DNA of 64,000 nt from Longimicrobiales bacterium. GTDB taxonomy: Bacteria > Gemmatimonadota > Gemmatimonadetes > Longimicrobiales > Gaopeijiaceae. The notes beneath the pieces were generated by a model, which had not been told where the DNA came from, did not search any database, and was given only the letters and a program-made list of their open reading frames with translations. The translations under genes and the position numbers were made by a program. Positions 1 to 64,000 of the stretch are shown here, piece by piece. Each line of letters opens with the position of its first letter. Within the stretch, counting starts at the first letter, position 1. The stretch is from NCBI GenBank assembly GCA_965249725.1, contig CBDFMQ010000002.1, positions 1,920,001 to 1,984,000 on the forward strand. The letters run 5' to 3'.

Positions 1-20
1 TGACGCTGCTGATACTCCTT

Positions 21-1670
21 TTGACGGCGTTCCAATGGCAGGCGGGAGGCGCACGTCTGGAGGGTATGCCGGACGGATCGGGCACTTACGATGACCTCGT
101 TGCACTGTTTCAAGAATTCCTCGAGTGGACGAATCCGGCCAGGGCGTCGGGCAACGTCCCGAACCGGGACATCGCCGGCAGCGCGACCGACGTTTATCCC
201 GACTACGGCGAGGCCGCCGTCGAGCGGCGTCTCGCAAAGATGCGGGACTTCCAGGCGCAGCTCGAAGACATGGCAGTCGTAGACTGGGAACTCGATCAAC
301 AGGTCGACTATCTGGCAGTTCGTTCCCGATTCGATCAGCACGATTTCCTCTTGAATGTGTCCCGCCCCTGGTCGAGAGACCCCGGCTTCTATGTGGATCA
401 GATGCTGCGCATCACGTTCGCGGATTTGCCATTGGACGACGATGAGACCACCGCACTCCGCACGCGCCTCGAGGCCATTTCCCTCTTGGTGGAGCAGGCA
501 AAGAACAACCTCACGGAAGTAGCCGCCGACTACGCGGACCTCGCGATCTTCAATCTGACCAATGCCGACGGCGTGGGGCACGGTTACCCGTATCGAGCAA
601 CGCCGCCGGCCGGCGTCATTGGCTGGTACGACGACTTCGGCGAGCGGGCGGACAGCCAGCAGCCCGATCTCCGCGCCGACATCGCCGCGGCCGGGGAATC
701 CGTCCGCGACTTCCACGACTGGCTCGTTGCGCATCGCGGCGACATGACCGGAAAAGGCGGCGTGGGTCGGGAGATGTTCGACTGGTATCTGAAGCACGTG
801 AAGCTCATGCCGTACGACGCGGATCAGATCGTCACGCTGGGCCTGGGGGAGCTGAATCGCCTCTGGAGCGTGTATGCGCTGGAGCAGCACCGAAACCGGC
901 ACCTGCCGCCGATCGAGCTGCCGGCGTCGGCGGAGGAGTATGCGGCGCGGATCGACAGCACCGACACGCGGATCCGCAAGTTCCTGGTGGAGGAGGACAT
1001 CATCACCATCCCGGACTACGTTAAAGAGTTCGACACGAACGTGCCGTGGATCGTCCGTCCCGCCGGCCCCAACTTTTGGGAGCAGGTGCAGTTCCGTGAC
1101 CCGACGCCCGATCACGTGCACGCCGTCATCCCCGGGCATCGTTTCGACGGCCTGGTCGCACGGCATAACACGCATCCCATCCGCGGCAAGATCGCCAGCG
1201 GGGCGCGCGTCGAAGGCTGGGGTACCTATCTGGAAGAAGCCACCATGAACGCCGGCTTGCTCGATGACATGCCACGGGTCCGCGAACTCATCTACGTCTT
1301 CGGTATCTTCCGGGCCGCCAGGGTGCCGGCGGACGTGTGGCTCCAGCTCAACGAGATGACGGTGAACGAAGTCGTAGCGTGGTGGATGGAGCGCACCCCG
1401 TGGCTGGACGAGAACGTTGCGCGCGTCGACGCCGAGATTTACTTGCGCCGGCCGCCCGGCTACGGGCTGGGGTACGCGATCGGCATGCTGCAGATGCAGC
1501 AGCTCCTTGCCGATCGCAAGCGCCAGCTGGGCGACGATTTCGACCTCGAGGAGTTCCACGACACGTTCATGGCAGCCGGGCGACTCCCAATCTCGCTGAT
1601 CCGCTGGGAGATGACGGGTCTGGACGACGGGGTGCGGGATCTCTGGAAGCGGGAGCGGCTCGACTACTAG
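21..1670 (+). CDS. DUF885 family protein (putative metallopeptidase-like), probably 5'-truncated by the window edge
   Basis: 549-aa ORF, frame open back to base 3; HAVIPGH, VEGWGTYLE and C-terminal 'LGDDFDLEEFHD..M..G.LP' motifs typical of DUF885. Confidence 0.75.
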   Translation: MTAFQWQAGGARLEGMPDGSGTYDDLVALFQEFLEWTNPARASGNVPNRDIAGSATDVYPDYGEAAVERRLAKMRDFQAQLEDMAVVDWELDQQVDYLAVRSRFDQHDFLLNVSRPWSRDPGFYVDQMLRITFADLPLDDDETTALRTRLEAISLLVEQAKNNLTEVAADYADLAIFNLTNADGVGHGYPYRATPPAGVIGWYDDFGERADSQQPDLRADIAAAGESVRDFHDWLVAHRGDMTGKGGVGREMFDWYLKHVKLMPYDADQIVTLGLGELNRLWSVYALEQHRNRHLPPIELPASAEEYAARIDSTDTRIRKFLVEEDIITIPDYVKEFDTNVPWIVRPAGPNFWEQVQFRDPTPDHVHAVIPGHRFDGLVARHNTHPIRGKIASGARVEGWGTYLEEATMNAGLLDDMPRVRELIYVFGIFRAARVPADVWLQLNEMTVNEVVAWWMERTPWLDENVARVDAEIYLRRPPGYGLGYAIGMLQMQQLLADRKRQLGDDFDLEEFHDTFMAAGRLPISLIRWEMTGLDDGVRDLWKRERLDY

Positions 1671-1805
1671 GCAGGGCGTGCAGGCCTGCGGCGGAGTATG
1701 GCTAGACGCTGGCTTGATCTCGAACGTCCCGAAAAGTGTGCCACTCCCCCCGACACCATCCTAGAACCCCAGAATGACGCCCGATTTAGTGTGCCGATTA
1801 GTTAC

Positions 1806-1844
1806 CGAATGGGGTGCATTTGTGGGGGCTTCAGTGGGTCGGGT
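1806..1844 (+). repeat. 39-bp repeat copy 1, containing a tRNA-Pro(GGG) anticodon-arm-like core
   Basis: CGAATGGGGTGCATTTGTGGGGGCTTCAGTGGGTCGGGT matches 5465-5503 at 34/39 positions. Confidence 0.7.
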
Positions 1845-1855
1845 CCCGGGTTAGT

Positions 1856-3043
1856 TCAACGGGCGGCGACCAGGCCTGGCCGGCCGGCCGGAAGACCCGA
1901 TAGCACCTTACCCGACAGCACCGCCCCCAGGAGCAGGATCGGGACCGTCCATCCCGCGGTCGCGTCATGGAGGTAACCGAATACGGCGGGGCCGATGGCG
2001 GCCACGAAGTAGCCCACCGACTGGGCCATGCCCGACAGCTCGCCCGCGGACTCGGCGTCGGGCGCGCGAAGCACCAGCAGCGTCAGTGCCAGCCCGAAGG
2101 TGCCGCCCAGGATGAAGCCGAGCAGCGAGACCCAGAGGGCTGCGAGCATACCACCCGGCAGGAGCAAGCCGCCCAGTCCCACGGCCTCGAGAACGGCGAG
2201 GGTCCAGATGATCCGGCGCTGGTCGGCCAACGTTCCGGCCCAGACCGGTATGAGGGCGGTTCCCAGAATCCCAGTGACTTGAGAGAGGGCGAGCATCCAA
2301 CCGGCGGCGGCCTCGCTGAGACCGCGACTCTGCAGAAGGTCGGGGAGCCAAGCGATGATGACGTAGAACGTGAGGGACTGGAGTCCCATGTAGAGAGCCA
2401 CCTGCCAGGCCAGCCTCGAGCGCCCCAGGACCCGGAGCGTGACCCCACCCGGCCGCCGGACCTGTAGCGCCGGCCGGGGCCCGGAGAGTTGGACGAGCCA
2501 CACGAGCAGCGCGAACACGGCCGGGAGCACCCCAATGCCCAGTGCTCCACGCCAGCCGAAGACCGCCGCGAGCGGTACGCTCAGCCCCGCCGCGGCGGTC
2601 GCGCCGAGCCCCATCATGCTCGAGTACAGGCTGGTGATCGGCCCGGGGTGGGCCGGGAAGTCACGCTTCGCTAGCACCGGCAGCAGGACGTTCCCAAGCG
2701 CGACCCCGACGCCCATGAGACTTGTCCCGAGATAGAGTGCCACGACCGACTCCGCGGCCCGGAGCCCGGTGCCGACGGCCAAGAGCACGAGCGCGAGAGC
2801 CACCGTCCGCTCGACCCCCACCCGGCGACTCACGACCGAGGTGAACGGGGACACGCACCCAAAGGCCAGGAGAGGCAGGGTCGTTAGCAGCCCGAGCGCA
2901 GTGTTGGAGAGCCCCGTGGCGGGTCGCATGACGGAGACCAAGGGCCCGACACTGGCGATCGCGGAACGGAGGTTCAGCGCGACGAGGACGATGCCGACGA
3001 TCAGAAGCAATCGGCGTGGGGAGGAGGAGGGAGACGGAGTCAT
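1856..3043 (-). CDS. CynX/NimT family MFS transporter
   Basis: 'ALNLRSAIASVGP', 'LGLLTTLPLLAF' and 'LSGMAQSVGY' motifs; about 12 hydrophobic segments. Confidence 0.9.
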   Translation of the reverse strand: MTPSPSSSPRRLLLIVGIVLVALNLRSAIASVGPLVSVMRPATGLSNTALGLLTTLPLLAFGCVSPFTSVVSRRVGVERTVALALVLLAVGTGLRAAESVVALYLGTSLMGVGVALGNVLLPVLAKRDFPAHPGPITSLYSSMMGLGATAAAGLSVPLAAVFGWRGALGIGVLPAVFALLVWLVQLSGPRPALQVRRPGGVTLRVLGRSRLAWQVALYMGLQSLTFYVIIAWLPDLLQSRGLSEAAAGWMLALSQVTGILGTALIPVWAGTLADQRRIIWTLAVLEAVGLGGLLLPGGMLAALWVSLLGFILGGTFGLALTLLVLRAPDAESAGELSGMAQSVGYFVAAIGPAVFGYLHDATAGWTVPILLLGAVLSGKVLSGLPAGRPGLVAAR

Positions 3044-3177
3044 GGAAGGAAGGGTCCGCCGGCCTCCGGGTGTCTATGCGGTTTCTTACCGCCATTCGTA
3101 AACATATGGAGTCGCATGGGGTCCAGCCGCAAACAGCGGCAGGAAACAGTCCCGGAAGTCAGATCGGACACGGCGCG

Positions 3178-5118
3178 CTACCCCCCCGCCCTCCCCGACT
3201 TCAAATGCTCGTCGAAGAACTCCAGCATGTCGAGGAGCATTTGTCGCACGTTGTCCCGGTTGGAGACGTAGTAGTCCTCGTCGTAGTAGACCTTCGCCCG
3301 GTGGGGCTTGTAGTGGCGCTCGAGCTCAGCGACGTAGCGGGCGGAGCTGTCCGACGCGGGCCAGCGGCCTTCTCCCCAGATCACGAACTGGGGTGTGTTG
3401 ACCTGCTCCACCCAGAACTGCGGTGAGACGTATCGGTAGGTCTCCTCGTTGCCCTCGAGTGGTCCGAACTCGTCTTCCGCCTGCTTGATGTGGCGGAGCT
3501 CTTGCGTATGGTAGTAGTGGATTCGATCAGCCGTCCCTCCGTGTGGGATGGACGCCCGGAATACATCAGGCGCGAACGTCGCACCCGCCATGCTGAGGAG
3601 CCCACCGTGGCTCGTCCCTGTGATTCCCATGTTGTCGGGGTCCACGTAGGGGAGCGTCTTGAGGTACTCCACACCCGCAACCAGGTCGTCGAGATCGCAG
3701 TGAGCCCAGCAGCCGTCGTTCAGGTCCGCGAACTCCCGCCCGTAGCCCGCTCCTCCGCGGAAGTTCGGTGCCAGGACAGCGTAGCCCTGCTCGGCGAAGA
3801 ACTGCATCTGAGTCTGGTACGTGTCGATGTATTGGCCGGTGGGTCCCCCGTGCGCGAACACGATTCCCGGCAGACGCTCCCCTTCGCGGATCGTCCTCGG
3901 GCGGAACAGGTAGGCGTTGATCCTCAGGCCGTCGCTCTGGTATGTGACCTTCTCGGGCACGATGAGCGCGTCGCCCGCGTTGCCCCCGGGAGAGGAGTCG
4001 GTCAAGCGCCGCGGTTCGCGGCTGTCCACGTCGATCACGAACAGGTCGGCGGCCTCGGTAGGCGTCTGGAGGGTGTAGCTGATCCGCCTGCCGTCCGGAG
4101 ACCACTCGGGCGCGCGCACGACGCCCATCCCCGGATCGACGAGAACGTCGGAGCGCCCCCCGGACGCCGCCGCGACGCGCAAATCGAACGTGCCATTACG
4201 GTTCGTCACGTAGGCGATCCGGCGGCCGTCCGGCGACCAGCGCGCGTCGCTCTGGTCCCAGGACTCCGGCGCGATCGGTCGAGGCTCCCCTCCCTGGATC
4301 GGCACCGTGTAGTAGTTGATCCAGCCACTCCGCCAGGATCGGAACAGAACCGTGCTCCCGTCCGGCGAAACCCGAGGCGGCGAGAAGTTCGGCGTCCCGG
4401 ACGACGTGCTGTAGTCGAAGAAGTCGGTGTCACGCACTACGAGCCGCATCCCCGAGCCGTCGGCGTTCATGATCATGACGTCGTGGTCCACCCAGTGGTC
4501 GTCGACGACCACGTAGACGATGCTCCGCGAATCCGGCGTCCACGTCGGTCCGATCTCGTAGCGCTCGTCGTTGGTGAGCCTCTCCACCCGTCCGTCGGGC
4601 ACCGAGACCCGCCAGATGTCGTAGTTCCCCGCGCCCCCGCCGGTGAACGTGATCCATCGACCATCGGGCGACCAGCTCGTCGTCGTCATGCGAGCGCCGA
4701 GGTGTGTGAGGCGCACGTCGCGGCCGTCCACGGCCGACCAGAGCCAGAGGTCCGGCGCGCCGTCCTCGGATCCACGGTCCGAGACGTAGGAGACCCACTC
4801 TCCGGTCGGTGACCATCGCGGGTGCCGGGCGAGCTGGAACGGGACCCCCCCGATGTCCTCCGCCATGCGACGCGGGAAGCCGCCCTCGGCCGGCACGCTC
4901 CAGAGCCCTCCCCCGAGAAGGCCCGAGGCGAACATGATCTCTGTCCCATCCGGGGACCATCGGGGTGGCTCGCCCGACAGCACGGAGCGTATGGACTGCA
5001 CCCGATCGACCCACTCTTCGGCGGGAAAGCGCGGATGCTGGGCTTTCGCAGTCGCGGGAATGTAGAGGGGGATGAGGCAGAGGGGTGCCCATCGTGCCAA
5101 CGCTTGCCGTGAGATCAT
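3178..5118 (-). CDS. S9 family (prolyl oligo/dipeptidyl) peptidase with PD40 beta-propeller
   Basis: Signal peptide from ATG 5118, repeated WSPDG motifs, HGGP, nucleophile GTSHGG. Confidence 0.9.
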   Translation of the reverse strand: MISRQALARWAPLCLIPLYIPATAKAQHPRFPAEEWVDRVQSIRSVLSGEPPRWSPDGTEIMFASGLLGGGLWSVPAEGGFPRRMAEDIGGVPFQLARHPRWSPTGEWVSYVSDRGSEDGAPDLWLWSAVDGRDVRLTHLGARMTTTSWSPDGRWITFTGGGAGNYDIWRVSVPDGRVERLTNDERYEIGPTWTPDSRSIVYVVVDDHWVDHDVMIMNADGSGMRLVVRDTDFFDYSTSSGTPNFSPPRVSPDGSTVLFRSWRSGWINYYTVPIQGGEPRPIAPESWDQSDARWSPDGRRIAYVTNRNGTFDLRVAAASGGRSDVLVDPGMGVVRAPEWSPDGRRISYTLQTPTEAADLFVIDVDSREPRRLTDSSPGGNAGDALIVPEKVTYQSDGLRINAYLFRPRTIREGERLPGIVFAHGGPTGQYIDTYQTQMQFFAEQGYAVLAPNFRGGAGYGREFADLNDGCWAHCDLDDLVAGVEYLKTLPYVDPDNMGITGTSHGGLLSMAGATFAPDVFRASIPHGGTADRIHYYHTQELRHIKQAEDEFGPLEGNEETYRYVSPQFWVEQVNTPQFVIWGEGRWPASDSSARYVAELERHYKPHRAKVYYDEDYYVSNRDNVRQMLLDMLEFFDEHLKSGRAGG

Positions 5119-5164
5119 GGTGTCGGCCTCCTTCGAGACGTGGCGTAGAGGTGTGCCGCTGCCG

Positions 5165-5262
5165 GTGGCAACGCTCCTCGAGCGCATTCGGGCAGTGCAT
5201 TGAGGCGGGATAAGGCGTCAGACATGGCCGCAAGATGCGCCTAGGTCGTGTTGGGCCACAAG
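5165..5262 (-). pseudogene. Degenerate 5' stub plus upstream region of a Ser/Thr kinase gene
   Basis: ATG 5225 reads MSDALSRLNA, with NALEER shortly after in another frame; upstream DNA aligns with 8161-8208, which precedes the intact kinase. Confidence 0.65.
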
Positions 5263-5464
5263 CGTTACAGGCCCCCGCCTCCGAGGACGACGCACCTGAC
5301 ACCCGACGGGGCGTCATCTGTGTCCGTTCGCGTGCCCATTGGGCCCGTTATTGTGCCTCCAAATGACGGCAGATTCCGGCATCCCTTCCGGCAAGAAACG
5401 GCAGATCGTGCGCCCTACCAGTGGTTTACACGGTTTCTTGCCGCCATTCGGCTAGTTGAAGGCT

Positions 5465-5503
5465 CGAATGGGGTTCACTTGTCCGTGCTTCAGTGGGTCG
5501 GGT
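5465..5503 (+). repeat. 39-bp repeat copy 2, containing tRNA-Pro(GGG) anticodon-arm core GAATGGGGTTCA
   Basis: 34/39 identical to 1806-1844; lies 1 bp from the kinase stop codon. Confidence 0.7.
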
Positions 5504-5504
5504 G

Positions 5505-8171
5505 CTACCGCCCTCCCGTCACTTCCTGCACCCAGTTGCGGACGAGGACTAGCTGGGCCTGCGCCGCCCCCCCGACTCGCGTGGAGAAGAGGAAGCGGCC
5601 GTCGGGCGCGACGTCGAAGAGTCGGCGTTGAACGTCGGTCCTCAGCGAGGGGTCCAACTCGAAGAGCCGCTCGCGTGACTCGACGACGAAGCTCGACGCG
5701 TCATGTGTCACCGTGGCGCTCCACATGCACCCGTCCAGGCCGATGAAGAAGACTTCCCCGCCGTCCCTCGACCACATGGCCTGAGAACCGCCCTCGATCG
5801 AGACCGACTCAACGCGGCCGCCCTCGGGATACGGTTGAGCGTAGACTTCGTCACGTCCCGACTGATTGGAGGTATAGACGAGCCAGTTCCCGTCGGGGGA
5901 GGGTTCCGGGCTTCGCTCGTTGAACGCCCGGTCGAGCCATGGCTCCGGCGCGTCATGCTCGCCCGGATCGAAGCGCCAGATGCTCCGAAGCGAGGCGCCG
6001 GGCATGCGCACCAAGAGCTCCCGGCCGTTTCGGGTCCACCACGCGTCAGCGGGCATGCCAGAGAGCTCGACGATGCTCTCGGCCACCCCCGACCCGCCCG
6101 TGGTGATGGACATGACCCAAGTGCGCGAGTCGCGTGAGCCGATGAACGAGATCCGTGGCTCCGTCGGATGCCACTGCGGACGTACACTCACCCCGTCCCG
6201 CGTGAGCGGAAGCCGTGAGCGTCCCACCAGGTCGAAGACCCAAATGTCCTGCTCGCCGAGGCTCTCCGATCCGCTTGCCCATGCGGCAACGACCGAATCT
6301 CCCGAGGCGGACAGGGCAACTCCCTCGAAGCCGCCCGGCTCGATCCAGTCGATGAGTTGGGCCTGACCAGCCCGATTCAGCCAGACGAGCTGTTCCGTGT
6401 CGCCGGCGGCGCCGCTCGCGTAAACGAGCGTCCCGTCGTCTGCAACCGCAAACTCCGCGCCCGTTGGCCCGCTCAAGCCAACCTGAGCGGAGGTCGATAC
6501 GGCCGGGCCGGTCGCGCTCAAGGTCTTGAGATCAAACGGTCGGACGAGGAGCGCGTTGTCCTCGAGCCGTCGGTAGACGATGTGTCCCGAACTCAAGTAT
6601 CGCGGCCGCCTTCCCTCTCCGAGGTCGTGCGCCTCGCCTGCCGCGATGTCGACGGCGAACATCGTCGTGTTCGACACGGTTCCCGACGTTAAGATCGCTC
6701 CGATGCCGGGAAGCACGTCCGACACGACACCCACGACGCCGATGTCGCCCAGCGACACCGATTCGGCCGAGCCGGGCATCCAGCGCCTCAACTCCGGCAG
6801 TTCCGGCACCGTGTAGTAGATCGCCCCGTCATCTCCCCAGGCGAAGCGTGCATTGGCCTCCAACCACACGGGAGTCCCGCCCTCGGCCGGCATCACGCCG
6901 ACGCCCCGCTCCTGCACCCGGAACGCTAGAAATTGGCCGTCTCGGGAGAACTGGGGGGCAACCGCTGATCCAGTGCCCGCGATCGGAGTCGCCTCCAGCT
7001 CGTTCAGGCGTCTCAGCCAGAGCTGGTGCGTCTGGCCCGCATCGCCCCGGCCCCGGTAGACGAGCTGGCTTCCGTCGGGACTCAGCGCCATGGCCGACTG
7101 ATCAAGGAACATGGCGGCTTTGGAGAACTCCTGACCTTGGGGCGTGGTAAGACCCACGCGCGTCACAGGTGCAGGCGCCGGTTCGTCTCCCAGGCTCCAA
7201 GCTGCCACGCCCGTTGCCACCGCCGCGACGACCCACGGGAGCGCGGTGGTCCAACGCCGTGCCGACGTGGCTGTTCTGGCGGTCGCAACCGCAACGGGCG
7301 CCGCCGTCGTCCGTGCCACGGTCTCATACCTGAACCCCACATCATCGAGGGCCGTCATGAACTCGGCCGCGCTTTCGAACCGGTCGGCGGGGAGCTTCTC
7401 CAACGCCCGGGCCAATACCCCCTCGACGTGTGGAGGCACCGTTCTCCGGACCGCGGTGATAGGGGGCGCATCCGTCGTGAGGATCTTGACCAAGACCGCT
7501 TGGGCGCTGGAGGCCGAAAACGGCGGATCACCGGAGAGCATCTCGTACAGAACACATCCGAGCGCATAGACGTCCGACCGGGGATCGACATCCCGGTCGC
7601 CCGTGGCCTGCTCGGGACTCATGTAGTGGGGAGTGCCCAGGCTGAGCCCAGTCTCGGTGATGCGACCGGAACCCGCCTGGGCAACGGCGAGCGCGATCCC
7701 GAAGTCGGCCACCAGCGGCTCTCCACGTTCACTGAGCAGAACGTTCGCGGGCTTGATGTCCCGGTGGACCACGCCGCGCTCGTGCGCGTAGTCCAGTGCG
7801 TCGGCGACCTTGGTGGTGATCGCGAGGGCGTCCTTTACACCGAGTTGCTTCTCGCGGTCGATCCTCTGCCTGAGCGTTTCCCCCTCGACGAACGGCATGA
7901 CGTAGTAGAGGAAGCCGTCGGCTTCACCGGAATCATGGAGTGGCAGGATATGCGGGTGTTGGAGGTTGGCGGTGGTCTTGATCTCGGCGAGGAACCGCTC
8001 GGCGCCGACCACGGCCGCCAGCTCGGGCTTGAGGACCTTGAGCGCTATCTTGCGCTCGTGCTTTAGATCGTCGGCCAGGTAGACCGTAGCCATCCCGCCT
8101 TCGCCGAGTTCACGCTCAATGGCGTAGCGGCCCTCGAGAGTCGCGTTCAGCCGGGTGACGGGGTCAGACAT
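5505..8171 (-). CDS. Hanks-type Ser/Thr protein kinase with TM segment and C-terminal PD40/TolB-like propeller
   Basis: GEGGMATVY, IALKVL, HRDIKPAN, DFG and GTPHYMSPEQ motifs; SPDG repeats. Confidence 0.95.
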   Translation of the reverse strand: MSDPVTRLNATLEGRYAIERELGEGGMATVYLADDLKHERKIALKVLKPELAAVVGAERFLAEIKTTANLQHPHILPLHDSGEADGFLYYVMPFVEGETLRQRIDREKQLGVKDALAITTKVADALDYAHERGVVHRDIKPANVLLSERGEPLVADFGIALAVAQAGSGRITETGLSLGTPHYMSPEQATGDRDVDPRSDVYALGCVLYEMLSGDPPFSASSAQAVLVKILTTDAPPITAVRRTVPPHVEGVLARALEKLPADRFESAAEFMTALDDVGFRYETVARTTAAPVAVATARTATSARRWTTALPWVVAAVATGVAAWSLGDEPAPAPVTRVGLTTPQGQEFSKAAMFLDQSAMALSPDGSQLVYRGRGDAGQTHQLWLRRLNELEATPIAGTGSAVAPQFSRDGQFLAFRVQERGVGVMPAEGGTPVWLEANARFAWGDDGAIYYTVPELPELRRWMPGSAESVSLGDIGVVGVVSDVLPGIGAILTSGTVSNTTMFAVDIAAGEAHDLGEGRRPRYLSSGHIVYRRLEDNALLVRPFDLKTLSATGPAVSTSAQVGLSGPTGAEFAVADDGTLVYASGAAGDTEQLVWLNRAGQAQLIDWIEPGGFEGVALSASGDSVVAAWASGSESLGEQDIWVFDLVGRSRLPLTRDGVSVRPQWHPTEPRISFIGSRDSRTWVMSITTGGSGVAESIVELSGMPADAWWTRNGRELLVRMPGASLRSIWRFDPGEHDAPEPWLDRAFNERSPEPSPDGNWLVYTSNQSGRDEVYAQPYPEGGRVESVSIEGGSQAMWSRDGGEVFFIGLDGCMWSATVTHDASSFVVESRERLFELDPSLRTDVQRRLFDVAPDGRFLFSTRVGGAAQAQLVLVRNWVQEVTGGR

Positions 8172-8262
8172 GCCCGCAAGATGAGCCTAAGTTGCGCCCT
8201 GCCACAAGGATCGCTCACTCACCGGCTACCTCGGCCGTCAAAGGACCTGTCGGACGGGTCCC

Positions 8263-8285
8263 CTCCAATACGTTCTCCAATAGTT
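8263..8285 (+). repeat. 12-bp-period direct repeat (integrase arm-site-like)
   Basis: CTCCAATACGTT-CTCCAATAGTT; near-identical pair at 13813-13835. Confidence 0.55.
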
Positions 8286-8390
8286 GACCCTCCTAGATGC
8301 CCGGAAACACCGATCCCGATCCCGGGCCATCCACTCCGAAACCGCACTGAAACCAGGCATTTCCCCGTGATTTGGCGTATAAGCTGTGGG

Positions 8391-8491
8391 GAATGGGTTT
8401 CAGGGGGTCGCCGGTTCGAGGCGAGGCGGCTGTGAGGTCTTCCGCGGTGTAGGTCAGATGCTCACCGCAGGTCAATCCGGCCGTCCCGACT
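8391..8491 (+). mobile_element. att-like tRNA-Pro(GGG) 3'-half remnant, interrupted in the T-loop by about 55 nt
   Basis: GAATGGGTTTCAGGGGGTCGCCGGTTCGA (8391-8419) and ATCCGGCCGTCCCGACT (8475-8491) join into a T-arm (GCCGG/CCGGC) and a Pro-type acceptor end. Confidence 0.75.
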
Positions 8492-8560
8492 GTGGTAAGA
8501 ATCTGCCACGCTTGATGCTACGACATCAGGCAGGGCTTTTCTTTCGTCCCACAAACGGAA

Positions 8561-8582
8561 TGTGTGTCCGTTTGTGTGTCCG
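8561..8582 (+). repeat. 12-bp-period direct repeat (arm-site-like)
   Basis: TGTGTGTCCGTT-TGTGTGTCCG about 70 bp beyond the tRNA fragment; related TGTGTCCGTT near 5319. Confidence 0.5.
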
Positions 8583-8825
8583 GTCGTGCGCCATTCTGGC
8601 ACCGATTTCGGCGTTCCAACGCCCCTCGGAGCTTGTGCCAGATTCGATCTTGCCCACGTGGCACCCCGGCTGGTTTGGTTCCTATCCATCGCTTGTCCTA
8701 AGCCGTCATGACAAGGGTACTCTCGAGCCTCGAGGCTTCCCGTCGTTTAGCTGGCCGCACAGAACCCGGCCTCGTACGTTGCAAACTGTAACGCTCGCCC
8801 GTCCCTCAATGTGGAGCGGAGCCCA

Positions 8826-10514
8826 ATGAGCGAGAAGCGCACGCGACGGACCTATCAGACCCGGTTCGCGAGAGTTGTCCGCCTGGTTCTCCTGTCACTC
8901 TTGACGGGCACCCTGTCTTGTGGCGGTGGCGGCGGAGATGATCCGGACGAGCCGACAGGCCCGAATGCCCCTCAGACCAATTTCACTGAGGACACGAGCG
9001 TCTCAGGCGTGGTCACCCTTACCGAGCTCACCGTTGCGGCTGGGGTCACCATCACCGCCACCGGCAATCTCGTCTGCGACATCGAGGGCGACATCGTGAT
9101 CGACGGGGACCTGGTGGGCGACTGCGTGGAGATCACAGTGTTCGGCCAGGGCAGTCTTACCATCAACGGAACGATCCGCAACCAGTGCAGTGTCCCTCCG
9201 GCAACTGGCGCGGCGCCGACCCTTCTCATCGCCAACCAGGGCGACATGAGCTTGACCGGGGCCACGATCCGGTCCTCTGGCAGGATCGACATCATGAATT
9301 CCAACCTGGGGGTGCCCCTATTCGACGGGAACCCGGCGGACGTGCCGTCCCCCTCGGGCGAGCCACCAGCGGTCCTCAGCATCGTCAATAGCACGATCGA
9401 GGTGGGGCCTGAACGGGCCCCCGACGGACAGGCCGGCACTGACGGCGAGACCGGCGACCTTGTTCTGATCATTGCGAATGGAGACATCGTGTTCGGCGGC
9501 ACCACGTTCATCAAGAGCCAGGACGGGGGGAACGGCGCCGACGCCGTGCATGAGGGAGCTCCGGCCGATGCGGTGGGCAGCCGTGGGGGCTTCGGTGGTC
9601 CGCTCGAGATCCTGGCCTCCGGGAAGATCGACTTTGGGGCCGGGAGTGTGACGATCCAGTCGGGGAGAGGCGGAGACGGGGGCGGCGCCACCGCCATCGG
9701 GACTCCAGGGAGCGGCGTGGCCGCCCCGGATGCTCGGGCTGAGGGTGGGGCCGGAGAGAGCGGGGGCGAGTTACGGATCTTCGGGGTCGCCGGCGTGCTG
9801 GGGGGTGTGAATTCCAATGTACGGATGGGTGGATCCGGTGCGGGCGGATGGGCCGAGGCGACCGGACCGGACGGCGATCCGGAGCAATGCACGAATGGGC
9901 AGGCTCAGTCGGGGGGAGGAGCGACGGCGGCGGGCGGAGAAGGATCTTCTTCTCCTGAGGGACCAGTGATCTTTGGTGCGTCCATCATCTTCGACAGGGA
10001 TCCCGTTGAAGGCGGAGACGGCGGAGACGGCGGAGACGCCCGCTCTGACGGCGGTCGGGGCGCCGACGGCTCCGGCGACTGTAGGCTTCGCGGTGGAGAC
10101 GGGGGCGGAAGCTCTGCCTGGGGAGGTGACGGAGCCGACTCCAGGACGTTCAATCTAGAGGGCAATCCAGCCGGTGAGGGTGGCCTTCCCGGCAACATCG
10201 TGCTTGAGGGTGGAACTGGCGGAAGTGGATTCAACGCTTGTTCGCCCCCGGACATAGGCGGGGAGGGTGGGACTGGGGGGACTGCCGGGGGCCGCGTGGC
10301 GCTCGGGGGGGCTGGGAGGAGTGGATCTGGAGGCCCCGGCCCATTCACGCTGAACGGGGTGGGCAACGGTGGAAACGGGGGAGATGGAGGAGGAGAGGCG
10401 GGCCCAGGGGCGGGCGGGCCTGCGGGCGAAGACATATTGGAGCGGCAGGGCGGTGTCGGCAGCGCGCCCACTCCCTCATTCCTGCCCGGCCAAGCAGGCG
10501 GGCAATGTAGCTAG
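8826..10514 (+). CDS. Glycine-rich putative lipoprotein (surface protein)
   Basis: Basic N-terminus, hydrophobic stretch, LTGTLSC lipobox-like motif, beta-rich region, then many GGxGGxGG repeats. Confidence 0.7.
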   Translation: MSEKRTRRTYQTRFARVVRLVLLSLLTGTLSCGGGGGDDPDEPTGPNAPQTNFTEDTSVSGVVTLTELTVAAGVTITATGNLVCDIEGDIVIDGDLVGDCVEITVFGQGSLTINGTIRNQCSVPPATGAAPTLLIANQGDMSLTGATIRSSGRIDIMNSNLGVPLFDGNPADVPSPSGEPPAVLSIVNSTIEVGPERAPDGQAGTDGETGDLVLIIANGDIVFGGTTFIKSQDGGNGADAVHEGAPADAVGSRGGFGGPLEILASGKIDFGAGSVTIQSGRGGDGGGATAIGTPGSGVAAPDARAEGGAGESGGELRIFGVAGVLGGVNSNVRMGGSGAGGWAEATGPDGDPEQCTNGQAQSGGGATAAGGEGSSSPEGPVIFGASIIFDRDPVEGGDGGDGGDARSDGGRGADGSGDCRLRGGDGGGSSAWGGDGADSRTFNLEGNPAGEGGLPGNIVLEGGTGGSGFNACSPPDIGGEGGTGGTAGGRVALGGAGRSGSGGPGPFTLNGVGNGGNGGDGGGEAGPGAGGPAGEDILERQGGVGSAPTPSFLPGQAGGQCS

Positions 10515-10699
10515 CGGTTCGGTTGGGTCGGACGTTATGTGGCCATTGCCCCCGATGGGTCGAGCATGATCCGGCGGAGAGACCCTGAATGTCCCTCGAC
10601 TGCTTCGAAGAAGGCACGTGTTACGTCCTTGTTCTTGCGATCCTCGAGCTGTTACCAGAGCGTGATCTGGGCTCCAGGTCCATCGGGATCGCCCACCCC

Positions 10700-12457
10700 T
10701 CAGTCTTGGACGCTGAACGCGACGTCGGATGCCAGAACGTCACCATCGTCCTTGAGCACGCCCTCGGCCTCGCCTCTGATAGCAAGACCGGCCTCAAGGG
10801 CCTCGGCCGCCGCACCCAAGCTCTCGAACTGCCCGTGGAAGACCGTGAGCTCGTTCACGGTAACCGTTACCTCGTCATCGCCCGTTACCAACGTGAAGGT
10901 GCCGGCGTCCGGGTTCACGGCCGTCACGGTGCCGCCGACATCCACCTCGTCGACGTCCTCTTGATCGTCCTCTTGATCGTCCTCTTGATCGTCTTCTTGG
11001 ACGCCGAACGCTACGTCGGATGCCAGAACGCTGCCGTCGTCCTGGAGCTGGCCCTCGGCCTCGCCTCTGACGGTGTGGCCGGCCTCGAGGGCCTCGGCCA
11101 CCCCAACCAGGCTCTCGATCTGTCCGTGGAAGTGGGTGTGCTCGTTCACGACGACCGTCACCTCGTGATCGCCCTTCGCCAACGTAAAGGTGCCTCCGTC
11201 CGGGTGGACCGCCGTGACGTGGCCCCAGACCTCGACCTGCTCGACCTCGTCTTTCCTGACTGAGAACTCGACCTCGGTCGCCAGCAGGGTGCCGTCGTCC
11301 TGGAGCAGGCCCTCGGCTTCGGCGTGGATTACGTGGTCGGAGAGGAGGGCCTCGGCAACCGCCACGAGGCTCTCAAAGTCACCCTCGAGCTCGGTGTAGT
11401 CGTCCACGGCGACCGTCACTTGGTGATCGCCCTTCACCAACGTGAAGGTGTCCTCGTCCGGGTGGACCGACGTGACATGGCCCTTTACCTCGACCTCGTC
11501 ATCGTCGTCCCCTTCCGGGTCCTCTCCGTCGGTCTCGAACTCGACCTTGACCGCGCGCATGGAACCGTCGTCCAGGAGCGTACCCTTGGCCTCGGCCCGC
11601 ACGGCCTCTTCCGCGGCCAGGGCTTCGGATACGGCCTCGAGAGTGAACAGATCACCGTCGATCTCCGTATGATCGTCCACCCGGACCACGGTCTCGTCCA
11701 GCAGCGTGAAGCTACCGTCGCCGACCGACATGACGAGACCTTCGACCTCGTCCAGCTCCTCGCCGTCTTCGTTCTCGTCCTCCGACTCGAGCTCACCGAT
11801 CTTCTTGCCGTCCTCGCCCCGCACCTGAAGCTCGGGAGAGATCTTGAGCACGCCGGACCCGGTGGCCGTCACCTTGCGGACTGTGGCTCCGCCATCGACG
11901 ACGATCGTTAGGATCTCGCCGCCCGCATCCACCGTGAACTCGGCATGGAGACGGAGCCCGTTCTGCTCGGCGCTCGGGATCGATAGGGGGTGCTCGCCTG
12001 CCTCGTAGGTGGTTCGCCCAACTCGGACATCGGTGTTCAGCGTGATCGTGGGATCCGCGGTCAGGAAGAGCCGAAGCATCTGGTACTCGCCTGTGGGCAG
12101 CGAGCTGTCCAGGAGCTCGAACCCCTCGTCCGGCAGGTTGAGCAGGTCCAAGCTAGCGTTCACCACTCCGGCGTCCACCCAGCCCCCGTCCGCTCGCTTC
12201 GCATCCACGCGGCCGATTTCCAGCGTGATGGAGACCACCTTGTCCAGCGAGACGCTGGCCAAGGCCGGGCCGCCCGCGGTCGGGACAGGGCTAGAGTCCG
12301 CGCTGGGGGCCGACTGTACGACGATGCCGAACATGCCAGCCGGGACGTCCGTCAGTTCGTCTGTGAGTCCGGTGAGGCTCTGCGCGTCCGTGCACGCGCC
12401 TCCAGAGAGCGCTATCACTGCAGCGATCTGCCAAAGTCGTCGGATAGTCCGTGTCAT
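10700..12457 (-). CDS. Lipoprotein with a DUF4382-like domain and four DUF5666-like repeats
   Basis: ALSGGAC lipobox; 'LDLLNL..LPTGEYQMLRL' DUF4382-like segment; four repeats 'EV.G.VT.V..D..TFTL..V.V...T....A.G.L.DDG..LA..V.F'. Confidence 0.8.
   Translation of the reverse strand: MTRTIRRLWQIAAVIALSGGACTDAQSLTGLTDELTDVPAGMFGIVVQSAPSADSSPVPTAGGPALASVSLDKVVSITLEIGRVDAKRADGGWVDAGVVNASLDLLNLPDEGFELLDSSLPTGEYQMLRLFLTADPTITLNTDVRVGRTTYEAGEHPLSIPSAEQNGLRLHAEFTVDAGGEILTIVVDGGATVRKVTATGSGVLKISPELQVRGEDGKKIGELESEDENEDGEELDEVEGLVMSVGDGSFTLLDETVVRVDDHTEIDGDLFTLEAVSEALAAEEAVRAEAKGTLLDDGSMRAVKVEFETDGEDPEGDDDDEVEVKGHVTSVHPDEDTFTLVKGDHQVTVAVDDYTELEGDFESLVAVAEALLSDHVIHAEAEGLLQDDGTLLATEVEFSVRKDEVEQVEVWGHVTAVHPDGGTFTLAKGDHEVTVVVNEHTHFHGQIESLVGVAEALEAGHTVRGEAEGQLQDDGSVLASDVAFGVQEDDQEDDQEDDQEDVDEVDVGGTVTAVNPDAGTFTLVTGDDEVTVTVNELTVFHGQFESLGAAAEALEAGLAIRGEAEGVLKDDGDVLASDVAFSVQD
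10955..11000. repeat. 12-bp coding tandem repeat (EDDQ linker)
   Basis: TCGTCCTCTTGA-type unit repeated about 3-4 times inside the CDS. Confidence 0.8.
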
Positions 12458-12521
12458 CGGTCTTCACCTGGTTCGAGTTCTCCCGTTCGAGTGCAGAAGC
12501 CCGGCGCGGCCACGATTCAGC

Positions 12522-12595
12522 AAAAAAAAACGAGGACCGTGCTCGGTGCCGGGGAGCCCCCTAAGGGTCTGCCCGGCAGCGTAACACGGTCCTCG
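12522..12595 (-). terminator. Long hairpin followed by U9 in the 5' leader of the DUF5666 gene
   Basis: Perfect 11-bp outer stem CGAGGACCGTG/CACGGTCCTCG, inner TGCCGGG/CCCGGCA stem, then 9 T on the minus strand. Confidence 0.7.
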
Positions 12596-12630
12596 CGGAC
12601 CCGGTCGCTACTCTGCCTGCCCCGCTTTCG

Positions 12631-12646
12631 TGCACCTTTTGTGCCA
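12631..12646 (-). promoter_or_regulatory. Candidate sigma54 -24/-12 promoter
   Basis: Minus strand TGGCACAAAAGGTGCA has exact GG-N10-GC spacing. Confidence 0.55.
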
Positions 12647-12932
12647 GCGGGTGGTTGCGGGGGCCGTAACTACTGGAGGTGTATGGACTTCCACACGGAG
12701 CAATCCGGGCGCTGCACCCTCATCGTGCGGCATCACCTCTCGCGAAAGGCGTCAAAAGGTATCCGACTTGCGACAATTCTGCCCATCGCGAAGCGACGTG
12801 CCGTCCGTCCAGTGGGGGGCCGGGTCAGTCGGGCACCCGCTCCTTCAGGCCGCCTTGAGGTGATTCAGGGTGTGTTCGGTATCTTAATCGGCCGCCGGGA
12901 GCACCGTTAGGTTTCAGTCACGGACCTGACGC

Positions 12933-13751
12933 ATGACCCGCGAGACCTCGGACGCGTGGAGACCTACCAACGTGAAACTCAGAGGCTATTTGGCCTTATC
13001 CCTCGCCGCCGTCTTTCTGCTGGCTGGCGACCCGATTCAGCGCCTTGTCATCTGCCCTGCGACGCGCATGTTTCCTTCGGCCGGGCCACATATACTGGGA
13101 GCATGGCAGCGCTTTCTCGCGCGCGTAGTGTTTTTCATCCTAGGCTGGATCGGCGGCGCGGCTCTGCCGGCGGCTCCCCGCATCCCGGGAGAGGCTGGGG
13201 TCCTTATTCTCATGAACCACCAGTCTTTCCTAGACATTCCCCTGATCATTGCGTCCCTTGACGGCTTCTATCCCAGGATCGTCACCCGCAGTAGGTATGC
13301 CAGGTGGATTCCCCTCATCTCCCACACTCTCAGGAAATTCGCGTACCCCTTGGTGGATCCCGGGGCGAAGGCAGGCACGGGGAGGCGAAACCTAGACGAC
13401 CTAGCTGAGGTGGCACGCACCAGTGCCGTCCCGCTGGCCCTGTTTCCCGAGGGCAGACGCACCAGGGACGGCAAGATCGGTCGCTTCAGGACCAGAGGCC
13501 TGGAGAGGATTCTGGGAGCAAGGGATTGGAGCGTATACGTTCTCGTCTGTGACGGCTACTGGAAGCACGCCACATTCGTACAATTCCTGGGGGAGATCAG
13601 TGGCATCGAAGGTCGTGTGAGTCTGCACGGGCCCTTCCCGTGGACGGACCCCGATTCCGACCCGGGCGCGTTCATCGCGGGCATCCGCGAGGTCATGGTG
13701 GAAGAGCTGGCGCGGGTGCGGACGGCGGCCCCCGCAATGGCGCTCCCCTAG
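12933..13751 (+). CDS. Lysophospholipid acyltransferase (PlsC-like)
   Basis: NHQSFLD and FPEGRRT motifs; true start may be slightly downstream. Confidence 0.9.
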   Translation: MTRETSDAWRPTNVKLRGYLALSLAAVFLLAGDPIQRLVICPATRMFPSAGPHILGAWQRFLARVVFFILGWIGGAALPAAPRIPGEAGVLILMNHQSFLDIPLIIASLDGFYPRIVTRSRYARWIPLISHTLRKFAYPLVDPGAKAGTGRRNLDDLAEVARTSAVPLALFPEGRRTRDGKIGRFRTRGLERILGARDWSVYVLVCDGYWKHATFVQFLGEISGIEGRVSLHGPFPWTDPDSDPGAFIAGIREVMVEELARVRTAAPAMALP

Positions 13752-13812
13752 CCCTCCAATACCTCAGTCCACAGAAGTGCAACACCGACTAGATCGAGTC
13801 TAAAGAGCCGCA

Positions 13813-13835
13813 CTCCAATACCTTCTCCAATACGT
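13813..13835 (+). repeat. 12-bp-period direct repeat (arm-site-like); extra copy at 13754
   Basis: CTCCAATACCTT-CTCCAATACGT. Confidence 0.55.
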
Positions 13836-13856
13836 ACCCCCCCAGGGTCTCTGGGA

Positions 13857-13949
13857 TACCGTGCCCTCTCCGTCCGTGACGAGGACACCTGGATCTGGTT
13901 CTGGATCGGCTCCCATTCCGATTACGACCAATTGCTCTCTCGTTTGTAG
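13857..13949 (+). pseudogene. C-terminal remnant of a ParE/RelE-like toxin
   Basis: Translates YRALSVRDEDTWIWFWIGSHSDYDQLLSRL*; WFWIGSH..YD ending typical of a RelE-superfamily toxin group; no start codon. Confidence 0.7.
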
Positions 13950-13960
13950 CCCCTTAGATC

Positions 13961-13989
13961 TGGACACGGTAGCACGTTAGTGCTATGTT
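13961..13989 (+). promoter_or_regulatory. sigma70-type promoter with overlapping operator palindrome for the AbrB-Doc operon
   Basis: TGGACA-N17-TATGTT; inverted repeat TAGCAC-GTTA-GTGCTA at 13970-13985. Confidence 0.6.
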
Positions 13990-14032
13990 GCCTTCGCGCT
14001 TCACCTTTGCACTTCAGCCTTTCGAGGTACCC

Positions 14033-14260
14033 ATGGTCCGCACTGTCACGCTACGCAAGATGGGTGGCTCCGTCGGTGCCACTCTCCCCAAGGATCTGGC
14101 TGACCGTCTGCATCTCGATGTGGGCGATCAGGTCTTCGTGGTCGCCACCGACAAGGGCCTACTCATTACCCCGTACGATCCGACCTTTGAGGAGGCGATG
14201 GCTGTTTACCGCCGCGGGGCAAAGAAGTATAAGAATGCCCTTCGTGAACTTGCAAAGTAG
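14033..14260 (+). CDS. AbrB/MazE family antitoxin
   Basis: 'LRKMGGSVGATLPKD..L.L.VGD', ends YKNALRELAK; directly upstream of doc. Confidence 0.9.
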   Translation: MVRTVTLRKMGGSVGATLPKDLADRLHLDVGDQVFVVATDKGLLITPYDPTFEEAMAVYRRGAKKYKNALRELAK

Positions 14261-14269
14261 ACTCATCCC

Positions 14270-14668
14270 TTGCCGACCGAGCCCACCTGGCTCAACCGCC
14301 CGATTGTCGAAGCACTTCATGCCGACCAGATCCTGGAGCATGGAGGTAGCCTCGGCATTCGCGACGTCGGGCTACTCGAGTCCGCCCTAACTCGGCCGCA
14401 GCAGAAGTGGCACTACACACCCGGCACGGACCTGGCGACTCATGCAGCCGCATACGCCTTCGGCATCGCCAAGAACCATCCCTTTATCGACGGGAACAAG
14501 CGGGCTGCGCTCGTTGCTGCCTATACTTTTCTCGCCATCAACGATTTTGAGCTCGCAGCGCCCGAGCCCGAAGCGGTTAACGCAATCGTCGGCCTCGCAG
14601 ATGGATCGCTTTCCGAGGAAGATCTCGCGTCGTGGATCCGATCCCATCTCACTCCCTGGATTGACTGA
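14270..14668 (+). CDS. doc: Death-on-curing (Doc/Fic) toxin
   Basis: HPFIDGNKR Fic motif; 'GIRDVGLLESALTRP'. Confidence 0.92.
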   Translation: MPTEPTWLNRPIVEALHADQILEHGGSLGIRDVGLLESALTRPQQKWHYTPGTDLATHAAAYAFGIAKNHPFIDGNKRAALVAAYTFLAINDFELAAPEPEAVNAIVGLADGSLSEEDLASWIRSHLTPWID

Positions 14669-14689
14669 ATCGCAACGCCCTTCAGTGGC

Positions 14690-14840
14690 GTCTAACGTTC
14701 CAGGGCCTCCGAACCGGCCCAATCACTTCTGTTCCGAACACCCTCGTTCTTCGTTCCAAGCACTTCTACTCACCAAGACCCGTCCGCTCATGGCCGGTTG
14801 GGTCGCAGCTCCCGAGCGCACAAGGGACCTCGGCTTAGGA
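14690..14840 (-). mobile_element. attC-like integron cassette recombination site
   Basis: Minus strand: R''-like TCCTAAG contains the stop codon of the preceding gene; internal AACCGGCC/GGCCGGTT stem; R' GTTAGAC fits GTTRRRY; shares about 27 nt with the 17865 site. Confidence 0.65.
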
Positions 14841-15477
14841 TGCTGACCCCCACCTTTCTGCCACGAGTCGATGCACGCCTCGCGAAGACCAATAGCCTGT
14901 GTGACTCTTCCGAAGATCCCAGGACGACCGCACGTGCCTGTCTTCAACTGCAACCGAGGGTTCCACCATCGGCCCCACCGGAAACGACACCGGATCGTTC
15001 TTATTCCACAAGTTCAGCCACCGAACAGCTGGCGAGGTGTCGTCGGAGGGCACCCCGTACCGGTGCGAGGGGGATTCTATCGCCATAACACAGCCCCCGG
15101 ACCGACGGGTCACTCCTCAGCGCGAGCATGCAGATCGGCGAACCCATGGTAACGAGCAGACGGAGGCGTACCCGACCCTCAACTACGTGCTCCTTGAAGC
15201 GCCTGAGCCGGTGCACCGCTCCAAACGTGTGCGAATCCCATTCGGTGTGGTCCCACCCCCACTCCACACCGCAAATCGCAGCCTGGTCCCATTCGGACCG
15301 AGACGTGGTCGAGAGGAAACGAAGTACCCCTTGATGGAATGAACCGTACTGGCGCGTGTGGGCGAATCCTGAATCCAATTCCACCTGACCAGGGTCGCGA
15401 GTGTCGCTCCGCGGACGCTCAAGTTCTGTTCCATGGGGCGACACACCGTGGATAAAGACGATCGCCTGCTTGTTCAT
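14835..15477 (-). pseudogene. Frameshifted and internally deleted alpha/beta-hydrolase-like cassette gene
   Basis: Two overlapping ORFs give VFIHGV..LLVTMGSPI and WLNLWNKNDPVSFP; GxSxG region missing. Confidence 0.55.
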
Positions 15478-15590
15478 CTCCTTCTCTCCCGGAGCCTTGG
15501 TCCATCGTCGCCGAACATCACCCTATCTCCCTTCCGTCCTTGGTCCCTCTCAGTCTACGCGGCCCGAATCGGCATTGCCTCGCTCAATAT

Positions 15591-15614
15591 TGGTCATTAT
15601 AGTCTATTTGACCA
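15591..15614 (+). promoter_or_regulatory. Operator palindrome upstream of the Phd-VapC operon
   Basis: TGGTCA-N12-TGACCA in an AT-rich stretch before RBS GGAGG. Confidence 0.55.
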
Positions 15615-15633
15615 TACTGACTGGAGGACTACC

Positions 15634-15912
15634 ATGTTGAAGAACCGATCTGTCTCCGAGGTGAAGGCCAAGCTCAGCGAGTACGTCCGCGAGGCCCAGC
15701 GCGGTGATCCGGTTGTGATCACTCGGCATGGCAAGGCGATCGCCGCACTCGTCGGCTCTGACGAACTCCAGACCCTCGAACGCCTCCGCTCGGCCGGTCC
15801 CGAAGGAGGGCTCGCGAGCGTGGCCGGGGGGTGGAAGGGTTCCGATGACCTCGTGCGCATCCTACGGACCTCCTCCCGTGTGGGGACCCGAAGCGGCCCT
15901 TCTCTCGACTGA
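15634..15912 (+). CDS. Phd/YefM family antitoxin
   Basis: 'SVSEVKAKLSEYV..A..G.PVVITRHGK.IAALV'. Confidence 0.92.
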   Translation: MLKNRSVSEVKAKLSEYVREAQRGDPVVITRHGKAIAALVGSDELQTLERLRSAGPEGGLASVAGGWKGSDDLVRILRTSSRVGTRSGPSLD

Positions 15913-15917
15913 TCATT

Positions 15918-16343
15918 TTGGTCTATCTCTTCGACACTGACGCGGTCTCGGAACTCCTGCGCCCCCGTCCTCTTCACCGCTATCTCGATTGGATCAGAAC
16001 TGTCCCGCGTGATGCCCAATTCGCCAGCGCTGTAACGATCGGCGAGCTCTTCAAAGGAGCCTATCGTTCCACCGCCAGAGAGCGCCACTTGACCAACATC
16101 GAGCAGCGGGTCCTGCTCGCTGTCACGATCCTCCCCTTCGATCTCTCCACCGCACGCGTCTTCGGTCAGATTCGAGCTGACCTTGAGCGCGACGGAAACA
16201 TCCTTCCCGACGCCGACCTGCAAATCGCAGCCACAGCCCTCTATCACGACCTCGAGTTGGTTACAGGCAACCTCTGCCATTTCCAACGCATTCCCAACCT
16301 CCGGCTGAATCACATCCTCTCCGACTCTCGCGTCGGTCGTTGA
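15918..16343 (+). CDS. vapC: VapC family PIN-domain toxin
   Basis: YLFDTDAVS, TIGEL, DLQIAATAL and LVTGN..HF motifs. Confidence 0.92.
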   Translation: MVYLFDTDAVSELLRPRPLHRYLDWIRTVPRDAQFASAVTIGELFKGAYRSTARERHLTNIEQRVLLAVTILPFDLSTARVFGQIRADLERDGNILPDADLQIAATALYHDLELVTGNLCHFQRIPNLRLNHILSDSRVGR

Positions 16344-16377
16344 CCCCAACACCACACCCGTATCCGCCCTCAGTTGC

Positions 16378-16460
16378 AGTTAACGTTCAAAGTTGCCGTC
16401 GCGGCTCGCGAATGCGAGCCGTGATCGTCGTAGTGAGCGTAGCGAACGAAGCCGGCAACC
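16378..16460 (-). mobile_element. Degenerate or truncated attC-like site
   Basis: TAACGTTC end like the other two sites; GTTGCCG/CGGCAAC and GGCTCGC/GCGAGCC stems; partner R box absent. Confidence 0.45.
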
Positions 16461-16574
16461 GCGACCCGCACGATGGGCGCTACCTGGATAGGAAGGTGCA
16501 GGTCGTGTCGGGTTGAACGCTGGACCACTCTGACCCTCTGGGCGATCTGCTCTCCCGCCGCCGCCGTGGTGCGG

Positions 16575-16946
16575 TCAGCTCGCGTGTTTCAGCGGCTTGA
16601 GGGTAGCGATCTCTTTGGCGCTCTCTGACCTCAGCGCGTGCCACAGGTCCCAATCCTGCTGGAGTCCCAACCAGAAGTCAGCACTCATTCCAGTCACCCT
16701 TGCCAACCGAAGGGCAGTGTCTGGCGTCACGCTCCGCTTTCCATTGATCACCTCGTTAAGCCGCGGAAACGAGACGCCGAGCTGAATCGCGAAAGCGGAT
16801 TGAGTGATCTCTAGAGGCTTCAGAAACTCCTCAAGTAGCATTTCGCCAGGATGGGTCGGAGGCCGATGCGTAGGCAGGCGTCGCTCTACGAGTGGCTCCT
16901 TCCCTGCGCCTCTAGTGATAGTCCGTGACTTCGACCTTGTAGGCAT
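16575..16946 (-). CDS. higA: HigA family antitoxin (start uncertain)
   Basis: PPTHPGEMLLEEFLKPL, TPDTALRLA and FWLGLQ motifs. Confidence 0.9.
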   Translation of the reverse strand: MPTRSKSRTITRGAGKEPLVERRLPTHRPPTHPGEMLLEEFLKPLEITQSAFAIQLGVSFPRLNEVINGKRSVTPDTALRLARVTGMSADFWLGLQQDWDLWHALRSESAKEIATLKPLKHAS

Positions 16947-17205
16947 TGCTCTCCTCCCAACGGAAACAGATCCGGTACTGTTCATTGATCCGAATGCTAT
17001 GTTGACCTTCCCGGCCTCCCCTCAGTTTCTCCAGGCGATTCCCGGGCGGAACACTCAACTCCGGAAGGTCCTTTACGCGATTCAGTTGGTCCAATTTGCG
17101 ACGCACCACCGGCCAAAGAGCCTGCGGGCAGGCCCTCCGCGCCCGGCGGCTGTCCAGACCGAGAAAAAGGTCTTCCGTGGCACTGTCAGCAAAAGAGTGT
17201 ATCAC
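16912..17205 (-). CDS. higB: HigB (RelE/ParE) toxin
   Basis: PPGNRLEKLRG.REGQHSIRINEQYRICF..VTDYH. Confidence 0.93.
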   Translation of the reverse strand: MIHSFADSATEDLFLGLDSRRARRACPQALWPVVRRKLDQLNRVKDLPELSVPPGNRLEKLRGGREGQHSIRINEQYRICFRWEESNAYKVEVTDYH

Positions 17206-17213
17206 GGCATCTA

Positions 17214-17264
17214 TTATAATACATCGCGGAATTCCCAGCCAGCACCGGGGGCATCATCACTCAT
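17214..17264 (-). pseudogene. Possible N-terminal stub of mobile mystery protein B (Fic)
   Basis: ATG overlapping the end of MMP-A reads MSDDAPGA, then unrelated sequence and a stop; MMP-B normally continues PGATPLD. Confidence 0.5.
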
Positions 17265-17730
17265 CAATCACGGACCAGAGCCGCGACGGAGACTCGATAA
17301 GGCTTGCAGCTAGATCGAGAGTCCTACGTTCCAGGTCCGAGCCAGGGTCTTGGTCCTCCAACCGCATAGTGTGACGGACGGAGCCCGCTATCCGAGTCGC
17401 GAGCTTCAAGGCGCGGTCCGATAGCATCGCCAGAAGCGGTCGCTCAGGGACAACAGCGTAGACGACACGCGCACCGAGTGCTTCCGCTGCCTGTTCCAAG
17501 GCACTGAGTGTGATAGAGCCGTCGACCTCTCGCTTCTCAAGTTGGCTAATGGCCTGCCGCGAAACGCGCATCCGGTGGGCAAGGTGAGACTGAGGCATAC
17601 CTAGCGCCCGTCGAAGCGTCGCGATCCACCCGCGACGGGGGCGCTCAAACAGACCACTTGCCTCGCGGATGTTGGCTAGGCGTTCGTCGAGCTTGCGGCG
17701 CGCAATCACATCAACGGGACGTTCGGACAT
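17257..17730 (-). CDS. Mobile mystery protein A (XRE-HTH)
   Basis: 'RPRRGWIATLRRALGM..LA.RM.VSRQAISQLEKRE..GSITL' and 'HTMRLEDQ'. Confidence 0.88.
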   Translation of the reverse strand: MSERPVDVIARRKLDERLANIREASGLFERPRRGWIATLRRALGMPQSHLAHRMRVSRQAISQLEKREVDGSITLSALEQAAEALGARVVYAVVPERPLLAMLSDRALKLATRIAGSVRHTMRLEDQDPGSDLERRTLDLAASLIESPSRLWSVIDE

Positions 17731-17732
17731 GG

Positions 17733-17819
17733 TGTAAAGCCATAGGTTGCAAATGAATAGGATAATAGCAAGCTATAACTTTACACAGGACTCGCATTTG
17801 CGCAAGTTATACGTTGACA
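17733..17819. promoter_or_regulatory. Three related 18-bp operator-like boxes upstream of MMP-A
   Basis: TGTAAAGCCATAGGTTGC (17733, +), TGTAAAGTTATAGCTTGC (17785, -), TGTCAACGTATAACTTGC (17819, -). Confidence 0.55.
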
Positions 17820-17864
17820 TCGAAGCCCCCTCCGCCCTGCCGTCCCATCCCCAACCGGAGATGG

Positions 17865-18022
17865 CATATAACGTTCTAGGCCTCCGAACCGGCCCGTCGA
17901 CCACGTTCAGGTAACCCGCAACGGATGTCATCGCCAACGCCTTATTCACGGCACACCGCTCGTGGGCCGGTTGCGTCGAGGGTCGCCGGAGGCGGCCCGA
18001 GCCGGAGGCCCAGTGTTATATG
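17865..18022 (-). mobile_element. attC-like integron cassette recombination site (158 bp)
   Basis: Terminal CATATAAC/GTTATATG, inner GGCCTCCG/CGGAGGCC, central AACCGGCCC/GGGCCGGTT; 18 bp beyond the stop of a minus-strand gene remnant (18041). Confidence 0.72.
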
Positions 18023-18200
18023 ATGTGACGCTGCTCAACCTCAGCCACGTGCGTGGTCTAGTCGAATCCTTCGACCATCAAAGACCTCATGCTGCATGAG
18101 CGTGAGCGGCGAGTTCGCTAGGTCCGCGACCGAGCCACCTGAGAGTTGAGCGAGCGCGCCCGCGCCAGGTCCACGCCAAATGGTGATCACATCGGGATTT

Positions 18201-18227
18201 ATACTTGACATGCAAACTATTTGCATG
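18201..18227 (+). promoter_or_regulatory. MarR operator overlapping a TTGACA -35 box
   Basis: CATGCAAA-CTA-TTTGCATG palindrome; 18201-18220 matches 18713-18732 at 18/20. Confidence 0.7.
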
Positions 18228-18250
18228 CAGATTGCTCTTGTTCACCTGAA

Positions 18251-18694
18251 ATGATCCCAACCCGACAAATGGCTCTTTCTGCGCACCAGCAAGCGATCGT
18301 CTCCCTCATGCAGGCCGCAGGACGAATCCGTCGCCAGTTCGGGGATCTGCTGGGGGAGGAGGGGATCGGTTCTTCTCAGTACAACATCCTCCGCATTCTG
18401 CGAGGGGCAGGGGGACCGCTCGCCATCATGACGATCCGGGATCGCATGTTCGATCCGCAGCCGTCGATCACACGACTCATCGATCGACTCGTCGAGCGCG
18501 GACTGGTGTATCGCGAGCCGTGTGCGGACGACCGACGCCGTGTGGACTGCACGATCACGGCGGAGGGTCTCGCGGTGCTCAATCGGCTGGACGAGCCGGT
18601 CGACGTGCGGGATCGGGAGCTCATGGCCCGGCTCACGAAGGCTGAGCTGGAGGCGCTGTCGACGCTGCTGGAGCGCGTCGGCGAGCCGAGGTAG
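18251..18694 (+). CDS. MarR family transcriptional regulator
   Basis: QYNILRILRGA, ITRLIDRLVERGLV and DRRRV..IT..G motifs. Confidence 0.92.
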   Translation: MIPTRQMALSAHQQAIVSLMQAAGRIRRQFGDLLGEEGIGSSQYNILRILRGAGGPLAIMTIRDRMFDPQPSITRLIDRLVERGLVYREPCADDRRRVDCTITAEGLAVLNRLDEPVDVRDRELMARLTKAELEALSTLLERVGEPR

Positions 18695-18712
18695 GCAATT
18701 TTCTTTCGACGA

Positions 18713-18732
18713 ATACTTCGCATGCAAACTAT
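18713..18732 (+). promoter_or_regulatory. Second MarR box upstream of the NmrA-like gene
   Basis: ATACTTCGCATGCAAACTAT. Confidence 0.65.
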
Positions 18733-18760
18733 CGAGAACAGGTTGAAAAGGAGCGGGATC

Positions 18761-19639
18761 ATGACGAACCAGAAGCGGCTGGTCTTGGTGACGGGGGCGA
18801 CGGGACAGCAGGGTGGTGCAGTCACGCGCGCACTGCTCGAGAGCGGACACGACGTTCGCGCCATGATTCGGGACACGCAGAGCGAGAAGGCTGTAGAACT
18901 CCGGCACATGGGTGTGGAGCTCGTCGAGGGCGACATGGAAGACACGGCGAGCATCGCCGCGGCTGCCCAGGGCGTGGATTCGATGTTCGCGGTGACATCA
19001 CCTTTCGTGGGGGGCACGGACCACGAGACAGAGCTAGGGAAGAACCTCGTCGACGGTGCGGTAGCCGCCGGCGTTGGTCACGTCGTGTACTCCTCCGTGG
19101 CCTCGGCTGACAAAGGGACAGGGATCCCCCATTTCGAGAGCAAGTGGCAGGTGGAGAAGCACCTGGTCGAGTCGAATTTGGACTGGACTGTTACGGCCCC
19201 GGTGTTCTTCTATGAAAACACCTCTTCCCCGTGGCTCGCTGAGGACCTAGCGAGGGGACGGTACCGGCAGGCCATGCCCGTCGACCGGGATCTGCAGATG
19301 ATAGGCTTGGCTTCGATCGGGGCGTTCAACGCCATCGTGATCGCTGGACGCGAGGACTTCTACGGCCAGCGGATCGACATCGCTTCCGATGAGCTCTCGG
19401 GTGCTAATACAGCCGCGGCGCTCTCCGCCGCGACAGGGCATACGGTCACGTTCGAGGAGCAGCCGATTGACGAAGTGCGAGCCGGCGTCGGCGAGGACAT
19501 AGCGCTGATGTACGAATGGTTCAACGAGGTCGGTTACGACGTCGACCTCGTTAGGCTGCACGCCCGGTTCCCGAGCGTCGGTTGGGCGTCTTTCTCCGAT
19601 TGGTCCGCGGGGGCGCTCGCGCCGGTGGGGGCATCGTGA
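18761..19639 (+). CDS. NmrA/HSCARG family NAD(P)-binding protein
   Basis: VTGATGQQGGAV, VYSSV and PHFESK motifs; RBS AAGGAG. Confidence 0.92.
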   Translation: MTNQKRLVLVTGATGQQGGAVTRALLESGHDVRAMIRDTQSEKAVELRHMGVELVEGDMEDTASIAAAAQGVDSMFAVTSPFVGGTDHETELGKNLVDGAVAAGVGHVVYSSVASADKGTGIPHFESKWQVEKHLVESNLDWTVTAPVFFYENTSSPWLAEDLARGRYRQAMPVDRDLQMIGLASIGAFNAIVIAGREDFYGQRIDIASDELSGANTAAALSAATGHTVTFEEQPIDEVRAGVGEDIALMYEWFNEVGYDVDLVRLHARFPSVGWASFSDWSAGALAPVGAS

Positions 19640-20070
19640 GCGGCCCTCGCGTCGTTCACCCGCACGATGTGGCGACCGTGATCCACGGTGCCGGCGACGA
19701 ATACCGCTACCTCGCAACGGGTGCACACACGGGCGGGGCCTACTTCATGCTCGAGGCCGTCGTCCCACCCGGTGCCGGACCACCGCCCCACGTGCAGACG
19801 CGTGAGGACGAAGGCTTCTACATGCTAGAGGGGACTCTGACCTTCTACCCGGACGGCGAAGAGGTCGTCGCGGGCCCCGGTACATTCCTTCACGTCCCGC
19901 GCGGCGTAGTACACAACTTCAAGAACCTCACCGACGAGTCGGCACGGGTGCTCATTTGGTTCGCACCGGCCGGCATCGAAGAGATGTTCAGCAAGATGGC
20001 GGCGGACCCGGAGCGGTACCTGCAGATCGGTGCGGAATACGGCGTTACTTTCCCAGGTATTGAGGGATGA
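19636..20070 (+). CDS. Cupin domain protein
   Basis: GPPPHVQTREDEGFYMLEG..PRGVVHNF; GTGA overlap with the upstream stop. Confidence 0.88.
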   Translation: MSGPRVVHPHDVATVIHGAGDEYRYLATGAHTGGAYFMLEAVVPPGAGPPPHVQTREDEGFYMLEGTLTFYPDGEEVVAGPGTFLHVPRGVVHNFKNLTDESARVLIWFAPAGIEEMFSKMAADPERYLQIGAEYGVTFPGIEG

Positions 20071-20154
20071 CGGACGCTAGCCGGCCCACTCATCCTCTCG
20101 CGTCGTCTGGACGTGCTGAACTCCCGTCAAAGAACGGCTTAGAAGGAGATAGCC

Positions 20155-20727
20155 ATGCCAAAGTGGACATTTGAACCCGGTCACACTGCTGCGGCATTCC
20201 GCGCGCGGCATATGATGGTCACGTGGGTGAGGGGCTCCTTCAAGAACGTCCATGGGACTTTGGACTTCGATCCGGAGAACCCCAAGCTGTCGTCGGTCGA
20301 GGCGGTTATCGATGCGGACGCCCTCTGGTCGGGCGACCACGATCGTGACGTGCATCTTCGATCTCCAGACTTCCTCGACGCTGAGTCACACGCTCAGATC
20401 TCCTTCAAGGGGAATCACGTGGAGCTCATCGGAGACCATGATTACCTCGTCCGCGGTGATCTCACGATTCGAGGTGTGACCCGTGAAGTGCCCCTCAGGG
20501 TCAGGTACCTAGGGAAATGGCCGACGCCTTGGTGGGAGGAGGTCGACGGCGAGTGGGTCAACAAGGGGCCGAAGCTACGAGCAGGCTTCCTGGCCGAGAC
20601 CGAGATCAATCGACATGACTTCGGAGTGTCGTGGAACGACAAGATCGACAGGGGGGGTCTCGTCGTCGGCGACACCGTCTATATCACGATCGACGCGGAA
20701 GCCGTTGCGGAGGAGGACCGAGCTTAG
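20155..20727 (+). CDS. YceI family protein
   Basis: F.ARHMMVTWVRGSF, RDVHLRSPDFLD and INRHDFGVSWN motifs. Confidence 0.92.
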   Translation: MPKWTFEPGHTAAAFRARHMMVTWVRGSFKNVHGTLDFDPENPKLSSVEAVIDADALWSGDHDRDVHLRSPDFLDAESHAQISFKGNHVELIGDHDYLVRGDLTIRGVTREVPLRVRYLGKWPTPWWEEVDGEWVNKGPKLRAGFLAETEINRHDFGVSWNDKIDRGGLVVGDTVYITIDAEAVAEEDRA

Positions 20728-20781
20728 CAGCGCGTCTTGGCCAGCGGCCGGACTGCCCGGGAATCAAGCGCCTGGCGAGAG

Positions 20782-20805
20782 GTTGTCCTGTCGGTTCTCC
20801 TGTCG
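20782..20805 (+). repeat. 12-bp direct repeat (arm-site-like)
   Basis: GTTGTCCTGTCG-GTTCTCCTGTCG about 105 bp before the tRNA-Ile fragment. Confidence 0.5.
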
Positions 20806-20909
20806 ATTGAACCCGGCAGATCACGGCATCGGGGAATCGCGAAGGCGGCAAATCGCGCGATCCATCTGAGTTTTCCGACATCTTGCCGTGATTCCGACCC
20901 CTACTCAGG

Positions 20910-20955
20910 CGCCTGATAAGCGTGAGGTCGGTAGTTCGAGTCTACCCAGGCCCAC
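20910..20955 (+). mobile_element. att-like 3' half of tRNA-Ile(GAT)
   Basis: CGCCTGATAAGCGTGAGGTCGGTAGTTCGAGTCTACCCAGGCCCAC is the anticodon arm, T-arm and acceptor end of tRNA-Ile; no 5' half. Confidence 0.85.
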
Positions 20956-21043
20956 TTGTGGAAAGAACTGCCCCGCTTGGTCTTAGGTGACTGGGCGGGG
21001 TTTCCGCTCTAGCGGTGAGAGTACCGCGGTGACCGGAGGGACG

Positions 21044-21691
21044 CTACACGATCCGGCCGCCCTGGTAGATCCTCGTTCCGTGCGTCGTGTGAAGCACCAA
21101 GCGAGCGTCTTCGCGGCCGTGGCAGCGCATCAGGTCGAGCATCATCGGCTCCTCCCCCATCCACGGGAATCCGTAGACGACATCGAAGTCGCCGAGCGCT
21201 CGCCCCAGCTCCAGGTAGCCAGACGGCCCTTGACCGATGGTTCCGTGGCGGCCATTGCCGCTTGAGCGTTTCCATTCCCATCCCATCGGAATGAAGCTCC
21301 CCGCAGCGAACCGCGCGTTGGAATGCCACCGTGCGGCGAGTTCCCGCGCAAGGTCGACGAGAGATGAGTCGAGCTCGATACCGCAGGAATCAAAGCCGAG
21401 CAGGTCCGCCATGATCGTGATGACGCCCGTGGCCGATCCCCACTCGAGGAACCGTCGACCCGGCTTGCGGAGCGACATCAGCGTGGTCCGGACAGAGTCG
21501 TAGTCGGCGGCCACGAAGGGGTGCCAGTCGTCCTGGCGGACCTCCGCGTCGAAGCGGTGCCAGAACTCACGACCTTCCTCGCACAGCGCATCGATGCGTG
21601 CGCCGAGCTCCCGGTCGAGCTCGGGCGCTACGTCAACCGTTATCGGGCGGTCCCGACTCGGGAGGAGTCTCGTCTGCGGCTTCACCGCCAT
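21044..21691 (-). CDS. Class I SAM-dependent methyltransferase-like protein (start uncertain)
   Basis: FLEWGSATG motif I, CGIELD, DFDVVYGFPW. Confidence 0.75.
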   Translation of the reverse strand: MAVKPQTRLLPSRDRPITVDVAPELDRELGARIDALCEEGREFWHRFDAEVRQDDWHPFVAADYDSVRTTLMSLRKPGRRFLEWGSATGVITIMADLLGFDSCGIELDSSLVDLARELAARWHSNARFAAGSFIPMGWEWKRSSGNGRHGTIGQGPSGYLELGRALGDFDVVYGFPWMGEEPMMLDLMRCHGREDARLVLHTTHGTRIYQGGRIV

Positions 21692-21809
21692 CGGGCGCCG
21701 TGTTGGCTTCCTCTTCAACTCTGCGGCGTTCCGCCTTCTCCTCCTTCTTCTTCTTCTTCCTGACCTCTCGCTGCTGCTTCTCGAAGCCGTAATTCGTTCG
21801 TCTCGCCAC
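21633..21809 (-). CDS. Small basic protein (58 aa), absent from the ORF track
   Basis: RBS AAGGAGG plus GTG; MARRTNYGFEKQQREVRKKKKKEEKAERRR..., resembling the widespread NYxFEKxQRE small-protein family. Confidence 0.7.
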   Translation of the reverse strand: MARRTNYGFEKQQREVRKKKKKEEKAERRRVEEEANTAPDGGEAADETPPESGPPDNG

Positions 21810-21981
21810 GGTCCCTCCTTATGCAATCGACTCGCGCCCTCCCGAGTGGAGTCCGCGCGATGTTGGACGGAAGGGGCCCCACGGGCTGCGCTCAAGAGGG
21901 GCGTTCGTCGTCCAGGTCCTCTGAGAATGTACTTCATTCACCAGTGGAGGAAGCAGGTTGGCCGCGTTGGTGGGCTAGCGG

Positions 21982-23166
21982 TTACTCGATGCCGCGTAGC
22001 ATTTCGGCTGCAGCTTCCCGCTGAGACAGCTTCGTGGATTTGCCCTGGAAGATGCCCCCCGAGCCGCCTCCGCGGCCTCCCAGCAGTTCCGCCACTCGCG
22101 GGCCAACCTCCTTCAGATCCGTGGCAGTCCCGTCCCCGGCCCCGATGATGAAAGCGCCGTCCTCCCCCGCGCCGCTCGTCAGGAATACGACACGGTCTGG
22201 GTCCACGCGCACCACCTCCCGGGCCACACCTTGAAGGAAGGGTAGGTCGCGCCGAGGCCAGTGGGCCGTCAGGACGCGGTCTGGCCCGGCCACGAGCGCT
22301 TCGGCGGCGCAAGCCGCGAGTTCCTTCTCCAGGTCACGGATCGTGCGGTCCGCGTCCTTCAACTGCTCGAGCCTCGCCGTCAGGTTGTCCACCAGCTCGT
22401 CATCGCACGCTCCGAGCAGGGACCGCAATTCCGCGTTCCGGTCGTGATGCGCCTCATGAAGCCTGCGTAGCCTCGCGCCCGCCGCGTAGAAGAGCCGGGT
22501 GCCACCCCGCGTCGCCTCGGTACCCAGAAGCTTCAGGGCCTCCAGCTCGGCCGTGGAGGCGCAGTGGGTCCCACCGCACGTGTTGAGATCGACTCCCTCG
22601 ATTTCAACGAGCCGAATGCTCCCCGTGTGCCCCTCGGGGAGCCCCCTACTGCGGATGGGCAGCCCTTCGTACTCCTTCTGGCTGACCCGTCGCGTGGTCA
22701 CCGGTCGGGCCGCGCGGATCTCGGCTGCGACGGCCTCTTCCAGCTCGTCCAGCTCCTCGGCGCTTAGGTCCGGACTGTCCAACTCGATATCCGATATCCG
22801 ATCCCCCAGATGGAAGGCTTGTGTGTGCCAACCGAATCGCTGGTCCGCAACGGCCGTGAGGAGATGCTGACCGGTGTGCTGCTGCATGTGGTCGAAGCGA
22901 CGCTCCCAATCGAGCTCGACCGTGACTTGGCCAGACGGTGCCGAACCGCTCAGGAAATGGCGTATTACTCCACCCGACTTCTGGACGTCGAGGACAGGGA
23001 TGCCGTCCACCGTCCCCCGGTCGGCTGGCTGGCCCCCGCCCTCGGGGTAGAGGATCGTGTCGGCGAGGACGACGAACGGCCGGCCCTCGTCCTCACCGGC
23101 GCCTACGACTTCGGTGTCGAGGCGAGTCAGACTCGGGTCGCGTTCAAAAGCGAGAATGTCGGACAC
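21982..23166 (-). CDS. Alanyl-tRNA editing protein (AlaX-like with DHHA1 domain)
   Basis: YPEGGGQPAD, HMQQHTGQHLL, CGGTH and GGRGGG motifs. Confidence 0.92.
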   Translation of the reverse strand: MSDILAFERDPSLTRLDTEVVGAGEDEGRPFVVLADTILYPEGGGQPADRGTVDGIPVLDVQKSGGVIRHFLSGSAPSGQVTVELDWERRFDHMQQHTGQHLLTAVADQRFGWHTQAFHLGDRISDIELDSPDLSAEELDELEEAVAAEIRAARPVTTRRVSQKEYEGLPIRSRGLPEGHTGSIRLVEIEGVDLNTCGGTHCASTAELEALKLLGTEATRGGTRLFYAAGARLRRLHEAHHDRNAELRSLLGACDDELVDNLTARLEQLKDADRTIRDLEKELAACAAEALVAGPDRVLTAHWPRRDLPFLQGVAREVVRVDPDRVVFLTSGAGEDGAFIIGAGDGTATDLKEVGPRVAELLGGRGGGSGGIFQGKSTKLSQREAAAEMLRGIE

Positions 23167-23430
23167 ATGGACCTCGGGATGGGTGGGTGTGAGGGTCAGC
23201 AAGGTGTCGCGGCGGTGGGTGCGGCTGCAAGCCGCCGGAACAGCCCTACCTGACCCCTCCGTCCACACATCGTGACACTCGCCGTCCCGCATTCCGGTCA
23301 CTCCAGGGACCTTTGGAGCCACAAGACCGGTCCTATCCCAGGAATCTTTGCGATTAGCATGACTCTTACAGGTCGAGCTGCGGCGACCGATAGCGGTTCA
23401 GGTCAGTTCACGAGGGCGAGGGGGGTATCG

Positions 23431-24724
23431 ATGGGCTGTCGCACCGTGGTAGCTGTGGTGATCTCGTTGGTATTGGTCGGTGCAGCGCCGCTGCTTGCCC
23501 AAGAAGACGCTGACGCCGAGCGGATCAGGGTGTTTCTGGACTGCCAGCCCTTCATATGCGACTTCGACCTGACCCGCCGTGAGATCACCTGGGTGGCGTG
23601 GGTAAGGGACCGTGCGGATTCCGAGGTGCATGTCTTGGTCGCGTCGACCGCAGCGGGTTCGGGAACCGTGTACGACATCAGCTTCATCGGGTTGGGCCGG
23701 TTCCTGGGCCACGACCACGACCTGAGCCACTCCGCTTCATCTACGGACACAGCGGACGAGCGCCGCCGGGGGTTGATCGCGAAATTCGAGGTCGGCCTCG
23801 TGACGTATGCGGGCTCGACCCCGGCCGCCGATTTCCTCCGGGTCCAGTATCGGGGACCCGGCACAGACGGTCGGGGTGGAGCGGTGCAGGCCACCCCCGA
23901 GGATGATCCGTGGAACCTGTGGGTCTTCACGGTGAGCATTGGGGGCTCGGCACGGGGCCAATCCCGCACCTCCTCGGCCAGTGGGAACGGGTCCCTCAGT
24001 GCCAACCGCACGTCGGAAGCTTGGAAGTTCGAGTGGGGTGCCCGGCTTCGATACTCCGAGGATCAGTTCGAGCTCGACGACGGCTCCACCGTGACGAGCA
24101 TCCGGCGCAGCTCCGGCACGGACGTAATGCTGGTGAAGCATGGGCGACCATTGGGGTATGGGCGGGCGGGCCTCCGTCACTGCGAATACCTTCGACAACA
24201 CCGACAGCAAAGCGAGCCTTCAGCCCACGATCGAGTACAACATCTTTCCTTACTCGGAGTCGAGCAGGCGTCAGCTCACGCTGCAGTATCACGTCGGGGC
24301 GTCTCGGGTTCGGTATGACCAGGAGACGATCTTCGAGGTCACCGGGGAGAACATCTACGAAGAGAGCCTGACCGCCGGTTTGAGCCTGCGACAACCGTGG
24401 GGATCCGTGTCCACGTCGCTTTCGGCCTCCCACTTCCTCGACGACGTCCAGAAGAATCGGTTGAGCCTGTTTGGTAGCGCGAATTTCCGCATTGTCCGGG
24501 GACTCTCGATCAACTTCTTTGGCAACATCTCGCGGCTTCGGGACCAAGTATTCCTGGCTCGGAGCGACGCCTCGGACGAAGACGTCCTGCTGCGCCGTCG
24601 CGCCCTCGAGACGAACTTCGACTACTTCACGAACATCAGCCTCCGCTTCACCTTCGGCTCGATCTTCAATGACATCGTGAATCCGCGCTTCGGAGGCGCG
24701 GGCCGAGAGTTCTTCTTCTTCTAG
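23431..24724 (+). pseudogene. Outer-membrane beta-barrel-like protein split by a frameshift near 24138
   Basis: Signal peptide, RVFLDC and DPWNLWVF in the first frame; continues as MGDHWG..EYNIFPY..IFNDIVNPRF in a second frame; may be a sequencing error. Confidence 0.7.
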
Positions 24725-24931
24725 ACGCGGTTGAGGTCCGGATCGAGAGTCCCTGCTCTTCAACGCGCTGTGGGGGTCGTCGATCGAAGAACTGCCCACG
24801 GGGGGCGCCGGGCGCGTGCGGGGGCGGATAGCTCAGAGAGCCGCTGGTAGGACTTCGCCCCACTAGCCCCCCCACGTCCGTAGTTTGTAGCTTCCGATCG
24901 CCCTGATCGGGCATACACATACGGAGACTCC

Positions 24932-26271
24932 ATGCGTTTGGTGATCGTAGTGGGCGGCGGCGAGGTCGGCTTCCATCTCGCTGAGCGTCTTTCCGAAGAG
25001 ATTCAAGACGTCGTGCTGATCGACTCCAGCGCGGAACGAGCCGAGGACGTGGGCAATCGGCTCGACATCATGACGGTCGTCGGCAACGGGGCCTCCCTGT
25101 CCGTTCTCGAAAAGGCGGGCATAAAGGACGCCAAGATGGTGTTGGCCGTGACGAGCGTCGATGAGGTCAACCTCATCGCGAGCCTCGCCGCGCGGCGACT
25201 CGGGGTCGAATACGTGGCCGCCCGCATCTCGAGCCCGGAGTACTATGAGCGCGGTAGTGTGCTCTCGCGTGACGACCTCGGGATCGACCTGATGATCAAC
25301 CCCGAGCGCGAGTGCGCGCGCGAGACTTTCGAGTTGATTCGGAGTGAGGTAGCGACGGAAGTCGCCTCGTTTGCCGGTGGCCGAGTGCGCCTGCTCGGTC
25401 TCAAGGTCCGTGAGGGTGCTCGGGTGGCGGGGAAGTCGTTGAAACAGCTCGGAGCGGAGCTCGCCGACCATCACTACGTCACGGCCGCGATTCAGCGCGG
25501 GAAGGAGACCATCCTTCCGGGCGCCGACGATAGGATCGAGGCCGGGGACCACGTCTATCTGCTCTCTCCCCAGGGTGAGCTGGACGACATTCCTCCGGCT
25601 ATGAGCCGTTCAAGCTCCAGCGGGTCATGATCGCGGGCGGCACGCAGGAGGCCTTCCATATCGCGGAGCTGCTCGCGCAGCACGGCGTCGAGGCGACGAT
25701 CATCGACAGTGACCGGAAGCGCTGCCTCGAACTCGCCGAGGCGCTGCCCAAGGCGCTGGTGCTCAACGGAGACGCCACGGACCTGGAGCTGCTGGAGATG
25801 GAGGGCGTGGCCGGGATGGACGCCTTCGTGGCGAGCACCGGAAACGATCAGACGAACCTGCTGTCCAGTCTGCTGGCCAAGACGGTGGGCGCCAGGAAGG
25901 TCGTGTCGCTGATCGACGACTTCTCCTACCTGCACTTGATCCCGCGCCTGGACATCGACGCGTCGGTCTCGCCGCGGCTATCCACGGTGAACGCCATTCT
26001 CCGTGACGTGCGCGGGCAGAGTATCACTAGCGTCGCGACGCTGAAGGGGATCGACGCGGAGGCCATCGAGTTCGAGGTGGGTGAGGGGTCGAAGATGGTG
26101 GGCAAGCGATTGGGTGACGTGCACTTCCCCCACGGGGGGATCGTCGGCTTGCTGGTCCGGGGCGAGGAGGTCTTCGCACCTCAGGGCGACACCGAGTTCA
26201 TGGTGGGTGACATTGCGGTCGTGTTCGCTCTGCCGACCTGCATCCGCGACATCGAGAAGCTGTTCGCCTGA
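24932..26271 (+). pseudogene. trkA: Trk potassium uptake protein TrkA split by a frameshift near 25595
   Basis: Two RCK halves (GGGEVG..; ..RVMIAGG..LNGDATD) in different frames; second frame reads GYEPFKLQRV from 25597. Confidence 0.85.
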
Positions 26272-27773
26272 TGTCCATCCGACACCTGCTCAACATCATC
26301 GGGCTGCTACTCGTCTTCATATCCATCGCCATGGCGGCCACCGGCGTCGGAGCCTCGTTCTTCGAAGACGGGGCTGCTTCCGCGCTATTCGCCTCTGCGG
26401 GTATTACGCTCTTGGTGGGGCTCGTTACGTACGTCATGACGAGGTTCGAGCGGGAGCCGCTCACCGCCCGCGAGGGCTACGCCATCGTCACGTTTGCGTG
26501 GACCGCCCTCGCTGTTTTCGGTGCCCTTCCGTTCCTGCTTTCCGGCACCCTGGATGGGGTGGCCCCCGCGATCTTCGAAGCGATGTCCGGGTTCACGACC
26601 ACGGGGGCTACGGTGTTTTCAGACATCGAAGCGCTCCCCGAGGGGATCCTCCTGTGGCGGTCGGTGACGCACTGGATCGGCGGCATGGGGATCATCGTGC
26701 TGGCCATTGCGATCCTCCCTTACATCGGCGTAGGTGGCATGCAGCTCTTTCGTGCCGAGGTCCCCGGACCCACGCCCGAACGTCTCAGGCCGCGCATCGC
26801 GCAGACCGCCAAGCTGTTGTGGGGGGTCTACGTGGGACTTACGGGTGTACAGATCGTGCTTTATCTGTTCGGGGGGATGTCCCTGTTCGATGCCGTGAAC
26901 CACGCGTTCGCGACCCTCGCCACCGGCGGATTCTCGACGAAGAACGCATCGATCGCCGGATTCGATTCGGCGTATATCCACTACGTGACGATCGTCTTCA
27001 TGTACATCGCCGGCGTGAACTTCGCGCTGCACTTCAGAGCCGCGACGGGACACATAGAGTACTTCAAGGATGAGGAGTGGCAGTTCTTCACGATGGTGAT
27101 CGTCGGGGCTGGCCTGTTTCTGATGGTCAGCAACCTGATGGCCGGCGGCTACGGGCTCACCGCGTCCGGCATGGAGCACGCGTTTCGGGACGGCATGTTC
27201 CAAGCGGTGGCGATCACCACCACGACCGGATTCGTGTCCGCCGACTTCGAGATGTGGACGCCGGCCGCTCAGGGGCTGCTCGTCACGCTGATGTTCGTCG
27301 GCGGCATGGCCGGGTCGACGGGCGGCGGCATCAAGGCGGGGCGGGTGTTGGTCCTGCTTCGGCACACCGCAAGCGAGATCCGAAAGCACCTGCATCCGCG
27401 AGCGATCCTGATGGTGCGGGTCGGGAAGCGGGTGGTGCGCGAGGACGTCCTGCTGAACATCCTTGGTTTCGTGAGCCTCTACATCTTGCTCGTGCTCTTC
27501 GGGGGCATGCTGCTCACTTTCTTCGGGATGGACATTCTGACGGCGGTCGGTGCCAGCGCCGCGTCCGTCGGCAACATCGGCCCCGGGCTCGGAGGTGTTG
27601 GTGCGACCGACAACTACGGGTGGATCACCGATCCCGGTCTCGTTGTGATCACGTTTCTGATGCTGGTGGGGCGACTGGAGATCTACACGGTGCTGCTGCT
27701 CTTCCACCCCGACACGTGGAAGCGACAGCACGCCCAGACGAGTGAGACGCACATCGTGCGTCCCCGGAAGTAG
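26271..27773 (+). CDS. trkH: TrkH potassium uptake membrane protein
   Basis: SGFTTTGATV, GGMGII, TGGFS, GSTGGGIK and GNIGPG pore motifs. Confidence 0.95.
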   Translation: MSIRHLLNIIGLLLVFISIAMAATGVGASFFEDGAASALFASAGITLLVGLVTYVMTRFEREPLTAREGYAIVTFAWTALAVFGALPFLLSGTLDGVAPAIFEAMSGFTTTGATVFSDIEALPEGILLWRSVTHWIGGMGIIVLAIAILPYIGVGGMQLFRAEVPGPTPERLRPRIAQTAKLLWGVYVGLTGVQIVLYLFGGMSLFDAVNHAFATLATGGFSTKNASIAGFDSAYIHYVTIVFMYIAGVNFALHFRAATGHIEYFKDEEWQFFTMVIVGAGLFLMVSNLMAGGYGLTASGMEHAFRDGMFQAVAITTTTGFVSADFEMWTPAAQGLLVTLMFVGGMAGSTGGGIKAGRVLVLLRHTASEIRKHLHPRAILMVRVGKRVVREDVLLNILGFVSLYILLVLFGGMLLTFFGMDILTAVGASAASVGNIGPGLGGVGATDNYGWITDPGLVVITFLMLVGRLEIYTVLLLFHPDTWKRQHAQTSETHIVRPRK

Positions 27774-27786
27774 CAGAGAGTAGGAT

Positions 27787-29763
27787 ATGTCCCGGTTGCT
27801 GTTCGCTGCACTGCTTCTCGTCGGATCGATCCCTCGGCCTGGAGCGGCGCAGGCGCCCGCCTCGGCCCCAGCGCGGATCACCGAAGAGGTGACCACGCTC
27901 CCCACGTACCCCTTCTCGGAGCCGAACCCCGTTCCGATTCTGAGTCGGGATCCCCGCCTCTACCCGTATCACTCGTTCGATGGCTACTCCGCCACGGCCG
28001 AGCCTCGGGAGTGGAAGGTCGTGCGGTTGGAGAACGACTTCATCGAGGTGTTCGTGCTGCCGGAAGCCGGGGGCAAGGTCTGGGGCGCGGTGGTCAAGGA
28101 GACCGGCCACGAGTTCATCTATCGCAACGAAGTGATGAAGTTCAGGAACATCGCGCTCCGCGGTCCGTGGACCTCGGGCGGGATCGAATTCAACTTCGGC
28201 GTCATCGGGCACACTCCGGCCACGGCGACTCCGGTCGATTACGTGATCCGGGAGAATCCGGACGGGAGCGTCAGCTGTTGGGTCGGCGGGATGGACCCGC
28301 CCTCGCGGACGCACTGGCGGGTCGAGATCAGGTTGCCCGCGGATCGCGCGTACTTCGAGACCAACGTGCTCTGGTACAACCCGACCCCACTGGAGCAGCC
28401 CTACTACAACTGGATGACGGCGGCGGCGTTCGCTCAGGACGACCTGGAGATGTCGATCCCGGGAGACGCCTTCCTGACCCATCCGGGCGGCGAGCGATCG
28501 TGGCCGTTGGATGACCAGGGCCGTTCTCTGCCCCTGTACGACAACAACCGCTTCGGCGGCAGCAAGTCGTACCACGTCGTGGGGGAGTTGAACGACTTCT
28601 TCGGCGGCTACTTCCACGAAGAGGACTACGGATTCGGACACTGGGCCCGATACGAGGACATGCCGGGTCAGAAGCTCTGGCTGTGGGCCCTCTCCCGCCA
28701 AGGCGGCATCTGGGAGGATCTGCTCACCGACACCGACGGGCAGTACATCGAGTTCCAGGCCGGCCGGCTCTTCGTGCAGTATCAGCCGGGGGACGAGAGG
28801 AATCCCATTACCCAGGCGGCGTTCGATCCGATGTCCGCCAGCCGATGGACGGAGACGTGGTTTCCGTTGGAGGAGACGGGTGGGCTCACCGACGCGTCTC
28901 GCGACGGGGCCATGTACGTCTCACACGAGGGTGATCGGCTCGCCATCACCGTCAATGCGTTCGGTGCCGTCGAAGACACGCTCAAGGTCTGGTCTGAGGA
29001 TCGACTCGTGACCTCGATTCCGGTGGATCTCGAGGTGCTGGACCCATTCCGGGCCGCGGTGGAAGTGCCGGCCGGCGGTTCCTACCGTGTCCAACTCCGT
29101 GCTCTCGGACTCGACTACGATTCGGATCCGTCCGGTCGCCTTCTCGGGCGGCCGTTCAGCACGGATCCAGGGGCCGTGTCGGACACTCCCGAGGCCGATC
29201 GCGTGGTCTTTCAGGCCAAGGAACTCCTCAAGGGGCGGCGACACGGAGCGGCCCGTGAGTTGTTCAACGCTGCGCTGAGCCTGGAGCCATGGAACCGCGA
29301 CGCTCATCTGGGGCTTGCGGAGCTCCTCTACAGGGCTGGGCTGAACGGTCCGGGATTGGACCACGTGAACCGGGTGCTGCAGCTGGACGCTTACGACGCG
29401 AAGGCCAACTTCCTGGCCGGTACGCTTTATCGGGCCCTGGAACGCACGGCCGACGCACGCGACGCCTTCGGATGGGCGGCACGCTCCACCGGGTATCGCT
29501 CGGCCGCGTACGCGCAGTTGGCGGAGATCATGATCGGCCAAAGTGAGTACGCCGAGGCTGCCCGGTACGCTCGGTTGGCCGTGGATTACGATCGGCACAG
29601 CGTTCCGGGGTGGCGAGTGCTGGCCATCGTCGGACGTCTGACGGGGGGCCGTGTGCTCGCGCGGGAGGCAGTGGACGAGCTGCTGACGGTTGATCAGCTC
29701 GGAGAGGAGTCGCGAAGCTTCGGCGGGCGAGAGCATCTCGATCGGCGTGTGCTCCCCTACTAG
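27787..29763 (+). CDS. DUF5107 domain/TPR protein, C-terminally truncated near 29695
   Basis: LENDFIEVFVLPEAGGK and GPWTSGGIEFNF motifs, TPRs; final ~22 codons are antisense to virB4. Confidence 0.8.
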   Translation: MSRLLFAALLLVGSIPRPGAAQAPASAPARITEEVTTLPTYPFSEPNPVPILSRDPRLYPYHSFDGYSATAEPREWKVVRLENDFIEVFVLPEAGGKVWGAVVKETGHEFIYRNEVMKFRNIALRGPWTSGGIEFNFGVIGHTPATATPVDYVIRENPDGSVSCWVGGMDPPSRTHWRVEIRLPADRAYFETNVLWYNPTPLEQPYYNWMTAAAFAQDDLEMSIPGDAFLTHPGGERSWPLDDQGRSLPLYDNNRFGGSKSYHVVGELNDFFGGYFHEEDYGFGHWARYEDMPGQKLWLWALSRQGGIWEDLLTDTDGQYIEFQAGRLFVQYQPGDERNPITQAAFDPMSASRWTETWFPLEETGGLTDASRDGAMYVSHEGDRLAITVNAFGAVEDTLKVWSEDRLVTSIPVDLEVLDPFRAAVEVPAGGSYRVQLRALGLDYDSDPSGRLLGRPFSTDPGAVSDTPEADRVVFQAKELLKGRRHGAARELFNAALSLEPWNRDAHLGLAELLYRAGLNGPGLDHVNRVLQLDAYDAKANFLAGTLYRALERTADARDAFGWAARSTGYRSAAYAQLAEIMIGQSEYAEAARYARLAVDYDRHSVPGWRVLAIVGRLTGGRVLAREAVDELLTVDQLGEESRSFGGREHLDRRVLPY

Positions 29764-30303
29764 CGCCCGGCCCGCGTCCACCGTCGCGCGAAAGCGGGCG
29801 GCGGCGGCCTCGATCTCGGAAGAGAGGTAGGTCGGTGCGCCCCCTCGGCGGCGCTTCCACCACTGCGTCAGACGGGACGCCCTTCCCGATGGCGATCCGT
29901 CCGCGACCGTCCGTAGACGGGGATCGTGCGACCAGACCAGGTAGGCCTCGAGCTGCTGCACTCGCCCGGCCAGAAACGCACTCCGCTTCCGCTGCGACAC
30001 CGCTACGATGCCGGAGCCCTCGTCGTCCGCGGCCTCGGGCGAGACCGGCCGACGGAGCATATAGAAGTAGAGGCGCGTGTCAGAGTCCAACCCCGAGAGC
30101 AACCGCTGCCAGCGGCCGAGCACGCGGTCGATCTGTTCGGGCGAACGCCCGTCGACCACGGCGGGCGCCAGCCGGCCGGCCGCGATCAGCTCGCCGGACC
30201 GGGTCAGGCAGGTGCGGCCGTCCTCGAGCCAGCCCCAGTAGGGCAGCTCCTCGGCCAACGAGCCGGCCGCCTCGTGGTCCCTGAGCTCCGCGGCGATCCT
30301 CAC
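29687..30303 (-). pseudogene. virB4: N-terminal fragment of VirB4/TrbE conjugative ATPase
   Basis: 'AGSLAEELPYWGWL..CLTRSGEL' after virB2-virB3, GTGA overlap; breaks off before any Walker motif. Confidence 0.75.
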
Positions 30304-30602
30304 CGCCCGCTCCGGATCACGAGATGCCACGGCTCATCGGCCCACTTGCCCGGGTCGAAACGCGACGGGTAGCGCGTCCCGGCGCGGAGCACGCCAAGCA
30401 TGTCCGGGTCTTTGCGGCCGGCCAGCCATCCGGCCCCAAAGCCGACCGCGAACACCACGCCGCCCGTCACGAGCGAAGCCGTCGCGTTCCACATCGCGAG
30501 CCCGAGCGTGGCGACGAGGAGAAACCCCCTACGCTCCACGCCCAGGATCGTCAGCGGACGGTTCAGCGCCGCATAGCCGGCCCAACGCCTGAGACCCCTC
30601 AT
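30300..30602 (-). CDS. virB3: VirB3/TrbD type IV secretion protein
   Basis: 'ALNRPLTILGVER', two TM segments, KDP motif. Confidence 0.85.
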   Translation of the reverse strand: MRGLRRWAGYAALNRPLTILGVERRGFLLVATLGLAMWNATASLVTGGVVFAVGFGAGWLAGRKDPDMLGVLRAGTRYPSRFDPGKWADEPWHLVIRSGR

Positions 30603-30910
30603 CAGAACAGCCACGCCACGAAGTTCGCCGCGCCCATCGCCATCCCGAGACCGAAGATGATCCCGGCCAGCGTCCGCTTGCTCCCACCCTCGCCGAACGC
30701 GAACATCAGCCCGCCCACCACGATCGCAATCAGCGACAGCCCCCGAGCGATCGGGCCCGTGAACTGCGCCTGAAGCTCGTTGACCGCCTCTACCCACGGG
30801 CTCGTCCCCTGAGCCCACAGCACCCCGGGGAACAGCAACCACAGCGTGGCCCAGGCCGCCGCTCGTACCGTCCTTAACAAAGGTTGCATCGTCTGCTCCT
30901 TGGTCTCCAT
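30602..30910 (-). CDS. virB2: TrbC/VirB2 pilin
   Basis: 'SPW..FTGPIARGLSLIAIVVGGLMFAFGEGG'. Confidence 0.9.
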   Translation of the reverse strand: METKEQTMQPLLRTVRAAAWATLWLLFPGVLWAQGTSPWVEAVNELQAQFTGPIARGLSLIAIVVGGLMFAFGEGGSKRTLAGIIFGLGMAMGAANFVAWLF

Positions 30911-30922
30911 TGAATGCGTCGC

Positions 30923-31414
30923 TCACTCGGCTTCGCCGCGGCTCGCCACGATCCGCTGGCGGATCCACTCGTCCACCTCCGCCTCGATCCAGCCGACAGC
31001 GCGCGCGCCTAGCTGGACGGGTCTGGGGAAGGACCCCTCGGCCAGCCGCACGTAGATCGTGCTCCGCCCGAGCCCCGTGCGGGCTTGCACGGCCGGGAGC
31101 CGCACGATGCGGATCGGCACCTCCATTTCCTGCACCATGGTTCTCGTCATCGGTCTGCCTCTCCGTTCTCTCTGGGAAGAATCCCGGAGCTGGGTGCTCC
31201 GGGAGGAAACAGGGTCCACACCGGCCTCGTCGAAGCCTTCCATGAACGCCAGGAGCTGATCGGCCGTCGCGAGCGTCGGGGAGCGGCCATGGCGTAGCTC
31301 ACGCACCAGGTTCGGATCGCCCACCGCCTGCCGACCCAGCGTCGCCGGCGCCACTCCCGTGCGATCGAGGAACGCATCCACTCGCGCCATGAAAAGCCCC
31401 TTCAGCGTCTCCAT
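30923..31414 (-). CDS. alpA: Cro-like HTH in frame with an AlpA family regulator (internal start possible at 31150)
   Basis: N-terminal 'FLDRTGVAPATLGRQAVGDPNLV..GRSP'; C-terminal 'RLPAVQARTGLGRSTIY..FPRPVQLGARAVGW'. Confidence 0.85.
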   Translation of the reverse strand: METLKGLFMARVDAFLDRTGVAPATLGRQAVGDPNLVRELRHGRSPTLATADQLLAFMEGFDEAGVDPVSSRSTQLRDSSQRERRGRPMTRTMVQEMEVPIRIVRLPAVQARTGLGRSTIYVRLAEGSFPRPVQLGARAVGWIEAEVDEWIRQRIVASRGEAE

Positions 31415-31461
31415 GCGAGGGACGGTGAAGGCACTTGCGCAACAATGTCAATCCGTAGGAA

Positions 31462-31865
31462 ATGACCGACGTTCTTAGTGGATCTATTGGAATTGAAGTA
31501 GAACAGCGGCCTCTCCGACCGCTCTGCCAGCGGGGCTCCGAGCAGGTGCCGGAGAGCCGCGCGAAGGTGTGGAGGGTCCGGGTCGCGATCGCTCAAGACG
31601 CGGCCTATCTGCAGCAGCGCAGCCGCTGCGGCAAACCCCGGATCCCGCCGCGGAAGGTGTTTCTACGCGAACCGAAGGCCCCCAGCGGGCCGCGCCGCGC
31701 AGACTACAGCGCGATTCGCGATATTGATGCCCGCGAGGTGGCGGGCCGCGGGAGGTGGTACGAAGGCTGACGCAAGCCGAGAAGGTGGCTCTTGACCGGT
31801 TCGCTAATTCGTCATGAATTCCGGGCCAAGCCTGAGGATCTGCCGGTGATCACCGTGGATGGAAT
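31462..31865 (+). pseudogene. Decayed CI-like repressor / S24 peptidase
   Basis: Fragments 'AAYLQQ..GKPR' and 'LIRHEFRAKPEDL.VITVDG', divergent from the Cro-like gene. Confidence 0.5.
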
Positions 31866-32020
31866 GCCTGAGCGGCCTATGTGGAATATATTCACGCATC
31901 TGGCCAGATTGGTTGCCTACCCGGTCATCCGCCGCCAGTTGGGCATCAACGGCTGGGAAGGAGACTCCGGTTAAGAAGCACTCGACCGCCGAGGGCACAA
32001 ACGAGAGTAGGAGGAAACGC

Positions 32021-34819
32021 ATGAGTACCGAGCTCGCCGGAGCGCGTTGGTGGCGCTTCGATTTTCACACGCACACGCCCGCCTCCGAGGACTACGGCAA
32101 AGGTGTTGGTCAGCAGGATCTTCGGAAGCACACTCCCCGGGAGTGGCTATTGGACTTCATGCGTGCGGAGATAGACTGCATCGCGGTCACGGACCACAAT
32201 ACTGGCATGTGGATCGACCAATTGAAGGAGGCCCATGAGGAACTTGAAAAGGAGCGCCCCGAGGATTTTCGGCCATTGCATCTCTTTCCCGGAGTAGAGA
32301 TCTCCGTGCATGGCGGAGTCCATCTTCTGGCAATCTTCGGGTCGGAGAAAAGCACCTCGGATATCGATTCGCTGCTCGGCGCAGTGGGTATCGAGGGCAC
32401 AGCCAAGGGGTCGCAGGAGACATGTACGGAGCAGTCCGTGGTAGGAGTTGCTGACAGGATTGTAAGCGCCGGCGGCCTGGCGATTCCTGCTCACGCGGAT
32501 CGCGAGAACGGTTTGTTCACGTGTTTTTCGGGCACAACGCTGGATCAGACACTGGAGTGCGACGCCTTTCTAGCGATGGAGCTGCGCGATTCGGACGCCG
32601 AAAAACCTGCGAACTACGCGGCAAAGAAGCTGACTTGGAGCGAGGTGGTCGGCTCGGACTGCCATCACCCCAGCGGGAATGAGGGCCAACGCTACCCTGG
32701 AAGCCACTTTACTTGGGTGAAGATGGGCCGCCCCTCAATTGAGGGCCTTCGCCTCGCGCTTCTGGACGGTGCGCCGCTCTCGATCAACCGGAGCGATGCG
32801 GACGGTGGGGACCCGAACTGCCACGGGCGGCTTGTGATCGAAGACGTAGCGATCAAGGATGCACGGTACGCTGGCCGCGGGCCTAGCCCGCTGCTTGGCC
32901 GCTTCAGCCCGTGGATGACGACTCTGATCGGCGGACGCGGGACCGGAAAATCCACAGTGCTCGAGATGGTCCGGCTCGCCATGCAGCGTGAGAACGAGCT
33001 CTCCGGCGAACTACGAGAGGAGTTTGAACGCTTCGCGAGCATCCCCACATCACGCAGGGAGCGGGGCGCCTTGACGGAGAAGACGGGAGTCGCAGTGACC
33101 TTTCGGAAGGATGGAATACGCTTCCGTGTCTACTGGCGGCGGAGAGGAGCCGAGTCCTTCATTGAAGAGCAGGACACGCAGGGTAATTGGGTTGCGAGCC
33201 CTGGCGACGTGCGAGGACGTTTCCCAGTGCGGATTTTCAGTCAGAAGCAGGTCTTCGCTTTGTCGAACGATCCCGGCGCTCTGCTTCGGCTCATCGATGA
33301 GGTGTCGTCCATCAATCGCACTGAATGGGAGGCCAGGTGGCAGGAGCTAGAGACCCGGTTTCTGCGGCTCCGCAGCCGGGTTCGCGAGCTCGGCGCACAG
33401 GTGGACGATCGAACCCGAATCGAGGGTGATCTTGCGGACGTGCGGCGCCAGCTCACGGTCTTCGAGGAAGGCGGCCATCGCGAGCTGTTGTTGGGCTTCC
33501 AGCGCCTCGGCCGTCAACGCCAGGTGCTGAACAACCGCAGCGTGGAACTCGAGGAAGCTGTCAAGATGATCCGCGGAGTCGCGGATCAGATCGAGCCCTC
33601 GGATGTCCGAGTGGAGGATTTCGACGCTGATGCGCCCGCGGAAGCTGCAGCACTGAGGCTGCTCGAGGAGGCCGCAGCCAAGCAGCGCGAGTTGGCCTCG
33701 GGCCTGGGTACTCGGGCAAGCGAGCTAGAGGTGTTCCACGCCGACCTGCAGGAGCGTTTGGTCCGCTCCGCTTGGACAACGGAGGAAGAGGAGGTCGGCG
33801 CTCGTTACCGTACACTTGTCGAGCGCCTCGAGCAGGAAGGGGTTGAGGATCCGAGCGCGTACGGCGCGCTCGTTCAGCGTCGCCAGACGCAGGAACACAG
33901 GCTAGCTGAGCTGACCACGCTCGAGGAGAAGATGCAGCGGGTCCAAGAGCAGGCGCGTAAGACCCTGGCGGAGCTAGAGGAGTGGCGAGTTGAGCTATCG
34001 AATCGGAGGATCGAGTTTCTCGACCGTGTCCTCCAAGGCAACGAGTTCGTGCGCATTGTATTGGTTCCCTTTGGAACGGCGGCGAAACTCGCGGAGCCCG
34101 AGTTTCGCCGCCGCTTCGATCGCGAGGATGGCCGACTCGAAAATGATATCCTCACCGATACCGGAGACACGGGCCTGCTTGCCGAGCTCTACACTCACTT
34201 GCCTGACGCGCGTGGCGGCCGGAGTGCCGAGATGCGGAGGCGCATCCTTGAGACCAAACAGGAGATCGCAAAGGCCGCAAGTGGGGAACCCTCGACCAAG
34301 CGCAGCCAGTGGTTCCAAAACCACGTGCAGAAGCTCCGTCCCGAACAGATAGATCGGCTGGAACTCTGGTGGCCGAGCGATGGCCTGTCCGTCGAGTACC
34401 GCCGGGTAGGCAGTGGGAGCTTCCTACCAATCGAGCAAGGTTCTCCCGGGCAGAAGTCGGCTGCCGTCCTCGCCTTCCTGCTCTCGCACGGTGAAGAGCC
34501 CATCCTGCTCGACCAGCCCGAAGATGACCTGGACAACCACCTAATCTACGACTTGATCGTCCGGCAGATCCGAGATAACAAGCGTCAGCGTCAAGTAATC
34601 GTTGCCACCCACAATCCGAATATCGTCGTAAACGGCGATGCCGAGATGGTCCTCTCCATGAATCACCGGGGCGGCCAGTGCGTCATCGTTGAAGAAGGGA
34701 CTGGTTGTCTACAGGAACACGGAGTGCGGGAGGAGATCTGCCAAGTGATGGAGGGTGGCCGCAAGGCATTCGAAGCGCGCTACAAGCGACTGCTTGAGGA
34801 GATGGACCGTGTTGGATAG
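32021..34819 (+). CDS. PHP phosphoesterase fused to an SMC-like ABC ATPase (TrlF/Ppl-like), candidate anti-phage protein
   Basis: DFHTHT, TDHN, GVEI and SDCH metal motifs; Walker A GGRGTGKS; coiled coil; GSPGQK signature; LLDQPEDDLD; ATHN; RBS AGGAGG. Confidence 0.88.
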   Translation: MSTELAGARWWRFDFHTHTPASEDYGKGVGQQDLRKHTPREWLLDFMRAEIDCIAVTDHNTGMWIDQLKEAHEELEKERPEDFRPLHLFPGVEISVHGGVHLLAIFGSEKSTSDIDSLLGAVGIEGTAKGSQETCTEQSVVGVADRIVSAGGLAIPAHADRENGLFTCFSGTTLDQTLECDAFLAMELRDSDAEKPANYAAKKLTWSEVVGSDCHHPSGNEGQRYPGSHFTWVKMGRPSIEGLRLALLDGAPLSINRSDADGGDPNCHGRLVIEDVAIKDARYAGRGPSPLLGRFSPWMTTLIGGRGTGKSTVLEMVRLAMQRENELSGELREEFERFASIPTSRRERGALTEKTGVAVTFRKDGIRFRVYWRRRGAESFIEEQDTQGNWVASPGDVRGRFPVRIFSQKQVFALSNDPGALLRLIDEVSSINRTEWEARWQELETRFLRLRSRVRELGAQVDDRTRIEGDLADVRRQLTVFEEGGHRELLLGFQRLGRQRQVLNNRSVELEEAVKMIRGVADQIEPSDVRVEDFDADAPAEAAALRLLEEAAAKQRELASGLGTRASELEVFHADLQERLVRSAWTTEEEEVGARYRTLVERLEQEGVEDPSAYGALVQRRQTQEHRLAELTTLEEKMQRVQEQARKTLAELEEWRVELSNRRIEFLDRVLQGNEFVRIVLVPFGTAAKLAEPEFRRRFDREDGRLENDILTDTGDTGLLAELYTHLPDARGGRSAEMRRRILETKQEIAKAASGEPSTKRSQWFQNHVQKLRPEQIDRLELWWPSDGLSVEYRRVGSGSFLPIEQGSPGQKSAAVLAFLLSHGEEPILLDQPEDDLDNHLIYDLIVRQIRDNKRQRQVIVATHNPNIVVNGDAEMVLSMNHRGGQCVIVEEGTGCLQEHGVREEICQVMEGGRKAFEARYKRLLEEMDRVG

Positions 34820-36089
34820 TGCGGAGCAGCTCCTCGACAAGATCCGACTTGGCGAAGACAGCTTCCTTGAGTGCAAGGAGATGGTCTTTGCGGCCAGGAG
34901 GGTCAAGGGGCCTACCCGCAACGTACTCGCGGACGAGCTAGCCGCGTTTGCCAATGCGCGCGGTGGTGTCCTTCTGCTCGGTGTACATGATGAGACGAAG
35001 GACGTGGTGGGGATTCTCGAGGGCCACCTTGACCTGGCTGAGCAGTACGCGTCCGAGATCGTGCGAGACTCCATCAGTCCGCCGTTATACCCAGTGATCG
35101 AGCGGATGCAGCTGCCAGGAACTGACGGGCAGCTGCGTCCGGTTCTTCGGGTCGAGGTAGCGCGCAGTCTCTTTGTCCACCGGAGTCCTGGGGGCTTTCT
35201 GCACCGGGTCGGGAGTAACAAGCGTGTCATGGACCCCGATTACCTCGCCCGGCTCTTCCAGCAGCGGAGCCAGGCGCGCCTGATCCGCTTCGACGAGCAG
35301 GCGGTCCACGATGCATCGAAGGGCGATCTGGACAGGGCTTTGGTCGATCGCTTCCGTACGCCACAGACCCAAGACGACAGTACGACACTTGCTCGCAAGC
35401 TTGGCATGGCGACGGAAACGGAAGGAGGGGAGCTTCGACCCACTGTAGCCGGTGTGTTACTGGGAACGCTAGAACCTCAGCGTTGGCTTCCTCACGCCAT
35501 CGTTCAGGCAGTCGCCTACCGCGGACCCAGCATCGCGAAGGCTCTGAATTCACTCGAATACCAGATCGATGCCAGAGAAATTGGGGGACCGCTGGATGCC
35601 CAGATTGCAGAGGCATGTCGTTTCGTGCTTCGAAACCAGCGTGTGGGAGCCCAAAAGCAAGAAGGCCGAAGCGACATTCCGCAGTACGATTTGACTGCGG
35701 TCTTCGAGGCAATTGTGAATGCGGTAGCTCACCGCGACTACTCGATGCACGGCGCGCGGATCCGCCTGCGCTTGTTCACTGACCGCCTTGAGCTCTATTC
35801 GCCGGGTGCGCTCGCGAACACGATGACGGTCGAGACACTTCTGTATCGCCAAGCTAGCCGTAACGAATCGATAACTAGCTTGTTGGCTAAGTGCCCAGTT
35901 CCCAGCGCGATCTCTGGTATCGAGACACAACGTGCGACACTGATGGATCGGAGGGGCGAAGGCGTCGCGATTATTCTTGAGCAAAGCGAGCGGCTGTCTG
36001 GCCAGCGGCCCGTATATGAGTTGCCGGACGAATCGGAGCTTCGGTTGACGATCTTTGCGGCGCGTCCAACGGTTGACCATTCCCAATGA
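34809..36089 (+). CDS. AlbA_2 (Schlafen-like) domain plus HATPase_c_4-like protein
   Basis: 'GEDSFLECK', 'LAAFANARGGVLLLGV.D', 'EAIVNAVAHRDY' and 'LELYSPG' motifs. Confidence 0.88.
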   Translation: MLDSAEQLLDKIRLGEDSFLECKEMVFAARRVKGPTRNVLADELAAFANARGGVLLLGVHDETKDVVGILEGHLDLAEQYASEIVRDSISPPLYPVIERMQLPGTDGQLRPVLRVEVARSLFVHRSPGGFLHRVGSNKRVMDPDYLARLFQQRSQARLIRFDEQAVHDASKGDLDRALVDRFRTPQTQDDSTTLARKLGMATETEGGELRPTVAGVLLGTLEPQRWLPHAIVQAVAYRGPSIAKALNSLEYQIDAREIGGPLDAQIAEACRFVLRNQRVGAQKQEGRSDIPQYDLTAVFEAIVNAVAHRDYSMHGARIRLRLFTDRLELYSPGALANTMTVETLLYRQASRNESITSLLAKCPVPSAISGIETQRATLMDRRGEGVAIILEQSERLSGQRPVYELPDESELRLTIFAARPTVDHSQ

Positions 36090-36099
36090 CTCGACCTCC

Positions 36100-36440
36100 T
36101 TGTTTCGATCGGTCTTCGCTCCTGGTTTGGATATCCGAGGTATGGCCGTTCGGCGTTGTAGTGGAGTAACCAGGTCATCGAGGTCGGCCCGGAGCGCCTG
36201 GACTCTCTCAATAGGAACGCCGCCGCCGTGCCCCGCATCATCACCGCCATCGCCTGCCGCTGGTAGTAGCGCAGCCACATCAGCCGCGAGTAGTCCAGCA
36301 CCACGACTAGCACGTGCTGGCGTTCCCACGGTAGCTGGAAGTCCGCGAAGTCAATCTGGCCCCGGCAGCACGGATGCGCCTCGAACCTCTCGACGGGCTC
36401 CTCGGCATCCCGAGGCCGGGAGGACCGCCCGCACGTACCG
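36100..36440 (-). mobile_element. IS debris: IS21 istA-like fragment joined to an IS481/IS3-like integrase tail
   Basis: 'GQIDFADF', 'VVVLDYSRLMWLRYY.RQ.M' and 'HYNAERPYLGY..RRPIET'. Confidence 0.65.
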
Positions 36441-36442
36441 CT

Positions 36443-36907
36443 TCACCTTGCCGTAGGCGCTGGGATATCCCGCTGAACCGCACCCAAGAGGACCTGTTGC
36501 AGCTTCTTCTCCGTGCTCCCGATGTAGCGAAAGCTTTGCGGTGGCCTGAAACCAGGAACTAGCCTTCGGAGTTCCTCGAGGGATAGTCGCTCGGTAATCC
36601 GCGTCGGTCGTTCCATCACTATTCCGACTGCGATCTGTGCACCTTCGAAGTAGCGATCAAAATCGACGCGCGATACGCCAGTTGCTGAACCAACGTCGGA
36701 CCAGAGTGCAGCGGGAATCGCCAGAAGGACTTCAGTAACGTGGCAATAACCCACAACCCGGCACTCTGGCAAGGTGGCGTATAGTAGCACGACATCACCT
36801 GGTTCCACCCGCGGGCGGATTCGTCTGAGCTCAACGGTCTTCCTTCCACTCAGGAGCATCGCAGCGTACTCGGGCTTCACCGAAATCATCAGTGTTCGCT
36901 TAGGCAC
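36443..36907 (-). CDS. ASCH domain protein
   Basis: 'LMISVKPEYA..LLSGRKTVELRR', ends PPQSFRY; RBS AAGGAG before GTG. Confidence 0.88.
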   Translation of the reverse strand: MPKRTLMISVKPEYAAMLLSGRKTVELRRIRPRVEPGDVVLLYATLPECRVVGYCHVTEVLLAIPAALWSDVGSATGVSRVDFDRYFEGAQIAVGIVMERPTRITERLSLEELRRLVPGFRPPQSFRYIGSTEKKLQQVLLGAVQRDIPAPTAR

Positions 36908-37172
36908 TCGCTTGAACTCCTTCGGAGTAGATCGCGTGGAATGTTGCGCTGTCGATCCGGAAGGGAGATTGCAGCACCAGATGGTCGACACCACCTGCAG
37001 AAGCAAGCGCCCGTATTCTTTCCAACGAAACTACATTCTCAAACACCTCGGTGTGGCCAAACCGGAATGCCATTACGGCACCGTCCGGTCTATTCTTAGC
37101 TAAGGATTGGACATCCGACCACTCATAGACACCGTAGCGCCGGAACCGGCTGTAGAGTTTCTTGGCAGGGCG
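36900..37172 (-). pseudogene. C-terminal remnant of the ASCH-associated partner (GNAT/PIN-type protein)
   Basis: Start-less frame PAKKLYSRFRRYGVYEWSDV..VMAFRFGHTEVF..LQSPFRI..IYSEG; its stop overlaps the ASCH start. Confidence 0.6.
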
Positions 37173-37387
37173 GAGCTTTCGGGGACTCGCCCGCTTCCCA
37201 GGTTCTTTGGATGTCGTCGTAGTGATTCACGGCGACCGCGAGCATCGGGAGGTCGAGGTGAGTGAGAACCCTCTGGTTCTCAAGGTGCGCCACCAGTCGT
37301 TCCCATTCGGCGCAGGCGACTGGACCCCGCAGTCGGAACGGAGGCTGGGCATTGTTCGTTAGCTCAAACTGGGGCTCGTCTCTCATG
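37170..37387 (-). pseudogene. P27-like phage terminase small subunit fragment
   Basis: 'PP.RL...A.AEWERLV..L....VLT.LD..MLA'. Confidence 0.55.
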
Positions 37388-37475
37388 CGTTCAGATCGGT
37401 CCGTGCCCTTCAGGAGCTTCATACTGTTGGTTCGTGCGACGCTTGGTCATAGAAATTTTTCAATCGTCAACGTAA

Positions 37476-37673
37476 GAGGCCGAAGCAGGGCTCCCGAAGC
37501 TCCGTGGGGGCATCTTCCATCCGTTCCGGCGGCTTTGGGCGACCGAGAGGAAGCACATGCCAGATGTCGATGTCGCGGCGGCAGGAGGATGGCGGGACAC
37601 ACGCGCCTTGAAGCTGTCCTATCAGCAGCCGGACCCGGCGAGTGTGCTTCGGGTGGTCGAACTCGGAGGCTGA
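37476..37673 (+). pseudogene. C-terminal fragment of a tyrosine integrase (not in the ORF track)
   Basis: EAEAGLPKLRGGIFHPFRRLWATERKHMPDVDVAAAGGWRDTRALKLSYQQPDPASVLRVV, clearly paralogous to the 37949 ORF; followed by CGGGACACA x2. Confidence 0.85.
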
Positions 37674-37756
37674 TCCGGGACACAATCGGGACACAGTCTA
37701 CTGGACCCGGAAACCCCGCAAGGCCGGAAAGCCTTACGGGGTTTGGTCTTTCAGAA

Positions 37757-37829
37757 AGCTGGCGATCGGACTCGAACCGATGACCTGCTGCTTACAAGGC
37801 AGCTGCTCTACCAACTGAGCTACGCCAGC
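37757..37829 (-). tRNA. tRNA-Thr(TGT)
   Basis: 73-nt cloverleaf GCTGGCGTAGCTCAGTTGGTAGAGCAGCTGCCTTGTAAGCAGCAGGTCATCGGTTCGAGTCCGATCGCCAGCT; CCA not encoded. Confidence 0.97.
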
Positions 37830-37892
37830 GAAACGTACTTTCTTCCTGTTGTTGAGCCATTCCCGGCTCTTTCCGTTTTCACGGATCTGACT

Positions 37893-37940
37893 GGTGTGCA
37901 CGTTGGTGTGCACGTTGGTGTGCACGTTGGTGTGCACGTT
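37893..37940. repeat. Four perfect tandem copies of GGTGTGCACGTT
   Basis: Read directly; lies between the integrase stop and the tRNA. Confidence 0.9.
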
Positions 37941-37948
37941 CGGGCTAA

Positions 37949-38640
37949 TCAACGGACTTCGCGGAGTTCACCCGCCTCCAACACGACACGTAACATAGTC
38001 TCGGTATCTGCCTGTTGGTAGGCGGATTTGAGGGACTGCGTGTCCTTCCATCCGCCTGCGGCAACTACGTCTACGTCCGGCAGATGCTTCCGCTCCGTGA
38101 CCCACTTTCTACGGTATGCGTGCCAGAGGCTTCCCTTCTGGGTCTGAAGGCCCGCTAACTCTTCACCCTCTCTGAGCCACTTGGAGGCGAGGTACGTGGT
38201 CAGGGGTGAGGCACGGTCGGTCGGTTTGGGGAAAAGGGGTGCAGACCCGATTCCGGGCCGGTCCCTGAGTACCCGGTCGAGTGCATGTCGGACGCTGGGG
38301 TTGATTGGCACACAACTCGCTCGACCTTCCTTGTCTGTATCGGCAGGCCAGCGAATGGAACCGTAGGGCGCTTCCGATAACCGGAGATCCTCATATCGGA
38401 GCTGACAGACGGCAGAGATTCGCCTCCCCGTGCCGTTAACGATGTCCAGGAGTTCCGAGAGATAGCTTCGCTGTTTCTCTCGCCTCCCGTTCCATCGAAC
38501 GGAGGGGGTTCTTCTCGCTGCCCAATTGAAGACCCATCGCAGCCACTTCAGGTCGGCCTCAACGCTGCGGGTCCTGACTGCGGCCCGCTTCGCTACTGAG
38601 ACCACCCTCCCTCTCGCGTCGATTTCACCAGAGGTCCGGG
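37949..38640 (-). pseudogene. Tyrosine recombinase/integrase, 5'-truncated and probably internally deleted
   Basis: TGRRISA (Arg), HAYRR, GGW and SAYQ (Tyr) catalytic motifs; no N-terminal domain. Confidence 0.85.
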
Positions 38641-38672
38641 AATCAGCTGCTTCAGCCTCGTCGCCAACCTAC

Positions 38673-39062
38673 TCACAACCGATCTCGCACGAGTAACGGG
38701 AGGCCGACGCCCAAAGCCACGAGGCAATACACTCCGACCACACCGACGTAGAGCGGTTCCAGCCAATCGTGCGCCACGCTGAATCGATGCGAGAGCTGAT
38801 GTACTGCCACGTTGATCGCCATCACAGCAGTGAGCCCGACAAGCACCTGGATTGGACGCGAAGGCGACCTTCGATGTGCGAGGAGTGAGGCCACCGTGCC
38901 AGTCGCGACCAACACGAATCCCGGAAGGTCCGGCTGTTGCGTGGCGGCGGAGATCGGGATCGAAGCAAGTACTCCGGCAGCACTTGCCACGAACGCCACC
39001 TCGGAGATGCGCCGGGCCTTGACCTCTAGGGCTGCGTTCAGGCGGACAACTGGATCGGACAC
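38673..39062 (-). CDS. Chimeric small membrane protein beginning with a kinase-type N-terminus
   Basis: MSDPVVRLNAALE (compare kinase MSDPVTRLNATLE), then four hydrophobic segments. Confidence 0.55.
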   Translation of the reverse strand: MSDPVVRLNAALEVKARRISEVAFVASAAGVLASIPISAATQQPDLPGFVLVATGTVASLLAHRRSPSRPIQVLVGLTAVMAINVAVHQLSHRFSVAHDWLEPLYVGVVGVYCLVALGVGLPLLVRDRL

Positions 39063-39163
39063 GTGAGCACTCCGGGATCAGACTGTGGTCAACATCCGAG
39101 AGCGGTCCAGTAGGCGCAACCTGGGAGCGGCGAAGCTGTTAGCTGATCCTCCGAGGGTCATCA

Positions 39164-39475
39164 CTAGTGGATCTGAACATCTTCGACGTACCGCCCCTCG
39201 CTGAACTCAGTGAAGTAGCGCTCCACAAGGGGATGTTGGATGGGGAGGCCACTGTGATCAGGTTCGAGGTTTCGTTCGGCTACATACGTTTGATGTTGGG
39301 CTGTGTGCGGCAATATGTGATACCAAGGTTGGTGCTTGGGTGGCCTCGAACGGGCCACGGCTTTATACCATGCCTCGGTTCCTTGGAAGTGCTTATCGAC
39401 CTGGATGACAACACCTCGGTAATCGAACAACTTGTGTTGCACGATGTCACCGACTGAAAAACGTGCGCTCGGCAT
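39164..39475 (-). CDS. hspQ: Heat shock protein HspQ (YccV-like)
   Basis: 'FSVGDIVQHKLFDYRGVV..VD', 'QPWYH' and 'TYVAERNL' motifs. Confidence 0.92.
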   Translation of the reverse strand: MPSARFSVGDIVQHKLFDYRGVVIQVDKHFQGTEAWYKAVARSRPPKHQPWYHILPHTAQHQTYVAERNLEPDHSGLPIQHPLVERYFTEFSEGRYVEDVQIH

Positions 39476-39618
39476 CCTGATCATTGATTCACGCCCGGTC
39501 CCAAGTACCGCCTCACAATGTCCATGCGCTCAAGCTATGGGTGATGCTGAGGTTGGGCGATGGCTGGATGGGAGTGCTGCTGACGCCCGTGCGAGCAGCA
39601 CTTGTTCGACAGACAGAC

Positions 39619-40299
39619 CTACCGGGCTTGCTCAAGCATCACGATAATCTCCTCCGCCGAGGCGGTCAGCCGTTCAAGTTCGCCCAGGACCCGTCCCGTG
39701 CGGCCCATAACCGTAATGAGGTGGCTGTCGAACCTGAAGTCATCGAAGAGAGCATCGAAGTTGGCCTCGAATCGGACTGAACGAAGTGCGTCATCCTCGA
39801 CCAACACACGCGAACGCAACCAAGGATCGTACTGGCCCGCTACGACCACTAGCAGGAGTTCCTGCGTGCCTTCGTGGTCGTCAAGGAGTCCGTTCCATTG
39901 CGCGAGCTTCGTGCGCAGCAGTTTGTCCGAGATGAGCGATAGGCGGCCTGAGGCCATGAGGCCTTTCAGCGTGGCGACTGGAGGGTCAATACTGGTCGTC
40001 CCACGCGACCTGCGCACCAACGCTGTGAGTGAGTCCGGGCCGAGTGCTCTGAGACCCATCTCAGGGGTGCCGAGCAACTCTGACGCCGCCGCAAGCCTAC
40101 GTTTGTGAGCCTCGGAGGCACGATCTAGTTCCTCAACGGTGCCCAGAAAATCGGCGTGTAACGCTTCGAGTGACTCTGTCTCTTCACGCCGGTCAACCCG
40201 ACCATCCCACCAAGCCTGAATCCCGAACGCCATCAGAATCGACGCTACGATCACCACGCCTTCTACGAAGACGCGCAGCCAAGGGACCTGACGGTTCAA
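39619..40299 (-). CDS. Hypothetical membrane-anchored protein (DUF6090-like N-terminus)
   Basis: 'WLRVFVEGVVIVASILMAFGIQAWW' then a helical domain with 'SGRLSLISD..LR'. Confidence 0.7.
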   Translation of the reverse strand: MNRQVPWLRVFVEGVVIVASILMAFGIQAWWDGRVDRREETESLEALHADFLGTVEELDRASEAHKRRLAAASELLGTPEMGLRALGPDSLTALVRRSRGTTSIDPPVATLKGLMASGRLSLISDKLLRTKLAQWNGLLDDHEGTQELLLVVVAGQYDPWLRSRVLVEDDALRSVRFEANFDALFDDFRFDSHLITVMGRTGRVLGELERLTASAEEIIVMLEQAR

Positions 40300-41969
40300 T
40301 GGGGCCGTGCCGGTTCGATCCTGAGCAGCGCGCCCTCGTCCTCGGCGGTCAGGACATAGAGGAGCCCGTCGGGGCCCTCTTGCACGTCGCGGATTCGCTG
40401 TTTCAGCTCGCCAAGGAGCGATTCGCGACGCAGCTCTTCACCGTCTCCGTTCAGCACGATCCGCTCCAGATGACCCGTGCCCCGAATCCGACCCGTCATC
40501 ATTCCACCTGCGAAGAGGTTGCCCTCCCAGGCGGGGAAGCGGTTCCCGGTGTAGAAGGTCAAGCCCGAGGGCGCGATGGACGGCAACCACACGATCACTG
40601 GCTGCTCCATCTCCCCTTGCCAGGGCTGCTCCGCGACACGTGGCCCGTCGTACTCGCGCCCATAGGAGACCACGGGCCACCCGTAGTTTCGGCCTGAGAG
40701 GATCACGTTGACCTCGTCGCCACCCTGCGGCGCGTGCTCGCTCGTCCACAACGCCCCGGTCTCCGGGTGGATTGCGGCCCCCTCCTGATTGCGATGTCCG
40801 AGCGAGAAGATTTCCGGCTTGTACCCGGCTCGCCCGACGAACGGATTGTCGTCCGGCACGCTCCCGTCATCGCGCAGCCGCAGCACCTTGCCGACGTAGG
40901 CGCTCGGGTCCTGCGCACGCGGCCGGAGCGGGCTACCCGGCCCGCCGCCCGCCCCGCCGACGGTCATGTACAGCGTCCCGTCCGGCGCAAAGACGATCCG
41001 CGAACCGACAAAGGAAACCCCACCCCAGGAGTCGGCCACGAAGATATCGCGGACGTCACGAAGGGCCGAGCCGTCGAAGCGTCCACGCGCCAGGGCGATC
41101 GCAGGCCCGTCCTCGGCCGCTTTCGAGTAAGTGAGATAGACCAGGTTGTTATCGACGAACCGGGGATGGAGGGTGATGTCCAACAGGCCGCTACGCCCCC
41201 GTACCAGCACCTCCGGCACGCCCGCGATCGGCTCGGGGTCGAGCACCCCGTCGCGGATCACCCGCAGTCGCCCCGGCCGCTCGGTCACAAGGATGTCGCC
41301 GCCCGGCAGAAACGCCATTCCCCAGGGATACGAGAGGCCCTTGGTGACCACCACGACACGGACTTGCGGCTGCTCGAAGGTGTTGAAGACGACCGGCTCA
41401 TCCGGCAGGGTCACCAGCGGCACGCAGCTCAGCTCCGGGTTGTCCACCCCGTCCACAATCACTCCTTTGGCTGCCAGCCCTGCCAAGTCCGTGCACCTCA
41501 CCTTCGTATTCCCGAAACGGATCTCGTCGCCCGCTCCGAGCCCTTTGTTGTCGAGCAGAGTCTGAATGTCGGTGAGGTCGGGGTTGTTGACGAGGTTGAG
41601 GCTGAACAGGCTCGTGAGCCCGCCCAGGGAGCCGATGTCAGGGATGGAGTTGTTGCCGAGGTTGAGGGTCGTCAGGCTCGTGAGATTCTGGATTCCCACC
41701 AGGCTCATGATGTCGGCGGACTGGGCATCCAACTCCGTCAGCCCATATATCAGGCCGCAGGTAAGATCGTCCTGCGCATCGACGGAGAGCCCAGCCCTGA
41801 TCGCGGCCTCCATGTTGGCATCCTCGAACGTCGCGATGGCCGCGTCGGGGTGATCGCTACATAGCTGGTTGGGCCGAAGGACCTGCGCTTCAACCTGCGC
41901 TTCAACCGCAGACGGACTGGCGAGGACGAGTGTTAGGAGAAGGACCGAGGTGACACCAAGAGTCTTCAT
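40296..41969 (-). CDS. Secreted LRR (internalin-like) domain fused to a PQQ-dependent sugar dehydrogenase (GSDH)
   Basis: 'FEDANMEAAIR', 'LTSLTTLNLGNNSI.DI'; then PWGMAFLP, VTERPGRL, GHRNQEG, GGDEVN, NYGWP and SIAPSG. Confidence 0.88.
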   Translation of the reverse strand: MKTLGVTSVLLLTLVLASPSAVEAQVEAQVLRPNQLCSDHPDAAIATFEDANMEAAIRAGLSVDAQDDLTCGLIYGLTELDAQSADIMSLVGIQNLTSLTTLNLGNNSIPDIGSLGGLTSLFSLNLVNNPDLTDIQTLLDNKGLGAGDEIRFGNTKVRCTDLAGLAAKGVIVDGVDNPELSCVPLVTLPDEPVVFNTFEQPQVRVVVVTKGLSYPWGMAFLPGGDILVTERPGRLRVIRDGVLDPEPIAGVPEVLVRGRSGLLDITLHPRFVDNNLVYLTYSKAAEDGPAIALARGRFDGSALRDVRDIFVADSWGGVSFVGSRIVFAPDGTLYMTVGGAGGGPGSPLRPRAQDPSAYVGKVLRLRDDGSVPDDNPFVGRAGYKPEIFSLGHRNQEGAAIHPETGALWTSEHAPQGGDEVNVILSGRNYGWPVVSYGREYDGPRVAEQPWQGEMEQPVIVWLPSIAPSGLTFYTGNRFPAWEGNLFAGGMMTGRIRGTGHLERIVLNGDGEELRRESLLGELKQRIRDVQEGPDGLLYVLTAEDEGALLRIEPARPH

Positions 41970-42357
41970 GATTCTGCTCCATCCCGTCTTGAGGGGCTCA
42001 GACGGTGCTCAACATCCTATCCGCAGGCCGAGATACGCAAGCAGAACCGCCGAGAAGCGCCCTGGGATGTGCTCTCCGCTTGGTAAGGTCGTGTTTGGTG
42101 TAGGGGGGTGAACGAGGCGTTCTAATGGCTTAGAAAGCCACTACCTATGTTGCCGAAATGGGGACGCTATTTGCCGGTTATTGGCGTCTGATCCATCCGC
42201 GCTCTGAGGCCAGCGATTCGGCGAGTGAATCGTTCTCTGATTTCATCGACATTCACGGCCACAGGTCCGCCATCCGAGCTGAAAACGGTACTCGGGGTTA
42301 GTGGACGAAACCCTTGTGATGCCTTTAGAACTGTGAAAGACGGGACCCGTCGGTTCG

Positions 42358-42397
42358 GCTTACAAGGCAGCTGCTCTACCCACTGAGCTACGCCAGC
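42358..42397 (-). repeat. 5' half of tRNA-Thr(TGT) (att site)
   Basis: GCTGGCGTAGCTCAGTGGGTAGAGCAGCTGCCTTGTAAGC, ending just after the anticodon loop. Confidence 0.9.
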
Positions 42398-42500
42398 AAG
42401 ACGCGCGCGTAAGATAACCGCCTGCCGGGATCGGTTCGACCTTCGCGGATCTGTAGAGGGATCGGCTCAACGATCGACCAACCGGCCGAGGGCTGGAGCG

Positions 42501-42860
42501 CTATGCGCTCGGAAGGGCGTCCCCTACGGCCGAGAGCAGCACATCGCGATCGATCGGCTTGCTGAGCGCGGCGCATGCGCCCTCAGCCTTGGCCCGGGCA
42601 AGCAGGCTCGGGCCCTTCCCCGAGATGGCGATGATCGGTGTGTCGGGGAACAGCGCTTTGATCGACTGGATGAGCTCGATACCGTCGACGTTGGGCATTT
42701 GAAGATCCGTGATGACGAGGTCAAAACCCCGATTCAGATAGGCCTTGTACGCCTGTTCGCCACCGCGCGTGAGATAGACCTTGTGAACCGAGCCCTCGAA
42801 CACGGCCTGCAGCAGACGCTGATCCGTAGGTTCGTCTTCCACAATGAGTATTCGAGCCAC
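42501..42860 (-). CDS. Stand-alone response regulator receiver protein
   Basis: ILIVEDE, DLVITDLQMP and KP motifs. Confidence 0.92.
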   Translation of the reverse strand: MARILIVEDEPTDQRLLQAVFEGSVHKVYLTRGGEQAYKAYLNRGFDLVITDLQMPNVDGIELIQSIKALFPDTPIIAISGKGPSLLARAKAEGACAALSKPIDRDVLLSAVGDALPSA

Positions 42861-42977
42861 GACACATCCTCAGGATATGGAGACTGGGTCCATGGTGCCG
42901 ACCCGTCCGGGATTCAGCCTATCAGCCCGGGCCAGAGCGCGTCAATATGAAGGCGACTCGTTGAAGCGCCTGGCAGC

Positions 42978-44411
42978 TCAGCGGACGATCTTCCAGCGTG
43001 TCCCGGCGGCGGAGTCTTCGAGGACGATTCCCTTCTCGGCCAACTCGTCCCGAATGGCGTCGGCGCGCTGAAAGTCACGACCGTCCCGAGCGGCGTTTCG
43101 CTCCTCGATGAGTGACTCGACCCAAGCCTCGACGTCACCGTCCACTTGCCGACCCTTTCGAGCCACCGCCAGGATGCCGAGCACCTGATCCATGGAGGCC
43201 AGCGCCTCTCGAGCCGCGGTGAGATCTCCGTCGGCAACTCCCTCGGCTCCATCCAGCTCACTATTGGCGCGATTCACGAAGACGAAGAGGGCCGCCAGCC
43301 CTTCGGCCGAGTTGAGATCGTCGTCCATGGCTTCACGGAAGGCATCCACGCCCTCGGCTGCGATCCGACCGAGAGCGCCGTCCTCAACCCCAGCCGCAGC
43401 CGTGGTCTCGTTGAGCCGGGCCTCGAAATCAAGGAGCCGCTGGATGGCCGCGGAGGAAGCGTCGAGCCCCTCGCGGGTGAAGTTCAACTCCCGGCGGTAC
43501 TGGGCACTCATGAGTTGGTGCCTGATGGCCGCCGGTTCGACTCCCTCCTCGAGCAGTTCTCGCACGGTGATCGTGTTGCCCAGGGACTTCGACATCTTCT
43601 CGCCCTCGACGATCAGGTGCTTCACGTGTACCCAGTGACGAACGAAGGGTTTTCCCGTGACACCCTCAGACTGTGCGATCTCGTTCTCGTGATGGGGGAA
43701 GACCAGGTCCTCCCCACCCATGTGGATGTCCAGGGTCTCCCCGAGTTCCGTGATGCTCATGACGGAGCACTCCAGGTGCCATCCGGGACGTCCCCTTCCC
43801 CAGGGCGAGTCCCAGGCGGCTCCCACGTCCTCATCCACCGGCTTGGCGGCCTTCCAGAGAGCGAAGTCCCGCACGTCTTCCTTCTCGTAGTCGTCCTCGA
43901 CAACCCGAGCGCCGGGCCGCGATGCATCGGGATCCAGGCCTTTGAGGCGTCCATAGCTTGGAAACTGGCCGATGGCGAAGTAGACCGATCCGTCATCCGC
44001 GCGGTATGCCAGCCCTTTGGCCTCCAAGCGTTCGACCCAATCCACCATCTGGGGGACGTACTCGGTGGCCAACGGATAGCTCCGCGCGGGCAGCATGCCC
44101 AGCGTCCGTGCGTCCTCCAGGATCTGTGCGCTGAAGGGCGCGGTGTAGTCCGTGATCGCTTTCCCGTCTTCCGCCGCCCGTTCGATGGTCCGGTCGTCCA
44201 CGTCCGTGAGGTTCATGACGAAGTCGACGTCGTACCCTGACCACGTCAGATAGCGATAGAGCAGGTCGTAGACCAGAAAGCTGCGGTAGTTGCCGATGTG
44301 GGCGTAGTCGTACACCGTCGGTCCGCACGCATAGAGCCTGACCTGGGGTGGATTCGCAGGCTCGAAGTCCTTAACCGCCCGGGTCAGTGTATCGTAGAAT
44401 CTCAGGGCCAT
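42978..44411 (-). CDS. cysS: Cysteine--tRNA ligase
   Basis: CGPTVY, HIGN, PGWHLECS and KMSKS motifs. Confidence 0.98.
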   Translation of the reverse strand: MALRFYDTLTRAVKDFEPANPPQVRLYACGPTVYDYAHIGNYRSFLVYDLLYRYLTWSGYDVDFVMNLTDVDDRTIERAAEDGKAITDYTAPFSAQILEDARTLGMLPARSYPLATEYVPQMVDWVERLEAKGLAYRADDGSVYFAIGQFPSYGRLKGLDPDASRPGARVVEDDYEKEDVRDFALWKAAKPVDEDVGAAWDSPWGRGRPGWHLECSVMSITELGETLDIHMGGEDLVFPHHENEIAQSEGVTGKPFVRHWVHVKHLIVEGEKMSKSLGNTITVRELLEEGVEPAAIRHQLMSAQYRRELNFTREGLDASSAAIQRLLDFEARLNETTAAAGVEDGALGRIAAEGVDAFREAMDDDLNSAEGLAALFVFVNRANSELDGAEGVADGDLTAAREALASMDQVLGILAVARKGRQVDGDVEAWVESLIEERNAARDGRDFQRADAIRDELAEKGIVLEDSAAGTRWKIVR

Positions 44412-44466
44412 GGGCCACCGTGGTTCGAGGTTTGTTTCGTTTCGAGGGGCCGCGAGGCGCGGGGGC

Positions 44467-44913
44467 TCACGACCGTGACAGGGGCAGCACTCGCAGCTCG
44501 GTTACGCGCCAACCTCCGCCCTCGGAGATGAAGGCGACGAAGACGGTCCGAGCCAGTATGTCCGACGTCCCCTGAATGCGGGACTCCCAACGGATCTCGG
44601 CATATCCCTTCCGAGGTTCTCCCCCGACTTCTTCGACGCGCGTCACTCGAGTAGCGACCGCTTCTCTGCTTCCCATGTATTCTCTGATGGAAGCCACGGC
44701 GTGTCGAGGATCCAAGGACCCCACGTGCCGCGCCTCCCACTGTATGCGAACGCCGGCCGGCGACAGGCTCCCCTCGAGTCCGGCGAACTCACTGCCCCCC
44801 CAGCGATCGGCGAAGGTCTCCGCGGCGTCCTCGAGCGACTGCCCGAGGCACACGTCGGTGGAGAGCCCGAGGGTCAGGACGAGCCCAACAGACAGCAGCC
44901 ACTGCCTCCTCAT
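44467..44913 (-). CDS. Hypothetical exported protein
   Basis: Signal peptide; translationally coupled to pyrF. Confidence 0.7.
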   Translation of the reverse strand: MRRQWLLSVGLVLTLGLSTDVCLGQSLEDAAETFADRWGGSEFAGLEGSLSPAGVRIQWEARHVGSLDPRHAVASIREYMGSREAVATRVTRVEEVGGEPRKGYAEIRWESRIQGTSDILARTVFVAFISEGGGWRVTELRVLPLSRS

Positions 44914-45665
44914 GCCGAGGAAGCGTCCGTAGGCAATTCCAGCTGTGCCTCGGCCTGCGGCTCCTCTCGGGGGGGCGCCGACGCCGACGCCTGCGCCCGC
45001 ACCTGGGCCAACGCCTCTACCGGGTCGGGAGCGGCCGTGATGGAGCGGCCCACCACCAGATAGTCCGCCCCGGCTTCGGCCGCTGCGGCCGGAGTCGCAA
45101 CCCGGGCCTGGTCATGATGGTCGTCACCCCCCAGGCGGATGCCGGGCGTCACCACCAACAGGTCGGAGCCTACCAATCGCTTGATAGGGCCAGCCTCCAT
45201 GGGCGAAGCAACCACCCCGCCCACCCCCGCCTCCTTGGCCGACGCCGCGAGGCGTACCACCTCATCCCGCAAAGAGTCCAGCTCCCGGCCCCACACGGCT
45301 TCGACGTCGGACACCGCCATCGAGGTCAGCACGGTGACACCCAGCAGGGTCAGCTCATCACCCGCAGCCTCGGCGGCAGCGGCCATCATGGGCCCGCCAC
45401 CGGTGGTGTGCAGCGTCAGGAAGTCCACTCCGAGTTCCCGGGCGGCGCTGACCGACCGAGCCACCGTATTGGGAATGTCGTACAGCTTGAGATCGAGGAA
45501 GACCCGTTTCTCCCTCTGGGTGAGGGCCTTCACCATCTCGGGACCTTCACGGGAGAAGAGCTCCAAGCCCACCTTGTAGAAGTCCCCCGCGTCGCCCAGC
45601 GCCGTCACCAGGTCCAGTGCTTCATCGCGACTGGCGTAGTCCAAGGCAACGATGACTTCGGCCAT
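44910..45665 (-). CDS. pyrF: Orotidine-5'-phosphate decarboxylase
   Basis: IVALD, KVGLEL, FLDLKLYDIPNTV and VTPGIR motifs. Confidence 0.97.
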   Translation of the reverse strand: MAEVIVALDYASRDEALDLVTALGDAGDFYKVGLELFSREGPEMVKALTQREKRVFLDLKLYDIPNTVARSVSAARELGVDFLTLHTTGGGPMMAAAAEAAGDELTLLGVTVLTSMAVSDVEAVWGRELDSLRDEVVRLAASAKEAGVGGVVASPMEAGPIKRLVGSDLLVVTPGIRLGGDDHHDQARVATPAAAAEAGADYLVVGRSITAAPDPVEALAQVRAQASASAPPREEPQAEAQLELPTDASSA

Positions 45666-45667
45666 GA

Positions 45668-46621
45668 TCAGCTCTCGCCTCCAGCGGCGTCGGCAGTGCT
45701 CTCTTCCCTCCCAAAGGCACCGATCAGCTCCTGAATGTTGTCGACACCGCCCCCCTTGCCGTATCGGGCAAGGCCTCGCACCACGCGTTGCGCGGCCCGG
45801 GGGTCGGCGAAGGTCGCGGTGCCGATCTGGACCAACGACGCTCCGGCCAGGAGGTATTGGATCGCATCGTTCGCCTCCATGATCCCGCCCACACCCACCA
45901 GCGGGACCGACGTTCGTTGTCGGGCGCGGTGCACCGCATGGACCCCCACCGCGCGGAGGGCCGGGCCGGACAGGCCACCCGGGCCCGCCCCGAGGGCGGC
46001 ACCCCGCGAGTCGACGTCGATAATCAGGCCTGGCATCGTGTTCACCAGGGTGATGCCATCTGCCCCGGCGGCCTCGGCCGCCTCGGCCACCGGCCCGATG
46101 TCGGGGACGTTGGGCGCGAGCTTGACGAGCAGCGGCCGTTTCGTGAGTGCCCTGGCCCCTGTGACGACCTCGCGAAGCGCATCCGGGTCGAGCGCGAAGG
46201 GCAGTCCACCCAAACGTGTGTCGTTGGGGCACGAAAGATTGAGCTCGTAGCCCAGGAATCCCCCCACGGACTCGAGGGCTTCGACGATGCGCCAATACTC
46301 GTCTGCGACATGTCCGGCAACGCTCACGAAGATCTGCAGACCGGAGAGATGCTCCTTCATCCAGGGCAGCTTCTCTTCGCATACCTTCGCGACGCCCGGG
46401 TTGGCCAGGCCAATGGAGTTCAGCATGCTATTGCCCGCCTCGACCACCCGCGGTGCCGGGTTGCCCGCCCGCGGCTCCAACGTGACCGACTTGGTCACGA
46501 TGCCCCCTAACGCATCCAGGTCGAGAACGTCTCTCAGCTCCTCCCCAAAGCCGCAAGTGCCCGCGGCCAGGAGCACGGGATTCCTGAAGGTCGCCCCGAA
46601 GAGGGTCTGATCTAGTCGCAT
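45668..46621 (-). CDS. pyrD: Dihydroorotate dehydrogenase (family 1)
   Basis: AAGT.G, NSIGLANPG, ELNLSCPN and GGLSGPA motifs. Confidence 0.95.
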   Translation of the reverse strand: MRLDQTLFGATFRNPVLLAAGTCGFGEELRDVLDLDALGGIVTKSVTLEPRAGNPAPRVVEAGNSMLNSIGLANPGVAKVCEEKLPWMKEHLSGLQIFVSVAGHVADEYWRIVEALESVGGFLGYELNLSCPNDTRLGGLPFALDPDALREVVTGARALTKRPLLVKLAPNVPDIGPVAEAAEAAGADGITLVNTMPGLIIDVDSRGAALGAGPGGLSGPALRAVGVHAVHRARQRTSVPLVGVGGIMEANDAIQYLLAGASLVQIGTATFADPRAAQRVVRGLARYGKGGGVDNIQELIGAFGREESTADAAGGES

Positions 46622-46637
46622 GTGTCCGTCGATGAAG

Positions 46638-48041
46638 TCATCCGCCGGGTCCACCCACCAAGAGTCGTCGGGCCTCCAACTCCTCGTCGGCCCGGGACAG
46701 GATCTCGTCCAGGCCTGCCTGCAGTCGGGCCTCAAGGTCGGTCAGGTCCGGTCCCTCGTCACCCCGACGAGCATAGCGCACGTAGGCGTTTCCCGGGAGT
46801 GCCCGCAGGCGTCCGTCGAGCCGCTCGCGCTCCTCCGGGCTCACTTCCAGAGCCCGAGCCGCCAGCAACGCCTTACCGGACCATGCGGACTCTTCCGGGT
46901 CGTCGGCATAGCTCCGGAACAAGGCCGCAGCGATTCGAGGGGCGTCGAGAACATCCCTGGCGATCTCTGCCGCGGCGAAGTAAGCGAATCGCTCTCCTAC
47001 CCGCCCGTATTCCACGAGGAGCTCCACCCTACGCATGCCGTTCAGGAGTTCCTGAGCCTCTCCGTAGGCGACCGCCGGCAGGAGGACCGACCTCGCCAGG
47101 TCGAAACCCTCCACCCGGTCCGCATCGGCCAGGCCCCATCGTGCCAGGGTCACGCGGGCATCGAACGCCTGCTCTCCTACTCCCCCTCCGACGCGACGCG
47201 CATCGGCCAGGGCACGGATCGTGTCACCGGCCTGGTATGCGAACCGGGCTCTGGTCATCAGCAGCCTGTCCCTCTCGGTGCGAGACCAGCGTGCCCGCTC
47301 GGCATTGACCATGACGTCCACGGACACCGCCGGGCTCCACCGCTCCGCCGCCCGGTGCAGAAGTCGGCGGATGGAGTCGCCGTAGACCCGGGCATTGCTC
47401 GTGAAGATGAGGGTCTGGACACCGCCCAGGGTCCTGGCCGAATCTCCGAGCGCGATACCCCAGATCAGGCGCTCCAGGCCGGCGGGAGCCACATGGGTAC
47501 GGTGTGCTTCCGCCGCGCGGTCCAGATCCCACCATCCCTGGTCTACGTATCCCTGTTGGAGCAGCGCCCGCGCGCGCCAGAGGTGGCCTTCGGCCTTGAT
47601 CAGCCGATCCGTGACCGTGACGAGAGCCTCGTCCAGGAGGGGGGCGCCGAGGGCCGGCCGGCCCGACGCAACGTCCACGGCACCCAGGTAAAGCGTCGCC
47701 TGCCGACGCACGACGGGGTCGCCGCTTACAGTCAGAACGCGTTCGAGCGCCTCTTCGGCGCTGCGGAGCGATCCCCTTCGGAGTTGAGCTTGACCGATGA
47801 GCAGCAAGGCGTCGTCAGACCACTTGCCCTCTTGGTCCTCCGCGTACGCTTCCGTGGCCTTGTCGATGACTTCGTCGTAGCGCTCGGCCAACGCAGTGTC
47901 CTGCCCGGCCAAGCGAGCCAGTTCGGTCTCTCGGTACAGCTCCTTCGCGTTGTACATCGTGTTGAAGTACACGCATCCGGACAGGACTCCGGATGCGACC
48001 GCGGAGAGAATCAGAGCCCGCAAGGCAGGTGCCGGACTCAC
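46638..48041 (-). CDS. TPR-like lipoprotein
   Basis: LSGC lipobox, YFNTMYNA, helical repeats. Confidence 0.75.
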   Translation of the reverse strand: MSPAPALRALILSAVASGVLSGCVYFNTMYNAKELYRETELARLAGQDTALAERYDEVIDKATEAYAEDQEGKWSDDALLLIGQAQLRRGSLRSAEEALERVLTVSGDPVVRRQATLYLGAVDVASGRPALGAPLLDEALVTVTDRLIKAEGHLWRARALLQQGYVDQGWWDLDRAAEAHRTHVAPAGLERLIWGIALGDSARTLGGVQTLIFTSNARVYGDSIRRLLHRAAERWSPAVSVDVMVNAERARWSRTERDRLLMTRARFAYQAGDTIRALADARRVGGGVGEQAFDARVTLARWGLADADRVEGFDLARSVLLPAVAYGEAQELLNGMRRVELLVEYGRVGERFAYFAAAEIARDVLDAPRIAAALFRSYADDPEESAWSGKALLAARALEVSPEERERLDGRLRALPGNAYVRYARRGDEGPDLTDLEARLQAGLDEILSRADEELEARRLLVGGPGG

Positions 48042-49396
48042 GGTCGAGGGCCGGTGACGGTCTCGCCCTGCCCGGGTGGGTAACGCTCGAAGAAGTCGCG
48101 GATGGCGCGCGCCATGGCGTCCGCGAGCTGCGCCTGAAACTCGCCTCGCGAAAGCAGTCGTTCTTCCTCACGATTCGTAACGAACCCTACCTCGACGAGC
48201 ACCGCCGGCATGAGGGCGTTCGTGATCACCGCCAACGGAGCCTGCTTGACCCCACGACTCGGTCCTGGATGCACGGTCTCCAGTTGTCTCTGCACACCCT
48301 CCGCTAGCAAGGAGGACCAGTGCGTGTGATCCAGATTGCGGAGCTCCCTGAGGATGAACCCGAGGTCCTCTTGGTCTTCCTGGATCGCTCCGTCCTCCCG
48401 ATCGATCTGTAGCGGGGCATTCTCGTTGGCCGCCACCCGGCGTTCGTGCTCCGTGCGTGCATCCGAGAGGAAGTAGGTTTCGAAGCCGCGGACCGCTCCC
48501 CGGTTCGGCAGCGCATTCGCATGGATCGAGACGAAGACACCGGGGCGGTCACCCTTCCACTCGGTGGCGAGCTCACCACGCTCCCAAAGCGGAACGAGGA
48601 CGTCGCGGTCCCTGGTGAGGTGCACCTCCAGCGTCTCGTCTCCGCGGAGCTCCCGGGCGAGGGCCCGGCCAACGGCCAGAGCGATGTCCTTCTCACGCCG
48701 TCCGCCGGGTCCCGACGTCCCAGGATCCCTGCCACCATGTCCCGGATCGATGATGACCACTCGCTTGACCGGTAGTGCGGCCTCGGCCTCCGCATCGCCG
48801 AGGGGAGCCGCGGCGTCCTCCTCAGGCATCGGGTCGCCACTTGGAGCGGTCGGGGTTGTGGCGACGCCTGCCGCCTCCTCGGGGGGCATGGTCGGAACGT
48901 CGGACGCCAGCCCGGCCCAGACCGCGGCATCCCGAATGTGCAGGGCCCCCACGTCCGAGACGTATGCGTACGTCTCCTCGAGCCGAACAGGCAGAAAATC
49001 CAGAACGAACTGGAGGGGCACGTGCACGGCCCCTTCCACCTCGAAGGGCACGTCTACGAGCTGGAGTACCTGTCGGTTCCACCGGAAGAGCGGCACCCCG
49101 AACGAGAATTCGACCACCGACCCGCCATCCACGGTCGTGGCCCGCAGCCCGGTGTGGCTCGATTCCAGCGCCCAACCCAGCCCCCTCAGAGTCGCTCCGC
49201 TGAGCGAGGCATACCCGCGGGAGCGGTCAATCGGCAGCGATGCCGTAGCACCGTCCGGTCCTCGAACCGCGAGCAGATCCGTACCCTGGGCTCGACCGTC
49301 CTGAGGAAGCGCACCCGTCCCGACGGCGACGGCGGCCATCCAACAAACCAAACCAGGTGCGAACCCGACCCGCGAGAATCCGGATCGCGGCCTCAT
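48038..49396 (-). CDS. N-acetylmuramoyl-L-alanine amidase (Amidase_3)
   Basis: IDPGHGG.DPG, FVSIHAN and PAVLVEVGF motifs. Confidence 0.95.
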   Translation of the reverse strand: MRPRSGFSRVGFAPGLVCWMAAVAVGTGALPQDGRAQGTDLLAVRGPDGATASLPIDRSRGYASLSGATLRGLGWALESSHTGLRATTVDGGSVVEFSFGVPLFRWNRQVLQLVDVPFEVEGAVHVPLQFVLDFLPVRLEETYAYVSDVGALHIRDAAVWAGLASDVPTMPPEEAAGVATTPTAPSGDPMPEEDAAAPLGDAEAEAALPVKRVVIIDPGHGGRDPGTSGPGGRREKDIALAVGRALARELRGDETLEVHLTRDRDVLVPLWERGELATEWKGDRPGVFVSIHANALPNRGAVRGFETYFLSDARTEHERRVAANENAPLQIDREDGAIQEDQEDLGFILRELRNLDHTHWSSLLAEGVQRQLETVHPGPSRGVKQAPLAVITNALMPAVLVEVGFVTNREEERLLSRGEFQAQLADAMARAIRDFFERYPPGQGETVTGPRP

Positions 49397-49857
49397 CCGT
49401 GCTTGTCCATGGCCCGCCGGGCCTCTCGTTCCTGTGTCTGCCGCTTGAGCTTCTCGCGCTTGTCGTAGAGGCGACGGCCCCGCGCTACGGCCAGCGTCAC
49501 CTTGGCGTTCCCACGGCGGAAATAGACCTCCAGAGGCACGAGCGTGAGTCCCTTTTCCTCGACCTTGCCCACCAGGCGCCGTATTTCGTCGCGGTTCAAG
49601 AGTAGCTTGCGTGCACGATCAGGATCCACGTTGGCCCGGTTGGCTTGTTCGTAGGGGGCAATGTGGAGGCTGTAGAGCCAGACCTCGCCACGCTCGATGC
49701 GAGCGAAGGAGTCGCGAAACGCGACCTGGCCAGCCCGAAGGGACTTCACCTCGGGGCCCTTCAGCACGATGCCCGCCTCGTACGTATCGAGGATCTCGAA
49801 CTCGTGGCGGGCCTTCCGATTCCGATCCACTACTTTTCGGCCGTTTTCTTCGCTCAA
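49393..49857 (-). CDS. smpB: SsrA-binding protein
   Basis: NRKARHEF, EAGIVL.G.EVKSLR and YDKRE motifs. Confidence 0.98.
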   Translation of the reverse strand: MSEENGRKVVDRNRKARHEFEILDTYEAGIVLKGPEVKSLRAGQVAFRDSFARIERGEVWLYSLHIAPYEQANRANVDPDRARKLLLNRDEIRRLVGKVEEKGLTLVPLEVYFRRGNAKVTLAVARGRRLYDKREKLKRQTQEREARRAMDKHG

Positions 49858-49867
49858 GTGGCGAGCC

Positions 49868-50791
49868 TCACGTAGATCCTCCCAGGGCGGTCTGGATTTG
49901 CACCTTTCGCGCTTTGCGCATGGTGTAAACCTGGGCGATTTCTCCGCTCAGAATAAACACTACCGATGCGTAATAGATCCAGAAGAACAAGACTACCAAG
50001 GTGGTCAGATTCCCATACGTGGAGCGGTAGTCCGCCACCGACGTGGCGTACCATCCGAATCCCCACTTCATGACTTCGTAGGACAACGCCATGACGGTCG
50101 CGGCCAGCCACGTCGTTCGCCACTGAATCCGTCGAGCCGGTACGTACCAATAGATCAGGGCGAAGAGTGCCCAAATCGAGGTGAAGGCCAGAAGAGCCGC
50201 CAGCCACCGCTGAGTGGTGCCCAGGAAGTCCGCGGGAACGCCGATCAGCCCCGCGCCCCAGCCGCCAAGGGACTGGAGAATGACGGTGATCAGCACGTTG
50301 AGGAGGAGCAGAACCCCGCCGATGACCACGAACTGGACGTCGAAGAGCTTGCCCCTGAGAATGCCTCGGTCCGCCGCGATGTCGAAGACCTCCCGCAGAG
50401 CGGACCGCAACGTGCTGACGAGTCGAGTGGCCAGCCAAATGAAGAGGAGAGAGCCCACCACCGAGTATCCTGCACGGCCCGCGACCAGGCCATTGATCGC
50501 CGATCCCAACTCGGCCATCAGGTCGATGTCACCGCCGACGGTGGGGATGTAGTTCTCCAGCAGGCGAACGATGACTTCCGACGGGTCGCCATAACGGGCA
50601 CGCAGCACGTACCCCCAGAGCCCCACGATCAGCAGAAACAGGGGCACGACCGCGATCAACAGGTTGTAGCTGATCGCGCCCGCCATGAAGAAGACGTTGT
50701 CCTCGGCGGACTTCTGGTACACGCGGTGCCAGAATTCCCTGAAGCGATTGCGGCGCGAGCCGAGTGGGGTCCCTGTCCCTGGTCCCGTCAC
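49868..50791 (-). CDS. YihY/virulence factor BrkB family protein
   Basis: 'AGAISY..L..VP', 'YRSTYG..L..FWIYY..GE'; six TM segments. Confidence 0.9.
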   Translation of the reverse strand: MTGPGTGTPLGSRRNRFREFWHRVYQKSAEDNVFFMAGAISYNLLIAVVPLFLLIVGLWGYVLRARYGDPSEVIVRLLENYIPTVGGDIDLMAELGSAINGLVAGRAGYSVVGSLLFIWLATRLVSTLRSALREVFDIAADRGILRGKLFDVQFVVIGGVLLLLNVLITVILQSLGGWGAGLIGVPADFLGTTQRWLAALLAFTSIWALFALIYWYVPARRIQWRTTWLAATVMALSYEVMKWGFGWYATSVADYRSTYGNLTTLVVLFFWIYYASVVFILSGEIAQVYTMRKARKVQIQTALGGST

Positions 50792-50828
50792 GAGGGTCCC
50801 GGGTAACCCGGGTCTCCCGAGTCAGCCA

Positions 50829-51266
50829 CTACTTTGCGGCGGCCTCCTCAGAGGGACCGTCCCCGTCCTCGTCTGCTCCCACCGCCTCCTTCGCAGCCGC
50901 TATGCCGGCTCTGGCCGCCGCCTTGGACCGCTCGAGCCGCTCCTCGAGGTCGCCGCGCGCCTCCATTGCGGCCTCTCGCCCCGTCTCGACCGCATCCTTG
51001 ACGAGTCCCACTCGGGTCTGCACGCCGTCCCTGACGGTGTCCATTCGGTCCTCGAGAGTGCTTTGCGCCTCACGCATACGCTCTTCGGCGGCGATACGGA
51101 GTTTCTGGGCTCGCTCTCTGATCTCCTCCTGGGTTTCCTCTCCGGACTGCGGAGCGAAGAGAAGAGCTAGCCCCGCGCCTACAAGGGCACCCAGGAAGAA
51201 AGAACCGAATCCCCCGCCGCTGTCCCGCTCGACGATGATGTAAGGCAGGTCGTCTTGATTACGCAT
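50829..51266 (-). CDS. YtxH domain protein
   Basis: FFLGALVGAGLALLFAPQSGEET. Confidence 0.92.
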   Translation of the reverse strand: MRNQDDLPYIIVERDSGGGFGSFFLGALVGAGLALLFAPQSGEETQEEIRERAQKLRIAAEERMREAQSTLEDRMDTVRDGVQTRVGLVKDAVETGREAAMEARGDLEERLERSKAAARAGIAAAKEAVGADEDGDGPSEEAAAK

Positions 51267-51398
51267 CGGATCCACTCCTGTGTGCTTCGATCGGCTGCAG
51301 ACAAAGGGCCTACCGCCATCCCTAAGATATCGCGCTACGGCGGAGGATCACAGGACCCGGAGCTCGACCCGGATCGCCCATGCTCGTTCGGCGAACCC

Positions 51399-52805
51399 CT
51401 ACACCCTCCAGCGCGCGTCGGGCGCGGGAAGCTCGGGCACATCGTGACCGGAACGGCCCATGAGTCCGTAGGTCAGCTTCTTCCCCAGCTCGACGCCCGG
51501 CTGATCCAGCGGATTCACTCCGTAGAGGGCGCCCGCGTACACGGTCGCGATGGACATCAGCATGAAGAGTTCGCCGAGGGACTCCGCGTCGAGCGTGTCC
51601 ATCTCGAAGGTCATGCTCGGGCGACCGCCTCTACGCAGGGCTTCGGCCGTGGCTCTGCGTTCGGCATCGAGTAGCGCCCCGAGGCCGTGTCCCCCGAGAT
51701 ACCCGACGGATGCCATGCCGGACCGGTGCTCGGCGATCTCCAGATCATCCTCTCCAGAGGCCTCACCGGCTCCCGTGAGGGCCAGGAACATCACGACCTT
51801 GTCGCGAGGGCCTTCCATGAAGAGCTGCACCTGCGAATGCTGATCGGTGACCCCCACGGCCGGCAGCGGTGTCGGCCCGGAATGGACGGTGTTGCCAGCC
51901 AAATCCTTGACCTTTCCGAGCGACTCCGCCCACAACTGCTGGAACCAGGCGGAAAACGACCGCAGGCGGCTCGAATAGGGCATCATCACGTGGATCGACG
52001 CGCCCGACTCGATGTGATACGTGTGCAGGAGCGTGGCCATGAGCCCCGCCGGATTCTCACCGAGCACTGGATTGCGACAACGGTCGTCCGCCCGGGCGGC
52101 ACCGGCCAGGAGCGCCGCCACATCGATCCCGGCCACCGCGGCCGGGAGCAGACCCACGGGCGACAGAACGGAGAAGCGTCCTCCCACGTCGGGCGGGATC
52201 GGAAGGCTGGGAATACCCTCTCCCTCGGCGATGGCACGCAGTGGACCCTCGCCAGGATCGGTCGTAAACAGGAAGTGGCCCCGCGCCTTCTCGGGACCTA
52301 CCTCATCGATCAGCAGCCCCTCTACGACCAGATAGAGGGCCATGGTCTCGGCGGTGGATCCTGACTTGCTGACGACGTTGAAGAGCGTGCGCCGGATGTC
52401 GATGTGCCCGAGAAGATCCTGGACGCTCCGCGCATCGACGTTGTCGAGTACGTAGATACGGGGAAAGTGGTCGCGCGCCTCTTCGTCCATCTCGTTCCAC
52501 AGCGGCCCCAGAAGCGCGTCACGGAGCGTTCGGGTCCCCAGGGCCGACCCCCCGATCCCCAGAACCACCACATTCTCGAACCACTGCCCGTAGCCGTCGG
52601 CCAACTCCTGAGTACGAGCCACCGTCTCCGAGGCATAGGGTAGGTTGAAGAAGCCCATTTCGCCCGACGCGCGCGAGGCGTCCACGGCCTCGTAGGCCTC
52701 ACGGAACCGCTCGCCTAGATCGGTCTCGAGTCGTGCCGGGTCGATCCCCTCACCGCCGAGGTTGGGGGCGACCATGTTGGCGAAGTCGATCGTGATGGGG
52801 GTCAT
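51399..52805 (-). CDS. pgi: Glucose-6-phosphate isomerase
   Basis: GIGGSALG, SKSGSTAET, GGRFSV, WAESLGK and DQPGVELGK motifs. Confidence 0.96.
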   Translation of the reverse strand: MTPITIDFANMVAPNLGGEGIDPARLETDLGERFREAYEAVDASRASGEMGFFNLPYASETVARTQELADGYGQWFENVVVLGIGGSALGTRTLRDALLGPLWNEMDEEARDHFPRIYVLDNVDARSVQDLLGHIDIRRTLFNVVSKSGSTAETMALYLVVEGLLIDEVGPEKARGHFLFTTDPGEGPLRAIAEGEGIPSLPIPPDVGGRFSVLSPVGLLPAAVAGIDVAALLAGAARADDRCRNPVLGENPAGLMATLLHTYHIESGASIHVMMPYSSRLRSFSAWFQQLWAESLGKVKDLAGNTVHSGPTPLPAVGVTDQHSQVQLFMEGPRDKVVMFLALTGAGEASGEDDLEIAEHRSGMASVGYLGGHGLGALLDAERRATAEALRRGGRPSMTFEMDTLDAESLGELFMLMSIATVYAGALYGVNPLDQPGVELGKKLTYGLMGRSGHDVPELPAPDARWRV

Positions 52806-53581
52806 GGAATCTCGATGCTCAGTCCGTCGTACGCCGGAAGAACCCCTTCCGGCAGGCCGTCCAGCAGCTCCTGATGGCGTACACGATGGGTCAGATGGGT
52901 CAGATAGGTGCGCTCTGCCCCAACGGCCTGCGCTGCCTCCACCGCCTCCTCGACGTTGAAGTGGGTCGGGTGGGGACGGCCGAACCAGAGCGCGTTTAGG
53001 ACCAATACCCGGACGCCGCGCAGCGTCTCCATCGCGGCGTCGGGCAAGAATTTACCGTCCGTCACGTACCCGAGATCTCCCACGCGGAATCCGTACACCG
53101 AAACGGGCCCGTGCGGTACCGCCACGGGCTCGAACGAATGACCCAGGACCGTCACCGATTGCGAAGGCTCGAACGGGAGCAGCCGAATCTCCGGCTTGGT
53201 CGTGCCCTCGGGCGGGCGGTAGCCGTCGTCGAAGATGTACTGGAAGCGTAATCTGAGGAGGTCTTCGTACTCGCGCGGTACGTACGCCGAAAGGTCTTTA
53301 CGGCGACGGGCCGTAAAGACCCGCAGGTCGTCGATTCCGTGGATGTGGTCTGCGTGGGCATGGGTGTACCAAACGGCGTCTACGGCCTCGACTCCCGCGC
53401 TGAGCAGCTGCAACCGGAGTTCCGGCGGGGTGTCGACGAGAACGGTACCGCCCTCGAGCTCGAGGAGCGCACCATGCCGAGTCCGCCGATCCCGAGGATC
53501 ATCGGAGGTACACGCGTCGCAGTCACACCCAACGACGGGCACCCCGAACGACGTCCCGGTTCCCAGGAAAGTGAGCCTCAT
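52802..53581 (-). CDS. MBL-fold metallo-hydrolase (PhnP-like)
   Basis: LGTGTS.GVP.VGC.C..C and THAHADHIHG motifs. Confidence 0.93.
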   Translation of the reverse strand: MRLTFLGTGTSFGVPVVGCDCDACTSDDPRDRRTRHGALLELEGGTVLVDTPPELRLQLLSAGVEAVDAVWYTHAHADHIHGIDDLRVFTARRRKDLSAYVPREYEDLLRLRFQYIFDDGYRPPEGTTKPEIRLLPFEPSQSVTVLGHSFEPVAVPHGPVSVYGFRVGDLGYVTDGKFLPDAAMETLRGVRVLVLNALWFGRPHPTHFNVEEAVEAAQAVGAERTYLTHLTHRVRHQELLDGLPEGVLPAYDGLSIEIP

Positions 53582-53585
53582 ATGC

Positions 53586-55004
53586 TCAGAGCATCTCCAC
53601 CCGCATGGTGTTCGTGCTGCCCGATGTGTGGAACGGGTATCCGGACGTCACCACCACCGACTCTCCCCCGGTGCCCACACCCGCCGCGATCACCGCCTCC
53701 TTGCCGAAGTCCGTCAGGGCGTCGTAGGTGACCTCCTGGTCGACCGCCAACACGGGCCATACGCCCCACACTACGGACATCTGCCGGTACGTACGCTCGT
53801 CCGTGCAAACACAGAAGATCGGCACGGGGGGCCGATAGCTGGATACGAGCCGGGCCGAACGACCGCTCCGGGTGATCACGATCACGGCCGGAGCGTCGAT
53901 ACGGCGCGCCGACTCCACCGTGGCTGAGGCCACGGCGTGCTCACGATCCGTGGCGCCCCCCCTCGGCTGTGCATCGACGTCGGTATCGTACACGGGTCCG
54001 TGATCGAGGACGCCACTGGATTCGATCTCCCGCGTGATGCGCACCATGGCATCCACCGCGGCGAACGGGTGCTTTCCCACCGCCGTCTCGCCCGACAGCA
54101 TGATCGCGTCGGTCCCATCGAGAATGGCGTTGGCTACGTCGGAGGCCTCGGCCCTCGTGGGACGCGGGTTCTCGATCATGGACTCGAGCATCTGGGTCGC
54201 AGTGATCACCGGACGTCCAAAAGCGTTCGCGATCCGGACAATGCGCTTCTGGGCCAACGGCACCATCTCGAACGGCAGCTCGACTCCCAGATCGCCCCGC
54301 GCGACCATGACCGCGTCGGACGCCGCGATGATGGCGTCGAGGTCGTCGAGCGCACGAGCCATCTCGATCTTGGCCACGACGAGGGCCGACGTACCCACCC
54401 TGTCCTTGAGTTCCCGAACGTCCGCACCCTTCCGGACGAAAGAGAGCCCGACGTACTCGACGCCCTCGCCCAACGCGAAATCGAGGTCGAGGAGGTCTTT
54501 GGGTGTCAGGGAGGGCGCTTGTACATCGATGCCCGGGAGATTGAGTCCCTTTTGGCTCTTCAGCAGCCCGCCTCGGACGACGACGAACGAGGCCCTCTGC
54601 CCGGCGGCTTCGACACATTCGAGCTCGAGAAGACCGTCGTCGAGTAGAATGTGGTCGCCCGGCTGCAGATCCTGCGCCAGGTGCTTGTGCGTGGTCGGGA
54701 TGTCACCTGGCCGGACCGCACCCTCCGGCGCGATCGTGACGCGCTGACCGGGGTCGAGCTCCATCGGCGCGGCCAACTCCCCCACTCGGATCTTGGGGCC
54801 CGCCAGATCGGCAAGGAGGGCCAGAGGGCGGTCCAATTCCTCGGCCGCCGCCCGGAGGTGCCCGATGACCGCCTCATGACCCTCGTGGTCACCATGCGAC
54901 ATGTTGAGGCGCGCCACGTCCATGCCACCCTCCACCAGCAAGCGAACGCTCTCGGGGGACGACGTAGCCGGGCCCAGTGTGCAGACGATCTTGGTGCGAA
55001 GCAT
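53586..55004 (-). CDS. pyk: Pyruvate kinase
   Basis: TKIVCTLGPA, VMVARGDLGVE, ATQMLESM and MLSGETA motifs. Confidence 0.98.
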   Translation of the reverse strand: MLRTKIVCTLGPATSSPESVRLLVEGGMDVARLNMSHGDHEGHEAVIGHLRAAAEELDRPLALLADLAGPKIRVGELAAPMELDPGQRVTIAPEGAVRPGDIPTTHKHLAQDLQPGDHILLDDGLLELECVEAAGQRASFVVVRGGLLKSQKGLNLPGIDVQAPSLTPKDLLDLDFALGEGVEYVGLSFVRKGADVRELKDRVGTSALVVAKIEMARALDDLDAIIAASDAVMVARGDLGVELPFEMVPLAQKRIVRIANAFGRPVITATQMLESMIENPRPTRAEASDVANAILDGTDAIMLSGETAVGKHPFAAVDAMVRITREIESSGVLDHGPVYDTDVDAQPRGGATDREHAVASATVESARRIDAPAVIVITRSGRSARLVSSYRPPVPIFCVCTDERTYRQMSVVWGVWPVLAVDQEVTYDALTDFGKEAVIAAGVGTGGESVVVTSGYPFHTSGSTNTMRVEML

Positions 55005-55176
55005 CCGTTTGGTCACGACGGCGCAAGGGAATGAGGCGAGTCGGCGCCTCTTCGAGGGTCTGTTCAAGCTCACGCTGGGCGAACGGTCGGGCAAGGCTCG
55101 TCCAGCTCCCCCATCCAGCACCCGCACCCAGCCCATCGCTTGCGTTCCGGGCCTGCCGGGCCGAACCTGCGTGCCA

Positions 55177-56325
55177 ATGACATTCGAACTGATCACAGAC
55201 CCGCGTGGCGTCGAGGAGTTGGCCAGCGTCCTGGCCGACGAGCCCCGTCTGGCCATCGACCTCGAGGCCGCCGGCTTCCACCGCTACTCCGATCGGGTCT
55301 GCCTCATCCAGGTGAGCGCCTCCGATGGGACCCACGTGGTCGATACCCTCACCGTGGACCCGTCCCCTGCCCTTCGGGCCCCCCTCGAGTCACCCGATGT
55401 GCGGGTCCTCCTGCACGGAGGAGACTTCGACCTACGACTCCTGGACCGGGATCTGGACCTGCACCCGGTCAACCTGTTCGACACCCAGACCGCGGCCGCC
55501 CTTCTCGGAGAGGCCTCTCTGGGACTCGCTTCACTCCTGGAGACGTACTTCGACGTGCGTCTCTCCAAGAAGTATCAACGCGCCGATTGGGCTCAGCGGC
55601 CCCTGTCGACGGAGATGCTCGAGTACGCCGCCTCGGACACCCAGTACCTCCACGCCCTGGCCGACCTGCTCGGTGAACGCCTGGAGACCCTGGGCCGGCT
55701 GGCCTGGGCGGAGGAGGAATCGACGCTCATGGAGTCGATCCGCTGGAGTGAAGACGGCAAGACCGACCCCGTGACGCGCGTGAAGAAGGCCCGCTACTTG
55801 GACCTTCGTGACGTCGCGCTACTCCGGGAGGCGTGGCTCTGGCGGGACGAGATCGCTCGAAAGAGGGACCGGGCGCCATTCAGGGTCGCCGCCGACCCCG
55901 TGCTTCTCGAGATCGTAGCGACCCGTCCCGGCGACGTCGCGGCGTTGGCCGCCACGAGCGGTTTCTCTCCCCAGCTCGCCGAGCGTTCGGGCAAGGCGCT
56001 CCTCACACGTCTAGAGCAGGTGGACCGGATGGAGGATGCCGACCTGCTGGGCTACCCGCGCACCGCGCGGTCGGGTCCCGGCCGGCCGCCGCCAGAGGTC
56101 GAAGAGGTGGCGGAGCGACTAAAAGTCGTGCGGAACCGGTGCTCCGACGAGCTCGGGATCGCCCGAGGCACACTGGCCTCCAACACCGTGTTGCTCGAGA
56201 TCGCCCGTGCGGGCCCGCAGAACGCTACGGAGCTGCTTGCCGTCCAGGGTGTGCGGCGTTGGCAGGTCGAGGCCCTCGGCGACGCGTTGGTACAGGCGCT
56301 GACGGACGGCGCTCCCCCGGCCTAG
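55177..56325 (+). CDS. rnd: Ribonuclease D
   Basis: AIDLE, CLIQ, FDTQ and YAASD (DEDDy) motifs, plus HRDC domains. Confidence 0.9.
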   Translation: MTFELITDPRGVEELASVLADEPRLAIDLEAAGFHRYSDRVCLIQVSASDGTHVVDTLTVDPSPALRAPLESPDVRVLLHGGDFDLRLLDRDLDLHPVNLFDTQTAAALLGEASLGLASLLETYFDVRLSKKYQRADWAQRPLSTEMLEYAASDTQYLHALADLLGERLETLGRLAWAEEESTLMESIRWSEDGKTDPVTRVKKARYLDLRDVALLREAWLWRDEIARKRDRAPFRVAADPVLLEIVATRPGDVAALAATSGFSPQLAERSGKALLTRLEQVDRMEDADLLGYPRTARSGPGRPPPEVEEVAERLKVVRNRCSDELGIARGTLASNTVLLEIARAGPQNATELLAVQGVRRWQVEALGDALVQALTDGAPPA

Positions 56326-56391
56326 CCCGCTGGGAATCCCAACACGCCGGAAGTCCCCAAGCCTCGGGGACCCCTGAAGAACAAGACCCCC

Positions 56392-56427
56392 AAAAGAGAA
56401 AACCCGCCCGAATCGCTTCGGGCGGGT
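56392..56427 (-). terminator. Intrinsic terminator downstream of the DksA-like gene
   Basis: ACCCGCCCGAA/TTCGGGCGGGT stem followed by T-rich sequence on the minus strand. Confidence 0.7.
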
Positions 56428-56470
56428 CTCATATCCGGAAAGCAGTAGGCCGTCAGGCCGCCTCTTGGCG

Positions 56471-56851
56471 TCAGGCCGCCTCTTCCTCCTTGAGCTTGCA
56501 CTCGATGCAGTAACGAGCGTGGGGGAGCGCATCCAAACGCTCGAATCCCACCTCGACTCCACACGTGTGACACAGCCCGAACGTCTTCGGATCGTTGTAG
56601 AGCCGCCGAAGGGCCTCCTCGAGCCGGTAGATGTAGCGGCCCTCCTTCGTCGCGAATAGCGCCGCCTTCTCGCGCTCCATGGCCTCCGTGCCCTGGTCGG
56701 CCATGTGATCCGTGTACGCCGAGAGATCGGAGTCCATCGACTCCCGATCGAGTTTGGCCATGCGGTCGAAGAGTCCCAGGGCCTTGAGCGCCTTCGAGCG
56801 CTCGTCCATGAGCCGCTTCTCGATGTGTTTGAGCTGTGTCTTGGTGAGCAT
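56471..56851 (-). CDS. TraR/DksA C4 zinc-finger protein
   Basis: HMADQGT, CHTC..RLDALP.ARYCIEC. Confidence 0.92.
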   Translation of the reverse strand: MLTKTQLKHIEKRLMDERSKALKALGLFDRMAKLDRESMDSDLSAYTDHMADQGTEAMEREKAALFATKEGRYIYRLEEALRRLYNDPKTFGLCHTCGVEVGFERLDALPHARYCIECKLKEEEAA

Positions 56852-56960
56852 TCCGTATGCCTCGTTCAAGGACGGCTTGCCGCCCGATCGGCTGTAAGGA
56901 AGAAAAATTAATCGAATCGGAAAAGGGCGTCTACAAGGCCGTCTGTAATCGCTCACTTCC

Positions 56961-57956
56961 TCACCAACGAACTAGGGCACTCCCCCATGTCAGCCCCGAT
57001 CCGAACGCGGTGAGTGCGAGCAGGTCGCCCCGCTTCAACAAGCCTTGGTCGACGGCCTCGGCCAGAGCGATGGGAATCGTGGCCGCCGTGGTGTTCCCGT
57101 AACGATCGATGTTGTTGTAGACACGCTCCTCCGGAAGGCCCAACCGTCGCCTCACCATCTCGGAGATTCGCAGGTTCGCTTGGTGAGGGATCAGCAGATC
57201 GATGTCCGCGGTCTCGAGTCCGTTCGCCTCGAGCGCCTCGCCCACGGCCTCGGGCATTCGGGTGACGGCATGCTTGAAGACCTCCTTGCCGACCATGGTC
57301 GGATACTGCCGACCCTCCAGGAGGTCGTCGGCCGAGATCCGAGGATTGCTCGCGCTGGACGCAGCTTCGCACCAGAGGATCTCCGCGTGTCGACCATCGG
57401 CATGGAGATGGGTCGAAAGGACGCCTCGGTCGGGGTCGTCCGTTGCACCGAGAACGGCGGCACCGGCCCCGTCACCGAAGAGCACAGCCATGTCCCGTCC
57501 GCGCGTCGTCACGTCGATCCCCGTGGATTGGATCTCGACGCCCACCAGCAGCACCGTCCGGTACTGTCCCGACTTGATCCAGGCATCGGCCACCGACAAT
57601 CCGTACAGGAAACCCGTGCACTGCGTCCGGATGTCCAGGGCGGGCACACCGACGAGGCCCAACTCCCGCTGGAGAAACACGCCCGTTCCCGGAAAGAAGT
57701 GATCGGGACTCAGGGTCGCCAGAACGATCGCATCGACCTCGTCGGCCTCCATGCCGGCCTGAGCCAGGGCATCGGTGCTGGCCGACAACGCCAAGCTTGC
57801 ACTCGTGTCACCTGCGGAGACCCAACGTCGCTCCTTGATGCCGGTACGCTCGACGATCCATTCGTCCGAGGTGTCCATGCGCTCCGACAGTTCTTCATTA
57901 GAGACCACCCGCTCGGGCACGCAGAACCCGGTTCCGAGAAACGCTGTCCTGGGCAA
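56961..57956 (-). CDS. fabH: 3-oxoacyl-ACP synthase III
   Basis: DTSDEWI.ERTGI, CTGF, FGDGAGA, PHQAN and GNT motifs. Confidence 0.93.
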   Translation of the reverse strand: MPRTAFLGTGFCVPERVVSNEELSERMDTSDEWIVERTGIKERRWVSAGDTSASLALSASTDALAQAGMEADEVDAIVLATLSPDHFFPGTGVFLQRELGLVGVPALDIRTQCTGFLYGLSVADAWIKSGQYRTVLLVGVEIQSTGIDVTTRGRDMAVLFGDGAGAAVLGATDDPDRGVLSTHLHADGRHAEILWCEAASSASNPRISADDLLEGRQYPTMVGKEVFKHAVTRMPEAVGEALEANGLETADIDLLIPHQANLRISEMVRRRLGLPEERVYNNIDRYGNTTAATIPIALAEAVDQGLLKRGDLLALTAFGSGLTWGSALVRW

Positions 57957-58107
57957 AACACCCTCCTCGCTGAAGCCTCGCTCAATTGCGGGCTCTCATC
58001 CATCAGGCTCCCACGAGCCGGATCCCTCTCCGACTCTGTGGGTAGTCGTGGTCTCGTCACGATCAGGGGCGCCGAATTCCGTGTCAATCGGAGGGATCGA
58101 AGTCACA

Positions 58108-58386
58108 GTGGAAAACATCGACTGCCGACGCTGCGGACCGGACAAGCCACAGCTTGCGAGGGCGCCGTTTCGAACCGAGCTGGGGGAGCGCATCCAGGAA
58201 CAGATCTGTTCCGATTGCTGGGCCGAGTGGCTGCAGCACCAGACGCTGCTCATCAACCACTACGGTCTGGATCCGCGTGAGCCCAAGGCCAAGGACTTCC
58301 TCTACTCTCAGATAGAGCAGGTGCTGCTCGGCGAGGGAGACGGGGAAGAGATCGACACGAGCAAACAGGGCGAGATCGCCTGGTAG
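58108..58386 (+). CDS. Fe(II)-trafficking / oxidative damage protection protein (YggX family)
   Basis: 'LGERI..IC..CW.EWL.HQT.LIN..L'. Confidence 0.88.
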   Translation: MENIDCRRCGPDKPQLARAPFRTELGERIQEQICSDCWAEWLQHQTLLINHYGLDPREPKAKDFLYSQIEQVLLGEGDGEEIDTSKQGEIAW

Positions 58387-58405
58387 AAGCCTGGGATCCT
58401 ACCCT

Positions 58406-60088
58406 CTAGCTGGATCCCGCGAGCACCGCCGACCGACAGGCGTCATCCCAGTCCAGACGGACCAGCATTCCACCACCCCATGAAGCCAGAAGCTCGACGG
58501 AGCCAGGGCACCGGGCGTCCAGTTCGTCCAGCGCGTCCTTGTGGATCCGACCGCCGTGCTCGAGCACCACGTATTCGATTCCGGCGGCGTCCCAAACCTC
58601 GAACTGCTCCCGGTTGGTGCCCCAAACCGGTCCTTTCCCCACCGGATGAAACCGTGCGCTGGGCGCGACGGTTCGCCCGGTGTGCAGAGCCAAGCCGGCC
58701 CACAGCTCGGGAGCACCCACCACGCCGTCCTCGGGAACGCGCCCCTCCAGCGCCAGCACGGCCCGAGCCAGCATCCGGGAGCGCGTATTGTAGGCCTCGA
58801 GGTGACGATCCTCTCTAAGGTGGAGGAGGCTGGCCCCACCCAGCCAAACGATCCAGCAGAGTCCGGCGATCCCCAAGGCGGTCGTGCGGGCTCGGAGTCC
58901 CCCGACTGCAGCCGTCCCCGGCGTCCTCCCGGCCTCGCCGCCGTCCTCGACCGGTGACACGAGCAGCCGTCGCAGAGATCGGAGCATCTCGCCCAGCTCC
59001 CGCCTGAATCCACAGATGAGAATCAGGCCCAGCAAGGGCGCCACCGGCATGATCAGACGGCGCTCCTGATACGGCCACATCCAGAGCAGCACGACCATGA
59101 GGCCAGCGGTCAGGACGGGGGTCCAGGACTCCCTGGACAACCGGTAGAGGCCGATGCCTCCAGCTCCCACCACCGCGACGGCCAAGACGACACCCCACCC
59201 GCCACTGGCGCCGGGGAACAGGACCCCGGCGAACCGGTCGATGAGCGCTCCAGCACTGGAAGCCATAACCGTGAGTGACCCGGCGCCCTCGGCCCCGACC
59301 TGTCTGGTCAGCCAGCCCCCATAGGGGCCCAGGGTGTCACGCAGTGGAGCCGGGATCGCCGTTGCCGCACGAGTCGACCAGACGATCCAGGGGGTGGCGA
59401 CCAGGGCCGCCCCGACGCCGGTCCAGACGGCCCAACGGAACTGCCGACGGAGCAGGAGCGCCACGGGCACGGCCGCCCCCAAGACCGCCCCCATCGTCCG
59501 TACGTGATAGACGGCCGCAAACGCAAGAAGGAAGATGGCGAGCGTCCTTCCCGTCGGTTCGCGCTCCAGACGTGATCCCGCCCAAAGCGCCAGCACGAGC
59601 ACGAGCAGAAAGAGCGGCTCCGACAAGGGCACCAGCGAGAGCCGCCACAGATCGGGCATGAGCCACAGGAAGCCCGCCGCGGCGCCGGAGCTCCTCCATG
59701 AGAAGTTCAGGGAGTGCAGGTAGGACACGAACACGCCCCCGCCTACGACCACGAATAAGAGGTTCATGACCGCGGCGAGCGATCCCTGAGCCACCATGGA
59801 CGGAGCGACCTTCCAGAGTGCCGCGAGCAGAAGGGGATACAGCGGAGGGAACTTGGCCCCCGGCGGTGAGCCGGCGACCTGCGAGTAGCGAAGTCCCTCA
59901 CCCTCCGCGAGCGACTGGCCCAGGAGGACGTACGCGCCGTCGTCGTGCCAGATTCCCGGGGGCACGACCTCCCATGCCACCACGGCGACTACGGCTAAGG
60001 CGCCGGCCGTAAGCGCCGCAACGGAAAAGCCCGACACCTCCCCTGACGGGGCGGTGTCGGGCGCTTCGTGTGGACCGGTGGCGGACAT
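58406..60088 (-). CDS. GT-C type membrane glycosyltransferase-like protein
   Basis: 'HDDGAYV.LG.SLA.G.G', FPPLYP and LSEPLF motifs; many TM segments. Confidence 0.75.
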   Translation of the reverse strand: MSATGPHEAPDTAPSGEVSGFSVAALTAGALAVVAVVAWEVVPPGIWHDDGAYVLLGQSLAEGEGLRYSQVAGSPPGAKFPPLYPLLLAALWKVAPSMVAQGSLAAVMNLLFVVVGGGVFVSYLHSLNFSWRSSGAAAGFLWLMPDLWRLSLVPLSEPLFLLVLVLALWAGSRLEREPTGRTLAIFLLAFAAVYHVRTMGAVLGAAVPVALLLRRQFRWAVWTGVGAALVATPWIVWSTRAATAIPAPLRDTLGPYGGWLTRQVGAEGAGSLTVMASSAGALIDRFAGVLFPGASGGWGVVLAVAVVGAGGIGLYRLSRESWTPVLTAGLMVVLLWMWPYQERRLIMPVAPLLGLILICGFRRELGEMLRSLRRLLVSPVEDGGEAGRTPGTAAVGGLRARTTALGIAGLCWIVWLGGASLLHLREDRHLEAYNTRSRMLARAVLALEGRVPEDGVVGAPELWAGLALHTGRTVAPSARFHPVGKGPVWGTNREQFEVWDAAGIEYVVLEHGGRIHKDALDELDARCPGSVELLASWGGGMLVRLDWDDACRSAVLAGSS

Positions 60089-60101
60089 GTACTCCCCGGA
60101 C

Positions 60102-61319
60102 TCAGTCCGTAAGAACGGCCGCGATGTCCACCAAAGCCTCTTCCAGCGTCGACCTCTCGATGGTCAGCGGAGGCGCGAAGCGAATGACCTGATGGTGCGT
60201 CTCCTTGGCCAGGATCCCCTTGGCCTGAAGGGCCTCGCAGAACGGTCGCGCCGTTCCCGACGACTCCTTGATGACCACACCGATCATGAGGCCGCGCCCC
60301 CGGACCTCCTCTACGTGCCGTGAGTCGATGGCGCGGAGTTCATCCATGAACCAGCTGCCTAGCTCGTCGGCGCGTTGCGCGAGATTCTCCTCGAGAACCA
60401 CGCGTAGAGAAGCCCTCCCTACCGCGGCACCCAAGGGGTTTCCACCGAACGTCGAGCCGTGATCACCGGGGCGATAGACGTCCATGAACTCCGAGTCGGC
60501 GATGACGGCCGACACCGGGTAAACACCACCACCCAGGGCCTTACCGACGATGAACACGTCGGGCCGGACATCCTCCCATTCGCAGCACATGAAGCGACCG
60601 GTACGACCCATTCCGGTCTGGATCTCGTCGGCAACGAAGGCGATTCCGTGCTCGCGGCAGATCTCGGCGGTGCGGCTCAGGTATCCCTCCGCCGGTACCA
60701 CGACCCCGCCTTCGCCCTGCAGAGGCTCCACGAGGAAGCCGACCGTGTTCTCGGTGATGGCGGCCTCGAGGGCGTCGACGTCACCGTACGGCACCGTCAC
60801 GAACCCCGGCGTGAAGGGTCCGAAGCCCTCTCTGGACTGCTCATCTGAGGAGAATCCGACGATGGTCGTGGTGCGCCCGTGGAAGTTGTTCTCGCAGACG
60901 ATGATCTCTGCCTGCCCCTCAGCCACACCCTTCACCTGGTAGCCCCACTTCCGGACCGTCTTGATGGCGGTCTCGACGGCCTCGGCCCCCGTGTTCATGG
61001 GAAGCGCCTTCTCGAATCCGGTGGCCTCACAGAGCTCCCCGAGGAACGGACCCATCTGGTCGTTGTGAAACGCCCGCGACGTCAGGGTCAGCTTGCCCAT
61101 CTGCTCTTGGGCCGCTCGCATGATGTCCGGGTGGCGGTGTCCTTGATTCAAAGCCGAATAGGCGGCGAGCATGTCGAGATATCGGTTGCCGTCGACGTCC
61201 CAAACCCAAACACCCTCTCCTCGGTCTAAGACGACCGGGAGCGGCTTGTAGTTGTGGGCGCTGAACTGATCAGCCTCACTCAGGTACACGTCGGTTTTTG
61301 AAGCACTGGCTTGAATCAT
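60102..61319 (-). CDS. rocD: Ornithine--oxo-acid transaminase
   Basis: AHNYKPLPVV, AYSALNQGH, DEIQTGMGRTG, GKALGGG and HGSTFGGNPL motifs. Confidence 0.95.
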   Translation of the reverse strand: MIQASASKTDVYLSEADQFSAHNYKPLPVVLDRGEGVWVWDVDGNRYLDMLAAYSALNQGHRHPDIMRAAQEQMGKLTLTSRAFHNDQMGPFLGELCEATGFEKALPMNTGAEAVETAIKTVRKWGYQVKGVAEGQAEIIVCENNFHGRTTTIVGFSSDEQSREGFGPFTPGFVTVPYGDVDALEAAITENTVGFLVEPLQGEGGVVVPAEGYLSRTAEICREHGIAFVADEIQTGMGRTGRFMCCEWEDVRPDVFIVGKALGGGVYPVSAVIADSEFMDVYRPGDHGSTFGGNPLGAAVGRASLRVVLEENLAQRADELGSWFMDELRAIDSRHVEEVRGRGLMIGVVIKESSGTARPFCEALQAKGILAKETHHQVIRFAPPLTIERSTLEEALVDIAAVLTD

Positions 61320-61458
61320 GGAACCCTCACGTGACGTCTTTCGAACGCCGTCTTGGGATGAAACGCCGGATGGACGAATGTATCGGCGTAATCATAATAA
61401 TAACATCAGAATTAATAATAATACAACACCCATTGCTACGATCACTTAATAGGATAAC

Positions 61459-62421
61459 TCAAGCCCCTTCCTCAGGGTAAGCAACCGGGGCCTGTTCCTG
61501 CTCGTTCACCTCGAGGCGGAAGACGTCGGGTCTCGCGTAGTGGCCGACCACGTCGAAGTCGAACTTCCCGCGTACCACGGCCCCCATATCGAGCTCCGCC
61601 ATGAGGATGCCTTCAGCGTCGAAGAGTGGACCGGCCAAGCATTCACCCGCCGGATCGTAGATGGCGCTGCCTCCGCGGCACAGTGTCTCCGGCCAGGTCT
61701 CGAGTTCTCCGGAGATCTCGAGGTCGTCCGGGTACATGTCGCGGGTCACGAACTGGTTGCACCCCAACACGAAGCAGCGCCCTTCCAGGGCAATATGCTG
61801 GAGCGTTCCCTGCCAACGGCCGCGGGAATCGGCGGTCGGGGCCAGGTAGATTTCGACGCCCTTGCCGTACATGGCCATACGGGCCAGCGGCATGTAGTTC
61901 TCCCAGCAGATCAGGCCGCCCACCCGGCCGAACGGCGCGTCGACCGTCGTCAGCGTGCTGCCGTCTCCCTCTCCCCAGATCACTCGCTCGGCCGCGGTCG
62001 GCTTGAGCTTTCTGTGCTTGCCCAGCAGCGAGCCATTGGGGCCGAAGTAGAGCAACGTGCAGAACAGGGTGCCGCCGCTATACGTGGAATCCCGCTCGAC
62101 GACCCCTACGACCAGGTACACCCCGGCCTCCCGGGCCACCTCTCCCATTCGCTGCGTCGCGGGGCCCGGCACTTCTACCGCTGTATCCCAGTAGCGCTGC
62201 CAGACACGCCGGCCTGCGTCTGTCCGGCCTCCTACGGCGGTCCCGAAGGCCAACCCCCAGGGGTAGCCTCCGACATAGGCCTCGGGAAACACCACCAATC
62301 CCGCTCCGTCTTGCGCCGCTTTGGTGGTGAGTTCGGCAACCCTCTCGGTCGTTGCCTCCCTGTCGAAGAAGACGGGGGACGCTTGCACGACGGCGGCCAT
62401 CACCTTGCGATTCTCAGTCAC
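61459..62421 (-). CDS. Nitrilase (carbon-nitrogen hydrolase)
   Basis: FPEA, HRKLKPT and ICWENYMP catalytic triad motifs. Confidence 0.95.
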   Translation of the reverse strand: MTENRKVMAAVVQASPVFFDREATTERVAELTTKAAQDGAGLVVFPEAYVGGYPWGLAFGTAVGGRTDAGRRVWQRYWDTAVEVPGPATQRMGEVAREAGVYLVVGVVERDSTYSGGTLFCTLLYFGPNGSLLGKHRKLKPTAAERVIWGEGDGSTLTTVDAPFGRVGGLICWENYMPLARMAMYGKGVEIYLAPTADSRGRWQGTLQHIALEGRCFVLGCNQFVTRDMYPDDLEISGELETWPETLCRGGSAIYDPAGECLAGPLFDAEGILMAELDMGAVVRGKFDFDVVGHYARPDVFRLEVNEQEQAPVAYPEEGA

Positions 62422-62474
62422 TTCAGCACCTCTGTCAGCGTTTCTTGTCAGCGGTTTCTGTCAGCGCTGTATGC

Positions 62475-63419
62475 TCAGCGGTTCCGGTACACGAACTCAG
62501 CCACCACGTCCCCTACCATGAGCAGGGTCTGGGCGCTGGTATTGTCGGGGGTGTCATCGGGTGTGTGCCAAAGGCCGTTCCTCGGCCCGTAATCGAAGTC
62601 GATGATGTCGATCGTGGGGATCCCGACGTCGATGAGCTTCAAGTGATCGTCCACCACTCGGGCCGTCTCGTCGAGGGGGAAGTAGCGTCGATAGCCCAAG
62701 TCCGCAGCGATTCCCCACACCCGCTGGACGAGCTGCGGTGCGGCCTCGAGAGAGTAGGCCTCCACGGGGAACCGGGCGTCGGCGTCACCCACCATGTCGA
62801 GAAGTACGGCCAAGTCGGGGGGATCATCCGTGCCCCGTCCCGCGGCATAGTGCGCGGCGCCCAGGAACATGTCGGCGGTCGTGGGCCCGTAGTCCTCTCC
62901 GTCGCTGAAGAGGAGGTCTACGCCCCCGGGAGGAGCCTGCTCCGCGAACACGCGCGCCAACTCGAGAAGCACCGCGGTGCCGGAGGCACCGTCGTTGGCG
63001 CCAGGCACCGGCATCTCTTGATCCTCGTCGCCCCTGCTCTGGTCGGCCTTCGGGCGCGTGTCCCAATGCGTGAGCAGAAGAAGGCGACGATCGGTCTCCA
63101 TACCGAAGCGGGCGATAACGTTGGTGAGCGTAAGGGTCTCACCGCCGGTGGTGACATGCTCGAACTCGTCGACGAACACCGTGTCCGCGAGGCCTTCGAG
63201 CCGCTCGACCATCCACTTGAGTTGCCTGATGTGGCCCTCCTCCTCGGGCACCCGGGGTCCGAAGGCCACCTGGGCCCTTAGATCGGCAAACGCCCTCGTG
63301 CCGTCGAACGCGGGGCGATCCACGCGAACGCTGACGGTGGATGGTCCACTGTCGTCCGCCCCGCCACACGCCGCGACCGCCAGGAATAGCGCCAATATCA
63401 GGGGCCGTCTCGTCGTCAC
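62475..63419 (-). CDS. M28 family peptidase lipoprotein (glutaminyl cyclase-like)
   Basis: HWDT, GANDGASG, DGED, LDMVG and WHT motifs; AVAAC lipobox. Confidence 0.92.
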   Translation of the reverse strand: MTTRRPLILALFLAVAACGGADDSGPSTVSVRVDRPAFDGTRAFADLRAQVAFGPRVPEEEGHIRQLKWMVERLEGLADTVFVDEFEHVTTGGETLTLTNVIARFGMETDRRLLLLTHWDTRPKADQSRGDEDQEMPVPGANDGASGTAVLLELARVFAEQAPPGGVDLLFSDGEDYGPTTADMFLGAAHYAAGRGTDDPPDLAVLLDMVGDADARFPVEAYSLEAAPQLVQRVWGIAADLGYRRYFPLDETARVVDDHLKLIDVGIPTIDIIDFDYGPRNGLWHTPDDTPDNTSAQTLLMVGDVVAEFVYRNR

Positions 63420-63723
63420 GTAATCCTCACGGTGGGTCGTTCCGGTTGGCCACGAAATCGGCCCTGTGGCCAGGTCGTGCCCACGCCTCTAGGGGCCTGA
63501 AAACCTCGTTTCCGGTCAGGCCGACAATCTCACGGAAAGGGGGTCAGGGGTCCAGTCTCGACGGGCCTTCAGCGCCGTGCCTCAACCCGGGTCCTCAGGC
63601 AAACATCATACGAGCGTGATAGACATCACCTCCGTGTAGGGAGTTGTACTACATCACCATCGACCAACCCCCTACAGACTCGGTATTCACCCCCGCCGAT
63701 GTTGAGTTCATAGCATTTTCTGC

Positions 63724-64000
63724 CGGCAGGAAGTCAACCTTGGCGGGCAAAGGCTAGTGGGGGCCGTGGGGTGGACCCAGCAAGGGCGCAGCTTCGACGG
63801 CGTCCGGGCCCGCTTCAATCAGTCGTGGGGCTCAGTGGACCTTATGGGCTATCAGACCATGGACGCGGTGGCCTCGAGCGTTAACGATAATGCCACCTTC
63901 TGGGGTTTTTACGCCGTGATCGACGCCGGCAATGCGGGCAACTTGGACCTTTACACCTTCCACCAAGCCGTGGACGCGGGAGCCGACACCGACCAGACCA
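63724..64000 (+). pseudogene. Alginate-export family porin fragment (5'-truncated, frameshifted, runs off the window)
   Basis: RQEVNLGGQRLVGAVGWTQQGRSFDGVR, then a frameshift at a G5 run; in-frame stop at 63703 with no start codon after it. Confidence 0.65.

What the first reader, a model, noticed from the sequence alone, without database searches (positions are those of the whole stretch)
1680..13840. Stack of integrase-less cargo modules separated by tRNA-Pro(GGG)-derived att cores: a possible tRNA-anchored gene-accretion system
Seen: the core GAATGGG(G/T)T(T/G)CA, matching a tRNA-Pro(GGG) anticodon arm, recurs at 1807, 5466 and 8391, always intergenic and in the same orientation. 12-bp-period direct repeats occur at 8263, 8561 and 13813, with a related motif near 5319. 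The intervals hold unrelated genes (MFS + S9 peptidase; kinase; two lipoproteins + acyltransferase) and no integrase. Known: tyrosine integrases recombine in tRNA anticodon loops and bind tandem arm sites. Inference: small non-autonomous islets were inserted one after another by an integrase acting in trans, giving an integron-like array that uses tRNA-derived sites instead of attC.
Basis: partly seen in the sequence, partly recalled or inferred. Interest (0 to 1): 0.78.

Follow-up and report, generated by a model that had tools for sequence, protein, structure and literature searches.

The report
Stacked island remnants behind tRNA-Pro
The repeats are copies of the anticodon loop of a proline tRNA gene 9 kb upstream, and one still carries the cut-off tail of an integrase gene, so this stretch is most likely a pile of decayed gene-carrying mobile elements that inserted one behind the other, a known process seen here in a little-studied bacterial group.

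Summary
Observation confirmed and extended. The three cores copy the anticodon loop of tRNA-Pro(GGG), 9.3 kb upstream; 5 of 6 exact genome matches lie in this tract. Three further core junctions, a core-less half arm and a tRNA-Ile junction extend the array to about 30 kb. The 12-bp repeats lie in arms that precede displaced tRNA halves across the family (44 of 301 genomes). Decisive: 8524-8634 encodes the last 37 residues of an integrase, 62% identical to an intact one beside tRNA-Pro(GGG) in G266. Other arms are truncated, and one overlap is mutated. The array is therefore most likely tandem accretion of integrative elements that later decayed (CIMEs), not an integron-like cassette system. 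This genome's two intact family integrases fall outside the Pro(GGG) clade. No excision joints were seen in public contigs. Unexplained: two of the three cores lack the tRNA-restoring half and share an arm found in 4 of 251 genomes. The scan noted such arrays before on other DNA (e1-8367928, e1-8729279). New member of a known kind.

The parts
21..1670 (+). DUF885 gene, last cargo gene of the module that ends at the 1807 junction
   Evidence: PF05960; 90-94% nucleotide identity to copies in other genera
1717..1806 (+). Outer part of a third arm type ('Lb', GTGTGCC repeats); the inner ~130 bp is missing
   Evidence: HMM from four G334 arms: only hit in the genome, model positions 24-124 of ~250, E 0.019; weak
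1807..1818 (+). att core, overlap ATGGGGT at 1809-1815
1819..1844 (+). Non-tRNA right arm ('N-type', ...TTCAGTGGGTCG)
   Evidence: 87% to 5465-5503; pattern in 4 of 251 genomes
1856..3043 (-). CynX/NimT-like MFS transporter (cargo)
   Evidence: PF07690; TIGR00896 below cut-off
3079..3125 (+).
   Evidence: 34 of 35 bases identical to the G001 arm
3178..5118 (-). S9 peptidase with PD40 repeats (cargo)
   Evidence: PF00326, PF07676
5196..5269 (-). Stub of a kinase gene: upstream region and first ~10 codons (MSDALSRLNA), rest lost
   Evidence: 92% to C3:959953-960025; 76% to the start of the 8171 kinase; codons read
5319..5465 (+). Complete Pa arm: TGTGTCC-type repeats (5319/5331, 5340/5352) and conserved GCAGATCGTGC...TTCTTGCC segment
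   Evidence: HMM trained on relatives only, E 1e-25; 95% over 111 bp to C3:1912204-1912314
5466..5503 (+). att core (5466-5477) and N-type right arm
5505..8171 (-). Ser/Thr kinase with TolB-like propeller (cargo); stop codon 2 bp from the N arm
   Evidence: PF00069, PF07676
8256..8390 (+). La arm with CTCCAATA repeats (8263/8275)
   Evidence: HMM trained on relatives only, E 4e-31
8391..8490 (+). Displaced 3' half of tRNA-Pro(GGG); one mismatch in the overlap; 55-bp insert in the T loop (8420-8474)
   Evidence: 28 of 29 bases identical to the tRNA, then resumes after the insert
8491..8584 (+). Integrase-side arm: hairpin and TGTGTGTCCG repeats (8561/8573)
   Evidence: 8474-8636 is 79% identical over 163 bp to the arm and integrase end behind intact tRNA-Pro(GGG) in G266
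8518..8634 (-). C-terminal stub (37 aligned residues, then stop) of a tRNA-Pro(GGG) tyrosine integrase
   Evidence: tblastn 62% identity, E 7.8e-6 against the whole genome; translation
8811..10514 (+). Gly-rich lipoprotein-like ORF (cargo)
   Evidence: ORF; no Pfam or NCBIfam match
10700..12457 (-). DUF4382/DUF5666 protein (cargo)
12933..13751 (+). Acyltransferase (cargo)
   Evidence: PF01553
13772..13856 (+). Outer half of a second La arm (repeats 13813/13825); inner arm and core absent
   Evidence: La HMM positions 37-127, E 3e-10
20790..20955 (+). Pa-family arm followed by a displaced 3' half of tRNA-Ile(GAT); far end of the array
   Evidence: Pa HMM E 1.5e-11; sequence

Best explanation
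The tract is most likely a tandem pile of tRNA-Pro(GGG)-targeting integrative elements that inserted one behind another and then lost their integrase and replication genes by deletion, leaving att junctions around one to four cargo genes. Shown: the junctions share the 7-nt anticodon loop; their arms belong to three families found in relatives; one junction keeps the tail of its integrase gene; relatives hold intact elements built as tRNA, repeat arm, convergent integrase, then an HTH or primase gene, and in one case cargo and the far arm. Inferred: a tyrosine integrase exchanges strands across the anticodon loop and binds the 12-13-bp repeats as arm sites; each arrival pushes older units away from the tRNA; deletions then trim them. 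In this genome the array is probably stranded, because no integrase of the Pro(GGG) clade was found; an incoming element could still move parts of it in cis or in trans.
For: Integrase stub at 8524-8634, starting with the family's conserved last helix KLRGALERR, inside 163 bp of 79% identity to the intact attL and integrase end of G266. Intact parents: G266 (PF00589 integrase plus PriCT-2/AAA_25 primase gene) and L157 (6.2 kb, integrase, HTH_17-like ORF, cargo, TGTGTCG repeats at both ends). Decay in the tract: arms cut at 3079 and C3:1915484, Lb arm internally deleted, La arm at 13772 without core, kinase stub at 5196, overlap mismatch at 8391, premature stop in the gene at C3:1914136 and split ltrA. 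Graded series in relatives: of 9 fully spanned modules, 1 has an intact integrase, 2 have remnants, 6 have none; G001 has a 407-bp unit whose two arms are fused at the repeats. Four integrases next to Pro(GGG) group with support 100/98, apart from this genome's two. The same three-step route is described for CIMEs (PMC5704250, passage).
Against: Only one of the modules shows an integrase remnant; for the others descent from an autonomous parent is inferred. Arms are well kept while cargo differs (95% between two Pa arms with unrelated genes), which suggests use after integrase loss. The N-type arm lacks the tRNA half yet recurs in 4 genomes of 3 genera, 7 times in G334, and the layout core, N arm, inverted kinase, arm is repeated there. 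No integrase was found for the La or Lb arms. Arm-repeat type did not cluster significantly on the integrase tree (55 of 500 shuffles as low). The assembly is 95.8% complete, so a helper could be missing.
Confidence: 0.72

Rival explanations
1. Non-autonomous single-gene islets with their own arms circulate in the community and are excised and inserted in trans by a visiting Pro(GGG) integrase; N-type units, which cannot restore the tRNA, stack only into displaced att sites.
For: N-type junctions in 4 of 251 genomes, control 0; repeated kinase units in G334 and integrase-less kinase units between tRNA-Ala fragments in G136 and G267; the same Pa arm and upstream gene in front of different right flanks in metagenome loci L145, L151, L162; one contig in run X2 joins a different Pa spacer to the N arm of C3:1915493 (table 5c; single contig, 90% likeness, weak); the integrase family is common, 64 of 201 genomes.
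Against: Integrase stub at 8524; damaged arms at most junctions; array kinases do not form a clade and the 5505 kinase is no closer to G334 array kinases (about 42% identity) than to other paralogues; no joint between cores among those listed; this genome's intact family integrases carry TTCCCGC repeats, not the repeats of these arms.
Confidence: 0.2
2. Some junctions are small att-only insertions that landed between genes already adjacent, so the 'modules' are not units of transfer.
For: In L151 the DUF4440, DUF885 and MFS genes (88-95% identical to this genome) are neighbours with about 30 bp where this genome has the 165-bp junction; G001 has a cargo-free 407-bp arm-core-arm unit.
Against: N-type junctions occur only in this tract of the genome; the L151 state is equally explained by deletion of the junction; the MFS gene has different 3' neighbours in G001, G056 and G300.
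Confidence: 0.07
3. Chance matches or an assembly artefact.
For: One isolated chance match of the core exists in the genome.
Against: Expected 0.003 per 12 kb; homologous arms in many genomes; contigs of run X3 bridge 1807, 3115, 5466, 8391 and 13813.
Confidence: 0.01

Closest known systems
CIMEs and tandem accretion (ICESt1/ICESt3 family; review PMC5704250, passages read)
   Same: Elements that lost integration and transfer genes but keep att sites, stacked by later integration into the resident att site; chimeric internal junctions.
   Different: Parents here look like small satellite-type elements (integrase, HTH, primase), not ICEs or IMEs; target is the tRNA-Pro anticodon loop; several junctions lack the tRNA-restoring half.
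Dehalococcoides ssrA genomic islands (PMC3146451, passages read)
   Same: Many direct repeats downstream of one tDNA; 15 islands without integration module carrying members of one expanded gene family (rdhA there; kinases are frequent cargo here).
   Different: Serine recombinase and T-loop crossover there; tyrosine integrase and anticodon-loop crossover here.
Tycheposons and Prochlorococcus tRNA islands (bioRxiv 10.1101/2020.12.28.424599, passages read)
   Same: Islands grow behind tRNAs; partial tRNAs and fragmented integrases mark older insertions; parents carry integrase, excisionase and replication genes.
   Different: Other phylum; homology of the integrases was not tested.
Islander-type tDNA islands with anticodon-centred att site A (PMC4383910, passages read)
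   Same: Intact tDNA plus displaced 3' fragment in the same orientation; crossover at the anticodon loop.
   Different: Islander requires an integrase in each island, so this array would be rejected; N-type junctions carry only the loop.
Integrons (recalled from general knowledge)
   Same: Row of one- to few-gene units separated by recombination sites.
   Different: No intI beside the array, junctions are arm-core-arm att sites and not attC hairpins, gene orientation is mixed.

Membership tests
CIME array (tandem accretion) | Units bounded by att junctions of one target site | tested here: met
   Six core-bearing junctions behind the tRNA, same strand, shared 7-nt overlap; several arms are damaged
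CIME array (tandem accretion) | No intact integrase or transfer genes inside the units | tested here: met
   No PF00589, PF00239 or PF07508 match in the tract; none of the 27 ORFs from the tract scanned matched a transfer family
CIME array (tandem accretion) | Derived by deletion from an autonomous element | tested here: met
   Shown for the unit right of 8391; inferred for the others
CIME array (tandem accretion) | Mobilised in cis with an adjacent functional element | not testable with these tools
   Needs excision or transfer assays; contigs cannot show rare forms
Integron | intI gene next to attI at the head of the array | tested here: not met
   No tyrosine recombinase at the array; the IntI-like gene is at C3:1028959, beside tRNA-Pro(TGG)
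Integron | Cassettes bounded by attC hairpins | tested here: not met
   Junctions are tRNA-loop cores with long arms; attC-like motifs occur separately at 14693-18020
Islander-type autonomous tDNA island | tDNA and its displaced fragment in direct orientation | tested here: met
   C3:1912303 and window 8391
Islander-type autonomous tDNA island | Integrase ORF inside each island | tested here: not met
   Only a 37-codon stub
Tycheposon or PICI-like satellite (parent elements) | Integrase, excisionase and primase/helicase module at a tRNA | tested here: inconclusive
   Integrase plus primase gene in G266; integrase plus weak HTH_17 match in L157; absent from the window; family membership of the parents not tested

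The most novel reading that the evidence does not exclude
Longimicrobiales carry a class of integrase-less, one-gene islets whose right arm (N-type) has dropped the tRNA-restoring half. They can only dock into the displaced att sites behind tRNA-Pro(GGG), are moved in trans by visiting Pro(GGG) integrases, and act as a cassette system that feeds the large Ser/Thr kinase repertoire of this group.
Probability: 0.18. Interest if true: 0.72.

Novelty: new member of a known kind. Interest (0 to 1): 0.36.

Why it matters
It gives a well-documented case of island accretion and decay in Gemmatimonadota, with the intact parent, the integrase clade, the arm repeats and the remnants all in hand. That also names a candidate integrase-att pair (G266, tRNA-Pro GGG) for a phylum with few genetic tools. 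The process itself is known. It would matter more if the N-type units proved mobile, since att sites that do not restore the tRNA and dock only in old junctions would be an unusual route to cassette-like gene capture, and kinase paralogues here lie more often behind tRNAs than expected (11 of 29 within 20 kb against 16% background; clustered, so weak).

Tried and rejected
Rfam scan of window 1-30000 at E up to 1: nothing. Viral contigs with a Pa pattern and an La pattern: 0 hits each. N-type pattern in genome contigs: 1 hit, the G001 locus. Public runs: no RNA holder listed. Contigs laid (4 runs, 90% likeness; 15 of 97 joints and 12 of 28 inserts shown; 4 runs, 98%; all joints shown), 7 different runs in all: no joint from one core to another among those listed; contigs drop rare forms, so this does not show absence. 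Window 18100-20900 had almost no cover in the 4 runs, and contigs of three runs leave the reference at C3:1910895; neither was followed up. XerD-like integrase next to a Pa arm in G267: set aside as the cognate enzyme, because it was the only such case and sits beside an Rhs-like fragment (label recalled). Idea that the N arm is an inverted tRNA end: 16 local alignments, best 10 of 300 shuffles as high, inconclusive. Idea that array kinases are one mobile lineage: not supported (FastTree, 40 rows, long branches). Search for an integrase behind CTCCAATA-type arms: pattern in 4 of 201 genomes; no integrase followed it in the loci inspected from G011, G317, G380 and G389. G334's intact Pro(GGG) integrase has other arm repeats than Lb. 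The module census missed tRNA-Ala modules seen by eye, so its counts are a subset. Literature searches listed no paper on tRNA islands of Longimicrobiales or Gemmatimonadota; the library lacks most subscription journals and no supplements were read.

Full report
Setting. The window is G000:C3:1920001-1984000. A same-genus genome's record is titled Longimicrobiales, so the organism is taken to be Gemmatimonadota.

The 12-mer occurs at 1807, 5466 and 8391. Genome-wide there are 6 exact matches, 5 of them in or within 18 kb behind tRNA-Pro(GGG) at C3:1910628-1910701; 0.87 are expected per genome and 0.003 per 12 kb. The tandem repeats are at the stated places. Contigs of run X3 bridge every junction from 1807 to 13813, so the array is not an assembly artefact.

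Anatomy. Counting from the tRNA, junctions lie at C3:1912303, C3:1915493, window 1807, 3115, 5466 and 8391; a core-less half arm follows at 13772-13856 and a tRNA-Ile junction at 20790-20955. All Pro junctions share ATGGGGT, the anticodon loop; 8391 has one mismatch in it. Anticodon-centred crossover is one of the standard tDNA sublocations (PMC4383910, table note). Right sides are of two kinds: the displaced tRNA 3' half with a T-loop insert (1912303, 8391), or a short non-tRNA arm ending TTCAGTGGGTCG (1915493, 1807, 5466), found nowhere else in the genome; the right side of 3115 matches neither. Left sides are of three kinds. Pa (5319-5465, also at 1912204, stubs at 3079 and 1915484) matched 44 of 301 genomes of the order, 42 of 156 in the family, and is followed there by 3' halves of Pro, Ile, Ala and Arg tRNAs. 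La (CTCCAATA repeats) precedes Pro(GGG) halves in several genera. Lb comes from a kinase array in G334 and weakly matches 1717-1816. Of 90 distinct arm hits in relatives' loci, 47 were followed by a tRNA 3' half, 3 by an N-type junction, 2 by a reversed 5' half and 38 by nothing recognised.

The parent elements. A tyrosine integrase family (PF00589) sits convergently behind tRNA 3' ends in relatives and was found in 64 of 201 family genomes. L157 is a complete 6.2-kb element at tRNA-Ile with TGTGTCG repeats at both ends, integrase, an HTH-like ORF and cargo. In G266 the intact tRNA-Pro(GGG) is followed by an arm, the integrase and a primase-type gene. Window 8474-8636 is 79% identical to that arm and integrase end, and 8524-8634 translates to the last 37 residues of the enzyme (62%, E 7.8e-6). 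Part of that identity lies in the arm itself, but the first nine residues are the family's last conserved helix. So the repeat at 8561 is the integrase-side arm of an element whose integrase was deleted. In a tree of 36 family members, four Pro(GGG)-adjacent integrases group with support 100/98, while this genome's two intact members (C3:1704169, C3:2736523; 53-55% to G266's) lie elsewhere and carry TTCCCGC repeats. Arm type itself was not significantly clustered on that tree, and one label (L216) is probably a pattern error.

Cargo. It is mobile but not tied to these junctions. DUF885 is 90-94% identical in other genera, and in G056 it lies with a fragment of the MFS gene in a tRNA-Ile island bounded by a Pa arm and a broken family integrase. 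In L151 DUF4440, DUF885 and the MFS gene are neighbours behind a Pro junction with no 1807 site between them; this can be read as later loss of the junction or as its insertion.

Mechanism. Shown: junction anatomy, integrase stub, intact parents, damaged arms. Inferred: strand exchange across the loop, arm binding, order of events. The simplest account is the three-step route described for CIMEs: integration, decay, then integration of the next element into the resident att site (PMC5704250, passage). Similar arrays are described at Dehalococcoides ssrA (PMC3146451, passages) and at Prochlorococcus tRNAs (bioRxiv 2020.12.28.424599, passages). Pavlovic 2004, Bellanger 2011 and Williams 2002 were seen only as reference entries; one passage of PMC11389934 was read and added nothing.

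Against this reading, or left open. Only one unit shows an integrase remnant. N-type junctions cannot restore the tRNA, yet occur in G000, G001, G404 and seven times in G334 (4 of 251 genomes), where they repeatedly face the 3' end of a kinase gene. Of 9 spanned modules in relatives, 6 have no integrase trace. This suggests that some integrase-less units kept moving. However, the array kinases are not one lineage, and no excision joint was listed in the contigs. No integrase was found for the La and Lb arms.

Verdict. Real feature, largely explained. It works like, and by three of four tested or testable features is, a CIME accretion array; it is not an integron. Earlier notes of this scan describe like arrays on other DNA, including a Gemmatimonadota kinase array at tRNA-Pro; these are unchecked notes and were not used as support. 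Interest 0.36; the N-type junction is the one part worth an experiment.

Noticed in passing
window 8420-8474; C3:1912332-1912418 and 11 or more other tRNA-fragment sites: Structured insert in the T loop of displaced tRNA fragments (starts GCCGAGGCG), behind Pro, Ser, Cys and Arg tRNAs; already noted by the scan (e1-9993800, e1-8278363).
   Followed up: partly
window 14693-14805, 16376-16460, 17862-18020; C3:2827911-2834059; G001 L199: attC-like repeats between toxin-antitoxin and HTH genes inside the last module, with more copies elsewhere and in G001; an IntI-like gene lies at C3:1028959 beside tRNA-Pro(TGG). The attC and IntI labels are from recalled consensus, not tested.
   Followed up: no
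window 13985-17205: Three toxin-antitoxin pairs in a row: MazE-like/Doc, Phd/PIN, HigB/HigA, plus a short toxin-like gene tail after the half arm at 13856.
   Followed up: no
window 37476-38668: tRNA-Thr(TGT) has integrase remnants on both sides and a TGTGTCC repeat arm behind it; a 13-bp unit is repeated four times upstream.
   Followed up: partly
L014:9583-10230 (G001): Cargo-free 407-bp unit: La arm, Pro half with two T-loop inserts, integrase-side arm fused at the repeats to a Pa arm, N junction.
   Followed up: partly
L254, L255, L133 (G334): Large kinase array with at least 7 Lb arm matches in 40 kb of contig C42 and 4 cores on contig C151.
   Followed up: partly
L016:9913-9960 (G002): tRNA-Pro(GGG) 5' half broken at the anticodon loop next to an insertion sequence; the 3' half is on another contig.
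   Followed up: no
C3:1704133, C3:2736483: The 16-mer GCAGATCGTGCAGTCC of the Pa arm recurs in the last codons of the small ORF just upstream of both intact family integrases.
   Followed up: no
L052, L055, L056, L057, L192: Some Pa arms are followed by a reversed tRNA 5' half (Ile, Val), i.e. the opposite insertion geometry.
   Followed up: no
whole genome: 29 close Ser/Thr kinase paralogues; 11 lie within 20 kb downstream of a tRNA or tmRNA call against 4 upstream, two within 500 bp.
   Followed up: partly
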